This document shows, piece by piece, positions 1 through 58,255 of a stretch of DNA of 58,255 nucleotides; within the stretch, counting starts at the first letter, position 1, and each line of letters opens with the position of its first letter. The notes under the pieces are model-generated. The model saw only the letters and a program-made list of their open reading frames with translations, was not told where the DNA came from and did no database searches. Both the position numbers and the translations under genes were made by a program. This stretch comes from Thermoproteus sp. (lineage in GTDB: Archaea > Thermoproteota > Thermoprotei > Thermoproteales > Thermoproteaceae): positions 1-58,255 of the forward strand of contig JBMFIG010000008.1 in NCBI GenBank assembly GCA_049976425.1, written 5' to 3'.

Positions 1-268
1 GCGTATGTGTCGATCTGCCGATAAGAGCTATGCCTGTGGGTATGTTTATGCCTTTAGAAATATTGTATATGCCGCGTTCGATAAAAACTGTTCCGCTTCC
101 GATGGCGTTCACCGCCTCTTGAATACATGCAGTAGGGCTGTCTCTACATATTATCCTCCCTCCGTAGTCCACCGCGTAGTAGTGCCCTCCTTTGATAAAC
201 ACCTTAAACGACCTAGGTATGTCGACAACGCCGTCGGACGGACCCGCGTACGGGAAGCGGACCGTCAT
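1..268 (-). CDS. Partial (3' end outside window) beta-helix / pectate-lyase-3-like protein, possibly of viral origin
   Basis: Hand translation from ATG at 268: MTVRFPYAGPSDGVVDIPRSFKVFIKGGHYYAVDYGGRIICRDSPTACIQEAVNAIGSGTVFIERGIYNISKGINIPTGIALIGRSTHT... open to the window edge. DSPTACIQEAVNA-GSGTVFIERGIY-I-IP-LIG resembles the N-terminal cap of pectate_lyase_3/tailspike beta-helices. Not in the ORF track. Confidence 0.7.
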   Translation of the reverse strand, partial: MTVRFPYAGPSDGVVDIPRSFKVFIKGGHYYAVDYGGRIICRDSPTACIQEAVNAIGSGTVFIERGIYNISKGINIPTGIALIGRSTHT

Positions 269-343
269 GGCTTCATTATGTTAACCGATACTGTGTAGTA
301 CGCCGATGAGTTGCAGGACGGGCATGAGTATGCGACTAAGTAT
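265..343 (-). pseudogene. C-terminal fragment of a gene truncated at the CRISPR repeat
   Basis: Minus frame YLVAYSCPSCNSSAYYTVSVNIMKP*; its TGA (267-265) overlaps the next ATG (268-266) as ATGA; no plausible start codon for it downstream of the repeat. Confidence 0.5.
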
Positions 344-706
344 CTTTCAATCCTCTTCTTGAGATTCGCCTGTATGTCGACGAGAAGAAAATGGTGAGGA
401 GGGTATGGTGAGCTTTCAATCCTCTTCTTGAGATTCACGATATCGGCCAGGTCGCGCTTCGCGATCTCGTCGGCGATCTTCTTTCAATCCTCTTCTTGAG
501 ATTCTCAGCCGGCGGGGGCCCAAGGGGACGCGGCCCAGCAACAGAACTTTCAATCCTCTTCTTGAGATTCCTGGGCGAGTAGAAGTAGCTGGGGTATGCT
601 GAGTACAGGTACGGACTTTCAATCCTCTTCTTGAGATTCTTGCCAGGCTACACGTCTGACGCCTGGATCATCATAGACCAAGCTTTCAATCCTCTTCTTG
701 AGATTC
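344..706 (-). CRISPR. CRISPR array: 6 identical 24-bp repeats, 5 spacers (45, 44, 42, 45, 43 bp)
   Basis: CTTTCAATCCTCTTCTTGAGATTC at 344, 413, 481, 547, 616 and 683. The minus-strand reading ends in ATTGAAAG, the typical 8-nt crRNA 5' handle; AT-rich leader on the right; cas6 adjacent. Confidence 0.99.
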
Positions 707-1000
707 AGGGTCTTCTGGATGAAGATTTTCTCTGTTTATAAAGGTTTTCTTCTGTATGTTTTTCTGATTTACGCCGTACTCTCTATGTCTGTAAATTCCT
801 TTTTCGATATTGGGAGTGTTCTTGGACTTCCTCCCGGCAGTTGAGCGCCGGGTCGGGATCTCTCGGCGCCGCCGTCCGCCGAGCCTCCGCACGGCGATTT
901 ATAAATGGGACATACGCTTTATGTTTATCTCGACAGCGGGGGAGGAGAAATATATACAGAAGTAGAGCGCGCACTGCACGACGATTTATAAACGCCGAGA
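707..1000 (-). promoter_or_regulatory. CRISPR leader with BRE/TATA promoter
   Basis: AT-rich non-coding sequence; minus strand AGAAAACC-TTTATAAA (TATA 735-742) about 28 bp from the first repeat. The right boundary is approximate. Confidence 0.8.
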
Positions 1001-1141
1001 ATCGGCTTTCGTCATCCCGTCGGTCCGGCCGGGCGGCGGTGGGCCTTCCATCTGCGCGCGGCCGGGCTCGCTCGGGTCCCAGCCCTCGGCCGGATCCTCG
1101 ACCGCGGTCCGTCCGGGATCCCGTCTCTCAAGCGCCTCGTG

Positions 1142-1924
1142 TCAGGCGGGCCGGCTGGGGCAGTCGAGGGGGGTTGCCTTGACGGCGCCGAGGCCCATGC
1201 CTCTCCCCGTGCCTACGTTGAAGGTCTCCATGAGCCTTATGGCTCTCCACATGTCGGCTGTCCTCCTCTTTCCGAAGGCGCGGTATAGGGCCCACCCGAC
1301 GAAGCCTCTCGCCAGGCCTCCGTTGGGCATCTCGACGGTCTTCACGCACTTGCCGAAGCACCCGAAGTCGGTGAGCGCCACGTAGGTGTGGACCCATTTC
1401 AGGAAGGGCGCCCCCAGCCTCACGAGGCCGAGCGCCCTGCCGTGCCTCACGGCGGACTTGAAGAGGTTTAGGGGCCTCGGCGTGAAGTCGAAGAGGGCCC
1501 GCCTCCTCTTGTAGAGCGGCCTTACGGCGAATCTCGTCGGCGACAGGAACTCCAGCTTGAAGCACTGCGTAGTGGGGAGGTCCAGGAACGCGTTTCTGAC
1601 CTCCACCTCCTCGACCGCGAGCCTCTTGCCGAATAGCTCCACGCCCTTCCCCGCCACGCCGTCGACCAGCCTCCACGCCATCTCCTCCGAGGCAAGCCCG
1701 AAGGAGAGCTCCACGAGATCTCCCGGGGCTATGGCGGCTTTGTCCACGACGGGTCTGCCGTTGTGGAATATGGGCTTTGCCGAGAACGGCTTGGGCCTCG
1801 CGTCGTGTAGCCCCTCGCCGAGGTGTTTGAGGGCCACGGCCTCGGCCACCGTGCCGGTGAAGCCGACGACGGCTATGGGGTCGACCGCCCTCGCCACGAC
1901 CCTCACCATGTAGGGCTCCGACAT
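1142..1924 (-). CDS. cas6: CRISPR-associated endoribonuclease Cas6
   Basis: 260 aa; KPFS, FLSPTRF, RGFVGW and C-terminal Gly-rich loop NVGTGRGMGLGAV; next to the array leader. Confidence 0.93.
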   Translation of the reverse strand: MSEPYMVRVVARAVDPIAVVGFTGTVAEAVALKHLGEGLHDARPKPFSAKPIFHNGRPVVDKAAIAPGDLVELSFGLASEEMAWRLVDGVAGKGVELFGKRLAVEEVEVRNAFLDLPTTQCFKLEFLSPTRFAVRPLYKRRRALFDFTPRPLNLFKSAVRHGRALGLVRLGAPFLKWVHTYVALTDFGCFGKCVKTVEMPNGGLARGFVGWALYRAFGKRRTADMWRAIRLMETFNVGTGRGMGLGAVKATPLDCPSRPA

Positions 1925-1977
1925 GGGCTATACGCCTCCCCTCGATATAAAGTTGAGCGCGGGCCGCCTCCGGGCGG

Positions 1978-3129
1978 CTAGGGGCCGAACTTCTCCAGGA
2001 ATCTGTATATGGTGTTCATTATGACCTCGTTGGCCCCCTCGTATATCTCGGTGGCCTTGGCGTCTCTGTAGAGCATCTCGACCTTGGAGTCTGTGGAGTA
2101 GCCGAAGCCTCCCATGACCTGCATGGCGGTCCTAGTGGCGTCGACCGCCAGGCGGGACGCCAGCACTTTGGCGAGCTGCGCGTACATGGGGAATGCGGGG
2201 TCCTTCGTGTCCCTATACAGCGCGGCGGTGTAGACCACGTGCTTGACGGCCTCGGTCTGGGCGTGTATGTTGGCGAGGTAGTGCTGGACTATCTGGAAGT
2301 CGGCGATGGGCCTCCCGAAGGCCGTGCGCTTCTTGGTGTAGGCGTAGGCCTCGGCGAAGGCGGCCTCGGCTATGCCCAGCCCTATGGCGCCTACGCAGGT
2401 CCTGCCGTTGTTCAAGTCGTCCAGCACCACCTGGAACCCCTCGTTGAGCTTGCCCACAAGGGCCTCGTCGCCCACTCTGCAGTCGTTGAGCTTGACCTCG
2501 GCGGTGCCCGTGCCGTGGACGCCCATGACCTTGACCGGCGAAACCTCGACGCACGACGACCTCTCGACGAGGAACAGGCTTATGGACTTGTGCCTCAGCT
2601 CGGGCGGCCCCGTCCTGGCGGCCACCAGGTAGGCGTCTGCGTACAGGCCGGACGTTATCCACAGCTTCACGCCGTTTATGGCCCACTCCCCTCCCCTCTT
2701 CTCGGCCCTCGTCTGTATCGCGGCGGCGTCGGAGCCGCAGCAGGGCTCCGATAGGGCGAAGGCGATTATCTTCCGCCCCTTGGCCGCGTCCTCGAGCCAC
2801 CTCTCCCTCGTCTGCTCGCTGGCGTAGTGGTAGAGGTTCCAGGTTATCATGGAGCCCTGCACCTCCATCACGGTGGCGAGCGCAGGGCTGGCCTTGGCTA
2901 TCTCCTCCACCGCCACGACCATGCTCCTGAAGTCTAGGCCGGCGCCGCCGTATTCCTGCGGTATGTGGGGGGCCAGGAGGCCCAGCTCGCCCATCTCCCT
3001 GAGGAGCTCGCGGGGGTACTCGCCCTCGTCTATCCGCCTCGCGAGGGGGGCGACCCTCCTCTCGGCGAATTCCCTCGCCGTCTTCCTCACGAGGGAGTGC
3101 TCCTCGGAGAGCTGGGGGTAGCTATACAT
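1978..3129 (-). CDS. Acyl-CoA dehydrogenase
   Basis: FALSEPCCGSDA, NGVKLWIT, GGFGY, IYEGANEV motifs. Confidence 0.96.
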   Translation of the reverse strand: MYSYPQLSEEHSLVRKTAREFAERRVAPLARRIDEGEYPRELLREMGELGLLAPHIPQEYGGAGLDFRSMVVAVEEIAKASPALATVMEVQGSMITWNLYHYASEQTRERWLEDAAKGRKIIAFALSEPCCGSDAAAIQTRAEKRGGEWAINGVKLWITSGLYADAYLVAARTGPPELRHKSISLFLVERSSCVEVSPVKVMGVHGTGTAEVKLNDCRVGDEALVGKLNEGFQVVLDDLNNGRTCVGAIGLGIAEAAFAEAYAYTKKRTAFGRPIADFQIVQHYLANIHAQTEAVKHVVYTAALYRDTKDPAFPMYAQLAKVLASRLAVDATRTAMQVMGGFGYSTDSKVEMLYRDAKATEIYEGANEVIMNTIYRFLEKFGP

Positions 3130-4339
3130 AGTCCTTCCCCACCACGTTCCTGGCTATGATCAGCTTCATTATGTTCTCGGCCCCCTCGGCCCCTACGTAG
3201 TACGAGAGAGTCCCCAGGAGGACCCTCGCCACGTTCGTCTCCTTGAAGTACGAGGCCCCGCCGAACCACTTCATGACCTCCAGCGCCGTCTCGACGGCGA
3301 GGCTCACCGCCAGGTATTTGGCCACGGCGCCGGCCGTCGCTATGTCCTTTATGGAGAAGGCGGGGTCGCCCCTGTATATCCTGTCGGCGATCCACGCCGC
3401 CTTGTAGACGGCCAGCCGCGCGGCCTCGAGCCTCGCGTAGAGCTCGGCGAATTTGAAGGAGACCGCCTGGTACGACGCTATGGGCTTGCCGAAGACGGCC
3501 CTCTGCCTTATCCACTCGAGGCCTCTGTCGAGGAGCCATCTGGCCGCCCCCACCGACGCGGCGCCGATTATGGTCCTCGCGAGGTCGAAGCCCTCCATGG
3601 CTATCTTGAACCCTCCGTTGAGCTCCCCCAACATGAAGCGGTCCTCCACCGGGAGGCCCTCCAGCCTCAAGTACCCCGTCGGGAGGCCGTGGCGCCCGAT
3701 CTCCTCCCAGTCCCTGTGCTCGAAGCCCTCGGCGCGTTGCCCCCTCCTCTTCAGCAACGCTAGGAACACGGTTATGCCTCTGTGTTTGTCCTCGGGGCGC
3801 CCCGTCCTGGTTATGGCCACGAGCCCTCCTCCGTAGGGCAGGTTGAGGATGGTGGTGACGCCCGTCACCATGTTCTTCTCCCCGTAGAGCCTCCAGACCC
3901 CGCCGTCTCTCACGGCCTTCGTCTGGAAAGAAGCCACGTCGCTGCCGCCCTGCGGCTCGGTGGAGCCTATCCCTATAAAGGCCCTCCCCCTCGCCACCTC
4001 GGGCAGGACCTCCTCCTTGACCTCGTCCCTCCCGTACCTCTGCACTATGAAGGGCCAGGCGGTCTCCAGCAGGACGTAGACCGGCGTGGCCAGGGAGGGG
4101 TCGGCGTAGGCCAGCTCCTCGACCGCGAGCGCCGCCTGGAGGAACGTGCCGTCCTGCCCGCCGTATTTAGAGCTGAGGGGGATCCCCAGAAGGCCCGCCT
4201 CGCCCAGCCTCGCCGCGACCTCCTCTATGGGCCACCGCTTCTCGTCTATGTCGACCCACCTAGGCGCTATCTCCCTCTCCGCAAAAGCCCTCACCGACTC
4301 CAGGAACATCTTGTCTTCTCCGGATATTGAGAACTCCAT
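3122..4339 (-). CDS. Acyl-CoA dehydrogenase
   Basis: STEPQGGSDV, RAVFGKPIASYQ, AEGAENI motifs; overlaps the downstream paralog by 8 bp. Confidence 0.95.
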   Translation of the reverse strand: MEFSISGEDKMFLESVRAFAEREIAPRWVDIDEKRWPIEEVAARLGEAGLLGIPLSSKYGGQDGTFLQAALAVEELAYADPSLATPVYVLLETAWPFIVQRYGRDEVKEEVLPEVARGRAFIGIGSTEPQGGSDVASFQTKAVRDGGVWRLYGEKNMVTGVTTILNLPYGGGLVAITRTGRPEDKHRGITVFLALLKRRGQRAEGFEHRDWEEIGRHGLPTGYLRLEGLPVEDRFMLGELNGGFKIAMEGFDLARTIIGAASVGAARWLLDRGLEWIRQRAVFGKPIASYQAVSFKFAELYARLEAARLAVYKAAWIADRIYRGDPAFSIKDIATAGAVAKYLAVSLAVETALEVMKWFGGASYFKETNVARVLLGTLSYYVGAEGAENIMKLIIARNVVGKDYV

Positions 4340-4750
4340 AGGCTATAGATAAGGCTCGTTAATAAAGATGGAGCGCATAGGCGAGGGCTGTCGAACGCGC
4401 GGAGCCGTCGTCGAGGCGGAGTAGAGAGGCAACGTCGCGCGGCGACAGAGGCCTGCCGCCGGCCCGCCGCGAGGCCAGGGCGCATCTAGAGTTGCGGGAT
4501 ATGGAGGCAGACGCCAAGCGGATCCCGCGCACGCCTCCGAGGGGGCTCCGCAAGCGGCCGTCTCGAGCTCCCGAGGCCGAGGAGGCGGCGCGGGCGGGAG
4601 TCCGGCTCCTCTTCTCGGCCTGTCGCTGGGGGCCGAGCTCAGGCCGGCCTTAGCCGGTGGGCTGGTCTGCACGTGGAGGGCTTTTCGCGGAGCCCGCCTA
4701 TCGGCGCGGCCGGCGCCGCGGTCTGCGGAGGCCTGCGCGAGCCGCCGGCC

Positions 4751-5101
4751 TCACGGCTCGGCTCTCCTGAAGACGTACCACCGCCCCGGCGGCCTCCCTA
4801 TCTCGATCACTCGCCACTCGACCTCGTCGCCTATCTCCACAGGCCCCTCGACGCGGCCCGGCACCTTGAAGCCGCCGAACTGCGCCACGGCCACGTAGTA
4901 GGGAGGTTCGTAGAGGCCGTTGGAGACGTGGACCTCGCTGTACGTGAGGACGGTCCCCCTCCTCGGCACGTCGACCGTCTGCATATCGCCTCTGCATCTG
5001 GGGCATATGGGGATAGGCGGGAAGTGGTAGGCGCCGCATCTGGGGCAGTACGAGCCGACGAGCCTCCCCTCGGCGAGGGCCTTGAACAACGCGCTGGTCA
5101 T
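4751..5101 (-). CDS. DUF35 family Zn-ribbon/OB-fold protein (thiolase partner)
   Basis: CPRCG...CPRC Zn ribbon followed by an OB fold; ATGA-coupled to the thiolase. Confidence 0.92.
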   Translation of the reverse strand: MTSALFKALAEGRLVGSYCPRCGAYHFPPIPICPRCRGDMQTVDVPRRGTVLTYSEVHVSNGLYEPPYYVAVAQFGGFKVPGRVEGPVEIGDEVEWRVIEIGRPPGRWYVFRRAEP

Positions 5102-6237
5102 ACCGCCAGTATGTGGACCACGGCCGTCGAGTTGACGCCGCCTTCGTTGACGGCTATCCCCAGCTCGGCGTTGGTGGACCTCTTCCCGGCCCTCCCCGTT
5201 AGCTGGAGGTACAGCTCGTATATCTGGGCCAGGCCGGTGGCCCCTATGGGGTGTCCCCTAGCCTTGAGGCCTCCGTCGGGGTTGACGGGTATCTTGCCCC
5301 CTATATAGGTCTGGCCCTCCCTTATCAGCAGATGCCCCTTCCCCCTCTCGGCGAAGCCCAAGGCCTCGTACATCAATATCTCGTTTATGGTGAAGGCGTC
5401 GTGGACCTCGGCGACCTGCACGTCGCCCGGCCCCACGCCGGCCTGTCTGTAGGCCCTCTGCGCCGCCTCCCAGACAGCCGCGGGCCACGTCATGTCGTCC
5501 CTTTGGGACGCGCTCAAGGTGTCCGTGGCCACGGCCGAGGCCAGGATCTTCACGGGCGTGTCGGTCAGCCTCCTCGCGGCCCTCTCGGAGGCCACCACGG
5601 CCACCGCGGCGCCGTCGCTTATGGGGGCGGAGTCGTAGAGCTTGAGGGGGGTGGCCACCGGCTTGCTGTTGAGGCAGTCCTCGACCGTGATGGCCTTCCT
5701 GAAATGGGCCTTGGGGTTGTCGAGGGCGTGTCTGTGGTTCTTCACGGCGACCGCGCACAGATCCTCCTCGGTGGCGCCGTACTGGCGCATGTACCTCCTG
5801 GCTATGAGGGCGTAGTGGGCGGGTATGGTGACGCCGCTGAGCTGGTCCACTATATCGCTCGCCGCCATCAACGCGTCGGTGACCTCCTCCGTGGACTTCG
5901 CCGTCATCTTCTCGACGCCTACGGCCAGAGCCACGTCGACGAGGCCGGACCTCACGGCCATCACTGCGTTGTGGAGGGCCAGAGCCCCGGCGGCCGCGCA
6001 GGCCTCCACTCTGTAGGCCTCCTTGGGCAGCAGGCCCAGGGCCTCCGCCGCCAACGCGCCGTACATTATCTGGTGCTCGTAGACCTCGGACTGGACGCCC
6101 ACGTAGACGGCCTCTATGGACGAGGGGTCGACCGCGTCTAGGACCTCCTTGAACGCCTCGACGATCAGCTCGCGCGACGTCTCCTCCCGCCTCCCTATCC
6201 TAGACATGCCGGCCGCCACGAGGTATGCCAAGACCAC
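5098..6237 (-). CDS. Thiolase (SCP2/archaeal type acetyl-CoA C-acyltransferase)
   Basis: VGVEKM, SDGAA, EVHDAF and GHPIGATG motifs; GTG start. Confidence 0.93.
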   Translation of the reverse strand: MVLAYLVAAGMSRIGRREETSRELIVEAFKEVLDAVDPSSIEAVYVGVQSEVYEHQIMYGALAAEALGLLPKEAYRVEACAAAGALALHNAVMAVRSGLVDVALAVGVEKMTAKSTEEVTDALMAASDIVDQLSGVTIPAHYALIARRYMRQYGATEEDLCAVAVKNHRHALDNPKAHFRKAITVEDCLNSKPVATPLKLYDSAPISDGAAVAVVASERAARRLTDTPVKILASAVATDTLSASQRDDMTWPAAVWEAAQRAYRQAGVGPGDVQVAEVHDAFTINEILMYEALGFAERGKGHLLIREGQTYIGGKIPVNPDGGLKARGHPIGATGLAQIYELYLQLTGRAGKRSTNAELGIAVNEGGVNSTAVVHILAV

Positions 6238-6259
6238 GTACGCGCCGGCTCCTCCCTTT

Positions 6260-6454
6260 TTAAGGCTTGCAGAGCGACCTCAGCGCGTCGGGCCTCAAGA
6301 GATCCCTTATGGATACCACGCCGTAGAGCCTCCCGCCTTCCACCAAGACGAGGAGGCCTATACGCCTCTTGGCCATTATGGAGGCGGCCTCCCTTATGGT
6401 TATGCCGGGCTCGGCGGTTATGGGCGGCCTGCTGGCTATGGCCCCCACCTTCAT
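6260..6454 (-). CDS. Single-CBS-domain protein (64 aa), possibly an internally deleted CBS pair
   Basis: [53 protein letters not shown]...; ATG at 6454 overlaps the upstream TGA. Confidence 0.8.
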
Positions 6455-7953
6455 CTCTCCGCCTCCGCCGGTCTGTGGGGCTCGGCCTTGGCGTCGGCCG
6501 GCGCCTCCGCCTTCAGCCCCGCCAGCCTCCTCGCGATGGCCTCGGCCCTCTGCAGGTCGTAGATCCTCTGGATCGATATGCGCTGGGCCTGCGGACTGCC
6601 CGCGCCGTGGACCGACTCGATCAGATAGGCTACGCTCAAGCTCGTGTTCTCGAGGAGGCGGAGGAGCCTTAGCCTCTCCTCGGCCGGGAACTCGGGGACT
6701 CCCTGTAGGTACTTCTCCAGGAGAGGCCTCAGCTCGGGGTTCTTGAAGTCGGCCTCGCTGGGGGCCGTGCCGAGGAGGCCGCCGGCTATGTCGTGGGCCA
6801 GGCGGGATATCTCGTAGGGGAACCTGGCCACCAGATGCTTCGTGATGTTGGCGTACATGGGGTTGACCCACCACCCCCCGTCCTTCAACAGCCTCCTCGC
6901 CTCCCAGCTCGCGGCGAGGCCGGCGGAGTACATGGCCTCGTTGAGGAACGCCATTTCCGTCAGCTTCTCCTGGACGTGCGGCTTGTCTGCGACGCCCAGC
7001 TGCCTCGCGAGGCCGTAGGAGGCGCCTATTATCACGTCGCCGAGGCCCGACTTACAGCCGGCGTAGCCCTGTCTGTGGTAGTTGGAGAAGATCTCGACGA
7101 ACTGGGACGCCCACCTCCATTCCCTGTACAAGAACACCCTCTCCCAAGGGACGAAGACGTCGTCCAGTATCAGAAGCCCTTCGTGGTTGAAGGCGTAGGG
7201 CAGGCCGTCTATCTCCCCGCCCTCGAGCCTCCTCGCGTCGTTCAACTGCCTGCCGACGACCACCTTCACGCCCGGCGTGTCTAGAGGTATGGCGAAAGAC
7301 ACGGCGTATTCGGCGTCTTTCTCGGTCATGGCCCTAGTCGGCATGACGACCACCTCGTCCACCACGGCGACGCCCGTGATGTTGGCCTTGGCCCCCCTCA
7401 CCACTATCCCGCCGGCCCTCTCCTCGACCACGTGGACGTACGCGTCTCTGTTGGGCTGCTCGCTGGGCCTCAACGTCCTGACGCCCTTCACGTCGGTCAT
7501 GGCGCCGGCGAGCGCCAGATCCCTCCTCTGGACGTATTTGAGGTATTCGAGGAATCTGTCGCGGTACTCCTTCCTCCCCTCCCTCTCCGCAATCTTGCCG
7601 GTGATTATGTAGAGCGTGTTGAGGGCGTCCCACCCCACGCAACGCTGGAAGCATGTGCCGACCTTGTGGCTCAGCTTCCTCAAGAGCTTCACCTTCGCCA
7701 CGAGGTCCTCGGGGCCTTGGTGGATGTGGACGAACCTATTGACCTCCTCCCCTATGAAGGGGCTGTAGGCCCTCGCGAGGCCCCTCGTGTCCTCCTCGAA
7801 GGCCGCGTCGAAGGTGGCCTTGAAGGCCTTCACCGACGGCTTGAGGAACGGGTGAGCCGTCACGTCGTCGACCTTCTTCCCGAGGACGAAGACCTCCACG
7901 TGTTTCCTATCCCTAAGCCCCTCCACGTACTGGTCGCCGGTTCTGAGCCCCAT
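6451..7953 (-). CDS. abfD: 4-hydroxybutyryl-CoA dehydratase (HpaB/AbfD family)
   Basis: [10 protein letters not shown] and HRQGYAGCK supply the Cx3C and Hx6C [4Fe-4S] ligands; AMTDVKG; HGAGSPQAQ. Confidence 0.9.
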
Positions 7954-8079
7954 ACGGCCCGATATTGCTCTATTTATAAATTTTATTCATATACATATTT
8001 TTATAATTTTAAATAATTATAAAATTCTAAAACGCATATATGTAAAATAAGACTTATAAATTGATAGATCCGAGCGGCC
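7954..8079. promoter_or_regulatory. Very AT-rich divergent promoter with a 10-bp inverted repeat (7999-8024)
   Basis: TATA boxes at about 7973-7980 (minus) and about 8053-8060 (plus); TTTTATAATT-N6-AATTATAAAA between them. Confidence 0.75.
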
Positions 8080-9495
8080 ATGGCGGATATAGTTGTAGTG
8101 AACCCCGCCACAGAGAAGGTCCTCGCCGTCATCCCGGCCGCCGGGAGGGAGGAGGTCAGGCGGGCCGTAGACGAGGCCGAGGAGGCCTTCCACAAATGGT
8201 CGGAGACCCCCTTGAGGGAGAGGGGGAGGATCCTCCTGCGGGCGGCCCAGTATATAGAGCAGAGCGCCGAGGAGCTCGTGAGGGTCCTCGTCTCCGAGTC
8301 CGGGAAGCCCATAAGGGACGCGAGGGCTGAGCTGAGGAGGGCCGTGGAGATCTTCAGATCCAGCGCCGAGGAGGCGAAGCACGTGTTGGAGGGGAGGATC
8401 CCGAGGGCGGACGCCTACGAGTACCCGCCGGGCAACGAGCAGAGGATAGTCATGGAGGCCAGGGAGCCTATAGGCGTGGTGGCGGGGGCCTTGAGCTACA
8501 ACAACCCAGCCTCTACCTTCGCCCACAAGATCGCGCCGGTGATAGCGGCCGGCAACACCGCAGTCGTCAAGCCGTCCACCCACACGCCCCTCACAGCGTT
8601 GAGGATGGCCGAGCTACTCAGGAAGGCGGGGGTCCCCGCGGGCGTCGTCGAGGTGGTGGTCGGTAGCGGGGAGGAGGTCTTCGACGAGCTTCTCGAAAAC
8701 CCCAAAGTCGCCGGCATATCCTTCACGGGCAGCACAGCGGTGGGCCTCCAGGTGGCGGCCAAGGCGGCGGGGCGGGGCAAGAAGTTCATGATAGCCCCCA
8801 GCGGCTCCGATCCGGCGATAGTCTTCGCCGACGCCGATCTGGAGCGCGCCGCGGCGACTATAGCTAGGGCTAGGTTCGAGAACGCGGGCCAGAACTGCAA
8901 CGCCACCAAGCGCGTCTTCGTGGAGAGGCAAGTCTTCGAGAAGTTCCTCGACGCTCTGTTGGGCAAGGTAGCCTCGATAAAGGTCGGCGAGCCCATGGAC
9001 GAGGCGACCGATATGGGCCCCCTAATATCGGAGAAGATGGTGAAGGCCATGGAGGGCTTCGTGGCCGACGCGCTTTCGAGAGGCGGAGAACTGCTGTACG
9101 GCGACAGGAGGGCGGCCAGGAAGGGCTATTTCTTCGAGCCCACCGTGGTCAAGTTCGCCGACGGGTCGGCGGAGGCCAGAGTTCTGCGGGAGGAGGTCTT
9201 CGGCCCGGTCCTCCCCGTCGCTCCGTTCGACGACGAGGAGGAGGCGGTGGAGCTGGCCAACGCCACCCAGTACGGGCTCCAAGCGTCGGTCTTCACAGCG
9301 GATTACAGAAAGGCCTTCAGGGTGGCCAAGTCGGTGAGAGCCGGCGCCGTAATGGTGAACGACTCCACCAGAGTGCGCTTCGACGCCTTGCCCTACGGCG
9401 GCGTCAAGATGTCCGGCTTCGGCTGGAGGGAGGGCGTCAGATCCACGATGTACTACTTCACAGAGCCCAAGTACTACGTGCTGAACGTCGGATAG
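8080..9495 (+). CDS. Aldehyde dehydrogenase superfamily protein, probable CoA-acylating succinyl-CoA reductase
   Basis: KPS, FTGSTAVG, GQNCNA (catalytic Cys), EEVFGP, YGGVKMSG; ELGG replaced by APSG; divergent from abfD. The specific activity is inferred. Confidence 0.85.
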   Translation: MADIVVVNPATEKVLAVIPAAGREEVRRAVDEAEEAFHKWSETPLRERGRILLRAAQYIEQSAEELVRVLVSESGKPIRDARAELRRAVEIFRSSAEEAKHVLEGRIPRADAYEYPPGNEQRIVMEAREPIGVVAGALSYNNPASTFAHKIAPVIAAGNTAVVKPSTHTPLTALRMAELLRKAGVPAGVVEVVVGSGEEVFDELLENPKVAGISFTGSTAVGLQVAAKAAGRGKKFMIAPSGSDPAIVFADADLERAAATIARARFENAGQNCNATKRVFVERQVFEKFLDALLGKVASIKVGEPMDEATDMGPLISEKMVKAMEGFVADALSRGGELLYGDRRAARKGYFFEPTVVKFADGSAEARVLREEVFGPVLPVAPFDDEEEAVELANATQYGLQASVFTADYRKAFRVAKSVRAGAVMVNDSTRVRFDALPYGGVKMSGFGWREGVRSTMYYFTEPKYYVLNVG

Positions 9496-9504
9496 CGGCC
9501 GAGG

Positions 9505-9903
9505 CTAGGCCGGCTGTCTGCCGGCCTTCACTATCTCTATCAGAAGACGCTGGATCTCCAAGAGCAAGTCTTGCAACGCGTCTATCCTCTTGCTCAGAGA
9601 ATCCCTAAGGTCGTCCATCCTTTTGCCGAGATCGTCTATTCTCTTGCTCACGTCGTCTATTCTTTTACTTACATCGTCTATCCTCTTGTTAGCCTCATCG
9701 ATTCTCCTGTTGTTTTCGTCTATTCTCTGCTCCAGCCGCGCTATCTCCGACCTCACGTCCGCCATCTCCTTCAGTATGGTTCCCAGATACAGGAGGAAGA
9801 TATCCTCTGTGGACAGCTTTTTGCCCTCCTTGATCTTGTTCAAGGCATGTTCCACCGCCATCCGCAACGCCTCGTGGACTAGCGGCGAGATCTCCCCAGA
9901 CAC
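9505..9903 (-). CDS. paREP-type coiled-coil heptad-repeat protein (132 aa)
   Basis: C-terminal part of the 566-aa track ORF; GTG at 9903 lies about 22 bp after a TATA at about 9924-9931; contains RIDDVSK-type heptads. Confidence 0.8.
   Translation of the reverse strand: MSGEISPLVHEALRMAVEHALNKIKEGKKLSTEDIFLLYLGTILKEMADVRSEIARLEQRIDENNRRIDEANKRIDDVSKRIDDVSKRIDDLGKRMDDLRDSLSKRIDALQDLLLEIQRLLIEIVKAGRQPA
9601..9726 (-). repeat. Six degenerate 21-bp tandem repeats (heptads)
   Basis: RIDENNR RIDEANK RIDDVSK RIDDVSK RIDDLGK RMDDLRD. Confidence 0.85.
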
Positions 9904-10137
9904 GCCACATACCCGCGACTGAGATATAAAGTTAACTACCAACTGCGGAGCGGAGGCGCCCCCTCTCCGCCTCCGGCATCCCGGGGCATGCCTCGCGGCG
10001 ACCGCATGCATCCGCACAACCCGCTTCTCGCCTCGTCGGGCTGGCGGAGCCGCGTCCTTAAGCCGGCGTGGAGTCCATTGGCGCTGACGCGGCTTGGGCA
10101 GGCCGTAAGGTTTATAAGAGGAGTTCCCGACGCGCGT

Positions 10138-10964
10138 ATGAACTGGGCGGTGGACGGCGCCGTCTTGGGGCTCGTGCAGGGCATCAGCGAGTGGCTCCCC
10201 ATAAGTAGCAAGACGCAGATAATGTTCGTCTCGACGTATCTCCTGGGCCTCACCTTCGGCGCCGCCTACGCCTTCGGCCTCTTCCTGGAGTTCGCCACCT
10301 TGGCGGCCGCCGTCATCTACTTCAGGAGGGAGGTCTGGGGCGTGTTGAAGGCCCTCGCCTTGAGGGGCTCGGCGGAGGACAAGATGCTCCTGAAGTATCT
10401 GGTCGTCGTCACGTTGGTCACAGCCGCCGTCGCCGCGCCCATATATCTCTACTTCAGCTCCGTCTCGGGCCCCGTCGTGGGCCTGCCCATGATAGCCCTC
10501 GGCCTGGTCCTGATCGCCGACGGGCTCCTCATAAGGGCGGCTAGGGAGAGGTACGTGCCGTCGAGAGGCCTCGCGGATCTGCGGATGAGGGACCTCGTGC
10601 TGATCGGCGTAGCCCAGGGCCTCGCGGCGTTTCCCGGCGTCAGCAGATCCGGCATAACCGTGTCGGCCATGTTGCTCATGGGCGTAAGGCCCAGAGACGC
10701 CTTTAGGCTGTCCTTCCTCGCGCTCATACCCGCCGCGCTCGGCGCGTCCGTGTTGCCCCTCCTGGCCTCCCGACACGAGATCCTGGCCGCCGTGTCCCTC
10801 GTGTCCCCGCAGGGCCTGGCCCTCGCGGCAGTGATCGCGACGGCGGCGAGCCTTCTGCTGATAGAGGCGTTGCTTAGGCTTGCCTCGAGCAGGCGGATAG
10901 TGCCTCTGGTGATCGGGCTGGGGGCCGTGGCTATAGCCGGCGGGATCCTCGGCGTCTTGGTCGG

Positions 10965-10974
<10 letters not shown>
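10138..10974 (+). CDS. uppP: Undecaprenyl-diphosphate phosphatase (BacA/UppP family)
   Basis: GLVQGISEWLPISS and AQGLAAFPGVSRSG motifs; ATG 10138 follows the TATA at 10111-10118. Confidence 0.9.
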
Positions 10975-14604
<3,630 letters not shown>

Positions 14605-14646
14605 GCCACCTAAACCACATCAATAAATAGAGTTTCCCATCCACAC

Positions 14647-15819
14647 ATGGCGAAGATATCCGAGATAGAGCCCCTGGTCCTCTACGAACAGGAGGCCGAC
14701 GCCCGTTGGGCCTCCTACTCCATACTGGTCAAGGTCGTCACGTCGGACGGGAGGGTCTCCTACGGCGAGGCAGTCCCCACCTTGAGGGTGTTGCCCGTCG
14801 TCTCCGCCGTGAGGCAGGTGGCGAGGGCCTTCATCGGGAGGGACCCCCACGAGATCTCAGCCGCCTTCTACGAGTGGTATAGGCAGGACTTCTTCCTGTC
14901 GCGCTCCTTCGAGAGCGCCACGGCCCTAAGCGCCATAGACATGGCCCTCTGGGATCTAAAGGCCAGAGAGCTCGGGGCGCCCCTCCACGAGCTGCTCGGC
15001 GGGGCCATACGCACGAGGGTGCCCGTCTACGCCAACGGCTGGTACGGCGGCTGTAGGGATGCCTCGTGTTTCGCCGAGAGGGCTAAGGAGGTCGTGAAGA
15101 GGGGCTACACAGCCCTCAAATTCGACCCGTTCAAGGACAGCTTCAACTACATAACGCCCAAGAGGCTGAAGGAGGCCGAGGAGATCGTGGCCGCCGTGAG
15201 GGATGCCGTGGGGGACGAGGTCGACATACTCATAGAACACCACGGCCGTTTCGACGCCAACGCAGCCGTCGAGATAGCCAAGAGGCTGGAGCCGTACAGC
15301 CCCTACTTCATGGAGGAGCCCGTCCACCACGAGGATCTCGAGGCCTACAGGAAGTACAAGGCGGCGACCAGCTTGAGGGTAGCCATGGGCGAGCGGCTCA
15401 TAAGCGCCAAGGAGGCGCTCCAGTACATGGCCGAGGGCCTCGTCGACGTGGTGCAGCCAGACGCCTGCAACATAGGAGGCGTGACGGGGAGCCTCAAGGT
15501 GGCTACGCTCGCCGAGGCCTTCAGCGTAGAGGTCTCCTACCACAACGCCTACGGCCCCGTCCAGTTCGCGGTGGAGGTCCAGCTATCCGCCGTCACGCCG
15601 ACTCTATACAGGCTGGAGTCCTTCTACGACTTCTGGCCCCAGTGGAAGAGGGATCTCATAGGCGACCCCTTTAAGACTGTCGACAGCTCGGTCGAGGTGC
15701 CCAAGAGGCCGGGCATAGGCGTCGACGTGAACGAGAAGGCCGTCGAGCGCTACAAGGCGGAGCCGAGGGAGATACCGCCCACCGAGGAGCCCGTCTGGGT
15801 GATCAGAGGGACTTGGTGA
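14647..15819 (+). CDS. gad: Gluconate dehydratase (enolase/mandelate racemase superfamily)
   Basis: KFDPF, IEHHGRF, MEEP, GERL and YHNAYGP motifs; divergent from kdgA. Confidence 0.93.
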   Translation: MAKISEIEPLVLYEQEADARWASYSILVKVVTSDGRVSYGEAVPTLRVLPVVSAVRQVARAFIGRDPHEISAAFYEWYRQDFFLSRSFESATALSAIDMALWDLKARELGAPLHELLGGAIRTRVPVYANGWYGGCRDASCFAERAKEVVKRGYTALKFDPFKDSFNYITPKRLKEAEEIVAAVRDAVGDEVDILIEHHGRFDANAAVEIAKRLEPYSPYFMEEPVHHEDLEAYRKYKAATSLRVAMGERLISAKEALQYMAEGLVDVVQPDACNIGGVTGSLKVATLAEAFSVEVSYHNAYGPVQFAVEVQLSAVTPTLYRLESFYDFWPQWKRDLIGDPFKTVDSSVEVPKRPGIGVDVNEKAVERYKAEPREIPPTEEPVWVIRGTW

Positions 15820-15867
15820 TCAGCCTGGTTTAGGACGCTTCACCAATCGTGGCCGCTTCCTCATCAC
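15820..15867 (-). ncRNA. Candidate C/D-box sRNA
   Basis: Minus strand: C box GTGATGA - GGAAGCGGCC - D' ACGA - C' TTGGTGA - AGCGTCCTAAACCAGG - D box CTGA; 48 nt, intergenic. Confidence 0.7.
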
Positions 15868-15951
15868 GCCCCAAAAACACGCGGCGGCTAAAAAGTTGTC
15901 TGCCGAAGGGGGCGGCCCCAATGGATTTATAAGCCGGTTGAGGTAGAGTCA

Positions 15952-16410
15952 ATGGTTAGGTACCTCAAGGGGGAGCTGATCTCTGTCATCGAGGCGTACG
16001 ACAGAGCCGGGCAACAGATCGGCGTCATGCTCATAGGCGCTGAGGAATGGGGCGATAGGGCTCTGCCCATAATCATCGGAGGCTCTGAGATGATATCCAT
16101 AAAGAAGGGGCTGGGGGAGCTGGACTTCCCGCGCCCGTTGAGCCACGACCTCTTCATGGAGATACTCGAGACTCTGGGGGCCTCGGTCGAGAAGGTGACC
16201 ATAGACGCCATGATAAACGGCACGTATACGGCCACTGTCTACGTCAAGGACAGCTCGGGCAAGGTCCACACGTTCGACGCGAGGCCCAGCGACGCCGTGG
16301 CGTTGGCCGTGAGGGCGGGCGCCCCCATCTACGTCGCCGAGACGCTCGCCAACTTGGCCGAGGACGTCTCTAACTATTTGCCTCCCCCGAGCGGGAAGGT
16401 CGGGGACTGA
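15952..16410 (+). CDS. DUF151 / bifunctional nuclease family protein
   Basis: LPIIIG, RPLSHDL and DARPSDAVALA motifs. Confidence 0.92.
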   Translation: MVRYLKGELISVIEAYDRAGQQIGVMLIGAEEWGDRALPIIIGGSEMISIKKGLGELDFPRPLSHDLFMEILETLGASVEKVTIDAMINGTYTATVYVKDSSGKVHTFDARPSDAVALAVRAGAPIYVAETLANLAEDVSNYLPPPSGKVGD

Positions 16411-16463
16411 ACCGCGCGGTCTTAATTCCGCATTGTTTAATAATCTCTTAGATTTTATCCCGT

Positions 16464-16967
16464 ATGGACGAGATAGACAAGAAACTACTGGAGTTGTTGC
16501 AGATGGATGGCAAGAAGACGCTACAGGAACTGGCGGAGGCTGTGAATAGGCCGAAGACAACCATAGCCTCCAGGATCAAGAGGCTTGAGGACAAGGGCTA
16601 TATAATGGGGTACAAGGCCATAGTCAACCCGTTCCTCTTGGGCTATCAGGTCCTGGCGTTCGTCATGGCCAGCGTGAGGAGGGGGGAGGTGAAAGGCGAG
16701 AAGCCGCTCCAGGAACAGCTGGCCGAGAAGATCCTGGCGGACTGCTCGGGCAAGGGCGACCTCCCCTTCGTCGAGGAGGCCTACATAATCACGGGCCCCT
16801 ACGACCTCTTGCTCAAGGTCTGGGCCCGCGACATAAAACAGCTCTCCTCGTTCCTCGTGTCCTACCTCGCCTCCATGCCGGACATACAGAGGACCGAGAC
16901 CTTGATGGTCCTCGAGATAGTGGACGACTGGCGGCGCCGCCACATGCCGGCGGTCGCCGGCCCCTGA
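16464..16967 (+). CDS. Lrp/AsnC transcriptional regulator
   Basis: MDEIDKKLLELLQMDG HTH start; TGPYDLL in the RAM domain. Confidence 0.94.
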   Translation: MDEIDKKLLELLQMDGKKTLQELAEAVNRPKTTIASRIKRLEDKGYIMGYKAIVNPFLLGYQVLAFVMASVRRGEVKGEKPLQEQLAEKILADCSGKGDLPFVEEAYIITGPYDLLLKVWARDIKQLSSFLVSYLASMPDIQRTETLMVLEIVDDWRRRHMPAVAGP

Positions 16968-17002
16968 GGGAAAAACTTATAACGAGTCCCCAACCCCACC
17001 TC

Positions 17003-17302
17003 GTGTCAAGAAGGAGGAAGATGTACTACTACGAGGAGGCCCCCATAGCCGCCATGGGGCGCACTCCGGCGGAGGCTCGGGTCTATAAATACGTCGAGTG
17101 CTCCGTCGTCGAGAAGTCGGCCACGGCGTTGACCGCCATGTGTAAGCCGAACACCCTCATCAAGATATACAAGCAGGAGGGCGAGGGGGTCGAGTACGTC
17201 GTGGAGTTCACCGACACCGACACGGGCTTGACCGAGAAGTACAGGGTGGACCTCTCCACGGCCGTGGTTATCAGGAGGTACCTCGAATCCCGTTCGAGGT
17301 AA
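17003..17302 (+). CDS. Hypothetical protein (99 aa)
   Basis: TATA at about 16976-16982 then a leaderless GTG; host-like codon usage. Confidence 0.7.
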   Translation: MSRRRKMYYYEEAPIAAMGRTPAEARVYKYVECSVVEKSATALTAMCKPNTLIKIYKQEGEGVEYVVEFTDTDTGLTEKYRVDLSTAVVIRRYLESRSR

Positions 17303-17332
17303 TGTATATAAGCTATTTACAACTATATTGAT

Positions 17333-17587
17333 ATGGAGGCGTTGGTGTTCATAAACGTGGATATAGGCACCGAGGACTCGGTAATGGAGCAACTGTCCAA
17401 GGTGCCGGAGGTCTCGGCCGTCTTCTTCGTCTACGGCCCCTACGACTTGATAGTCAAGTTGAACTCCGACGACGCCGAGAAGCTCAGGGCGATCATAAGG
17501 GACAGGATAAGGAAAATCACCGGCGTCAGGTCGACCACCACGCTCATAGTGGCGAAGACGCTCCAGAGGGCGGGCCCGCCCTATTAA
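17333..17587 (+). CDS. Stand-alone AsnC/RAM ligand-binding domain protein
   Basis: ALVFINV...VYGPYDLIVK...GVRSTTTLI; no HTH. Confidence 0.9.
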   Translation: MEALVFINVDIGTEDSVMEQLSKVPEVSAVFFVYGPYDLIVKLNSDDAEKLRAIIRDRIRKITGVRSTTTLIVAKTLQRAGPPY

Positions 17588-18291
17588 TGTGTAGATTTTA
17601 CATATACTCGGGAGTTCCCCAAGTAGATCTGCACAAGGCCTTGCGGCTGGCCGCCGAGAGGGATCCCTACGCGCCCGGCGGCTTCCAGCACGGCGACGGC
17701 TGGGGATACGCCGTCTACACAATGGGCGGGTCCCTGGCTTACTACAGATCGGCGAGGGCCGTCTGGAAGGACCCCCACGTGCCTCCTCTGGGCCTGGCCG
17801 GCCTCGCCCACGCTAGGGCTGCGTCAAAGGGGGAGCCCCTCGGCCTCCTCTACGCCCATCCGTTCCAGGCGGAGACGCCCGACGGGCGGGTCATATACGT
17901 GGCCCACAACGGGTCGGTGGACAAGACGGCGCTCGCCGCGGCCCTGGGCCTAGACCCCAAGCCGTTCTCCGACAGCTGGCTCCTGGCCCTCTTCCTCGCC
18001 GCCCGCTGGGCCGATCCGGAAGCCGCCTTGGCGGAGGCCCTTAAATACGTCAAGACAGCCTTAAACCTGGCCGTGTTGGAGTTGCCGGGGCCTAGAGCCT
18101 ACGCCTACTCCTACTACAGACTGCCCGAGAGCCCCGATAGGGACGCGTACGAGAGGTACTACAGGCTGTATAGAGTGCGGGGGAATGGCTGGGAGGCCGT
18201 CGTCTCCTCCACCCTCGTGAGGCATATCGGAGGCGCGCCGGAGCCTCTGGAGTTGGGCAGGCTCTACGTCCTAGAGCCGCACGGCCTTTAG
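17587..18291 (+). CDS. Class II glutamine amidotransferase-like protein (YafJ/EgtC type)
   Basis: N-terminal MCR (Ntn Cys), HGDGWG, HARAAS, HPF, AHNG and SDS motifs. Confidence 0.9.
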   Translation: MCRFYIYSGVPQVDLHKALRLAAERDPYAPGGFQHGDGWGYAVYTMGGSLAYYRSARAVWKDPHVPPLGLAGLAHARAASKGEPLGLLYAHPFQAETPDGRVIYVAHNGSVDKTALAAALGLDPKPFSDSWLLALFLAARWADPEAALAEALKYVKTALNLAVLELPGPRAYAYSYYRLPESPDRDAYERYYRLYRVRGNGWEAVVSSTLVRHIGGAPEPLELGRLYVLEPHGL

Positions 18292-18492
18292 CCTCCTCGC
18301 AGAGGCGACCTCCTCCTCTAGGTACCACTCCACCAAGAGCTCCTCCCTCTCGGCGAGCCGGACCGCCGCCGAGAAGGCCCGCTCCCACCTATCGTACTCG
18401 CCCACCACAGCCCAGCCCTGCCCTATTAGGGAGAGGTCCTCGTCCTTCCCCGATATTAATAGCCGATCGCCCTTGCGGAACACCCGGAACAT
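18271..18492 (-). CDS. Small hypothetical protein (73 aa)
   Basis: ATG about 21 bp after TTTAAA (about 18514-18519); protein-like composition. Confidence 0.7.
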   Translation of the reverse strand: MFRVFRKGDRLLISGKDEDLSLIGQGWAVVGEYDRWERAFSAAVRLAEREELLVEWYLEEEVASARRLKAVRL

Positions 18493-18580
18493 GTATACGC
18501 GGCGTATACTTCTTTAAAAGACCGGGATTTTGCGGAGGGGAGTTTAACCCTAAGTACGTAGAAACTTTCGGCGACCTCCC

Positions 18581-18628
18581 GTGATGAGGCGCGTGAGGCG
18601 GCGTGGATGGCCGGAGATAGACGGCTGA
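18581..18628 (+). ncRNA. Candidate C/D-box sRNA
   Basis: C box GTGATGA (18581-87) to D box CTGA (18625-28), 48 nt, weak internal D'/C'; TATA-like TTTAAC at 18543. Confidence 0.6.
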
Positions 18629-18639
18629 TCCGACCGCAA

Positions 18640-19140
18640 CTATCCCAGACGTCTGAGGACGGCCGCCAGGACGACGACTTTGGCCAGATCGGCCGCGAAG
18701 GGCACCTCCCAGAGGCCTAGCAAGATCAGGGGGATTGTGTACGCGAAGAGGGCCGCAGAGGCCAGAAACGCCGCCGACAACGACGGGAAGTCCCTCTTGA
18801 GCCGCGCGTATATGAAGTAGCCCATGACGGGCTCGCCCCAGTAGGCGACCGCTATCATCGCCGCGCCTATCTGTAGCCCGAGGGCCAACGCGGCGACCCC
18901 GGCGGCGGCGAGCCCTATGACGGGAATTCCCAAGAGCTTGAAGGCCCTGCTCTCCAGAGCGCTCCCGAAGCTCCTGTAGACGTATACGGCGAGGGCCACG
19001 AGGACGGCCATGACGGCTATGTTGAGAGGGTTCGACACGCCTAGGTAGTACGCCGACGGCGCGAGGAACAGTATCAGGACTCCGGCCGCGATGCTCCCCC
19101 GCATGCCCCTGGACAGCCCGACCGGATACTCGGTCGCCAT
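18640..19140 (-). CDS. Multi-pass membrane protein of unknown function
   Basis: 166 aa with about 5-6 hydrophobic helices. Confidence 0.8.
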   Translation of the reverse strand: MATEYPVGLSRGMRGSIAAGVLILFLAPSAYYLGVSNPLNIAVMAVLVALAVYVYRSFGSALESRAFKLLGIPVIGLAAAGVAALALGLQIGAAMIAVAYWGEPVMGYFIYARLKRDFPSLSAAFLASAALFAYTIPLILLGLWEVPFAADLAKVVVLAAVLRRLG

Positions 19141-19321
19141 CGACGCCTAAGCGATATGTGGAAATAACGTTTATGGGAAGGGTGAGGGAGCTCTTGAGGG
19201 CCGCAGCGGCCGCCGGGGTCGGCGGGGACGACATAGCGGAGCTGGTGCTCTACGTGAGGTCGCTCAACGTGCAGAATCCGCACTCTCCGCGTAGGTGATA
19301 AACCCGCGCCGACTACCCTTC

Positions 19322-19531
19322 GTGGAGCCCGTCGAGGTGCCCGGCTGTCCCAACGGCAGCCTGTTCGTCGTGTCTTACCTAATGGAGAGGCGTCCCAGGT
19401 CCGCCAAATTCCTCGTCCCGGACAGCGACTGCGTCGCCGTCCTCCGCTTCATTCTGCCCCACATGGGCTACTCCCACAGGGTAGCCAGGAGGGAGAAGGG
19501 GTGGCTCGTGGAGGTCGAGAAGGCGCAGTAG
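19322..19531 (+). CDS. Divergent TusA/SirA-like small protein
   Basis: MEPVEVPGCPNGSLF...PDSDC...MGYSHRV...WLVEVEK; about 69 aa, N-terminal GCP and TusA-like spacing. Confidence 0.55.
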   Translation: MEPVEVPGCPNGSLFVVSYLMERRPRSAKFLVPDSDCVAVLRFILPHMGYSHRVARREKGWLVEVEKAQ

Positions 19532-19565
19532 CGGAAAGGATAAAAGGCTGAGGCGAGGCCCGGAG

Positions 19566-20096
19566 GTGCGAGGCGCCCGGCCGCAACGGGGCGGCGATCC
19601 GTTCTCCGATCTGGACTCCTACGATATAAGAGGCTCGGTCCTCGACGTGGGGACCGGAGGAGGCAACGTGGTGAGGTATCTGCTGTCGAGGGGAGTCTCC
19701 GAGATATGGAGCGTCGACGTCGATCCCTGGGCGCTCTCTTGGGCGGAGAGGGAGTTCAGAGAGGCCGTAAGGGCCGGCGTGTTGAGGCTGTTGAGGGCGA
19801 GGGCCGAGGAATTGCCTTTCGAGGACGGGCGGTTCGACTACGTGGTGTCGTTCGCCGCGGTCCACCACTTCTCCGACGTGGCCGCCGCCTTGTCCGAGAT
19901 GGCCAGGGTCTCCAGAGGGCTCGTGCTGGTCTACGACTGGGCGCCCGAGTCGGCCGGCTTGACGAACCCCCACAGCGCGCGGGAGCTGGCCGCGGCCATG
20001 GAGGCCGCCGTGGAGGCGGGCAGACGGCTGGGCTACAGCGCCGAGAGGAGAGGGCTGTGGTACAAGCTCGTGCTTGTCAAGGGAAGGCTTTTATAA
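19566..20096 (+). CDS. Class I SAM-dependent methyltransferase
   Basis: VLDVGTGGG, AEELPFEDGRFDYV and LSEMARV motifs; start codon uncertain. Confidence 0.9.
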   Translation: MRGARPQRGGDPFSDLDSYDIRGSVLDVGTGGGNVVRYLLSRGVSEIWSVDVDPWALSWAEREFREAVRAGVLRLLRARAEELPFEDGRFDYVVSFAAVHHFSDVAAALSEMARVSRGLVLVYDWAPESAGLTNPHSARELAAAMEAAVEAGRRLGYSAERRGLWYKLVLVKGRLL

Positions 20097-20114
20097 GAGG
20101 TTGCTCGCCGCCGC

Positions 20115-20558
20115 GTGGAGATCAGCAGACGGGCCTTCCTCGCCGCAATCCCGGCCGCCCTCGCCATAACCCTGCTCTACGTCTACGAGAACTACCGCGA
20201 GGTCCTCTGCCTCGCGGGCAGATGCCCTCCTTCGACATTCAACGCGTCGGCGATCCCAGTCTTGGCCGATGACCTCTCCGTCGCCTACTTCAACGGCTCT
20301 GAGGTGGTGCACAAGGCGGCCGACGGCGAAGTGCTGGAGAGGGTGAAGGTGCCGAATCCCCGGGGCAACGTCTACATCAAGGTGGTCAACGGCGTCTTGG
20401 TCGCGGCGAATCAAGACGGGTGCGCCTTCAAGGTGCTCGCGCCCGTGCAGAAGGAGTTCAGAGGGCTCGGATTCGTGGACTGGCGCGGCTACGCCGCGGT
20501 CTTCGCCTCGTGCTCCCTATCCTCGGGGACGCCGGTCGAGCTGGCCCCCCTACTCTAA
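20115..20558 (+). CDS. Hypothetical exported protein with a twin-arginine-like signal
   Basis: ISRRAFL followed by a hydrophobic segment. Confidence 0.7.
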   Translation: MEISRRAFLAAIPAALAITLLYVYENYREVLCLAGRCPPSTFNASAIPVLADDLSVAYFNGSEVVHKAADGEVLERVKVPNPRGNVYIKVVNGVLVAANQDGCAFKVLAPVQKEFRGLGFVDWRGYAAVFASCSLSSGTPVELAPLL

Positions 20559-22480
20559 AACTCGGCGATTACCTCGCCCGTCTCTGGGAGCTTCTTGTAC
20601 CCCGGCGGCAGATCCTCGACGGATTTCACGGCCTCTATCAACGGCCTCGCCCTAGGCAAGGCGTCGCGCCTCACGAGGAGGTCGTAGATCTCCCAGCCCA
20701 CAGGTATGAAGTCGAGGCCGTAGAGCTCCGCGGCGTATCTTATGGCGAGGCCCACGTCGGCCCTCCCCTGCGCCACCGCGGCGGCCACCGCAGTGTGGGT
20801 CCTCACCTCGTATGTATAGCCCCTTATGGATCTCGCCAGCTCCTCCAGCGAGAGGCCTCTGGATCTGGCTATCCTCTCCAGGTTGAGGTCGAGGAGGGTC
20901 CTCGTACCTGTGCCTCTCGATCTGTTCACCATAACCACGTCGCTCCGCAGGAGGTCCTCGAAGCCTCTTATCCCCTTGGGGTTGCCCCTCGCCACGACGA
21001 GGCCCTGCTCCCTGGCGAAGCCTCTGACCAACACGGCGTCCTTGACTCCGAGCTTTCTGACGACGGGCGCGTTGTACTCGCCGGTCTCCGGATCCAACAT
21101 GTGGGTGCCGGCGAGGTCGGCCTCGCCTCTCTTGACCGCCAGTATGCCGCCCATAGACCCCACGTAGACGGCCTTCACGTCGAATCGGGCCAGTATTCTG
21201 TCCAGCAGTATGTCGTTGCTGCCTATGAAGTAGAGGGACGCGGGCCGGTAGCGCTCGAACAGCCTCACCTCCACCACCTCCCCCTCGTCGAGGAACTCGA
21301 CGTCTTCAGGTATCACGACGTAGCCGTCCGCCCTCGCGAGCACCGATATGGCGCCGGACTCCGCGTTGAGGGGATAGGCCGCCATCTCGCCTCCTCTGTC
21401 TATCAAGACCACCGGGTATAGGGAGCGGCGGCCCTTGGCGCCCTCCGTCTTGACGGAGAGCCTCGCCTTATAGACGGCGGGGGGCTCCGGCCTCATGCAC
21501 TGCATGGCCAACAACGCCGGCCTAACCACGGCGTGGAATATCATAAGGGCGCTGGAGGGATAGCCGGGGAGGCCCACCACGAGCTTGCCCCCAGCCTCCG
21601 CGGCGACGGTCGGCTTGCCGGGCCTCACCTTTATGCCGTGGAACAAGATCCTCCCGAACTCGCCCAAGACCCGGTAGGTCAGGTCGGCCATCCCGGCCGA
21701 GGTGCCGCCCGATATGAGGACGACGTCGGCCTTGGCCAAGGCCTCCTCAAGGGCCTTCCTATAGGCCGAGGGATCGTCGGGAACCCTCCCCACTATTATG
21801 GGCACTCCTCCTGCCTCGGCCACGGCTGCGGCTATGGAGAACGTGTTGACGTCATAGAGCTTGCCCGGCCTCAGAGGGGCGCCGGGCTCCTCCAGCTCGT
21901 CCCCCGTCGATATTATGGCGACCTTAGGCCTCCTGAAGACCTTGACCTTCCTGAAGCCGGCGGCGGCCAACACGCCTATCTCCCTCTGGGTCAGCTTCGT
22001 GCACTTCCTCAACAGGAGCTCGCCCGCCGAGAAGTCCGAGCCTGTCGGCATGATGTTCTCGCCGGGATAGGCCGATCTGTAGACGGTGACGGTCCCGCCT
22101 CTCTCCGAGGTGTACTCGACCATCACGACGGAGTCGGCCCCGCGCGGGACCGGGGCGCCCGTAGCCACCTCGGCCGCCTCGCCGCGGGAGAGCTCGAAGT
22201 CGGGGAAGCCGCCTGCCTCGACCCTCCCCCTCAGCTTAAGGGAAACCGGCGAGAGCTCGCTGGCGCCGACTAGATCAATCGACAGAACGGCGTATCCGTC
22301 CACGGTGCTCCTGTCGAAGGGCGGCACGTCGACGGGCGAGTAGACGTCCTCAGCGAGAGATCTGCCGTAGGCCTCCTCCAGAGGCACCTCCTCGATCCCG
22401 AGCGGCTTGGCCAGCCTCATCAACGCCTCGACCGCCTCGTCCAACGTGATCAAGTCGTGGAATATAACCCGCTTCTCCAC
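20555..22480 (-). CDS. moeA: MoeA fused to a periplasmic molybdate-binding (PBP) domain
   Basis: PPFDRSTVDGYA, STGDEL, SGGTSAG, PGKP and GLPGYP motifs; C-terminal GSMGG...GTH...REQGL...GTGTR. Confidence 0.95.
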   Translation of the reverse strand: MEKRVIFHDLITLDEAVEALMRLAKPLGIEEVPLEEAYGRSLAEDVYSPVDVPPFDRSTVDGYAVLSIDLVGASELSPVSLKLRGRVEAGGFPDFELSRGEAAEVATGAPVPRGADSVVMVEYTSERGGTVTVYRSAYPGENIMPTGSDFSAGELLLRKCTKLTQREIGVLAAAGFRKVKVFRRPKVAIISTGDELEEPGAPLRPGKLYDVNTFSIAAAVAEAGGVPIIVGRVPDDPSAYRKALEEALAKADVVLISGGTSAGMADLTYRVLGEFGRILFHGIKVRPGKPTVAAEAGGKLVVGLPGYPSSALMIFHAVVRPALLAMQCMRPEPPAVYKARLSVKTEGAKGRRSLYPVVLIDRGGEMAAYPLNAESGAISVLARADGYVVIPEDVEFLDEGEVVEVRLFERYRPASLYFIGSNDILLDRILARFDVKAVYVGSMGGILAVKRGEADLAGTHMLDPETGEYNAPVVRKLGVKDAVLVRGFAREQGLVVARGNPKGIRGFEDLLRSDVVMVNRSRGTGTRTLLDLNLERIARSRGLSLEELARSIRGYTYEVRTHTAVAAAVAQGRADVGLAIRYAAELYGLDFIPVGWEIYDLLVRRDALPRARPLIEAVKSVEDLPPGYKKLPETGEVIAEF

Positions 22481-22537
22481 GCTAGATCCGAAGCGGATAT
22501 TTAAAGAGGCAGGTTAAAAGATTTAAGAGGGGCCTAC

Positions 22538-22660
22538 GTGCGGCCTGCGCATCTCGGCGCAAGGCTCAAGAGGTGTTTCGGGAACATGGTTGCCCTAAAC
22601 GGCGTTGGCTTCGAGATACCTTGCGACGGAATGGCCTTCCTTGCCCGAACGGAGCTGGGA
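22538..22660 (+). pseudogene. Degraded 5' fragment of an ABC-transporter ATPase
   Basis: LKRCFGNMVALNGVGFEI, then a frameshift into ...PNGAG (Walker A remnant). Confidence 0.55.
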
Positions 22661-23007
22661 TTCCGCTACAGTCAGCCGGGCTCTTTATGTGGAACCACGA
22701 CGCCGTTGTCTAGACCGCTGTAGAGATCGAGCCGGCTAGCGCCCCCTCTTAAGTTGTCGGGACGGCGCCGCGCGCGTGGGCCCGGCCAGCGAAGGGCTCT
22801 GCGGCCTCGCGCGCCTTCTCCACGTCGGGCCTCTCCGCCGCGCATCTCGCGATACGCCCGCGCTCTATGATGCAGATCCAGTTTAGACATGGCGTCGGCT
22901 CGCCAACGAGGAAGGCGTAGCCTCTGCCGAATTTACAGCTACTGTAAAAAGGAGAGTCGCGGCGGGAGGGAAGCAACCTTTAAAAATAGCGGTACGCGTA
23001 CTGTAAA

Positions 23008-23484
23008 ATGGAATATCTCGCCCTCCCTGTTTCTGTGGCGGAGAGGTTGCGTAGAAAAGCCGTGGAGGAGGGCATTTCGCTTGAAGATTACGTGCTAGAT
23101 CGCCTCTTATCGGACGTCGACCCGCCGGGGAGGGCTATCGCCTATGCAGACGCGGCTCTTGAGTTGTTGAAAACTGCCGAGGAGGAGTTGGGCAAGGGGG
23201 ATTTACGCCAGGCCAGCGAGAAGATTTGGGGAGCTGCAGCGCTTGCGGTGAAGGCCTACGCCTACTGGCGGGAGGGGGTTAGGCTCTCCTCGCACGGAGA
23301 GCTTTGGCGCTACAAGGACAAAATCGCCGCTGAGCTGGGCGATTGGGTACACGATGCCTGGGCCCAGGCAAACGCTATGCACATAAACTTCTACGAGGGC
23401 TGGGCGACGCCGGAATCAGTGAGACAAGCTATGAACAGAGTGAAGAAACTAGTGGAGGAAATCGTAAGGAGAGTACGGCCGTAA
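23008..23484 (+). CDS. PaREP1 family protein
   Basis: KGDLRQASEKIWGAA, SHGELW and MHINFYEG motifs. Confidence 0.92.
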   Translation: MEYLALPVSVAERLRRKAVEEGISLEDYVLDRLLSDVDPPGRAIAYADAALELLKTAEEELGKGDLRQASEKIWGAAALAVKAYAYWREGVRLSSHGELWRYKDKIAAELGDWVHDAWAQANAMHINFYEGWATPESVRQAMNRVKKLVEEIVRRVRP

Positions 23485-23704
23485 CTTGAGGGGCCAGCTC
23501 TAACGGGCGGGCTCCAAGCCGTTGCGTCCGCTTTCGGCGGCCGTTTCGCGAGATCCGACTCAGTTATGTGGAGGCCTAGCTCCGCTACTGCTTCTTCGCC
23601 GGTAAAGCTGTCCACAGATACCGCCACGGCGATACTGTAAGCAACGGCTCGATACGCCGAGAGGCGCGGACGGCAGTAGGTAGCCGAGACGGCGGCTTTA
23701 TACC

Positions 23705-23721
23705 TATAAAGTAACTTTATA
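23705..23721. promoter_or_regulatory. Palindrome TATAAAGT-A-ACTTTATA upstream of an archaeal ATPase
   Basis: Perfect 8-bp arms; CTTTATACCTA also occurs as a direct repeat at 23696 and 23715; related to 52481-52507. Confidence 0.65.
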
Positions 23722-23737
23722 CCTACCAAGTTTCTAC

Positions 23738-24820
23738 GTGTATTTCGACCCCAGGCCCAAGAGGTCTCGGGAAGATCTCTACGACAGAGAGGCGGAGATC
23801 GAGGCGTTGAAGGCCATGAGGGCGCCCATGTCGTTGGTGTTGGGCCTCAGAAGAGCCGGGAAGTCCTCCGTGATCCTCGTCGCCTTGTCGGAGCTGGGGC
23901 ACCCTTCGGTGTACGTGGACGCGAGGGAGTTCGAGGGGGAGCTGTACATAGCCTACAAGGACCTGGCGCGGGCGCTCGGCGACGCCCTCTCTGCGCCGCT
24001 TAGGAGGTTCCCGAAACTCGCCGAGGCGTTGAGGACCGTGAGGGGGATATCTGTCGCGGGTCTGCGGGTCGAGCTGGAGTGGGGCAGAGAAAGGGCGGGC
24101 CTAGCCGACGTCTTGAAGGCGTTGGATAGATGGGCGGAGCGGGAGGGGGAGAAGGTAGTCGTGGCTCTAGACGAGGCCCAGGAGCTGGGCAAGTTGAGGG
24201 GCTACGACGTGCTCCCGGCGCTGGCGTACGCCTACGACAACCTCGACAACGTCTACTTCATACTCAGCGGGTCGGCCGCCGGCCTTATGGACAGATTCCT
24301 CAAGCTCCAAGACCCGCGGTCGCCTCTCTACGGGCGCTACCTCGAGCGCGTGGAGCTGAAGCCCTTCAGCAAGGAGAAGGCCGCGGACTTCCTGGCGCGG
24401 GGCTGTGAGCAGTACGGCGTGGATCCGCCCGACGTCGACGCGGTCTACGGAACCCTCGGCGGATCTCCGGGCTGGCTCACCTACTTCGGCCACCTATACG
24501 TCCAGCTGAAGGACGTCGAGGAGGCGCTTAGGCGGACGGTCTCGTACGCGGTCGGCCTAATAAGGCAGGAGTTCGAGAACTTCCTGCGGGGGAGGGAAGC
24601 CGCCGAGAGGAGATACCGCGCCGTCATGGAGATAGCGGCAGGTTGCGCCGCCTGGAGCGAGGTCAAGAGGGGGCTGGAGGCCAGAGAGGGCCGCACCATA
24701 AACGACGCGGAGGTGACCAAGCTGTTGAGGAACCTCGTGGACTACTCCTTCCTCGAGAGGCGGGGCGACCTCTACTGCCCTGCGGATCCCCTGATAGCGA
24801 GGGCCTTTCGATCGAGGTAA
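23738..24820 (+). CDS. Archaeal AAA+/COG1672-type ATPase with C-terminal wHTH
   Basis: YFDPRPK...LYDRE, Walker A GLRRAGKS, Walker B ALDEAQ, SGS, SPLYGR and GGSPGWL motifs. Confidence 0.93.
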   Translation: MYFDPRPKRSREDLYDREAEIEALKAMRAPMSLVLGLRRAGKSSVILVALSELGHPSVYVDAREFEGELYIAYKDLARALGDALSAPLRRFPKLAEALRTVRGISVAGLRVELEWGRERAGLADVLKALDRWAEREGEKVVVALDEAQELGKLRGYDVLPALAYAYDNLDNVYFILSGSAAGLMDRFLKLQDPRSPLYGRYLERVELKPFSKEKAADFLARGCEQYGVDPPDVDAVYGTLGGSPGWLTYFGHLYVQLKDVEEALRRTVSYAVGLIRQEFENFLRGREAAERRYRAVMEIAAGCAAWSEVKRGLEAREGRTINDAEVTKLLRNLVDYSFLERRGDLYCPADPLIARAFRSR

Positions 24821-24933
24821 ACAGCAGATGTGCGGGTTGCGGCTGGAAGCCCGAGACTCCTCGCATTCGATTCCCGAACGTGCCGCGGCCGTTGTAGCAG
24901 GAAATAGAATAATTTTTTCCGGTTTTTATCCAC

Positions 24934-25584
24934 ATGGCGCAGCTCGACAAGGAGGCGAACAAGCCCTTCGTGTTCAAATCCGCCTACTACCTATCGCTTT
25001 ACACCAAGATAAGGGCGAGGAACTTGAGAGAGCTCGTCGACGGCATCAAGAAGGCGGATGCCGGCGCTTTGTTCCACCACGTGTTCCACACAGTCTTCGC
25101 AAAGCATAGGCTACATCCCTACTACACCAACGACTTCGCGGCGTGGGTCGGCGAGGAGCTGAACGACGAGGATCTGGCCATAGAGCTGTCGAGCATATCC
25201 GGCGCCGAGCCCGCGACGGTCGAGGACATAAGGAAGGAGCTCCTCGCGGTCCTCGAGCCTAGAGCCGACGAGAGGCCGGCCAGGAGGGAGTTCGTCTTCG
25301 TCAGCATGGTCCCCATAGTCTACGAGACGGGCCTCAAGGCGAGGACCCTCGCCGAGTTCCTAGACGCGGTGGGGGCGGCGCCCGCCGAGTCCGTGGCCTA
25401 CCACTTCGTCACCAGGAGGGTGCTGGACGGGACAGGCCGCAACGACTTCTCCACGTGGCTAGAGGCCGAGTTCGGCCTCTCCGAGGCCGCGGCGGCCCTA
25501 TCGAGGATAGACCCGTTGATATTCAACAACGAGGAGGAGCTGAAGTCCGAGGTGATAAGAGTCCTCGAGCGGGAGTTGCTATGA
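24934..25584 (+). CDS. orfY: OrfY / DUF5752 protein associated with TreT
   Basis: Internally duplicated ...HH/YH...NDFxxW unit; ATGA-coupled to treT. Confidence 0.85.
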   Translation: MAQLDKEANKPFVFKSAYYLSLYTKIRARNLRELVDGIKKADAGALFHHVFHTVFAKHRLHPYYTNDFAAWVGEELNDEDLAIELSSISGAEPATVEDIRKELLAVLEPRADERPARREFVFVSMVPIVYETGLKARTLAEFLDAVGAAPAESVAYHFVTRRVLDGTGRNDFSTWLEAEFGLSEAAAALSRIDPLIFNNEEELKSEVIRVLERELL

Positions 25585-26786
25585 TCGAGCGCTACGTCGA
25601 GTTCGTGGGGGAGCACGAGATAGACGCCATATTCAAATACGCCGAGAAGTTGAAGGACCTCTCCATACTGCACGTGAACTCGACGGCCGCCGGCGGCGGC
25701 GTCGCCGAGATACTTCACAGGCTGGTGCCTCTGATGAGGGAGCTGGGGCTAAACGCCGAGTGGAAGGTTATACGGGGGAGCCAGGACTTCTTCACAGTCA
25801 CCAAGTCCTTCCACAACGCCCTCCAGACGGGGAAGGGCGAGATACCCGACGAGTACTTCAAGATATACGACGAGTGGCAGGACATAAACGCCGGCGAGAT
25901 ACCGCTGGACTACGACGTCGTCTTCATACACGACCCCCAGCCCGCCGGCTTGATCAAGTACAGGAAGAAGGGGACGTGGATATGGCGTTGCCATATAGAC
26001 ATAAGCAACCCGCACCCCAAGGTCTGGGGCTTCCTGCGGGGCTACGTATCCAAGTACGACGGCATGATAGTGTCCATACCCGAGTTCGCCAGGGACGATC
26101 TGGACATCCCCCAGATAGCGATCCCGCCGTCCATAGACCCGCTGAGCCCCAAGAACATGCCTCTGCCCCAGACGACCGTGGACAGAATAGTCGACAAGTT
26201 CGGCGTGGATAGGGAAAGGCCCATAATTCTGCAGGTCTCCAGATACGACAGGGCCAAGGACCCCGTGGGCGTCATAGAGTCCTTCAGGCTTGCGAAGCGC
26301 CACGTGCCCGACGCCCAGCTGGTCTACCTCGGGAGCCCCGCCACCGACGACCCAGAGGGCGAGGTGGTCTACCGCGAGACCGTCGAGGCGGCTCGCGGCG
26401 AGAAGGACGTGCACCTCCTCATGTTGCCCCCCAACAGCCACGTGGAGGTTAACGCGTTCCAGAGGGCGGCCACCGTGGTGATGCAGAAGTCCATAAAGGA
26501 GGGCTTCGGCCTCACGGTCAGCGAGGCTCTCTGGAAGCGCAAGCCCGTCATAGGCGGCAACACGGGCGGCATAAGGATACAGGTGATAAACGGCGTCACG
26601 GGCTTCCTGGTGGACAGCCCCAAGGCCGCCGCCTACTACCTCGTCTACCTCCTCAAGAACAGAAAGGTGAGGGAGGAGATGGGGGAGGCCGGCCGCGACC
26701 ACGTCAGGAGGAACTTCTTGATAACGCAACAGCTGAGGCGCTACCTAATGGCCATACTCTACCTCACCAAACGCCACGCTTCCTGA
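25581..26786 (+). CDS. treT: Trehalose glycosyltransferring synthase (GT4), 401 aa
   Basis: NSTAAGGGVAE, IHDPQP, WRCHID, SRYDRAKDP and EGFGLTVSEA motifs. Confidence 0.95.
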   Translation: MIERYVEFVGEHEIDAIFKYAEKLKDLSILHVNSTAAGGGVAEILHRLVPLMRELGLNAEWKVIRGSQDFFTVTKSFHNALQTGKGEIPDEYFKIYDEWQDINAGEIPLDYDVVFIHDPQPAGLIKYRKKGTWIWRCHIDISNPHPKVWGFLRGYVSKYDGMIVSIPEFARDDLDIPQIAIPPSIDPLSPKNMPLPQTTVDRIVDKFGVDRERPIILQVSRYDRAKDPVGVIESFRLAKRHVPDAQLVYLGSPATDDPEGEVVYRETVEAARGEKDVHLLMLPPNSHVEVNAFQRAATVVMQKSIKEGFGLTVSEALWKRKPVIGGNTGGIRIQVINGVTGFLVDSPKAAAYYLVYLLKNRKVREEMGEAGRDHVRRNFLITQQLRRYLMAILYLTKRHAS

Positions 26787-26821
26787 CCGCGTCAAGTATA
26801 TTTTTCCCGGGCCGCCACATC

Positions 26822-27232
26822 TTGGTGGACGTCAAGGAGTACGAGCGCTGGATGGCGAGGCGCACCCTCGACTCGGCCGAGGCCGACGCGGCGCGCGGCG
26901 ATTACAACTGGGCCTGTTTCAAGGCCCATCAGGCCGCCGAATTCGCGCTGAAGGCGTTGCTCTACGGGGTGGGGCGGCCCGCCAGAGGGCATTCGTTGAC
27001 CCACCTAGCCGCGGAGGTCGGGCGGTTTGCCGCCGTCGGCGAGGATATCCTGGAGCTCTGCAGGCTTCTGGACAAGTTCCACATCCCGACTCGATACGTA
27101 GATGCTTGGAGCGAGGGGGCGCCGTACGAGTACTTCTCGCGGTCCGACGCCGAAGCCGCCATAAAGGCCGCCCGTTCTGTAATCGGATTCGTCGAGGAGG
27201 TATGGAGATCTATAGGTGGAGGGAGGATCTGA
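26822..27232 (+). CDS. HEPN domain protein (COG2250-like)
   Basis: YNWACFKAHQAAEFALKA, GHSL and PTRY motifs. Confidence 0.92.
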   Translation: MVDVKEYERWMARRTLDSAEADAARGDYNWACFKAHQAAEFALKALLYGVGRPARGHSLTHLAAEVGRFAAVGEDILELCRLLDKFHIPTRYVDAWSEGAPYEYFSRSDAEAAIKAARSVIGFVEEVWRSIGGGRI

Positions 27233-27570
27233 GGAGGAGGGCTCTGGAGCTGGCTGAGGCCGTGGCGTCGGCCGTCGACGGCACAGTGTTCCTCATCGGG
27301 TCCTACGCGAGGGGCGACTTCGCCGAGGACAGCGACGTGGACGTCCTAGTCGTGGGGCGGTTCTCGGAGCCTCCGCATAGACGGCTCCTCGGCCTAAAGA
27401 CCCCGCCCGGGGTCGAGGTGGTGCCTCTGACGGTCGAGGAGGCGTTGAGGGCCGCCGAGAGGTGCTACCCCATAGCCCACGACATCGCCCTCGGGATAGT
27501 CCTCAAGGACGGGCTGGGGATAGCGCAGAGGCTGGTCGAGCTGAGCAGGAGATGCGCCGAAGGGCGCTAG
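27202..27570 (+). CDS. Minimal nucleotidyltransferase (MNT), partner of the HEPN protein
   Basis: LIGSYARGDFAEDSDVDVLVV; ATG 27202 overlaps the HEPN gene. Confidence 0.92.
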   Translation: MEIYRWREDLRRRALELAEAVASAVDGTVFLIGSYARGDFAEDSDVDVLVVGRFSEPPHRRLLGLKTPPGVEVVPLTVEEALRAAERCYPIAHDIALGIVLKDGLGIAQRLVELSRRCAEGR

Positions 27571-27644
27571 ACCGCGGAGAGGCCCTCCCCCTCGTCGGTT
27601 TTTGCCTAGCCGCGGGGTAGCGTAGAGGCCCCGCCCTTGACCGC

Positions 27645-27760
27645 CGGCTCCCTCCCTGCGAAAGTCCCTCTGAGCCAAATCGGGGGCGAAGTTGAGCACG
27701 ACCACGTCAATCGGCGACCCACGGCCTTCGAGAGGCGGGCGGATAAGCCATTCCCTATAG
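27645..27760 (-). pseudogene. Possible remnant of a second MNT gene
   Basis: Frameshifted LSARLSKAVGRR / IDVVVLNFAP / ...REG resembles the MNT C-terminal half. Confidence 0.35.
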
Positions 27761-27856
27761 AGCCTCCCGTATTATTGAGAACAATAGATCTCTGCATCTC
27801 CCGAATAAGCCTCGGCGCCCTCCCGCCATCCATGGCCGCTATAAAAGGCGATATAG

Positions 27857-29410
27857 CTAGGTACTTGGCCTTCCGGCGGCCGCGCCTCCCGTAGCGGCTT
27901 CAGCGTGCCGAGGGGCGTTGGCCTCGACGATCGGCGCCCTGGGCGGCTTGATCGAGGCCGGCCCGCGCGGGTTGGGGACGCCGGTGAACACCTCGCGGGC
28001 TAGCGCTATGGGTATAAGCGACAGGAGGAACATGGCGGTGGCTATGTCGAAGTTCATGGAGTAGGCGGTCCGCGAGGGGACGGTGAAGAAGGCGGTGAAC
28101 CCGCCTAAGGAGTAGTAGGCCGTCGTGGCGAACGTGGTCAGGACCGTGCCGGCCACGGCGGGGGCTATGGCTGAGCCGAAGTTCCTGAAGACCGTGTTGA
28201 GGCCCGTCGCGGCGCCCAGCCTGTTCCTGGGCACCGAGAACGTCAAGAGGTTTATCAGAGATACGTTGAGGAGGGCGAGGCCGAGGAAGCCGAGGGACAT
28301 ATAGCCTATCAAGCGCCAGACGCCCGAGTAGGCGTAGGCGGAGGCCAGCTGGAACCCGGCGACTGCCAGCGCCACGCCCGCCACGGACATCCTCTTGGCG
28401 CCGACCCTCCAGAGGAGCCTCCCGGCGATCGGGGCGCCTATTATCTGGACCACCGCCATGGGGGTTATGTAGAGGCCCGTCTGGAGTATCGTCATGCCGT
28501 AGCCGTAGGGCGGCGGCATCTCGAAGAGGTAGGAGAGGTTCTGGCTGCTCATCTGGAAGGCGTACGCCACCATGAGTATGGCCACGGTGGCCGCCACGAC
28601 GTTTCTGTTGAGTATGTCGCGGGGTATGAAGGGCTCCTCGGCGGTCATCTCCTGCACTGCGAAGGCCGCGCCCGAGGCCGCCGCGAGGGCGAAGAGGGAG
28701 AGGGTCTGGCCAGAGGCCCAGCCCCAGTTGGGCGCCTCCGACACCGCCACGAGGAACGAGGAGGCGGCGAGGGCGAAGAGCCCTATCCCGAGGTAGTCTA
28801 TGCGCCTCGGCGTCCTGTACCTGCTCTCCCTTATGTAGGTCCCTATGAGGACGGTCATCAAGACGGCGAGCGGCGTCACGGTGTGGTACGTCGCGCGCCA
28901 GCCGAAGGTCTGGCTTATGTAGGCGCCCAGCGGGAGGGCCACTATTATGCCGGCGCCGAACATGGCGCTGACTATGCCCTGCGCCGTGGGCACCATCTCC
29001 GGCGGGAACTCCTCCCTTATGAGGGAGAAGGCCAGGGGGAACATGGCCATACCCAGGCCTTGGAGAGCCCTTGCGAGGAGGAGGAGCGGGAAGGTGGGGG
29101 CGTAGCCCGTGAAGGTCACCGCCACTGAGTATATGGAGAGGACCAGGACCAACATGCGCTTCTTGCCGAATATATCGCCGAGGCTCCCGAAAAGCGCGGC
29201 GCTGATCGTGCCGACTATGAGGTATATGGTGAGGATCCAAGAAGCATCGGCGGGAGTCACGTTGAACTCCTCCTGTATCTTGGGGAGAGAGGGCATCAAC
29301 ATGGCTTCGGTGTACATCACCACGAGCGCCACTGAGCCGAGGATAGGCGCGGCCCTCCACGCGTACCTCACGTCGTACCTCTCGCCGGAGCCCGATATAT
29401 CGAAAGCCAC
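27857..29410 (-). CDS. MFS transporter (DHA2-like, about 14 TM)
   Basis: GSLGDIFGKK (motif A), RALQGLG and GWR motifs; GTG start after the TATA at about 29431-29437. Confidence 0.93.
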   Translation of the reverse strand: MAFDISGSGERYDVRYAWRAAPILGSVALVVMYTEAMLMPSLPKIQEEFNVTPADASWILTIYLIVGTISAALFGSLGDIFGKKRMLVLVLSIYSVAVTFTGYAPTFPLLLLARALQGLGMAMFPLAFSLIREEFPPEMVPTAQGIVSAMFGAGIIVALPLGAYISQTFGWRATYHTVTPLAVLMTVLIGTYIRESRYRTPRRIDYLGIGLFALAASSFLVAVSEAPNWGWASGQTLSLFALAAASGAAFAVQEMTAEEPFIPRDILNRNVVAATVAILMVAYAFQMSSQNLSYLFEMPPPYGYGMTILQTGLYITPMAVVQIIGAPIAGRLLWRVGAKRMSVAGVALAVAGFQLASAYAYSGVWRLIGYMSLGFLGLALLNVSLINLLTFSVPRNRLGAATGLNTVFRNFGSAIAPAVAGTVLTTFATTAYYSLGGFTAFFTVPSRTAYSMNFDIATAMFLLSLIPIALAREVFTGVPNPRGPASIKPPRAPIVEANAPRHAEAATGGAAAGRPST

Positions 29411-29520
29411 GCCCCTCGGCGGAAGGATGTTTATATACTTTTCCCTCCCCCGCGCAACCCGCCGGGGAAGGCCGCAGCCTACTGGCGGAGATCGGAACGC
29501 ATAAATAGGGCTGGCTGAGC

Positions 29521-30057
29521 ATGGGCATGGAGCCCGAGATAGCGAAGTTGCTGGCCGGCGTAGGCGCGATCCTCGCCGCGATCAGCCCCGTGAACCGCAT
29601 CGTGGGCATAGTCGGCGTCGTGTTGTTCCTCGTCGGCGCCATCTCGCTTGCCGACTTCTACGGCGACCAGAACATGAGGAACGACGCGGTCTATTGGTTC
29701 ATCTTCATATTCATCGGCCTCGTCGCGCTCATAATAGGCGCGGCGGCCGGCGCCTTCTCGCTACCGGCCCTATTCACAGGCCATCTGCTGGCCGGCGGCT
29801 TCGGCCTAGCTGCCTTCATAGCGACGCTGGTCATCGCGTGGATACTCCTCGTCATGTCGGCCCGGAGGTTCAAGAACATGATGTCCTCCATGGCCGGGAG
29901 ATCCGGCGAGAATCTGTTCCAGACGGCGGGATCCCTCTACTATTGGGGCGCGGTGCTGACTATTATACTCGTCGGCTTTATACTGATCGCCATAGCCTTC
30001 ATCCTAGCCGGGATCGCCTTCCTCGTCATGAAGACGCCGACGAAGACACAGACATAG
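29521..30057 (+). CDS. DUF996-like membrane protein
   Basis: AKLLAGVGAIL...LFQTAGSLYYWGAVLTIILVGFIL...AF pattern. Confidence 0.8.
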   Translation: MGMEPEIAKLLAGVGAILAAISPVNRIVGIVGVVLFLVGAISLADFYGDQNMRNDAVYWFIFIFIGLVALIIGAAAGAFSLPALFTGHLLAGGFGLAAFIATLVIAWILLVMSARRFKNMMSSMAGRSGENLFQTAGSLYYWGAVLTIILVGFILIAIAFILAGIAFLVMKTPTKTQT

Positions 30058-30107
30058 AATCTATTCTCCATTTTTTATCTGATGAAAATAAAAATAATAA
30101 ACTTAAA

Positions 30108-30129
30108 TATTTTTATCTAGATAAAAATA
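30108..30129. promoter_or_regulatory. Perfect 22-bp palindrome
   Basis: TATTTTTATCT|AGATAAAAATA; imperfect copy at 30071-30090. Confidence 0.6.
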
Positions 30130-30205
30130 CTTTAGATTTATTAATATATTAATCTATATATAGAAAGAAATGTAACGAATATAAGATAGACAAAATAATA
30201 CTTAC

Positions 30206-30340
30206 ATGGCACTCGGAATCTCCAGAACAAGTCAACTGTTTGTGCCAATGTTTGTTTATGCGAATGGTTCAGCTAAATGGGGCGAAGGACCGCTACCATT
30301 CCCAATACTCGTTGAAATAACTGTCGAGGTACCTATATGA
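30206..30340 (+). CDS. 44-codon ORF (small peptide or C-terminal remnant)
   Basis: MALGISRTSQLFVPMFVYANGSAKWGEGPLPFPILVEITVEVPI*; TGA overlaps the next ATG (ATGA 30337-30340). Confidence 0.45.
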   Translation: MALGISRTSQLFVPMFVYANGSAKWGEGPLPFPILVEITVEVPI

Positions 30341-31122
30341 AATTATATATCATTTTTTCCATTATACTTATTATAGTTCCTGTAGTAATATCATGTATAT
30401 CCTATATATGGCTTATACCTATCCTAGGCGGAAAGATAAGCGACGTCGGTAAGGCGTGTTTTAAATACATAGGCTACTTTGCTGATAATAATTTCAATTA
30501 TTATATTATAATTATTAAGATAAATAATACTTCACATAGTAGCATATATACTATCTATAAATATAATGGCACATTCATCTATTATAATGATATGGTGATC
30601 GTTCGCGGGCGTCTAGACGGCGAGGTCTGCAACGGCACGTTGCCCAGCTCCATATACAGTCTGTTTATCACTAACGGGAGCTCGATCTCGATAGACGGCG
30701 TCCGCATCACGTTGAGGAGATCGGGGCACTTCGGCATACCTAGTTTCGGCCTCGCCCAACCTAACAGATTCTTCGGTTTCGGCCCGTATTACACCGTGTC
30801 CATAAACAACACCCTTTTCCTCGACTACCGGGTTGGCTACACTGGGGACGGCGGCTCATATGCTCTTTACTTCGTAGCTATTTCTCCTAGATCCCGCTTT
30901 ATCGAGACCAATTCCTCCTCGTTCCTATACCTACTCCGCATGTGCGGGATAAAGTCGGTGTTCTCGTTCTTCGTAGGTCTGAACGACACCAACTTCGCGC
31001 CTAGGGATCAGCCGTATCTTTCGGTCTTCGTCAACAACTTCAACGCGTTGTTCCCGCTGTCGTACGGCTTGGTGTTCGGCGGGATTCTGCTGTGGCTGTA
31101 CGGGAGGAGGCGATGGAGTTGA
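30337..31122 (+). CDS. Exported membrane-anchored protein with AT-rich 5' half
   Basis: N- and C-terminal TM segments, Tyr/Asn/Ile-rich, several NxS/T sequons. Confidence 0.8.
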   Translation: MKLYIIFSIILIIVPVVISCISYIWLIPILGGKISDVGKACFKYIGYFADNNFNYYIIIIKINNTSHSSIYTIYKYNGTFIYYNDMVIVRGRLDGEVCNGTLPSSIYSLFITNGSSISIDGVRITLRRSGHFGIPSFGLAQPNRFFGFGPYYTVSINNTLFLDYRVGYTGDGGSYALYFVAISPRSRFIETNSSSFLYLLRMCGIKSVFSFFVGLNDTNFAPRDQPYLSVFVNNFNALFPLSYGLVFGGILLWLYGRRRWS

Positions 31123-31883
31123 CCGCGGCGGGCCTCGTCAAGAGGTTTGGGGCCGTGGAGGCGCTAGCCGGGGCCACGTTCTCCGCCTCGGGCGACGTCG
31201 TGGCGATCTTGGGGACTAACGGCTCGGGGAAGACGACGTTGCTCACGATAATCGCCGGCCTCCGGCGCCCCACGCGCGGGGAGCTCCGCCTGGACGGGCG
31301 GGAGCCCTACAAGTACAGGGACTGGGCGGCGCGGTACGTCAAGGCGGTTTTCGAGAAGCCGCGCTTCCCGTACCCCGTGAAGGCGGGCGAGGTCGTCGAT
31401 ATTGTGAGGAGGCTTAGGGACTGCCCCGGCGGGATAGACATATCCGATATATCCGGCCTCAAGATAGGCCAGCTGTCGTCGGGGCAGGCCCAGCTGTTGG
31501 GGATAGCCGTTGCCCTCGACTGCCACGACGGGGTTGCCGTATTGGACGAGCCGTTCAGCCACCTCGACAAGAGAAGGGCGGCGGCGTTGGCGGAGCTTAT
31601 CAGGAGTAGGGGCTCTGTGATCTACACCACTCACAACTCGGTGGAGGTCTATCTGGCAGACTACATCGTGGTTTTCGACAGGGGGAGGGTCGTCTGGGAA
31701 GGCCCTAGAGATCGGTTCTACAGCAGATACGAGTGGCGCATCGCGGCGGACAGAGCGCCGGGCGGATGCCGCGAGGTGGGCAGGGAGGGGGTCTACGTCG
31801 ACGTGGAGTGCACAGTCGAGGATCTGTTTAAAGGGCTGGCCGAGGGCTACGTCTATGCGGTCGAGCGCAGAGGCGTTTATTGA
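31113..31883 (+). CDS. ABC transporter ATP-binding protein
   Basis: GTNGSGKT, LSSGQ, LDEPF and TTH motifs. Confidence 0.93.
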   Translation: MELTAAGLVKRFGAVEALAGATFSASGDVVAILGTNGSGKTTLLTIIAGLRRPTRGELRLDGREPYKYRDWAARYVKAVFEKPRFPYPVKAGEVVDIVRRLRDCPGGIDISDISGLKIGQLSSGQAQLLGIAVALDCHDGVAVLDEPFSHLDKRRAAALAELIRSRGSVIYTTHNSVEVYLADYIVVFDRGRVVWEGPRDRFYSRYEWRIAADRAPGGCREVGREGVYVDVECTVEDLFKGLAEGYVYAVERRGVY

Positions 31884-32553
31884 GGCCCTTAGGTGGAATC
31901 TGAAGCTCTCCGTGGGGTACGGAGTGTTGCCCCTCGTGTTGCTCCTCGCGCTTGCCACGGCCGCGGCGTCGGAGGCTCCGGGGAGGGCCGTCGCCGCGTC
32001 TTACCTCGTGGAGAGCTTCGGGTTCGCCGCCTACTCCATCTACCTGGCGGCGAGCCTCGCCGCCGGCGGGAGGGGCGTCCAGTTCGAGCTGAACCTGTTC
32101 TCCTCGTACGAGGTCGTCTACCTCGCCAAGGTGGTCGCGTTCGCCATATCCCTCTCCCCGGCGGCTCTGACGGCCGGCTCGCTGGGCTGGTACCTCGGCG
32201 TGTTGGACCCAGCCGCCGTCCTCACGAGGTGGGCCACCGCAACCGCGGTATTCTCGGCCTCCCTCCTGCTGACCGACCAGAGATCGTCTATCTTGTTCCT
32301 GGTCATCCTGCTGGCCCTCACACCGCCGGCCTCCTTGACCGTCGTGAACAGCATGGTGGTCCACGGAGCCGTCGGCGGGCCTAACGGCGCGGTTATGGCC
32401 TTCGCGGCGTTTGTGGCCCCCATCTCCATGTACGCCTTCAAGCAGTACGTCGATATCTACCTCTACTACAGCTCGGCGATCGCCGTCTCGGCCGTCCTCA
32501 TAGCCGCCGGCCTCGCGGCCTTCAGGAGGATTGAGGTAAATCCGGCGGACTGA
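31855..32553 (+). CDS. ABC exporter permease
   Basis: About 6 TM helices; overlaps the ATPase gene. Confidence 0.8.
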   Translation: MRSSAEAFIEALRWNLKLSVGYGVLPLVLLLALATAAASEAPGRAVAASYLVESFGFAAYSIYLAASLAAGGRGVQFELNLFSSYEVVYLAKVVAFAISLSPAALTAGSLGWYLGVLDPAAVLTRWATATAVFSASLLLTDQRSSILFLVILLALTPPASLTVVNSMVVHGAVGGPNGAVMAFAAFVAPISMYAFKQYVDIYLYYSSAIAVSAVLIAAGLAAFRRIEVNPAD

Positions 32554-34239
32554 TCACCTATCTGCCTCGGGCGGGAAGTAGCCGAAGCTCATGTAGATCG
32601 CCGGCAGGTCGGCCAGGCGGTGGCCCTTCATGGCCTCGGCCATAGGCCTCAGATTGCGCCAGCTCGGCGTGACGAACCTAACCCTCCTCAGATATTGGGA
32701 GCCGGTCGCGGATATGTAGACGTACGCGGTCCCCCTCGCCATCTCGGCCAGCCCGTGGTATTCGCCGGGCTCCGGCCTCAGCTGGGTCAACACGCCGAAG
32801 ATGCCGGCGGCTCCCTCCCTCCTGAAATTCGGCGACAGCTCCAGCAGAGCCTCGTCCAGAATATCGCCGTCGGGGAGGGCGCGGAGGACCTCCTCGATAT
32901 ACTCTATGGACGCCCATATCTCGCCCCACCTTACCGAGGTCCTGGCCATGGCGTCTCCTCCCTTCTCGACGACGATCCTAGGCCTCACCAGCTCGTAGCC
33001 GTCGTAGGGCGAGGCAACCCTCGCGTCGTAGTCTATCCCGGATCCCCTCGCCGCCGGGCCGACTGCGCCCAGCGACGCGGCCCTCCTCGCGTCGAGGACG
33101 CCGACGCCCTCCAGCCTCATCCTCACCACTGGGTTCTTGAGGAACAGCTTCTCGAAGTCGGGGAGCCTCGCCTTGAGCTTCGCCAGAAGCCTCTCGACAG
33201 CCTGCCTTCCGTCCGTCGTGAGGTCTCTCCTGACGCCGCCCGGTATGGGGTAGGCCGACGTCGTCCTGGCGCCGGTCGCCCTCGCCTGGACCTCCGCTAT
33301 CATGTCGCCCATCCCGAAGCCCCACATAAACGCTGTGGAGTGGCCTATGAATATCCCGTGTAGGGCCAAGTCGTAGAGGTGGGTCCTGATACGCCCCAGC
33401 TCGGCCATCAAGGATCTGAGGGCCTTAGCCCTGGGCGGAGGCTCTAGGCCGAGCGCCTTCTCCACGGCGTGTACGTACGGCAGTATGGCGTTGGTTGAGT
33501 CCATAATGGACACCTTCTCCACCAGCGGCGGGACGGTCCAGAAGGGCCTCCTCTCGGCCAGCTTCTCGACGCCTCTATGGACGAAGCCGGGGTCGGGCCT
33601 GACGTCGGTTATCACGTCGCCGTCGACCACGACGAAGAGCCTCATGTGGCCGGAGCCGGGGTGTTGCGGGCCCACCACCAGCACCAGCCCCCTCTCGCCG
33701 GGCGCCAGCTCCTCCTCCCCCTCGACGAAGAAGGTGGAGCCCGGCCTCTTGTCGAAGGGCCACTCCGCCGGCTTGGCGCCGTCCGCCGCGCCTCCGCCCG
33801 CCTGCCTGCCCACGTTCTCCTGGACCTTCTCCACGGCCTTCAACAACGCCTCGGGCGTCGGCGGGCATCCGGACACATATACGTCGACGCCGACCACGTT
33901 GGAGGCGGGGACCATGTGGTAGGACCCGTAGAAGACGCCGCCCTTTATGGCGCAGGCGCCCATGGCTATGACGTATTTGGGCTCGGGCATCTGTTCGTAG
34001 ACCCACTTGACGAACTTAGCCATCTTGAGCGTTATGGTCCCCTCGATTATGAGGAGGTTGCTGTGTCTGGCCGACGGCATCGGGAGGACTCCGAGCCTCT
34101 CGGCGTCGTAGGCGGGGCCGAAGGCGTGGGCCAGCTCCACTCCGCAACACGCGGTCACCAGATGGGGCGGCCAGAGAGACCACTTGGTGCCCCAGGCGCC
34201 CGCCGCCTTGGCTAAATCCCTCACCTTCCTAATCGCCAT
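32554..34239 (-). CDS. Fused NuoB-NuoD subunit of a complex-I-like oxidoreductase
   Basis: N-terminal TACCGVE, GACAIKGG, GCPPTPE (NuoB N2 ligands); C-terminal GPQHPGSGHMRL, GFVHRGVEK, RGSG, FPPEADR (NuoD). Confidence 0.93.
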   Translation of the reverse strand: MAIRKVRDLAKAAGAWGTKWSLWPPHLVTACCGVELAHAFGPAYDAERLGVLPMPSARHSNLLIIEGTITLKMAKFVKWVYEQMPEPKYVIAMGACAIKGGVFYGSYHMVPASNVVGVDVYVSGCPPTPEALLKAVEKVQENVGRQAGGGAADGAKPAEWPFDKRPGSTFFVEGEEELAPGERGLVLVVGPQHPGSGHMRLFVVVDGDVITDVRPDPGFVHRGVEKLAERRPFWTVPPLVEKVSIMDSTNAILPYVHAVEKALGLEPPPRAKALRSLMAELGRIRTHLYDLALHGIFIGHSTAFMWGFGMGDMIAEVQARATGARTTSAYPIPGGVRRDLTTDGRQAVERLLAKLKARLPDFEKLFLKNPVVRMRLEGVGVLDARRAASLGAVGPAARGSGIDYDARVASPYDGYELVRPRIVVEKGGDAMARTSVRWGEIWASIEYIEEVLRALPDGDILDEALLELSPNFRREGAAGIFGVLTQLRPEPGEYHGLAEMARGTAYVYISATGSQYLRRVRFVTPSWRNLRPMAEAMKGHRLADLPAIYMSFGYFPPEADR

Positions 34240-34549
34240 GGCCCCTCGCCGTGAGGTAGGCGACCGCCGTCGCGGCCGCCACCGCCGCCAGTATCTCGGG
34301 CAGAGAGCCGGGATCCATCAGGTAGAAGGCTATGGACATCCCCACCACCGACTCCACGGCCACGGCCAGATAGACGTAGACGATGTACTGCATCGCCATC
34401 CTCCTCCTCGCCTTGCCGTAGGGCGGGTTGCCCGCCTCGAACCTAACCTCCTTGGCCCCGGAGGCCCGCCTCGGGGCCAGTAGCCTCGGCGCGATCAACA
34501 ACGCCGCCAGCGACGCGGCCAGGGCCAGCAGGAACATCAGCCAAGCCAT
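34229..34549 (-). CDS. nuoA: NuoA-like subunit
   Basis: Three TM helices; KEVRFEAGNPP loop; acidic VES motif. Confidence 0.85.
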   Translation of the reverse strand: MAWLMFLLALAASLAALLIAPRLLAPRRASGAKEVRFEAGNPPYGKARRRMAMQYIVYVYLAVAVESVVGMSIAFYLMDPGSLPEILAAVAAATAVAYLTARGHGD

Positions 34550-35487
34550 AGCCTCCACGCGGCGGACACGGCCAGAGAGGCGGCGGAGATGAGCAGTAGG
34601 GAGCCCCACCCCAGCTTGAGGGCCTGGTCTATCCTCATGCGGGGGTAGACGGCCCTTAGGAACAGCCAGACTGTCGTGAGGAGGAGGGCCTTGGCGATCA
34701 TGGCGAGCGCTCCCAAGGCTCCCGAGAACGGCGCCCAGCCGCCGAGGAAGAGCAAGGCGCCCAGCATGGAGAATGAGTACAGCCCGACGTAGTTGGCGCC
34801 GAACGAGGCGAGGAGGAGCGACGAGCCGTACTCGGTGTAGGGCCCGAACACGATCTCGGTATCGGCGTCGGGTATCTCGAAGGGGAACCTGCTGGTGGCC
34901 ATAGCCGCCGAGATGAAGAAGGCGAAGAACGCCAAGGGGTTCATGGCTATGCCCGGCAGCCTCTGGGCCTCGACCGCCTTGGCGGGGTCGGGCCCGTAGA
35001 GGACCACCATGGAGAGCACGGAGAGGGCCAGCGGGACCTCGTAGGCCACCTCTATGAGTATCTCGCGGAGCGCGCCTATGTAGGTGAACTTGTCGGCCTC
35101 GACCCACGCCATGGCCACTATGGCGGGCGTCGCGAGGAGCAGTATCGCCAGTATGTAGGCCAGCCCGTATCCGCTCTCCAGTATCGCCAGGCCGGGCGCG
35201 CCGGGTATGAACAATATCGGGAGGGCCTCGGCCGCGAATACGGCCAGCGGCAGCGCCGCGAAGAGGGCTCTGTTCGTGTAGGACGGCACGACGAGCTCGC
35301 TGAAGACGAGCTTGACGGCGTCGGCGAGGCCTTGCAGAATCCCTCCCAGCCTCCTCGAGACGTAGAGGGGGCCGTAGCGCCACTGCACCTTCGCCGCCAG
35401 CTTCCTCTCCAGCCACACGGCGAATAGGAGGTAGGCGAACATAGCCGTGATGCCCGGGTAGACCAGCGCAGCGACGGCGCCCGTCAT
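34537..35487 (-). CDS. nuoH: NuoH-like subunit
   Basis: ERKLAAKVQWRYGP, QGLADAVKL, RFPFEIPDADTE and PRMRIDQ motifs. Confidence 0.95.
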   Translation of the reverse strand: MTGAVAALVYPGITAMFAYLLFAVWLERKLAAKVQWRYGPLYVSRRLGGILQGLADAVKLVFSELVVPSYTNRALFAALPLAVFAAEALPILFIPGAPGLAILESGYGLAYILAILLLATPAIVAMAWVEADKFTYIGALREILIEVAYEVPLALSVLSMVVLYGPDPAKAVEAQRLPGIAMNPLAFFAFFISAAMATSRFPFEIPDADTEIVFGPYTEYGSSLLLASFGANYVGLYSFSMLGALLFLGGWAPFSGALGALAMIAKALLLTTVWLFLRAVYPRMRIDQALKLGWGSLLLISAASLAVSAAWRLWLG

Positions 35488-35882
35488 AGCAAGGACCTCC
35501 TAGGCCTCCCGTCGGCCTCCGGCGGGTCCCCCTCGGCGTATTTGGCGAATGTGTCGAGGCTTGTCCATATGACCTCGTGCCACTGGGTATGCCTCAAGCT
35601 CCCGGTCGGGCAGGCGTCGACGCAGTAGCCGCAGAATATGCAACGGCCGTAGTCTATGCCGGGGTACCTCTTCCCGTCGGGCCCCACGCTGAACTTTACG
35701 GCCTTCGCCGGGCAGACCGCCTCGCAGAGGCCGCAGCTGATGCACTTGCCCCTGTCGTTGACGATGTAGCCGCGGAGCCTGTCGCCGTAGTCCCTCGACT
35801 CTCTGGGGTAGTCCACCGTTATGGGCCCCCTCAAGGCGTTCTTGACAGCGACGGCGAGTAGACGTATGTGGTCCGTCAACAT
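35484..35882 (-). CDS. nuoI: NuoI-like 2x[4Fe-4S] subunit
   Basis: TVDYP, CISCGLCEAVCP and CIFCGYCVDACP motifs; ATG 35882 overlaps the porB stop. Confidence 0.93.
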   Translation of the reverse strand: MLTDHIRLLAVAVKNALRGPITVDYPRESRDYGDRLRGYIVNDRGKCISCGLCEAVCPAKAVKFSVGPDGKRYPGIDYGRCIFCGYCVDACPTGSLRHTQWHEVIWTSLDTFAKYAEGDPPEADGRPRRSLL

Positions 35883-36898
35883 GCCGCCTCGGGGTCGAGA
35901 GGGCCTATGTACTCGCCTCCCGCCATCTCGTTCAGCCTCTTCACGTCCTCGTCTATGACCTTCTGCAGGAAGGCTATCTCCTCCTTGCCGAGGTGTCTGA
36001 ACCTCCCCTGGAGCTTCAGGAAGCACTCCACGGGCTTCCTCTTGGGGACGGGCACGGTTATTCTGAAGACGCCGTCCTCAATCTCGTAGTTCACCCAGTA
36101 GCCGGTCTCCGTGGCCAGCTCCAGGACCTTGATTGCGTATTTCGGCTCGAAGCGCCACCCCGGCTGGCAGGACTGGAGGACGTGTATGAACGAGGGCCCG
36201 TCGACCTCAGCCGCCTTCTTGAACTTCTGCAACATGTCGGGGAGGTAGGCCGGATTCGCCGTGGCCGCATACGGTATGCCGTGGGCGGCCGCTATGAGGG
36301 CCATCGGCTTCTTGTGGGTAAGGTTCCCCGGTATCTTCCTCCCCGCCGGGGACGTCGTGGCCGAGGCGAAGAGGGGGGTCGTGCCGGAGCGTTGTATCCC
36401 CGTGTTCATGTAGCCCTCGTTGTCGTACATGACGTAGATCACCCTATGCCTCCTCTCCAGCATGCCGCTGAGAGCCTGGAAGCCTATGTCGGCCGTGCCC
36501 CCGTCGCCTGCGAACACCACCACGTTTATCTTCCTGTTGGGGTCTATGGCGCCCCTCCTCTTGAGGACCTTTATGGCCGCCTCTATGCCCGAGGCCACGG
36601 AGCCGCCGTTGCCGAACGCCACGTGTATCCACGGAACAGCCCAGTTGGTGCGGGGGTACGTCACGGTGGACACCTCGGCGCATCCCGTCGGGTTCACGAC
36701 GATGGTGTCGGGGCCCAGGACCTTCAACATATGTCTGGCGATAACGCCTATCGTGCAACTGGCGCACAGCCCGTGTCCCGGCAGGAACAGCTCCTGCTCC
36801 GGCAGGGCGAAGTTGTCGAACTCGTAGGCGGCCTCGACTGCGGCGCCCGGCCTCGCTCCCGGCAGTTGTAGCCCCCTTACGTCTACCTTGACCTTCAT
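35876..36898 (-). CDS. porB: Pyruvate/2-oxoacid:ferredoxin oxidoreductase beta subunit
   Basis: GHGLCASC, TGC, GDGG...DNEGYMNTG (TPP-binding motif). Confidence 0.93.
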   Translation of the reverse strand: MKVKVDVRGLQLPGARPGAAVEAAYEFDNFALPEQELFLPGHGLCASCTIGVIARHMLKVLGPDTIVVNPTGCAEVSTVTYPRTNWAVPWIHVAFGNGGSVASGIEAAIKVLKRRGAIDPNRKINVVVFAGDGGTADIGFQALSGMLERRHRVIYVMYDNEGYMNTGIQRSGTTPLFASATTSPAGRKIPGNLTHKKPMALIAAAHGIPYAATANPAYLPDMLQKFKKAAEVDGPSFIHVLQSCQPGWRFEPKYAIKVLELATETGYWVNYEIEDGVFRITVPVPKRKPVECFLKLQGRFRHLGKEEIAFLQKVIDEDVKRLNEMAGGEYIGPLDPEAAC

Positions 36899-38085
36899 GG
36901 CCCCCTCAGCCCTATGTAGAACGGCCTCATGGGCTCCGCCTCGCCCTTCGCCACCCGCTCCGCCGCCTTCCTCAACGCCGTCGAGTCGGTCGCCCTCATG
37001 CCTATGGTTGCGTAGGCGTTGTACACCGGGCGGGTCAAGGTTGCGGCGAGCTCCGTGGCGACGGGGCCCAGAATCCCTCCGTGGTTGAACGCTCTATCGA
37101 CCACCAACACCTTCTCCACGCCGTCGAGGCTCTTCCGCAGAAAGTCGGCGGGCCAAGGCCTCAGAAGCCTTATCTTCAAGGCGCCCGCCCTTATGCCCTC
37201 GGCCCTCAAGGCGTCCGCGGCCCTCCTCGCCAGGCCGTAGATCGAGCCGTAGGTCACTATGGCCACGTCGGCGTCCTCCAGCCTGTAGGCCGAGCCGAAG
37301 CCGTAGCTCCTCCCGAAGAGCTTGCCGTACTGGGCGTCGGCCTCGGCGACTGCTTTTATCGAGTCCTCCAGCGCCTTGTACGCCGCGTACCTCATCTCGA
37401 AGTACCACTCCGGCGTCCCCACCGCGCCGAGCGAGGCCGGGCTGTCCACGTCCAGCTTCTTCCAGCTCCTGGTTATCGGGGCGTAGCGCATCACGTCCTC
37501 CTCGTCCTCGGGCACCTCCAGAGGCTGGAGCACGTGGCTTATCCAGAAGCCGTCGTAGGCGACGGCGACGGGGAGATGGACCGACGGATCCTCGCCGACT
37601 CTATATGCCTGTATAACCGTGTCGAAGGCCTCTTGTACGTTAGACACCATGTAGATTATCCAGCCCAGCTCCCTCATGGACATGACGTCGCTGTAGTCCC
37701 CCCAGACGTTTATGGGGGCCGAGTAGGCCCTCGTGGCTATGCCCATCACTATGGGGAGCCTCAGCCCCACCGCTATGGGCAGTATTTCGTACATGAAGCC
37801 GAGCCCCTGGCTGCTGGTCGCAGTGAAGACCCTGGCCCCCATGGCGGAGGCTCCCACGACAGCCGAGAGGGCCGAGTGCTCGCCCTCCACCGGGATGTAC
37901 TCGGCGTCGAGCTCGCCGTTGTTGACGTACTCCGCCAGCTTCTCCACGGCTGGCGTCTGTGGAGTTATGGGGTAAGCCGCCACGACCTCCACGCGGGCCA
38001 TCTTGGCGGCGAGCGCCACCGCGTGGTTCCCCGTGAGCGCGATCCTCCTCTGCCTCGCCTTGCCCAACTCCAGCTGGACGGTCAT
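36895..38085 (-). CDS. porA: Pyruvate/2-oxoacid:ferredoxin oxidoreductase alpha subunit
   Basis: TGNHA, AYPITPQT, EGEHSA and TATSSQG motifs. Confidence 0.93.
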   Translation of the reverse strand: MTVQLELGKARQRRIALTGNHAVALAAKMARVEVVAAYPITPQTPAVEKLAEYVNNGELDAEYIPVEGEHSALSAVVGASAMGARVFTATSSQGLGFMYEILPIAVGLRLPIVMGIATRAYSAPINVWGDYSDVMSMRELGWIIYMVSNVQEAFDTVIQAYRVGEDPSVHLPVAVAYDGFWISHVLQPLEVPEDEEDVMRYAPITRSWKKLDVDSPASLGAVGTPEWYFEMRYAAYKALEDSIKAVAEADAQYGKLFGRSYGFGSAYRLEDADVAIVTYGSIYGLARRAADALRAEGIRAGALKIRLLRPWPADFLRKSLDGVEKVLVVDRAFNHGGILGPVATELAATLTRPVYNAYATIGMRATDSTALRKAAERVAKGEAEPMRPFYIGLRGP

Positions 38086-39026
38086 ATCTCCCTAACCATC
38101 TTTATGGCCCCCGTGGGGCACACCTCGGCGCATATGCCGCAGCCCTTGCAGTAGTTGTAGTCGAAGTCTATGGCCTTGACCTTGACAGACCTGCCGCGCG
38201 GGCCCTTGGCCTCCCTCCACACCTCGAGCACCGCGTCGTCGGGGCAGTATATCCAGCACCTCCTGCACATGATGCACTTGGAGTGGTCTATCACGGGCCT
38301 CTCCACGCGCCAGGAGCCCGTCTTGTACCGCAGGCTGCTGCCCGGGAACGCCAGCCCGCCCTCCGGTATTTTGTCCCAGCCCACCAGCTCGTAGTCCCCC
38401 GTGAGGAACGCGGAGGTGGTGGGTATCTCTACTGAGGCCTTCGCGCTCCCCGTCTCGGAGGCCGGTATCACCACCGCCGTCTTGTAGGCCTCCACGGCCG
38501 CCGCGAAGTTCTGCTCCACGGCCTTGCCCAGCTGGGACGCTATGGCCTCCTTCACCGACTCGAGCCTGGGGATCCCCATAACCTTGGCGAAGACGCCCAC
38601 CATGGGGCCGTTGGGCACCGCGAGCCCCACGTGTTTGAGGGCTATGCCTATGCCGTCGACCACCGCGATGTTCACGTCGCGCCGCCCCACCAGCTTGGCG
38701 ACCTCCTCCGGGCTCTTCCCCGAGCTCACCGCCACGTACCCTCCCGGCCTCACCGCGTCCACGACCACCCTCATGGGCTCGATCAGTTTGTCGTCCAGGA
38801 AAACCGCCACGTCCGGGTTCTTTATGGGCTCGGGCGAGTCGTCGAAATAATCCGTGAGGGTCAGGAAGGCCTTCACGGGGGCGCCTCTACGCTCGGCGCC
38901 GAACTCGGGATTAGCCAAGGCGTAGAGGCCGTCGGAGATGGAGGCGTGCGCGACTATGTATACGGCTGTGACTATGCCCTGCCCGCCTCTGCCGATCCAG
39001 ACCGACTCTATCCTCATTAAGGACAT
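38082..39026 (-). CDS. 2-oxoacid:ferredoxin oxidoreductase fused gamma/delta subunit
   Basis: GRGGQG and FGAERRGAPV (gamma); TGSWR, CIMCRRCWIYCP and CKGCGICAEVCP (delta). Confidence 0.93.
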   Translation of the reverse strand: MSLMRIESVWIGRGGQGIVTAVYIVAHASISDGLYALANPEFGAERRGAPVKAFLTLTDYFDDSPEPIKNPDVAVFLDDKLIEPMRVVVDAVRPGGYVAVSSGKSPEEVAKLVGRRDVNIAVVDGIGIALKHVGLAVPNGPMVGVFAKVMGIPRLESVKEAIASQLGKAVEQNFAAAVEAYKTAVVIPASETGSAKASVEIPTTSAFLTGDYELVGWDKIPEGGLAFPGSSLRYKTGSWRVERPVIDHSKCIMCRRCWIYCPDDAVLEVWREAKGPRGRSVKVKAIDFDYNYCKGCGICAEVCPTGAIKMVREI

Positions 39027-39111
39027 TGGCTCTTTATACTAAAAATATTTTCTATTTATTCAAGAAGAACTTTACTATATTCCATGTTGAAAACATCAAT
39101 TATAATGATCC

Positions 39112-40218
39112 TTAATGCGGCAGGAGCAGAGGCATGGCGGCGAGGAGCCACAGCGGAGCGGCGGCGCCCAGCGCGGCGCTCGCGAGCGACGCCGCGAGGG
39201 GCCTCCTCCCAGCGCCTGCGCTTGTCGACGAGGCGAGGCGGATGTAGTAAGCCACGGACCACGCCACGTTGGCCAACAGATAGGCCGCGGCGGCGGGGCC
39301 GAGCCTCTGGGCCGTCAAGATCAGGAGGGCTAGCTTGGGCCAGAAGCCGAGGAGCGGCGGGATCCCTATCTGGTTTAGGGACAGGACGTACGCCGACCAA
39401 CGGGGGCCGGGCGACGAGATGTGGGAGAACAAGCCCATGGCGCCTATGGAGTCGGCGAACATGAGGAAGGGCGCGAGCGGCTTGTATACGGCGAAGGCGA
39501 AGAGGGCAAGGCCTGCGTGGAAGACCGAGGCGAAGCCGAGCAACCTCCTCGGGTCTCTGCTGGCGGTCGCGCCTAGGTTGCCCACGAGGATAGACGCGGC
39601 GGCCAGCGGGAGCGAGGCGTAGGCGGGGACGTCCAGGGGGAGCAACATCAAGGCGAAGGCCGCCCCGAGCTTGGCCAAGCCGGATATGAGCACGAGGCCC
39701 TCGGGCGCCGATCTGCCGAATACGTCGGGGACCCAGTAGAAGGCGGGGAATACGCCGAGCTCCAGCGCAACTCCCGAGAAGGCCAGGGCGGATCCCAGCT
39801 CGCCGCCAGCGGAGAGGCCGGCCACGACGAGGCTGCCGGCCACGGTGGACACCACGAAGTACCTGAAAAGCGCCTCGACGCTGCCGAGGTCCGGCGACGC
39901 CGCTATCAAAGCGCCGGGGGCGGCAACGGCCATCGCGAAGCCCAAGGCCTTGTAGTGGGGCTCCGGAGACGCCATGAGCAAGACGCCGTATGCCGAGAGG
40001 GCCGCCGCCAGGCCCGAGTAGTCCCTGAGCCTGCCCCTCGGCACGAGCGCCGGCGCGACCAGGTAGGGCAGGAGCAGTAGGGCCAACGCGCCCTCCCCCG
40101 CCGATGCTAACGAATAGGCCGCGTAGGCGAAGGCCGCCGCGTCGACGGCGTAGGCCCAGACGCCGCGCTCCCCGGCCCTCCTCGCGGCTACATATAGCGG
40201 GAGGAGCCACTGGATCAT
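39112..40218 (-). CDS. nuoN: NuoN-like antiporter subunit
   Basis: EALFRYF, FPAFYWVPDV, RRLLGFAS and GIPPLLGFWPK motifs. Confidence 0.87.
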   Translation of the reverse strand: MIQWLLPLYVAARRAGERGVWAYAVDAAAFAYAAYSLASAGEGALALLLLPYLVAPALVPRGRLRDYSGLAAALSAYGVLLMASPEPHYKALGFAMAVAAPGALIAASPDLGSVEALFRYFVVSTVAGSLVVAGLSAGGELGSALAFSGVALELGVFPAFYWVPDVFGRSAPEGLVLISGLAKLGAAFALMLLPLDVPAYASLPLAAASILVGNLGATASRDPRRLLGFASVFHAGLALFAFAVYKPLAPFLMFADSIGAMGLFSHISSPGPRWSAYVLSLNQIGIPPLLGFWPKLALLILTAQRLGPAAAAYLLANVAWSVAYYIRLASSTSAGAGRRPLAASLASAALGAAAPLWLLAAMPLLLPH

Positions 40219-41780
40219 ATCAAGATAAACGCCACGAAGGCGACGAGCGCCGCGGCGCCCGCCGCGTATAGGTACACCTCTACGCCGATCTCCGAGAGCT
40301 TGGCCGACGCCCTCCTCACAGCCCCGACGAGCTTTAGGTGGAGCGCGTCGTCGACCGCCTTGTCTGCTACAGCCGCCGCGCCGGCCAGAGCCCTCCAGAG
40401 GGAGCCCGCCGACAGCAGAGCTCTATCTATGCGCGAGTCCAGCGAGCCCACGGCCCGGGCGGCCGCCAGGAGGCCTCCGCCGACGGCGGCGAACAGCTCC
40501 GGCAGATACAAGCGCCTCTCCATGGGCCTAAACGGAGGCGCCTTGTATAGGGCGAGCCCGGCGAGGGCTAGGAGCCAGAGCGGGCTCGGCGCAGTGGCCG
40601 GGGCGGCGAAGGCCAACGCGGCTGAGGCCAGGGCTATGGCCGAGAGCGGCGACCAAGCCCTCTCGGTGCTTGAGCCCAGCAGAAGCCTCCCGACGTAGCC
40701 CGCCGTCAGGAAGGAGAACGGGAGCTCCCAATCGGGCAGAAGCGATTTAGCAACCGCGCCGGCCGGCGTGAGGCCCAGCAGAGTGGCGAGCGACAGCGCC
40801 ATCGCGGCCTTGGCGACGGCGCCGTGGGATCCCGGGAGCCTCGTCCCATGTCTATGTATGGACTCGCCGACGGCCATGAAGAGGGCGGCCTTGGCGAAGC
40901 CGTGGGCGATCAAAAGCGCCGTCGCCCCGGCCGGATCGGTCAAGGAGAACGCGGTGGCCAGGCCTAGGTAAGACGCCGTGGACGCCGCCAGGAGGACCTT
41001 GGGCTCCCTCTGCCACAACGCCGTCAGCCCTCCGTAGACGGCCGTGGCGAGGCCTACGGCGAGGGCGTAGGGCCAGTAGTGGGCGAGCGGGCCGTGCAAC
41101 CTGACGAGGAGTATAGGCCCCGCCGCGACCATAGTCGCGCTGTGGAGCAGAGCCGACACGGGCGTCGGCGCCGACATGGCGGTCATGAGCCAGTCGGTGA
41201 AGGGGATCTGGGCCGATTTGACGAAGGCGGCGATGAGTATCAAGGCGGCGATCGCCGGGGGCAGATCGCGCCAGAGGCCTATATCCGGGCCGTACGCGGC
41301 CGCCGCGGCGGCGAGGCCCACCGCGAGCGCTGCTGTGCCCAGCTCCACGGTGGCTATGGCCCTCAGAGCTGAGGCCGAGGGCCTCCAGAGCCATTGGAGG
41401 AACCTCCCGCGGGCTCCGTCGCCCACAAGCCCCAGCTCCTCGTCGTCTCTATACGTCAATATCAAGGCCCAGCTGGCGGCGTCGAGCCCTCCCCACCCGG
41501 CCAGGATCCACAGCCAGTTGTTCGATGTGAGGAAGAGCAACATGGATCCGTAGAAGACGTCGAGCCAGGCCCAGTACCACCCCCTCCTCTCCACGTCGTC
41601 CACATACCACAGGGAGTATAGCGCCGTGAGGAGGAAGACGAAGTTCAGCAGATCCAAGAGGGGGTCGCCGAGGCCCGACAGCGCGATAACGGCTACGGCC
41701 GCGGCTACGGCCGCGGCGCCTCTCTTGGTCGCGGCGTCTACGGCCGAGGCGGCGAAGGGTATCAACGGCGCTATATCCAT
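40215..41780 (-). CDS. nuoL: NuoL-like antiporter subunit
   Basis: KSAQIPFTDWLMTAMSAPTPVSALLHSATMV and HGFAKAALF motifs. Confidence 0.92.
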   Translation of the reverse strand: MDIAPLIPFAASAVDAATKRGAAAVAAAVAVIALSGLGDPLLDLLNFVFLLTALYSLWYVDDVERRGWYWAWLDVFYGSMLLFLTSNNWLWILAGWGGLDAASWALILTYRDDEELGLVGDGARGRFLQWLWRPSASALRAIATVELGTAALAVGLAAAAAAYGPDIGLWRDLPPAIAALILIAAFVKSAQIPFTDWLMTAMSAPTPVSALLHSATMVAAGPILLVRLHGPLAHYWPYALAVGLATAVYGGLTALWQREPKVLLAASTASYLGLATAFSLTDPAGATALLIAHGFAKAALFMAVGESIHRHGTRLPGSHGAVAKAAMALSLATLLGLTPAGAVAKSLLPDWELPFSFLTAGYVGRLLLGSSTERAWSPLSAIALASAALAFAAPATAPSPLWLLALAGLALYKAPPFRPMERRLYLPELFAAVGGGLLAAARAVGSLDSRIDRALLSAGSLWRALAGAAAVADKAVDDALHLKLVGAVRRASAKLSEIGVEVYLYAAGAAALVAFVAFILI

Positions 41781-43006
41781 GGCGCCAGCATGAGGGCGTA
41801 GGGCGCGGCGGCGGCGAGGATCATGGGCACGGCCATGGCGAGCGGCGGGCTGGCCTCGCTCCTCCCCGCCCTATAGAGCTTGTCGAAGAGGTAGAAGTTG
41901 TAGACGGCGGTGGCGAACAGCGCCGCGTAGAGCGCTGGGGCGAGGCCGGGAGGGGAGTAGAGGGCGAGGTAGGCCTTGCCCAGAAGGGCTATGCCGAAGA
42001 CCCCGGCGAGCGCCACGAGGCCCAGCGCGGATCCGGCGAAGGTCCACGGATCCAGCCGCAGGAAGCCCAGCCTCCTCTCGTTCTGCGTGGCTATCCCTAT
42101 TCCTGACACCATGAACATAGCCGCCTTGGCCAAGGCGTGGCCCACGAAGAGCAGTACCGCGGCCTGCCAATCGCCCAACGCCGCGGCGGCCACGAGGAGG
42201 CCCATGTTGGCTATGGTCGAGTCGGCGAGCGCCCTCTTCAAGTCGGCCTCTCTGAAGACCAGCAACGAGCCGTACACGGCGGTGGCGGCGCCGTAGAGGG
42301 CGAGGTAGTAGCCGGATATCGGCGTGCGGGGCAGTATCTGGAGGAGCCAGTAGGCCATGAGGCCTACGTGGATCGGCGACAGCAACGCCGAAAGGGGCGT
42401 GGGGGCCTCGGCGTGTGCGTAGGGGAGCCAGTAGTGGACGCCGGCGGTCCCCATCTTGACCAACAAGCCGAAGACGGCCAGCAGAGCGGGGGCTAGAGGC
42501 ATGGCGTAGGGCGGGAGGTAGCCTCCGGAGACCACGGCGCCTATGAGAAACGCTATGGAGCCTATCTGGGACCATATGAAGTACATGACGCCTATCCTGG
42601 CCCTATCGCCGTAGCCGAAGTAGTATATGAGCAGGAAGCTCGTCACGACCGCCAGCTCCATGGCGAGGAAGGCGTAGATCAAGTTGTCGAAGGCCGGGAT
42701 GAGCTCCAGCGATATGACGTAGAGGGCCAAGACGCCGTAGAACCACCTCCCCAGCCCTCTATGCTCGGCGTATTCCTTCGAGTAGGCCAACACGGCGAGG
42801 CCCAGCAAAGCCGTAGTCGCTATGAACGGCTCGGCGGCGCCGCCGAAGTTGAGCGAGGCGGGGCCTATATACGGCAGGGATCCCAGCTCCTCGCGTCTGC
42901 CGAGAGCCAGCAGGGTCAGCGCCACGGAGGCCGCGGACGGGGCCAGGCCCAGCCTCAGCCCGAGGAGGGCCAGAGCCGTCGCCGCTATCAACACGTACTC
43001 AATCAT
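41771..43006 (-). CDS. nuoM: NuoM-like antiporter subunit
   Basis: AMELA, VKMG...HYWLPYAHAEAPTP and DLKRALA motifs. Confidence 0.9.
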   Translation of the reverse strand: MIEYVLIAATALALLGLRLGLAPSAASVALTLLALGRREELGSLPYIGPASLNFGGAAEPFIATTALLGLAVLAYSKEYAEHRGLGRWFYGVLALYVISLELIPAFDNLIYAFLAMELAVVTSFLLIYYFGYGDRARIGVMYFIWSQIGSIAFLIGAVVSGGYLPPYAMPLAPALLAVFGLLVKMGTAGVHYWLPYAHAEAPTPLSALLSPIHVGLMAYWLLQILPRTPISGYYLALYGAATAVYGSLLVFREADLKRALADSTIANMGLLVAAAALGDWQAAVLLFVGHALAKAAMFMVSGIGIATQNERRLGFLRLDPWTFAGSALGLVALAGVFGIALLGKAYLALYSPPGLAPALYAALFATAVYNFYLFDKLYRAGRSEASPPLAMAVPMILAAAAPYALMLAPWI

Positions 43007-43223
43007 GGCTCAGCTTGAAGGCCGCCGCGACTAGCAGGAGCGTGTCGGCCACCCCGACCGCCGACGCTACCGCGACCATGTTAGGATCGCCCGAAGACAC
43101 CGCGGCGGCTATGGCGCCCAGCACGACCAGCTCGGCCCCTATGATAGTCCTCACCCTATCTCTGGCGGCCAATACCACGACGAGGCCCGCCGCTATTAGG
43201 GCTATGGGGAGCGCCGCGTTCAC
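42999..43223 (-). CDS. nuoK: NuoK-like subunit
   Basis: Three TM helices with the conserved Glu (IIGAEL); position between nuoJ and nuoM. Confidence 0.8.
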   Translation of the reverse strand: MNAALPIALIAAGLVVVLAARDRVRTIIGAELVVLGAIAAAVSSGDPNMVAVASAVGVADTLLLVAAAFKLSHD

Positions 43224-43615
43224 GGCCTCCCGATCCTCGCCGCTATTAGGAGCGAGAAGAGCACAAGCGCCGCCGCCGGCAACAACAGCTGGGGGTCCAG
43301 AGGCTTGGGCTGGGCCGGTCCCTCCGGCAGTAGGGCCAGCGCCGAGAGGGCCAACGGCAACGCGGCGTAGGGCTTGAGCGAGATCTTGGCCCCGTTCTCC
43401 GACACGGCCGCCGCGGCGACTATCACGAGCACGAGGGCCGAGGCGATGTAGGCCAGGGCCACCAACACGAAGAGCGGCTCCATGCCGAGCGCGGCCGCGT
43501 AGGCGGCGGTCACGAGGCCCACGACCAGTAGAGAAAAGGCGGCGAGGACGTTGTCCTTTGTCTTAAGTATGGCGAGGGTCCCCAAGGAGGCGAGGAGGAC
43601 GAAGGCTAGGTCCAT
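43220..43615 (-). CDS. nuoJ: NuoJ-like subunit
   Basis: KDNVLAAFSL...LAYIASALVL; about 5 TM helices; ATG 43615 follows the TATA at about 43636-43643. Confidence 0.8.
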   Translation of the reverse strand: MDLAFVLLASLGTLAILKTKDNVLAAFSLLVVGLVTAAYAAALGMEPLFVLVALAYIASALVLVIVAAAAVSENGAKISLKPYAALPLALSALALLPEGPAQPKPLDPQLLLPAAALVLFSLLIAARIGRP

Positions 43616-43705
43616 GGCCCTCTGTTCAGGATTCATTATAAATATTTCCAATGGTGTATGTAAATAGCTTCAATATCTAATGAGGAAAATTATAGTTATC
43701 TAAAA

Positions 43706-44287
43706 TTATCGATGGGCCGCGGCGCGTACTCTGAGGATCCCAGGCGCCGTCGCGAGCTCCTTTATCTCGTAGCCGAGCTCCTCCAGGAGGCACCTCACGG
43801 CGGCGGCCGTCACCTCCACGCTCTCGAGGCTGTAGCCGACCCCCACGGCGTCCAGCGAGAACTCCCCGCCCTCCGCCCTCACCTCGAACCTCCTGGCGGG
43901 AACCGCCTTTGTTATGTAGGGGGCCAGCTTCACGGCGTTTTCAAGCCCGCCGAAGAACGCCTTTATGTAGCTGGCGAGCATCCTCCCCGCCTCGCACCAG
44001 GCCTTGCCCACGGCGTCTGGGTTCGCCTTGTACATCTCGACGACCATTCTGTCCAGGAGCCTGCCGGGGACCGGCACGGTCTCCAGCTCTGTTATGACTC
44101 TGTAGAAGAGGGCTATATCCCTTATCTGGCCCGCGCTGTAGCCCTGCCTCACGAGCTCCAGCCCGGTGCCCAACAGCTGGTTGGCCAAGGCGTACTGCGT
44201 CATGCCCAGCTCCTCGGCCGTAGCCGCTAGGGCGTCGGCGACTTCCTTCGCCACGGCTATGTTTACTCTGTCCTTCCTCTGGCTCAC
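43706..44287 (-). CDS. Hypothetical protein with an N-terminal ribbon-helix-helix-like region
   Basis: RVNIAVAKEVADAL...GMTQYALANQLL; TATA at about 44307-44313. Confidence 0.75.
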   Translation of the reverse strand: MSQRKDRVNIAVAKEVADALAATAEELGMTQYALANQLLGTGLELVRQGYSAGQIRDIALFYRVITELETVPVPGRLLDRMVVEMYKANPDAVGKAWCEAGRMLASYIKAFFGGLENAVKLAPYITKAVPARRFEVRAEGGEFSLDAVGVGYSLESVEVTAAAVRCLLEELGYEIKELATAPGILRVRAAAHR

Positions 44288-44416
44288 GGCACTGAGCTTT
44301 TAGAGGTATAAATACATATGTGCCGGAGGTATGTGGGCATTTCTGTTCAAAATCGCCGGCTCTATATAGGCCGGCGGCCGGAAACAAAACTTATATATCG
44401 AGGCGATCTGGGGCAT

Positions 44417-46002
44417 ATGTCGGGGATCGGGTCGAAGTTCTCGACACGACGTTGAGAGACGGGGCGCAGGGCGCCGCCGTCTCCTTCACCCTCGAGGACA
44501 AGATAAGGATCGCCCTAAAGCTCGACGAGGTCGGCGTCGACTACATAGAGGGCGGCTGGCCCTACTCGAACCCCAAGGACCGCGAGTTCTTCAAGGCCAT
44601 GAAGCGCTACGGGCTGTCGAGGGCCAAGCTGGCCGTGTTCGGCAGCACCAGGCGGAGGGGCGTCAGGCCGGAGAGAGACGAGAGCTTGAACTCGTTGGTG
44701 GAGGCCGACGTGCCGGCGGCTGTGATATTCGGCAAGAGCTGGACCCTCCACGTGAGGGAGGTGCTGGGCGCCACCTGGGAGGAGAACTTGTCCATGATCG
44801 CGGAGAGCGTGGAGTATCTGAGGAGCCACGGCATGGAGGTTATATACGACGCCGAGCATTTCTTCCAGGGGTATCAAGAGGATCCAGAGATGGCTCTGGC
44901 CTCTATAGAGGCGGCTTGGAGGGCCGGCGCCCGCGTAGTCGTGCTCGCCGACACCAACGGCGGCACACCGCCGCACGAGATCTACAGAATCGTCCGCGAG
45001 GTCAGGGAGAGGTTCCCCGCGATGCCTCTGGGGGCCCACATGCACAACGATATAGGGTGCGCCGTCGCCAACACCCTCATGGCGGTGGCCGCCGGGGCGA
45101 GGCACGTGCAGGGGACCATAAACGGCATCGGGGAGAGGACCGGCAACGCCGATCTGACCGCCGTGTTGCCGACGCTGGAGCTCAAGATGGGGCTGAGGGT
45201 GCTCCGCGACGAGCCTCCCGGCGTCAAGTTCGGCAGGCTTAGGGAGGCCTCGCGGCTCGTCTACGAGGCTCTGGGCGTCCAGCCCAACCCCTACCAGCCC
45301 TACGTCGGCGACTTCGCCTTCGCCCACAAGGGAGGGGTCCACGCAGACGCCGTCATGAAGGTGCCGAGGGCGTATGAACATATCGACCCGGCGCTTGTGG
45401 GCAACAGAAGGGTCATAGTGGTGTCCGAGGTCGCCGGAGGGGCCAGCCTGGCCCTCAAGGCGGCCGAGGAGCTCGGCCTTTCGCTCGACAAGAGGAGCGA
45501 GGCCGTGAGGCATGCGCTGGAGGAGATAAAGGCGTTGGAGAGGGAGGGCTACTCCTTCGACGCGGCGCCGGCCTCCGCCCTCCTCATACTGATGAGGCGC
45601 CTCGGCATCCACAAGGAGAGGTTCAAGCTCCTTGAGTGGAGGGTCGTGACGGGCCCGACGTCGTCGGCGTACGCGGTGGTCAAGGTCAACGTAGGCGGCA
45701 GGGAGGTCCTAGAGGCGGGGGAGGGCGTCGGCCCGGTCCACGCCGTTGATGTGGCCCTGCGGCGCGCCCTCACGTCGGCCTTCCCGGAGCTACAGAGGAC
45801 CTATCTGAGGGACTACAGAGTGGTTCTGCCCACGGCCGTGAAGAGCACGGAGAGCATAGTGCGGGTGACCGTGGAGTTCTCGGACGGGGATAGGGTTTGG
45901 CGGACCGTCGGCGTGTCGAGCAACGTGGTGGAGGCCTCCATAAAGGCCATAATAGACGCCTACGACTTCGCCCTCCAGCTAGACGGCTTGAATCTTCATT
46001 AA
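44417..46002 (+). CDS. cimA: Citramalate synthase (LeuA/CimA family); apparent single-base frameshift just after the start codon
   Basis: DTTLRDGAQG, GGWPYSNPKD, DAEHFF, HMHND, GERTGNA, AHKGGVH and the C-terminal GVGPV regulatory domain. ATG 44417 is out of frame by one base. Confidence 0.88.
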
Positions 46003-46021
46003 GCAGTAGCCGCCCTCCGAC

Positions 46022-47167
46022 GTGTCGCAGAGCAACATACTGCTCGTCACTCTTTGGGCAAAGCCCGAGCAGGTGCTGGCCTCTCTGCCCGAGGACGTGC
46101 GGCGTATGGTCGCCGCGGCGACCGCCCTATACAGCAAAGACGGCGTGAACCACCTCCTGGCGTCGCTCGCCGAGAGGCTCCTCTCAGTCGACACCGTCAT
46201 CGTGTACGGCCCCGACCTTACGGGCTCGGGCCAGGCCTTGATAGAGGCTCTTGAGGGGCGATGCGGCGACTGGGCCAGAATCCCCTGCGAGAGGCTGGGC
46301 GAGCTCGGGGTAGCCGTCGTCGACTTGAGGAAGGCGTACGGCGACCCCGCTAGGCTCGCCGAGGAGGTGAGGGCGAGATATAGGCCCAGGCCGCCTCGTA
46401 GAAGAGTCGAGATGCCCATCTCCCCTCCGCGGGGGAGGCCCGGCTACCCCAAGCCCGTCGGCTGGGGGCTGATATACGACACGTCTCCCTACTACCTCTG
46501 GGTAAAGGCGCTGGACTACGCGCTGACCTACGGCAATTGGGAGGGAGGGCTGAGGACGTCCCTCGTGGCCCAGCTAGGCCTCTGGGGGAGCAGGCCGGAG
46601 TGGAGGGGGCCGCCGCCGGCCCGACGGGGGGTATGCCCCCTGGACGAGGTCGGCCGCGTTCTCTCCGGCGCCCTCGCCGAGCGGCAGGCCGGCGCGTGCC
46701 GCGTTCTGTCGGCCCGGCGGGCGGGGGGCTGGGCCTCCGCCGACGTGCTGATAGGGGGTTGCGAGCTGGTCGAGGGATTTCCGGGCGAGCTGTTGGCGGT
46801 GGCCGAGGCGTTCGTCGAGGCCTCCGAGGGGGCCGGGCTGAGGCCGGGCCTGCTGTCGTTCCTGCTCCTAGACGCCTATATCCCCGCCGAGGTTCTGGAT
46901 AGGGCTACCGGCATCGTCGAGGCGGAGTGGAGGACCGCCTATTCGAGGGACGTATACGATCCCAGGGGGAACTTCGTGCTGGGGCCCGACGGTCTGCTCC
47001 ACTACACCGACGAGGGGATCCTATATAGGGCGTTGGGCGGAGGGCGGGAGGTGGCGGCGAGGGAGGCCGCGAAGCTGTTGCCGGGGCACGCCTTCTACCT
47101 AGGCGAGGAGACTACGGCGAGGAAGCTCCTTGGCGATAGGTATAGACAGGAGGAGTGGAGGCTGTAG
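46022..47167 (+). CDS. MtrA-like / degenerate thymidylate-synthase-like / DUF4346 multidomain protein
   Basis: N-terminal TLW...LYSKDGVNHLL...GPDLTGSGQAL; C-terminal DPRGNF...HAFYLGEE...YRQE. Confidence 0.65.
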   Translation: MSQSNILLVTLWAKPEQVLASLPEDVRRMVAAATALYSKDGVNHLLASLAERLLSVDTVIVYGPDLTGSGQALIEALEGRCGDWARIPCERLGELGVAVVDLRKAYGDPARLAEEVRARYRPRPPRRRVEMPISPPRGRPGYPKPVGWGLIYDTSPYYLWVKALDYALTYGNWEGGLRTSLVAQLGLWGSRPEWRGPPPARRGVCPLDEVGRVLSGALAERQAGACRVLSARRAGGWASADVLIGGCELVEGFPGELLAVAEAFVEASEGAGLRPGLLSFLLLDAYIPAEVLDRATGIVEAEWRTAYSRDVYDPRGNFVLGPDGLLHYTDEGILYRALGGGREVAAREAAKLLPGHAFYLGEETTARKLLGDRYRQEEWRL

Positions 47168-47199
47168 CGGCGCCAAGTTTTTAAGGCAACGCCCCGACA

Positions 47200-48035
47200 T
47201 TGGTGGTGGAGATAGCCGACCTCAAGAGGCTTCTGCGGGAGCTCGCCCGCGAGGATCCCGCGTTTCTACGGGATCTCTTCCTCGAGGCGCTCCGCGGAGA
47301 CGGCCGATCTGCCGCCGAGCTCCTCGACCTCATGCTCCGCCACGAGGAGGTCCGGCTGAAGCTCGCCAAATCCCTATTGGGCGAGTGGCCATACCGCTGA
47401 ACGTCGCCACCAAGGACGACGTAAAGAGGCTGGAGGAGGCCGTGGCGGCTATAAGAGACGACGTGAGAAGGCTTGAGGCGGTGATGGCCACCAGAGACGA
47501 CATCAGGAGGCTGGAGGGGGTGATGGCTACTCGGGACGACATAAAGAGACTGGAGACGGCCATGGCGACGAAGGAAGAGCTAAAATTACTAGAGGAGAAG
47601 ATGGCGACGAAGGAGGATCTGAAGAGGTTGGAGGATAGGATGGCCACTAAGGAGCAGTTCGAGGACCTCGCCGTGTCTCTGGAGGAGACGGCGCGTTCCT
47701 GGATATCACACCTTCTGAAGAGCAAAGGCCATCTCTGCGCCGCGGAGCGCTTGGTCATACCCGGCGCCTACGAGATCGACGTGTATTGCAGAGCCGAGGC
47801 CGTCACGGTGATCGGCGAGGCCAAGGTGAGGGCCGGCGCCTCGGTGGTCGAGAAGGCCGCCCAGAGAGCCGCCTACATAGCCTCTACGCGGCCTCATCTG
47901 GTCTCCGGCAGATTAGTGCCTGCCGTCTTCACGCTGGCCGCCAACCCCGACGCCGTCGACGCGGCGAGGCGTCTGCACGTCTGGCTCGTGGAGTGGAACA
48001 GAGAGGTCGTTCCTCTTGAGGAGGCGATTGGCTAG
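47200..48035 (+). pseudogene. Frameshifted paREP7-like coiled-coil/PD-(D/E)XK gene
   Basis: ORF 47200-47400 (...LAKSLLGE) joins the next frame (VAIPLNVATKDD...) if one G is restored at about 47385 (GAG GTG); C-terminal EIDVYC...IGEAK. Confidence 0.8.
47403..47657 (+). repeat. About 6.5 degenerate 39-bp tandem repeats (13-aa unit)
   Basis: VATKDDVKRLEEA / (V)AAIRDDVRRLEAV / MATRDDIRRLEGV / MATRDDIKRLETA / MATKEELKLLEEK / MATKEDLKRLEDR / MATKEQ. Confidence 0.88.
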
Positions 48036-48258
48036 AATCGGCCCTCTATAGACCTCATGCCGATATGCGTTCGGCATATGGCTGGCCCAGCCTTACTAAG
48101 CTCGACGGCTCCGTCACGTATACCCTATGCCCCCGCGTAGATTATCAGCATATTAGCCAGTTGTCCAAAAAACTTGTCCGTATACAGAGCATTAATAATG
48201 GCCTTAAACTAGGCCGCTGTCGATAATAATGTTAATAAGGCTTCTAACAAGAGGTTTT

Positions 48259-49764
48259 ATGCGGACAGGCCTAATTATAGGCATAGTGGTAGTAATAGTA
48301 GTCATAGCTATAATCGCCGCCTACCTAGCAACAAGGCCGCCGTCTCCCCCGCCCGCGCCCCCCGCCACCACCGTAACTACGTCGGTGGTCACCACCTCTG
48401 TGGTGACCGTGAGCGGCCAGCCCACGACGGTGACCGCAACAGTCACGGTCACCCAGCCTGCGACAACCACGCAGACGACCACGACAGCCCCGTCGACGAT
48501 AACCTTCTACACTTGGTGGGCCGGGCTGGAGAGATTCGCCATCGATGCGGTCATAGGCAACTTCACCAAGCTCTACGGCATAAACGTCGAGAAGACGGCT
48601 GTTCCGGGAGGCGCTGGCGTCAACGCGAAGATAGCTATCTTGACGCTCATACAGGCGGGCAAGCCTCCGGCCGCCTTCCAGGTCCACTGCGGGCCCGAGA
48701 TGATAAGCTACATATACGCCGCCCCCAACGGCGCCAGCAGTTTCGTTAACATGACGTCCTACGCCCAGCAGATAGGTCTAATACAGCAAGCCCCCGGCGT
48801 CGCCTGGGCCTGCTCCCTCAACGGCGCCATGTACTCCCTCCCGGTGAACGTCCACAGAGCTAACTTGATAATGTACAACAAACACCTTCTGGACAAGATA
48901 GGCGCATCTGTGCCCACCACGGTCCAAGACCTCCTTGCCGTGTGCCAGAAGGCGGCCGCCGCGGGCATACCCTGCCTCGTCCTGGGAGGCGCCGACCAGT
49001 TCACCCTCCTACAGACTTGGGAGAACATATTCCTGGCCGTGGCCGGCCCCTACAAGTTCATGCAGTTCCTGTACGGCACGTTGCCGCCGAACGATCCATC
49101 GATAACCCAAGCCACCCAGCTGTACCTTAACCTGACCAAGTACCTCTCGCCTGACTGGGCTGGCGTCGATTGGACCGGCGCTGTCGCCGACGTGGTGCAG
49201 GGCAAGGCGCTGGCCCACGTCGACGGAGACTGGGCGGTCGGCCTCATACACAACGTGTACCCCAACGTCGTCATGTGCACCGTGGACAACATAACTCCCA
49301 ACTGCGATGTCATATTCGCCCCGTTCCCCGGCACCCAAGGAGTCTACAGCCTCGTCATAGACTCCGTCGCCGTGCCCGTTGGGCCTGAGGCGCAGTACGG
49401 CATAAAGTTCGCGACGTTCTTCGCCGGGCCTAAGGGCCAGATGATATTCAACCCCATAAAGGGCTCCATAGCCACGTACAAGAACATAAGCTCGTCGATC
49501 TACCCGACAACGGTGCAACAGTGGGAGGCCCAGCAGTACCGCGACGCGAGGTTCTACGTTTTCTCGTTGACCCACGGCGGCTTGTTCTCGGACGTCTGGC
49601 AGAACCTGCTCCAGCAGGTAGTTGTGCTGACGCAGACCGGGAGGACCGATCTGTGGTACTCGACTGTGGCCAAGGCGCTCGCCACCGAGAAGCAGGAGTG
49701 GAGCGGCTGGTACATGGGCTTCCCCAACAGCAAGTTCTGGGGCAACGCCACGGCCACCTCCTAG
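48259..49764 (+). CDS. Sugar ABC transporter substrate-binding protein (glucose-binding type)
   Basis: N-terminal TM anchor, Pro/Thr-rich linker, YTWW...VPGGAG...FQVH...PVNVHRAN...GDW...KGSI. Confidence 0.9.
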   Translation: MRTGLIIGIVVVIVVIAIIAAYLATRPPSPPPAPPATTVTTSVVTTSVVTVSGQPTTVTATVTVTQPATTTQTTTTAPSTITFYTWWAGLERFAIDAVIGNFTKLYGINVEKTAVPGGAGVNAKIAILTLIQAGKPPAAFQVHCGPEMISYIYAAPNGASSFVNMTSYAQQIGLIQQAPGVAWACSLNGAMYSLPVNVHRANLIMYNKHLLDKIGASVPTTVQDLLAVCQKAAAAGIPCLVLGGADQFTLLQTWENIFLAVAGPYKFMQFLYGTLPPNDPSITQATQLYLNLTKYLSPDWAGVDWTGAVADVVQGKALAHVDGDWAVGLIHNVYPNVVMCTVDNITPNCDVIFAPFPGTQGVYSLVIDSVAVPVGPEAQYGIKFATFFAGPKGQMIFNPIKGSIATYKNISSSIYPTTVQQWEAQQYRDARFYVFSLTHGGLFSDVWQNLLQQVVVLTQTGRTDLWYSTVAKALATEKQEWSGWYMGFPNSKFWGNATATS

Positions 49765-49768
49765 TAGC

Positions 49769-50605
49769 ATGAGAATACAGCTTATTTTTTTCTTGATCCC
49801 AGCGCTCTTTTTCTCCGGAGTGCTCTATTATTTCATGTTCTGGAACGTCTACATATCGCTCACTAACTACTCCATACTGCATCTCCATCCCCAGTTCGTG
49901 GGCCTCGCCACCTTCGCCTCCCTGTTTTCCGACCCCGATTTCGTCTCTGCGCTGACGCGCACCCTGTTGTGGGTGGCCGTGCTGGTGGCCGCAGGGAATC
50001 TCCTCGCCATACTGATAGCGTCGGCCATATACAACCTCGGGAGCCAGCGCGCCAGGAACGCGGCCACCGCCTTCTTCATCTACCCCCTGGCCGTCTCGCT
50101 GGCGGCGTCCGGCATAATCTGGCGCTGGCTCTTCGACCCCGATAGGGGCATAGACGCAGCGCTGGGGATGCACGTGCTCTGGCTACAGGGAGACAACGCA
50201 TTCTGGAGCGCGTCGTTGGTCTCGGTCTGGGTATATACGGGGCTGGGCGTCCTCTTCTATCTGGCCATGTTCTACAATGTGGATAGGTCGCAGATAGAGA
50301 GCGCGTATATCGACGGCGCTAACACGCTCTCGGTAATGCTAAGGGTCGTAGTGCCCCAGTCGAGGCAGGCCTTGATAATAGCCACAGTTTTCTATACGCT
50401 CTTCGCCATACAGATGTTCGACCTGCCCTACACTATGCTTTTCCTGAACCCCTTCGTGACGACCCTAGTGATATACACCTTCTTCAAGTTCGCCACGCTG
50501 TACTTCGCCACGGCGAGCGCCACTGCTATCGTGATCCTGGCCTTGTCGGCCGCCATAGTCATTCCGTACTCCATGTTCGGCTTCAGGAGGTGGCTGAGGG
50601 TATGA
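49769..50605 (+). CDS. Sugar ABC permease
   Basis: Six TM helices; EAA loop ESAYIDGA. Confidence 0.93.
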   Translation: MRIQLIFFLIPALFFSGVLYYFMFWNVYISLTNYSILHLHPQFVGLATFASLFSDPDFVSALTRTLLWVAVLVAAGNLLAILIASAIYNLGSQRARNAATAFFIYPLAVSLAASGIIWRWLFDPDRGIDAALGMHVLWLQGDNAFWSASLVSVWVYTGLGVLFYLAMFYNVDRSQIESAYIDGANTLSVMLRVVVPQSRQALIIATVFYTLFAIQMFDLPYTMLFLNPFVTTLVIYTFFKFATLYFATASATAIVILALSAAIVIPYSMFGFRRWLRV

Positions 50606-51420
50606 GAGCCCGCGTCGTTGTCTCGTACCTAGTGATACTCGCGGTGGGGGCGATCTGGGCGGTCCCGCTATACGCCATGGTGGTGGGCTCCCTAAAGAAC
50701 TTGTCGGAGGTCATGACGTCCTCGGTTCTGTCCCCGCCGACCGTGGTGGACCCCAGTAGCCTGATATCGGCTGCGGACCGCCTGGCGACTCCGTTGCTGA
50801 ACACGGCGGTCGTGGTGATCCCCGTCGCGCTGGCCGCGGCCTTCGTGGGGGCCATGGGCGCATACGCGTTAATGAGGCTCGCCGGATCCCTCCGCGACGG
50901 GCTGATCACCGGCGTGGCAGTCGCGACGTATCTGCCTTACCAAGTGACCTTGGTCCCTCTGGTCGATTTCATGAAGTCGCTGGGCCTGTACAACACTCTG
51001 CCCGGCCTGGCGCTGGCGTTTCTGATATTCTATATTCCCTTCGCCACGTTGATGATGTACATCTTCATGACAGCCCTCCCCAGACAGGTCGTCGAGGCGG
51101 CCGAGATAGACGGCGCCTCCGAGTTCACTTTGTTCAGACGCGTCGTCCTGCCTCTGATGGGGCCCGGCTACGTCTCCACCGCCATATTCCTCACGATACA
51201 GGGCTGGAACAACCTCTTCATACCGCTGGTGCTCACCAGGGGGTACACTAAACACATAATGCTGACTCTCTTCAGCTTCACGGGCCAGACGGGCAACGTC
51301 TACAACCAGATGTACGCCGCGGCGCTCATAGCCTCCCTGCCGCCTCTCTTGGTCTTCGTCGCCCTGGGCCGCTACTTCATAAGGGGCCTGCTGGCGCTCG
51401 GCACCGGCGGGAAGGCCTAG
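50602..51420 (+). CDS. Sugar ABC permease
   Basis: EAA loop EAAEIDGAS; ATG 50602 overlaps the previous stop. Confidence 0.93.
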   Translation: MRARVVVSYLVILAVGAIWAVPLYAMVVGSLKNLSEVMTSSVLSPPTVVDPSSLISAADRLATPLLNTAVVVIPVALAAAFVGAMGAYALMRLAGSLRDGLITGVAVATYLPYQVTLVPLVDFMKSLGLYNTLPGLALAFLIFYIPFATLMMYIFMTALPRQVVEAAEIDGASEFTLFRRVVLPLMGPGYVSTAIFLTIQGWNNLFIPLVLTRGYTKHIMLTLFSFTGQTGNVYNQMYAAALIASLPPLLVFVALGRYFIRGLLALGTGGKA

Positions 51421-51456
51421 AGGGCCAGACTTTTATGTAGCTATCGGCGGCCCTAC

Positions 51457-52071
51457 GTGGAGTGTAGGGAGATAAGGCTGGAGAAGCCTTGGCCCCCCAA
51501 CCAAGTCAAGGCCCATAGGTTCGTGATATACGACGTGTACGACCCGCCGGACGTGCCCTTCGAGGCCCACACCATAAGGATCGTCGGCCTCGTGGAGAGG
51601 CCTCTCGAGATACCGCTGAGGGAGCTCGCCGCCCGCTACCCCTGCGTCGATCTCGTCGCCCCGTTCCACTGCGTCACTGGGTGGTCGATAGAGAAGGTCG
51701 TGTGGAGGGGCGTCCAGACCAAGGCGTTGCTGGAGGAGGCGAGGCCATACGGCCCCTTCGCCTTGGCCTGGGGCGCCGACGGCTACAGCGCCTCCCTGCC
51801 GTTGGAGGCCCTTATGGAGGAGACGTCCGTCATCGCCTGGGCCATGAACGGCGGGCCCCTCCCCAAGAAGCACGGAGCTCCTGCGAGGCTCGTCGTGCCG
51901 ACCCGCTACGCGTGGAAGAGCGTGAAGTACTTCGCCGCGTTGGAGGTGCTGGAGGGCCCCGTCCCGGGCTATTGGGAGGCATCCGGCTACTCCATCAACG
52001 CCGATCCGTGGCGCGAGGAGAGGTTCGACTTCGGCAGTCCCCAGATGAGAGGCCGCCGGACCTCCTTCTAG
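51457..52071 (+). CDS. Sulfite-oxidase-like molybdopterin oxidoreductase (YuiH type)
   Basis: PPNQ, FHCVTGWS, HGAPARL, YAWKSVK and GYWE motifs. Confidence 0.92.
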   Translation: MECREIRLEKPWPPNQVKAHRFVIYDVYDPPDVPFEAHTIRIVGLVERPLEIPLRELAARYPCVDLVAPFHCVTGWSIEKVVWRGVQTKALLEEARPYGPFALAWGADGYSASLPLEALMEETSVIAWAMNGGPLPKKHGAPARLVVPTRYAWKSVKYFAALEVLEGPVPGYWEASGYSINADPWREERFDFGSPQMRGRRTSF

Positions 52072-52344
52072 ATAGACAGCCCCCCAGCCACGCTAGGCGG
52101 CCGCGCTCTGCACGAAAGGCGTGTCCGCGCCCCGGCTGGGTCAGCGTTTCTGCATAAATCCGGACATCGATGTGGCATGCCGAGATATTCAAATCGCTGA
52201 GGCCATGGAGTTTTCTAACGACTCCGGCCTCCATAAGCTCGGTCGCGGCGTCTCGGCGGAGCGCTTCGGCCCAGCCGCCTCGATGGCGGACCACTTAATG
52301 TGGCTAGATGGCGCGTCAATGCCTCAAGCCCTCTAGGGCCTTCC

Positions 52345-52482
52345 TCAATACTTGCCGACCCTCCTCATGCCGAGCATCAGAGCGAGCGCCCCTCTGGACA
52401 CGGACTCCAACAACGGCTTGACCTAGCCCTCCCTGTCGAAAAGCTCGTCGAGGCTTTCGGCCGGCCTGTCTCTGAACAACAT
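52345..52482 (-). pseudogene. Archaeal ATPase pseudogene (paralog of 23738-24820)
   Basis: MLFRDRPAESLDELFDREG* (in-frame TAG) VKPLLESVSRG, frameshift, ALALMLGMRRVGK (Walker A), then lost. Confidence 0.8.
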
Positions 52483-52507
52483 AGGTATGTAGTAACTACA
52501 TACCTAT
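52481..52507. promoter_or_regulatory. Perfect 13-bp inverted repeat between the TATA box and the start codon
   Basis: ATAGGTATGTAGT-A-ACTACATACCTAT. Confidence 0.75.
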
Positions 52508-52613
52508 AAAGTTGGCGGAGGATTGCCGCCGGGAGAGCCCGATAAGCCGCGCGCAGTAGATATAGGGCGACGACGCTACGCAGTGGTCTATTTCCGGCCT
52601 GCGGCGGGTAGGC

Positions 52614-52727
52614 CTATCCGCCGCAACAGCTCAGCTTGGTGGGGTCTGTGTAGAACGCCAGCGCGGCTAGGCGGACCGCCTCGCCGTATGAGGGGAAGCT
52701 CGGCAACCACTCCACGAGGTCGTCCAC
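52614..52727 (-). pseudogene. merA: C-terminal remnant of mercuric reductase
   Basis: VDDLVEWLPSFPSYGEAVRLAALAFYTDPTKLSCCGG*; the C-terminal vicinal Cys pair is characteristic of MerA. Confidence 0.75.
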
Positions 52728-53028
52728 CTGCTGGCGGCCCGGGCGGGGTACCGCGCCTACATGAGAATTGTCAGGCCGTTGATCCCGCTGTGGACCGCGG
52801 GGTACATCGCCATGATATACCTCATGGTCTTCAAGCCCACGTAGGGCCCCGCGCCGGCGGACAGCCGCAGGTCTCGGCCGGCAGGGCGACGTAAGATCTA
52901 GAGGGCGGAGCCCACTGGCGGGCGACGAAGGCTCTTCAAGCCCTCGGCGACATACGGCTTTCCAAGATCTCAGAGCTCCGCCGCCTTGGCGGCTATCTGC
53001 GAAAGAGATTTTAAGGCGTAGGTGGGGC

Positions 53029-53502
53029 GTGGACGTGGCGGTCACCCTCTCGGCCCCTATCGCCGAGGTCTTGAGGCGCGTGGCCGGTGATCGGGACATC
53101 GAGGAGTTCATCCTGGAGCTCGTCTCGAACAGGCTGGACCCGCCGGAGAGGGTCGAGGTATACCTAAGGCTCCACGAGAGGTATCTGGCCGAGGCCGAGG
53201 AGCTGTACCGAAAGGGCGATCTGACGCAGGCCGGAGAGAAGTACTGGGGGGCCGTCACAGCCTTACTAAACGCTATAGCGGAAAGACGGGGAATGCCCCA
53301 CTACAGCCATAGAGACTATGCCGTGTTGATAGACAAAATATACGAGGAGACAGGCGACGAGGAGCTCGTGGGGGGTTTCCGCATGGCGGAGGGGCTACAC
53401 GCCAACTTCTACCACAACTTCATGGGGAGGCGGGAGTTCGATCTGCACAGACGCGCCGTGTTGACGCTGATAGAGAAGCTGAGAGGGCTTGCGCGCGGCT
53501 AG
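53029..53502 (+). CDS. PaREP1 family protein
   Basis: KGDLTQAGEKYWGA, SHRDY and LHANFYH motifs. Confidence 0.92.
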   Translation: MDVAVTLSAPIAEVLRRVAGDRDIEEFILELVSNRLDPPERVEVYLRLHERYLAEAEELYRKGDLTQAGEKYWGAVTALLNAIAERRGMPHYSHRDYAVLIDKIYEETGDEELVGGFRMAEGLHANFYHNFMGRREFDLHRRAVLTLIEKLRGLARG

Positions 53503-53591
53503 CGGCGCTCCGCTACCTCCGCGACGCATTCCATATACGACCTGGCGCCGCCCGGCGCGTTCCCGACGCAACGCCGCAGTCCGGATTCCGA

Positions 53592-53949
53592 TTAAAGGAG
53601 CAACAGCTCCGCCTCCCTCAACACGCCGCGGACTGGGTCTACCTCCAGTCCGAATATCTCAAGCGCCGTGACGCCGACGACGACCGCGTCGTCAGCCTCG
53701 CCGAATATCACCGGGACCACGCGCCTCTCGCCCATCAGAGACAAGCCCGACCTCGCCCACATCCCGCTCCACGTAGCCGCCGAAGGCCTTGAAGCGGCGT
53801 CTGCCCAAGGGGCTTACGCCGAGCGAGTGGAGTATGTCCCTCCTGACCACCGTGTAGATGGTCCCCGCGTCCACCACGCCCTCCATCTCGACGACTCTCT
53901 CCGGCGACTGCGGGTTGAATACGCCCACTCTCACCTTGATAAATCCCAT
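53592..53949 (-). pseudogene. Frameshifted clan AA (retropepsin-like) aspartyl protease
   Basis: MGFIKVRV...VDAGTIYTV...VGL, +1 shift near 53740, LMGERRVVPVIFGE...VGVTALEIFGLEVDPVRGVL...*; span 358 nt = 3n+1. Confidence 0.85.
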
Positions 53950-54239
53950 GTCAACCCAGCGGCGTATATTAAAAACCTTAGCCTCTCGGCGGGCCGAGAG
54001 GCCGGCGTCAGTACGCCGATCACGCGCGCCGCTGGACAGGCGCCCAGCTGAGAGGGCCTTCCCGACGCGCTTCGCGAAGCCGCCTCGGGGCCCCGGAGCC
54101 TGCTCGCGGTCGACGACGGCCCTCGGTCCGCCTCTCGGCGCCACTCTGGGCAACGGGAAGCACGCGGGAGGCCGGCGCTTGCCAACGCCTCGACTTGCGG
54201 CATTCCGGAAGACATATAAGTCTCGTTGCTGGTCATCCC

Positions 54240-54773
54240 GTGCCGAGCGACGTGGTGTTATCTGTCGTCGGGCTCGCCGCTACCCTAATCGGTATGCTGG
54301 GCGGAGCGCTCTACTGGCTGGGGAGGGAGTTCAGGGAGATCGACGACGGCTTCGAGGAGATGGACAGGAGGTTTGACGAAGTGGTCAAAAGGTTCGACGA
54401 GGTGGACAGGAGGCTCGCGTCCTTCGCCGACTCCATGAGGTCAGCCGTCGTCGCCATGGACTCGGCCGTCGTGGAGTTCCTCGGCGTCAAGGGCTTAATC
54501 AGCCAGCGGGAGGCCTCCTTCCTCGTCAACGAGTTGATGCGGCTTTCCCAGTCGATCAAGGCAAATCCCATAAGCAGAGAGGAGGCGGAGTACATAAGGC
54601 AAGTCTTAGCCAGGGGCGACGTCGATAAGATAGGAGTCGAGGAGCTAGAGAGGGTGGCCGAGATAGCGAAGCGTTGGTGGTACGAGGACGGGGGCGAGAT
54701 CGCCTACAAGATCTTCCTATACGCCTGGATGTTGAGGGCCTACAAGCTGTACGGAGGCCGGGACGGCCGCTGA
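54240..54773 (+). CDS. paREP5-like membrane-anchored coiled-coil protein
   Basis: N-terminal TM, YWLGREF, heptads EMDRRFD EVVKRFD EVDRRL, NPISREE; GTG 54240 follows the TATA at 54213-54220. Confidence 0.78.
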   Translation: MPSDVVLSVVGLAATLIGMLGGALYWLGREFREIDDGFEEMDRRFDEVVKRFDEVDRRLASFADSMRSAVVAMDSAVVEFLGVKGLISQREASFLVNELMRLSQSIKANPISREEAEYIRQVLARGDVDKIGVEELERVAEIAKRWWYEDGGEIAYKIFLYAWMLRAYKLYGGRDGR

Positions 54774-54781
54774 CGGCGGCC

Positions 54782-55123
54782 CTACCGTCCGTTCTCCCTC
54801 TTCAGCTCCTCGACGATCTCTAGATACCTCTCGACTATCTGGCGCCCCTTCTGGGTAAGCCTCAAGACCCTCCTGACGCCCGCTATGGTTATGGCCTTCC
54901 GCGACTCCACGAGGCCGCGGGACGCCAGGGCCTCCAGATGGCCGTGGACCGTGCTCTTGGAGAGCCCCACCGATCTGACCAGCGTGGCAAAGGCGACGTA
55001 CCCGTCCACGTAGTACAGGGCGAGCAGTATGCCGAGACGCACCGAGTTTGTCAAGTCCTCCTCCTGGAGCAACTTCATTAACTCCGAAATTCTAGAGCTC
55101 CGAGAGCGAGGCGGCTCCTGCAT
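54782..55123 (-). CDS. Winged-helix (ArsR/MarR-like) transcriptional regulator
   Basis: VRLGILLAL...GLSKSTVHGHLEAL...LTQKG; start uncertain. Confidence 0.88.
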   Translation of the reverse strand: MQEPPRSRSSRISELMKLLQEEDLTNSVRLGILLALYYVDGYVAFATLVRSVGLSKSTVHGHLEALASRGLVESRKAITIAGVRRVLRLTQKGRQIVERYLEIVEELKRENGR

Positions 55124-55643
55124 AAGCCCAGAGTATGCCCAATGCGAAGTATAGGGCGTTGTAGAAGTAGCCGAGGGCCATCAGGATCGGGAAGGAGAGG
55201 AGCGCCAGGTGGTCGTAGAACCTCGGCTTGAGTACTCTGAACACGGTGAGGTAGAGGTACGCCGCCACGGCCGTGCCGTAGGCGCCGTACGCAAGCGCCC
55301 CAACGTCCGGCCTAAGAAATGCCAGAATTATCAGGAAAGCCAGTAAGGCGGTCAAGATGACCCCGCCCGAAGATCTCCTGTCCTGAAGCCTAGACGCCCT
55401 AGCGGCAAGGACGAATATGCGGACCGTTATGGCAACGTAGACAGCGATTAGGGAGACGATCACGGCGTATATCACCGTAGTGGAAATGAATATGCCAAGA
55501 GCTCTACATGCGGCGAAGGCCAAGGCGGTGCTCATGGGAAACGTAGACCACAACACGTAGGCGAGCCCCATAGCCCTTCTTAGTACTCTCTTGACTATGG
55601 CGCCCGCGATCTCCCGGGGCCTCTCGACGACGTCGGCGCTCAT
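55092..55643 (-). CDS. Membrane protein of unknown function
   Basis: 183 aa from ATG 55643 (ATGA overlap), about 6 TM helices. Confidence 0.8.
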   Translation of the reverse strand: MSADVVERPREIAGAIVKRVLRRAMGLAYVLWSTFPMSTALAFAACRALGIFISTTVIYAVIVSLIAVYVAITVRIFVLAARASRLQDRRSSGGVILTALLAFLIILAFLRPDVGALAYGAYGTAVAAYLYLTVFRVLKPRFYDHLALLSFPILMALGYFYNALYFALGILWAYAGAASLSEL

Positions 55644-56506
55644 GCCCCCTCCCTCTCCTCGGCAAGCGGTTTGTAGGCCATCCTCCCCACGACGAAGGCC
55701 GATACCGCCAGCAAGGCAAACGTCCAGAGGATCACAGAGGCGAGGCAGAGCCCCAGCGGCACAGGGTCGTTGGAGAGCGGAGGAGGTGCGGTGAGCGTCA
55801 CGTTGGGCACGGTCCCCGTATAGGCGTACACGCCGAGGTATATCAAGGCGGAGAACGGGCTGGCGGCCAGCAACCATTTGGGCAAGGCGCCGTAGAGCGC
55901 CGCGAAGGCGAAGAGGAAGAAAAGCAACATGGGCGCGAAGGATATGCCCCTCGAGTACTTGGGCGCGGCGCCGGCCGCCGTCGCCAGTGCGGTCGAGAGG
56001 GCGATTACGAAGACAGAGGCCAGGACGAAGACCCCGGCGAATTCCGCCGCGTTCGCGGCTGAGGCGGGCGACACGTCGGGAAGCCCCACGTCGAATCCGT
56101 TGTACTTAAGGCCGCTGGCCATCATCAAGACGCCCGCCACGATGAGGACGGCGTCTAGGACGAGCGTCGCCGCGAGGGCGGACAGGAAGAGCGACAACGC
56201 TATTTTGCTAGGCGTGGCTCTGCCGAACCTAATGAGGTAGGGATACGCCGCCGTGCTGTAGAGGATAGTCATGACAACGCCGACGCCGACCATCGAGGGG
56301 AGGTAGACGACGCCTTCGGAGAGCCACACGGCGGTGTAGGACCTCATGACCTCGCCGACGGGCGCTGAGGGCGGTAGCTGGAAGCCGCGCGGATAGACGT
56401 AGGCCCCCAGTGCTGCCCAGAAGGCCCACCAGGCGGGGCCCCAGAAGAGTATCAACATATTCCTCAGATAGCTCTTGGAGAGGTAGCCTAGGTAGCCCAT
56501 GGTCAC
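55640..56506 (-). CDS. ABC exporter permease
   Basis: About 6 TM helices; coupled to the ATPase gene. Confidence 0.82.
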   Translation of the reverse strand: MTMGYLGYLSKSYLRNMLILFWGPAWWAFWAALGAYVYPRGFQLPPSAPVGEVMRSYTAVWLSEGVVYLPSMVGVGVVMTILYSTAAYPYLIRFGRATPSKIALSLFLSALAATLVLDAVLIVAGVLMMASGLKYNGFDVGLPDVSPASAANAAEFAGVFVLASVFVIALSTALATAAGAAPKYSRGISFAPMLLFFLFAFAALYGALPKWLLAASPFSALIYLGVYAYTGTVPNVTLTAPPPLSNDPVPLGLCLASVILWTFALLAVSAFVVGRMAYKPLAEEREGA

Positions 56507-57273
56507 GCCGAGTATATCATGTCTATCGTGGCCATGTCGCCGAGCCTCCTCCCGGCGCCTCTGCGAAGAGAGTACTTCACGCCGCCTATCTCCAGGACCG
56601 CCGCGGCGTCTCCGTGCACCCCCTCAGAGAGCCCTAGGTCCAGGAGCTCTCCCGCGGCGAACGGCCCGTAGATCCTCCCCTCGACTAGGGGGTACGCGTC
56701 GAACTCCGGCACGGCCCTCAACGAGCCGAGGTCGTGGGTCGCCACCAGCCCGATCTCGCCGAAGCCCCTGAGGGCCTCCGCCGCGAGCCTCCTCCTGGCG
56801 GGGTCTACGTTCTCGAAGGGCTCGTCCACCAGGTAGGCCCTGGGCCTAGAGGCCAGGGCTACCGCCAGCCTCACCAGCGACGACTCCCCCGCGGAGAGGG
56901 CGTGGATCGGCTTCCTCGACAGCTCGCCGGGGTCCAGCTTGAAGGATTTGAGGAGCTCCTCGAAGAGGCGGGGGTCGAAATCGCCCTTGAGGTCGGCCCA
57001 AACCTCGGCGATTTCCCCGACCCTATAGACCGCTTGGTATATCTCGGGGAGGTTAGACGAGACGCCCAACAGCCCCCTGGCCCTCCTCACCTCGGCTCCG
57101 AAGATCCTTATGCTCCCCTCGTACGGCAACACGCCCGAGGCGGCCCTAAGGAGCGTCGTCTTGCCGGACCCGTTTGGCCCGAGGAGGAACGCCCTCGACC
57201 TAACCGTAAAGGTCGCGCCGGAGATTATGGCCCTCCCCCGCGCTCTGACGGACACCTTCTCGAACTCGATCAT
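56503..57273 (-). CDS. ABC transporter ATP-binding protein
   Basis: GPNGSGKT, LSAGE, VDEPFENVD and ATH motifs. Confidence 0.93.
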   Translation of the reverse strand: MIEFEKVSVRARGRAIISGATFTVRSRAFLLGPNGSGKTTLLRAASGVLPYEGSIRIFGAEVRRARGLLGVSSNLPEIYQAVYRVGEIAEVWADLKGDFDPRLFEELLKSFKLDPGELSRKPIHALSAGESSLVRLAVALASRPRAYLVDEPFENVDPARRRLAAEALRGFGEIGLVATHDLGSLRAVPEFDAYPLVEGRIYGPFAAGELLDLGLSEGVHGDAAAVLEIGGVKYSLRRGAGRRLGDMATIDMIYSA

Positions 57274-57914
57274 GGGAGGTAGAACGCGGAGGGATAAAAG
57301 GTAGGCGGAAGTTCCCGGGTCCGAACTCGCGCCGGGTCTTTTGAGGACTTAAATACGCGGCGGACTTAGAGACGCGGAGTCCCCGGCCTTGGAGGGATCC
57401 GGAGCGGTGCAGGGAGGCCCAGCCGTAGATAGCCCTCGCCGGAATTCCTCGAGGACGGTCTTGTGAGGGACGCGGCCGGCAAGGCGTTCCAGGCGAGGAA
57501 GGCCTATCTGCCGGCATGAAGGAATTGTACCGGATTAGCGGAGGATTGCGGCAGGGGCGAGGAGGTCGAGATCGAGGACGTAGACGTGTCATGGCACTGG
57601 CGCCCGCCACGCAGATGGCCAGGCTGGCGCACGTCGTAGGCGGCGACATTGTCGAGTTCACCGCGCGGGCTCTGGCGCCCCACCGCTACCAGCACAACGG
57701 CCCCGATCCCGATGGCCTCCTCTCAGATATCCCATCCGCCGCGCTGTCCACATGCCGCATAGCCTCTAGGCTGGCTGGAGGCGCGGAGCCGTTCCGTAGG
57801 GTGTGCGGCGGGTAGTAGAGGCGACCTCCTACCTGCCTTGAAGGGCGGGGCCGTCGCCGACTATCGCCCGGCGCCATCGCCGCGGTGGGTGCACGCGGGG
57901 TATCGGCCCAACCG

Positions 57915-58253
57915 TCAGTATCTGTATATCTGCACACCCTTCCCCTTCGCGTGTTTCTCCACGTCGTCCCCAATCCTCGCCCCGGCTAGTATAGCGGCCG
58001 CCGGCTTTCCTAAAGCCTTCGCCGCGGCCTCGGCCTTTCTGGCCACTGCGTCTACGTCTCTCCGCCTCGGCCTCACCTTAACCTCAACGACGTACACCGC
58101 CTTGTCTGTCTCGACGAGGAGGTCGATATCGAGGCCGTCCACGCGGGCGTTGCGTCTGCGGGACAAAACCCTCTCGCCCCTAGCCTCGACCTCCGCCCGG
58201 AGATCCTCCCAGACGTAGCGGGAGAGGGTGGCCTCGGTGAGGGCGCCGAGGCT
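57915..58253 (-). CDS. Partial (5' end outside window) paREP-like protein with a PD-(D/E)XK domain
   Basis: Frame open to the window edge: SLGALTEATLSRYVWEDL...DIDLLVETDKAVYVVEVKVRP...AILAG. Confidence 0.82.
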   Translation of the reverse strand, partial: SLGALTEATLSRYVWEDLRAEVEARGERVLSRRRNARVDGLDIDLLVETDKAVYVVEVKVRPRRRDVDAVARKAEAAAKALGKPAAAILAGARIGDDVEKHAKGKGVQIYRY

Positions 58254-58255
58254 GT

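What the first reader, a model, noticed from the sequence alone, without database searches (positions are those of the whole stretch)
32554..43615. 2-oxoacid:ferredoxin oxidoreductase operon embedded in a complex-I-like cluster
Seen: nuoJ-K-M-L-N, an 85-bp AT-rich gap, then por(gamma/delta)-A-B-nuoI-H-A-(B/D). All genes within each block overlap, including porB/nuoI (35876-35882). There is no nuoEFG, and the NuoD part lacks both [NiFe] CxxC motifs (VEKVSIMDS; FPPEADR), so it is not a hydrogenase. Known: headless complex-I homologs take electrons from alternative input modules. Inference: POR is the input module, with its delta 2x[4Fe-4S] domain wiring to NuoI, giving an ion-pumping 2-oxoacid:quinone (or polysulfide) oxidoreductase. 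Similar linkage may have been noted in Thermoproteales genome reports; I know of no biochemical demonstration.
Basis: partly seen in the sequence, partly recalled or inferred. Interest (0 to 1): 0.75.

Follow-up and report, generated by a model that had tools for sequence, protein, structure and literature searches.

The report
Pyruvate oxidoreductase inside complex-I gene cluster
A heat-loving archaeon keeps the genes of a pyruvate-oxidising enzyme inside, and overlapping, the genes of a complex-I-like membrane proton pump; the layout is real and conserved in its family, but it was published in 2011 together with the idea that the enzyme feeds the pump directly, and that idea is still untested.

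Summary
On the minus strand lie nuoJ-K-M-L-N-like genes, an 85-bp gap (76.5% A+T), then porGD(fused)-porA-porB-nuoI-nuoH-nuoA-nuoB/D(fused). Every junction inside a block overlaps, including porB/nuoI by 7 nt.

The order is kept in Thermoproteus and Pyrobaculum. The POR and NuoD orthologues lie within 7 kb of each other in 19 of 41 relatives, and both are missing or decayed in the other 6 genomes of the family.

It is not new. Siebers et al. 2011 (PMC3189178) described this fqo/oor cluster in T. tenax and asked the same question. This scan also reached the same verdict earlier on two other genomes.

Details I did not see in the passages read:
- The cluster has no NuoC of its own.
- An internal promoter-like element precedes porGD.
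- PorB carries a clade-specific C-terminal tail with two invariant cysteines.
- POR-less sister clusters exist.

Whether POR docks on NuoI or works through free ferredoxin remains open. The one complex prediction gave no verdict.

Verdict: a real and coherent feature that is already known, with its mechanism unproven. Interest is moderate to low.

The parts
43220..43651 (-). nuoJ-like small membrane protein; start uncertain (TTG 43651, ATG 43636 or 43615)
   Evidence: Sits directly upstream of nuoK and overlaps it by 4 nt. No Pfam or NCBIfam hit at default thresholds. PF00499 at E 0.14 for the window's protein; top family in 6 of 13 orthologues. No PDB hit, even with a profile.
42999..43223 (-). 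nuoK-like (chain 4L)
   Evidence: PF00420 at E 7e-4, 19.7 bits, below the 26.1 cut-off. Orthologues in POR-less relatives reach 28.7-32.1 bits.
41771..43006 (-). nuoM-like antiporter-type subunit (411 aa)
   Evidence: PF00361 at 1.4e-27. The alignment to ND5 chains shows the TM5 Glu, TM7 Lys and TM11 His/Lys kept. These residues are conserved in orthologues.
40215..41780 (-). nuoL-like subunit (521 aa) with a C-terminal amphipathic helix and a final TM segment
   Evidence: PF00361 at 1.2e-24; NuoL models are the top NCBIfam hits but below cut-off. The TM5 motif reads GW(G/A)GLD instead of GWEG in 16 of 16 orthologues; the other charged residues are kept.
39112..40218 (-). nuoN-like subunit (368 aa), divergent
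   Evidence: PF00361 at 1.5e-8; NuoN models are the top NCBIfam hits, far below cut-off. No TM5 Glu. A conserved Glu stands at the TM7 Lys position, and the GFWPK lysine is conserved.
39027..39111 (-). AT-rich intergenic gap: a T-run after nuoN and a BRE/TATA-like box about 22-30 nt before the porGD start
   Evidence: 85 bp, 76.5% A+T. An AT-rich gap with TCATTAT..., a T-run and AAAnnTTTTTA(T/A)AG-like boxes recurs before porGD in the 15 loci printed. In L029 a 1.5-kb insert sits at this junction.
38082..39026 (-). porGD: fused gamma (PF01558) and delta (2x[4Fe-4S]) subunit; the true start is probably the second ATG (MRIE...)
   Evidence: Pfam hits. TIGR02175 at 141.8 bits and TIGR02179 at 102.9 bits, both above cut-off. 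All 8 cluster cysteines are invariant in 12 of 12 sequences.
36895..38085 (-). porA (alpha subunit)
   Evidence: PF01855 at 1.4e-65 and PF17147. The best NCBIfam hit is PorA_Arch at 382 bits, below the 550 cut-off.
35876..36898 (-). porB (beta, TPP-binding subunit) with a clade-specific C-terminal tail
   Evidence: PF02775. PorB model NF008819 at 381.8 bits against a cut-off of 405. GDG...NEGYMNTG and Cys45/48/73/244 are invariant. The extra invariant Cys292 and Cys340 and the IGPxDPxxxC tail occur in 16 of 16 linked loci plus the window, and in 0 of 47 unlinked relatives.
35484..35882 (-). nuoI (2x[4Fe-4S]); its start overlaps the porB stop by 7 nt
   Evidence: Fer4 families. NuoI models are the top NCBIfam hits. 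8 Cys are invariant. The overlap is 4 or 7 nt in 16 of 16 loci.
34537..35487 (-). nuoH
   Evidence: PF00146 at 1.3e-70. NF004741 at 305.6 bits against a cut-off of 305.
34229..34549 (-). nuoA (106 aa)
   Evidence: PF00507 at 23.8 bits against a cut-off of 23.3, scored on the longer ORF. Start placed at MAWLMF. NuoA NCBIfam models hit below cut-off.
32554..34239 (-). Fused nuoB-nuoD (561 aa) without a NuoC domain
   Evidence: PF01058 and PF00346. N2-cluster cysteines are present (CCGVE, GAC, GCPP) and there is no NiFe CxxC. PDB hits to 49-kDa/Nqo4/MbsL at about 1e-50. A 98% identical protein is named 'subunits B and D' in T. uzoniensis 768-20.

Best explanation
The cluster encodes one electron-transfer unit with two parts. 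The first is a pyruvate-type four-domain 2-oxoacid oxidoreductase (fused gamma-delta, alpha, beta). The second is a complex-I/Fqo-type membrane enzyme that lacks NuoEFG and has no NuoC of its own.

My preferred mechanism is that POR is this enzyme's own input module.
1. Pyruvate + CoA is oxidised at the TPP site of alpha/beta.
2. Electrons pass from the beta [4Fe-4S] cluster to the two delta clusters.
3. They continue through the two clusters of NuoI to cluster N2 in the NuoB part.
4. They reach a membrane acceptor, most likely menaquinone, at the NuoB-D/NuoH interface.
5. This drives ion translocation through NuoH/A/J/K and the three antiporter-like subunits.

Shown here: gene content, cofactor motifs, conserved order, start/stop coupling of porB to nuoI, joint loss, and clade-specific changes in PorB.

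Inferred: stable docking, the acceptor, pumping and the direction of electron flow.
For: 1. All POR and Q-module cofactor motifs are intact and invariant in orthologues.
2. porGD-A-B-nuoI-H-A is the invariant core of the cluster.
   - The POR and NuoD orthologues lie within 7 kb in 19 of 19 genomes that have either.
   - 12 of 12 genome-contig loci with PorB of at least 74% identity are flanked by nuo genes, against 0 of 48 loci at 39-50% identity.
   - The porB stop overlaps the nuoI start by 4 or 7 nt in 16 of 16 loci.
   - The flanks do rearrange: nuoB-D has moved in G003/G005, and a 1.5-kb insert separates nuoN from porGD in L029.
3. The genes are lost together.
   - G019 keeps a nuoBD pseudogene with 7 stops and has no POR.
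   - G016 keeps only fragments.
   - Four further family genomes have neither.
4. The POR-less sister cluster in G036 has its own nuoC. The POR-linked clusters have none, and each family genome holds a single PF00329 copy (23 of 24; none found in G005).
5. PorB of the linked clade alone has the tail IGPxDPxxxC and Cys292. This holds for 16 of 16 linked loci plus the window, 0 of 47 unlinked relatives, and neither of the genome's own two paralogues.
6. From general knowledge (recalled, not tested here): input enzymes encoded inside complex-I-like clusters, such as NuoEFG, FqoF and CooS/CooF with Ech, are physically attached.
Against: - The closest NuoD relatives (crenarchaeal B-D fusions in G036, G037 and G040) have no POR in the cluster. 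The membrane enzyme therefore does not need one.
- The delta domain is ordinary. Its inter-cluster insert is shared with the genome's unlinked paralogue on C2.
- No extra linker or anchor subunit is encoded.
- The T. tenax alpha/beta orthologues are listed as active with pyruvate when cloned with gamma/delta from another cluster. The catalytic core therefore works without the membrane part (review PMC13768988, Table 1 and footnote c; the original paper was not seen).
- In 4 Pyrobaculum-genus genomes (G014, G015, G017, G021) the only nuoB2-nuoC pair lies right beside the cluster. NuoC may therefore be supplied in trans.
- Gene overlap is the rule in this compact genome, so it is weak evidence for a complex.
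- No experiment bears on docking.
Confidence: 0.42

Rival explanations
1. POR is an ordinary soluble enzyme that reduces a free ferredoxin. The NuoEFG-less complex-I-like enzyme oxidises that ferredoxin at NuoI. The genes are kept in one operon only so that the two partners of one pathway are made together.
For: - POR-less sister clusters exist.
- The delta domain resembles that of the unlinked paralogue.
- The alpha/beta core is listed as active in a soluble recombinant chimera.
- T. tenax is reported to have at least six ferredoxin genes (Siebers 2011, passage seen).
- Recalled, not tested: 11-subunit complexes in cyanobacteria and Methanothrix take electrons from ferredoxin.
Against: - The genome has two further four-subunit-type POR/VOR sets (on C2 and C21) that could reduce ferredoxin. 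A third set tied to nuoI would then need a special reason.
- The por-nuoI coupling is invariant while the flanks rearrange.
- The clade-specific PorB tail and cysteines have no explanation under this reading.
- The dedicated nuoC was lost on the same branch.
Confidence: 0.38
2. The main role runs in reverse. During autotrophic growth on H2 and sulfur, the membrane complex uses the proton gradient to push electrons from quinol up to POR, directly or through ferredoxin. POR then acts as the pyruvate synthase of the dicarboxylate/4-hydroxybutyrate cycle.
For: - The cycle needs a ferredoxin-dependent pyruvate synthase (PMC12794621, passages seen).
- T. tenax is described as having a single, quinone-linked [NiFe] hydrogenase (Siebers 2011). 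Low-potential electrons must therefore come from somewhere.
- The study that cloned TTX_0209/0210 is titled as measuring reductive carboxylation (reference list seen).
- An HpaB-family, 4-hydroxybutyryl-CoA-dehydratase-like gene follows nuoD directly in G003 and G005, and lies 25 kb away in this window.
Against: The match with the HpaB_N marker in the family is loose. Of 25 genomes, 17 have both, 2 have the cluster only (G004 and G010, each 99% complete), 3 have the marker only and 3 have neither. Related genomes are not independent, and the marker family is not specific. No expression data were found. PORs are reversible, so both directions may be used.
Confidence: 0.12
3. The neighbourhood is a historical accident. 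An operon for a soluble POR was inserted into a nuo cluster and has stayed there without any functional link.
For: An internal promoter-like element precedes porGD, and the two halves can be separated by an insert.
Against: - The order and the porB/nuoI overlap are conserved across two genera, down to 64% NuoD identity.
- Both sets of genes decay together in G016 and G019.
Confidence: 0.05

Closest known systems
fqo/oor cluster of Thermoproteus tenax, TTX_0203-0215 (Siebers et al. 2011, PLoS One 6:e24222, PMC3189178; passages read)
   Same: A complex-I-like (fqo) gene set at one site, with three 2-oxoacid oxidoreductase genes (oorA, B, CD) in the middle and no F420- or NADH-oxidising subunit. 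The paper asks the same question: is the oxidoreductase a separate soluble enzyme, or a replacement input module that funnels electrons into the quinone pool?
   Different: In this window nuoB and nuoD are fused, as in the protein named for T. uzoniensis 768-20. The following points are not in the passages I read:
- the lack of NuoC;
- the internal promoter-like gap;
- the PorB tail;
- the POR-less sister clusters.
F420H2:quinone / F420H2:phenazine oxidoreductases (Fqo of Archaeoglobus fulgidus, Fpo of Methanosarcina)
   Same: The core subunits are the same: A, B, D, H, I, J, K, L, M and N. FpoD, FpoH, FpoI and FpoL models are among the NCBIfam hits. B-C-D fused relatives from Methanophagales and Syntropharchaeia appear at 41-49% identity.
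   Different: There is no FqoF/FpoF and no C subunit or domain. All Fpo models score far below their cut-offs. The donor module would be a TPP enzyme.
Respiratory complex I (Nuo/Nqo; e.g. T. thermophilus 4HEA/2FUG)
   Same: NuoD, NuoB, NuoH and NuoI are homologous. Nqo4 matches at 4.6e-50 and the N2 cysteines are present. There is an L-type subunit with a lateral helix.
   Different: - There is no NuoEFG and no own NuoC.
- In the alignment the residue facing Tyr87 of Nqo4 is Ile (Ser if shifted by one). The Tyr87 numbering is recalled.
- The genome's canonical paralogue also has no Tyr there, so this is a trait of the lineage.
- The L-like and N-like subunits lack the TM5 Glu.
Membrane-bound sulfane reductase MBS of Pyrococcus furiosus (6U8Y)
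   Same: MbsL is nominally the best PDB hit, at 5.1e-51 against 5.5e-51 for a complex-I 49-kDa subunit. It also lacks the NiFe site. The host respires sulfur.
   Different: The margin is negligible. The membrane arm is of Nuo type (A, J, K, L, M, N), not Mrp type. The RIC...CPP remnants of MbsL are absent.
Four-subunit archaeal pyruvate:ferredoxin oxidoreductases (PorABCD, e.g. Pyrococcus furiosus)
   Same: All four domains and all cofactor motifs are present. PorA, PorB, PorC and PorD are the best NCBIfam models.
   Different: - Gamma and delta are fused.
- The alpha and beta scores fall below the equivalog cut-offs (382 against 550; 381.8 against 405).
- Beta has an added tail with two cysteines.
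- The genes are embedded in a nuo cluster.

Membership tests
Complex-I-type (Nuo/Fqo/Fpo) membrane oxidoreductase core | NuoB with the four cysteines of cluster N2 | tested here: met
   PF01058 at 2.1e-27. CCGVE, GAC and GCPP are present in the B part. TIGR01957 at 149.9 bits against a cut-off of 142.7.
Complex-I-type (Nuo/Fqo/Fpo) membrane oxidoreductase core | NuoD/49-kDa homologue without the [NiFe] cysteine ligands | tested here: met
   PF00346 at 2.4e-62. No CxxC at either site (VEKVSIMDS...FPPEADR).
Complex-I-type (Nuo/Fqo/Fpo) membrane oxidoreductase core | NuoI with two [4Fe-4S] motifs, plus NuoH and NuoA | tested here: met
   Fer4 families. 8 Cys invariant in 12 of 12. PF00146 at 1.3e-70. 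PF00507 just above its cut-off.
Complex-I-type (Nuo/Fqo/Fpo) membrane oxidoreductase core | NuoJ and NuoK | tested here: inconclusive
   K: PF00420 below cut-off (19.7 against 26.1). J: no hit at default thresholds and no PDB hit. PF00499 is weak for the window's protein (E 0.14) and is the top family in 6 of 13 orthologues. The assignment rests mainly on position.
Complex-I-type (Nuo/Fqo/Fpo) membrane oxidoreductase core | Three antiporter-like subunits (L with lateral helix, M, N) with conserved TM5 Glu and TM7/TM12 Lys (pattern recalled) | tested here: inconclusive
   Three PF00361 proteins. The M-like subunit keeps all of these residues. In the L-like subunit the TM5 Glu is replaced by Gly or Ala, with an invariant Asp three residues later. 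The N-like subunit has no TM5 Glu and has a Glu at the TM7 Lys position. All of these changes are conserved in orthologues.
Complex-I-type (Nuo/Fqo/Fpo) membrane oxidoreductase core | NuoC (30-kDa) subunit | tested here: not met
   No PF00329 in the cluster or in the B-D fusion. There is one copy in the genome, at C16:7108-7494 beside a second nuoB. There is one copy per family genome. It could still be shared in trans.
Complex-I-type (Nuo/Fqo/Fpo) membrane oxidoreductase core | Quinone-ligand Tyr of the 49-kDa subunit (Tyr87 of T. thermophilus Nqo4; numbering recalled) | tested here: not met
   The alignment puts Ile (Ser if shifted by one) opposite the Tyr of ...RMDY.... The genome's canonical paralogue has Leu or Ala there. 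The acceptor cannot be read from the sequence.
Four-subunit-type 2-oxoacid:ferredoxin oxidoreductase (POR/VOR) | Alpha (POR_N + PFOR_II), beta (TPP-binding GDG...N motif and a [4Fe-4S] cysteine set), gamma (PF01558), delta (2x CxxCxxCxxxCP) | tested here: met
Four-subunit-type 2-oxoacid:ferredoxin oxidoreductase (POR/VOR) | Substrate is pyruvate | tested here: inconclusive
   The best NCBIfam models are PorA_Arch and PorB, but both score below the equivalog cut-offs, and VOR models follow closely. A 2026 review lists TTX_0209/0210 as pyruvate-active in a chimeric enzyme (the original paper was not seen).
Group-4 membrane-bound [NiFe] hydrogenase (Mbh/Ech/Hyc) | N- and C-terminal CxxC nickel-iron ligands in the large subunit | tested here: not met
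   Both motifs are absent. MbhL and HycE score 1e-38 against 1e-50 for complex-I subunits.
T. tenax-type fqo/oor cluster | Three oor genes in the middle of a single-site fqo gene set, with no F subunit | tested here: met
   The window's gene order matches the paper's description. The same order is seen in 16 related loci.

The most novel reading that the evidence does not exclude
POR is a stably bound input module that took the place of both the electron-input module and NuoC on a complex-I scaffold. This would give a ferredoxin-free, proton-pumping pyruvate:menaquinone oxidoreductase. It may be reversible, so that the proton gradient could drive pyruvate synthesis from acetyl-CoA and CO2. The clade-specific PorB tail with its two cysteines would form part of the docking or stabilising element.
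Probability: 0.3. Interest if true: 0.75.

Novelty: already known. Interest (0 to 1): 0.35.

Why it matters
If POR is truly docked, this would be the first complex-I relative fed directly by a TPP-dependent 2-oxoacid oxidation. It would conserve the large energy span between pyruvate and quinone with no soluble carrier. Run in reverse, it would offer a gradient-driven route to pyruvate synthesis in hyperthermophilic autotrophs.

It would also add a module to the known kit of complex-I evolution. The question has stood open since 2011 and can be answered with cultivable strains of Thermoproteus and Pyrobaculum.

If POR is soluble, the cluster is an ordinary co-regulated pair: a ferredoxin producer and a ferredoxin:quinone oxidoreductase.

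Tried and rejected
**Complex prediction.** I submitted POR alpha + beta + delta (residues 222-314 of porGD) with NuoI as partner, each chain as an alignment of 11-12 orthologues. The result was no verdict: scores 0.00, 0.51 and 0.00, and the controls were not run. I do not use it either way.

**RNA evidence for co-transcription.** No RNA holder was listed for window:34000-40500.

**AlphaFold2 of PorB.** This used an 11-row alignment, to see whether Cys292 and Cys340 could meet. Mean pLDDT was 49.2, too poor to use. A disulfide staple, which is common in this family by recall, remains a guess.

**NuoJ assignment.** There was no PDB match with the single protein or with the profile. Only weak PF00499 hits were found.

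**Hydrogenase reading.** Rejected, because there are no NiFe ligands.

**MBS reading.** Not adopted. The first-rank PDB hit is a tie, and the membrane arm is of Nuo type.

**Missing quinone Tyr as a cluster-specific trait.** Rejected, because the canonical paralogue lacks it too.

**Delta-domain insert as a docking loop.** Rejected, because the unlinked paralogue on C2 shares it.

**Tie to autotrophy via the HpaB_N marker.** The match is loose: 17 both, 2 cluster only, 3 marker only, 3 neither, of 25 family genomes.

**orf193 upstream of nuoJ as part of the cluster.** Rejected. It is found only in two close relatives (L023, L024) among the stored loci.

**Literature.** Seven full-text searches found no experimental test of a POR-Nuo association. 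The two Ramos-Vera papers on T. neutrophilus could not be opened, and they might name the autotrophy-induced pyruvate synthase genes. Xiao et al. 2021 was not seen.

Full report
**What is there**

The finding's coordinates hold a tight minus-strand cluster.

The first block runs from 43651 to 39112. It holds a small membrane protein in the nuoJ position, a nuoK-like gene and three PF00361 antiporter-like genes (M-, L- and N-like; 411, 521 and 368 aa).

An 85-bp gap follows at 39027-39111. It is 76.5% A+T in a window of 63.2% G+C.

The second block runs from 39026 to 32554:
- porGD, a fusion of the POR gamma domain with a 2x[4Fe-4S] delta domain
- porA
- porB
- nuoI
- nuoH
- nuoA
- a 561-aa fusion of NuoB and NuoD

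All junctions within a block overlap by 4-13 nt. porB and nuoI overlap at 35876-35882.

The cofactor motifs are complete:
- the TPP motif and four cluster cysteines in PorB
- eight cysteines each in the delta domain and in NuoI
- the four N2 cysteines in the NuoB part

The NuoD part has neither NiFe CxxC motif.

Two corrections apply. The J assignment is weak: no default Pfam, NCBIfam or PDB hit, and PF00499 only at E 0.14 for the window's protein and as top family in 6 of 13 orthologues. There is also no NuoC. The B and D parts are joined by a short linker, and the genome's only PF00329 match lies on another contig beside a second nuoB.

**Who has it**

The window is contig C8 of a 1.84-Mb genome. 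A 98% identical NuoB-D protein carries the source name Thermoproteus uzoniensis 768-20.

I searched 41 genomes of the order, the window's own included.
- A PorA orthologue (at least 66% identity) and a NuoD orthologue (at least 63%) occur in the same 19 genomes, always on one contig and within 7 kb.
- In two of these (G003, G005) the nuoB-nuoD pair has moved upstream of nuoJ in divergent orientation. porGD-A-B-nuoI-H-A stays intact.
- The other six genomes of the family have neither gene intact. G019 keeps nuoK, nuoM, a piece of nuoL and a nuoBD pseudogene with seven stops. G016 keeps fragments of nuoD and nuoJ. G008 (76% complete), G009, G011 and G024 show nothing.

I also scanned one genome for each of 185,579 species with PorB. 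This returned 60 loci.
- All 12 loci with at least 74% identity, titled Thermoproteus, Pyrobaculum or Thermoproteaceae, have nuo genes on every side that the contig reaches.
- None of the 48 loci at 39-50% identity (Thermoplasmata, Thermodesulfobacteriota, a deltaproteobacterium) has any nuo gene within the flanks held.

The porB stop overlaps the nuoI start by 4 nt (12 loci) or 7 nt (4 loci) in 16 of 16 loci. L020 and L031 appear to be one record fetched twice (same gene coordinates offset and identical scores), and L003 overlaps L023, so the number of independent genomes is somewhat smaller.

**Relatives without POR**

Three genomes of two other genera (G036, G037, G040) carry a fused NuoB-D at 48-52% identity in a nuo cluster that has no POR.

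In G036 the order is nuoC, nuoH, nuoI (opposite strand), a small gene, nuoBD, J-like, K, M, L, N. This cluster lies beside CO-dehydrogenase/acetyl-CoA-synthase genes.

I built a quick maximum-likelihood tree of the NuoD part. It has 59 rows: 57 of the 120 listed homologues, picked across the list, plus the window's protein and the genome's canonical paralogue.
- The POR-linked proteins form one clade (12 rows, SH-aLRT 100).
- The crenarchaeal B-D fusions form another (9 rows, SH-aLRT 100).
- These two are joined only weakly (support 84) with the long-branched canonical paralogue.

B-C-D fusions of Methanophagales and Syntropharchaeia and unfused archaeal NuoD make up the other half of the tree.

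Every family genome holds one PF00329 copy (23 of 24; none found in G005, which is 91% complete), whether or not it has the POR-linked cluster. G036 holds three, one of them inside its POR-less cluster. So gain of POR and loss of a dedicated NuoC fall on the same branch. That is a single event and no statistic.

A caveat applies. In G014, G015, G017 and G021 the only nuoB2-nuoC pair lies next to the cluster in convergent orientation, so NuoC may be shared.

**Features specific to the linked clade**

PorB of the linked clade ends in G-x-E-x-IGP-x-DP-x(3)-C and has a cysteine in K/E/R-C-F, about 48 residues earlier.
- Both features are present in 16 of 16 linked loci and in the window.
- The tail is in 0 of 47 unlinked relatives. 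The cysteine is in 0 of the 43 of those where the motif could be located.
- The genome's own paralogues on C2 and C21 lack both.

No other extra invariant cysteine occurs in PorA, PorGD or NuoI. Two cysteines cannot bind a cluster alone. A disulfide that staples the tail is a reasonable guess, but I could not test it because the PorB model had pLDDT 49.

The insert between the two delta cluster motifs is shared with the C2 paralogue, so it is not specific.

**Transcription units**

The gap before porGD is AT-rich in all 15 loci printed. It has a T-run just after nuoN and an AAAnnTTTTTA(T/A)AG-like box about 22-30 nt before the start that orthologues share (MRIE...). This fits an archaeal terminator followed by a promoter for a near-leaderless transcript (interpretation by inference).

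In L029 a 1.5-kb insert with small opposite-strand ORFs sits exactly at this junction.

The por genes therefore probably travel with nuoI-H-A-(B/D) on one transcript, and nuoJKMLN on another.

**The membrane arm**

The M-like subunit keeps the TM5 Glu, TM7 Lys, TM11 His/Lys and TM12 Lys seen in its alignment to ND5.

The L-like subunit has GW(G/A)GLD where complex I has GWEG. The N-like subunit has no TM5 Glu and has a Glu at the TM7 Lys position. Both patterns are conserved in 16 orthologous loci. The canonical pattern is recalled from the complex-I literature.

Ionisable residues under selection suggest a working ion path, though not the textbook one.

**The acceptor**

PDB matches of the D part tie between P. 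furiosus MbsL (5.1e-51) and complex-I 49-kDa subunits (5.5e-51; T. thermophilus Nqo4 at 4.6e-50). Hydrogenase large subunits score 1e-38.

The residue facing the quinone-ligand Tyr of Nqo4 is Ile or Ser. The canonical paralogue of the same genome lacks the Tyr as well, so this says nothing special about the cluster.

Menaquinone is the likely acceptor, by inference. A sulfur compound is not excluded.

**What is known**

Siebers et al. 2011 describe the T. tenax cluster fqo/oor (TTX_0203-0215), with oorA-D (TTX_0208-0210) in its middle. They call it unprecedented and ask whether the OOR is a separate soluble enzyme or replaces the substrate-oxidising subunits to funnel electrons into the quinone pool (passages read).

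A 2026 review of PFORs lists TTX_0209 as pyruvate-active. It notes that TTX_0209/0210 were cloned together with gamma and delta genes of a second cluster (Table 1 and footnote c read). The original paper, Xiao et al. 2021, was not seen.

Seven full-text searches found no experimental test of the association.

This scan had already noted the same arrangement on two other genomes, with the same verdict. I checked the paper myself.

**Mechanism and odds**

- Docked input module: 0.42. I favour this slightly because the por-nuoI-H-A core is invariant while its flanks move, the genes decay together, the dedicated NuoC is gone, PorB has clade-specific additions, and the genome has other PORs for general ferredoxin reduction.
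- Soluble POR with a ferredoxin shuttle: 0.38. This is almost as likely, because the sister clusters need no POR, the delta domain is ordinary and the catalytic core works in a soluble chimera.
- Mainly reverse, gradient-driven pyruvate synthase role: 0.12. This is attractive for H2/sulfur autotrophy, but the cluster does not track the 4-hydroxybutyryl-CoA-dehydratase-like marker closely (17 both, 2 cluster only, 3 marker only, 3 neither, of 25 family genomes).
- Pure accident: 0.05.

**Verdict**

The feature is real, conserved and coherent, but it is already in print with the same hypothesis. What remains valuable is that the hypothesis is testable and still untested.

Noticed in passing
window 6451-9495: An HpaB-family gene (4-hydroxybutyryl-CoA-dehydratase-like; PF11794 + PF03241) lies divergent to an aldehyde dehydrogenase. 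Beside them are a thiolase, a ChsH2-like protein and two acyl-CoA dehydrogenases (1978-6237). [quoted passage not shown]
   Followed up: partly
window 43706-44287 (-): A 193-aa ORF just upstream of nuoJ has no family hit. Its N-terminus looks like a ribbon-helix-helix DNA binder (by eye). Among the stored loci it is conserved only in two close relatives (L023, L024). A 48% identical paralogue lies on contig C3.
   Followed up: partly
G014, G015, G017, G021 (coordinates): In four genomes of the sister genus, the genome's only nuoB2-nuoC pair lies convergent to, and 0.4-3 kb from, the nuoD end of the POR-nuo cluster. In the window's genome this pair is on another contig.
   Followed up: no
L029 5355-6834 (also L033): A 1.5-kb insert with two small opposite-strand ORFs (128 and 120 aa) lies between nuoN and porGD in Pyrobaculum sp. 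WP30 and in a related MAG.
   Followed up: no
L013 77-6690 (G036): The POR-less sister nuo cluster lies next to CdhD, a CooC-like ATPase and a RACo-type activase. It is thus beside CO-dehydrogenase/acetyl-CoA-synthase genes, another ferredoxin-linked enzyme.
   Followed up: no
window 30001-32000: G+C dips to 52%, against 58-69% elsewhere. The dip covers an ORF with no family hit (30337-31122) and an ABC ATPase (31092-31883).
   Followed up: no
window 1142-1924 (-): A Cas6-family gene (PF10040) lies at the window's start. No CRISPR array was looked for.
   Followed up: no
window 32554-34239: The NuoB-D fusion without a C domain occurs in this lineage, in one Pyrobaculum protein (P0003) and in all POR-less crenarchaeal relatives, while most linked clusters have B and D split. 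The fusion state has therefore changed more than once. A 2024 survey of archaeal fusions (passage read) mentions B-C and B-C-D fusions.
   Followed up: partly
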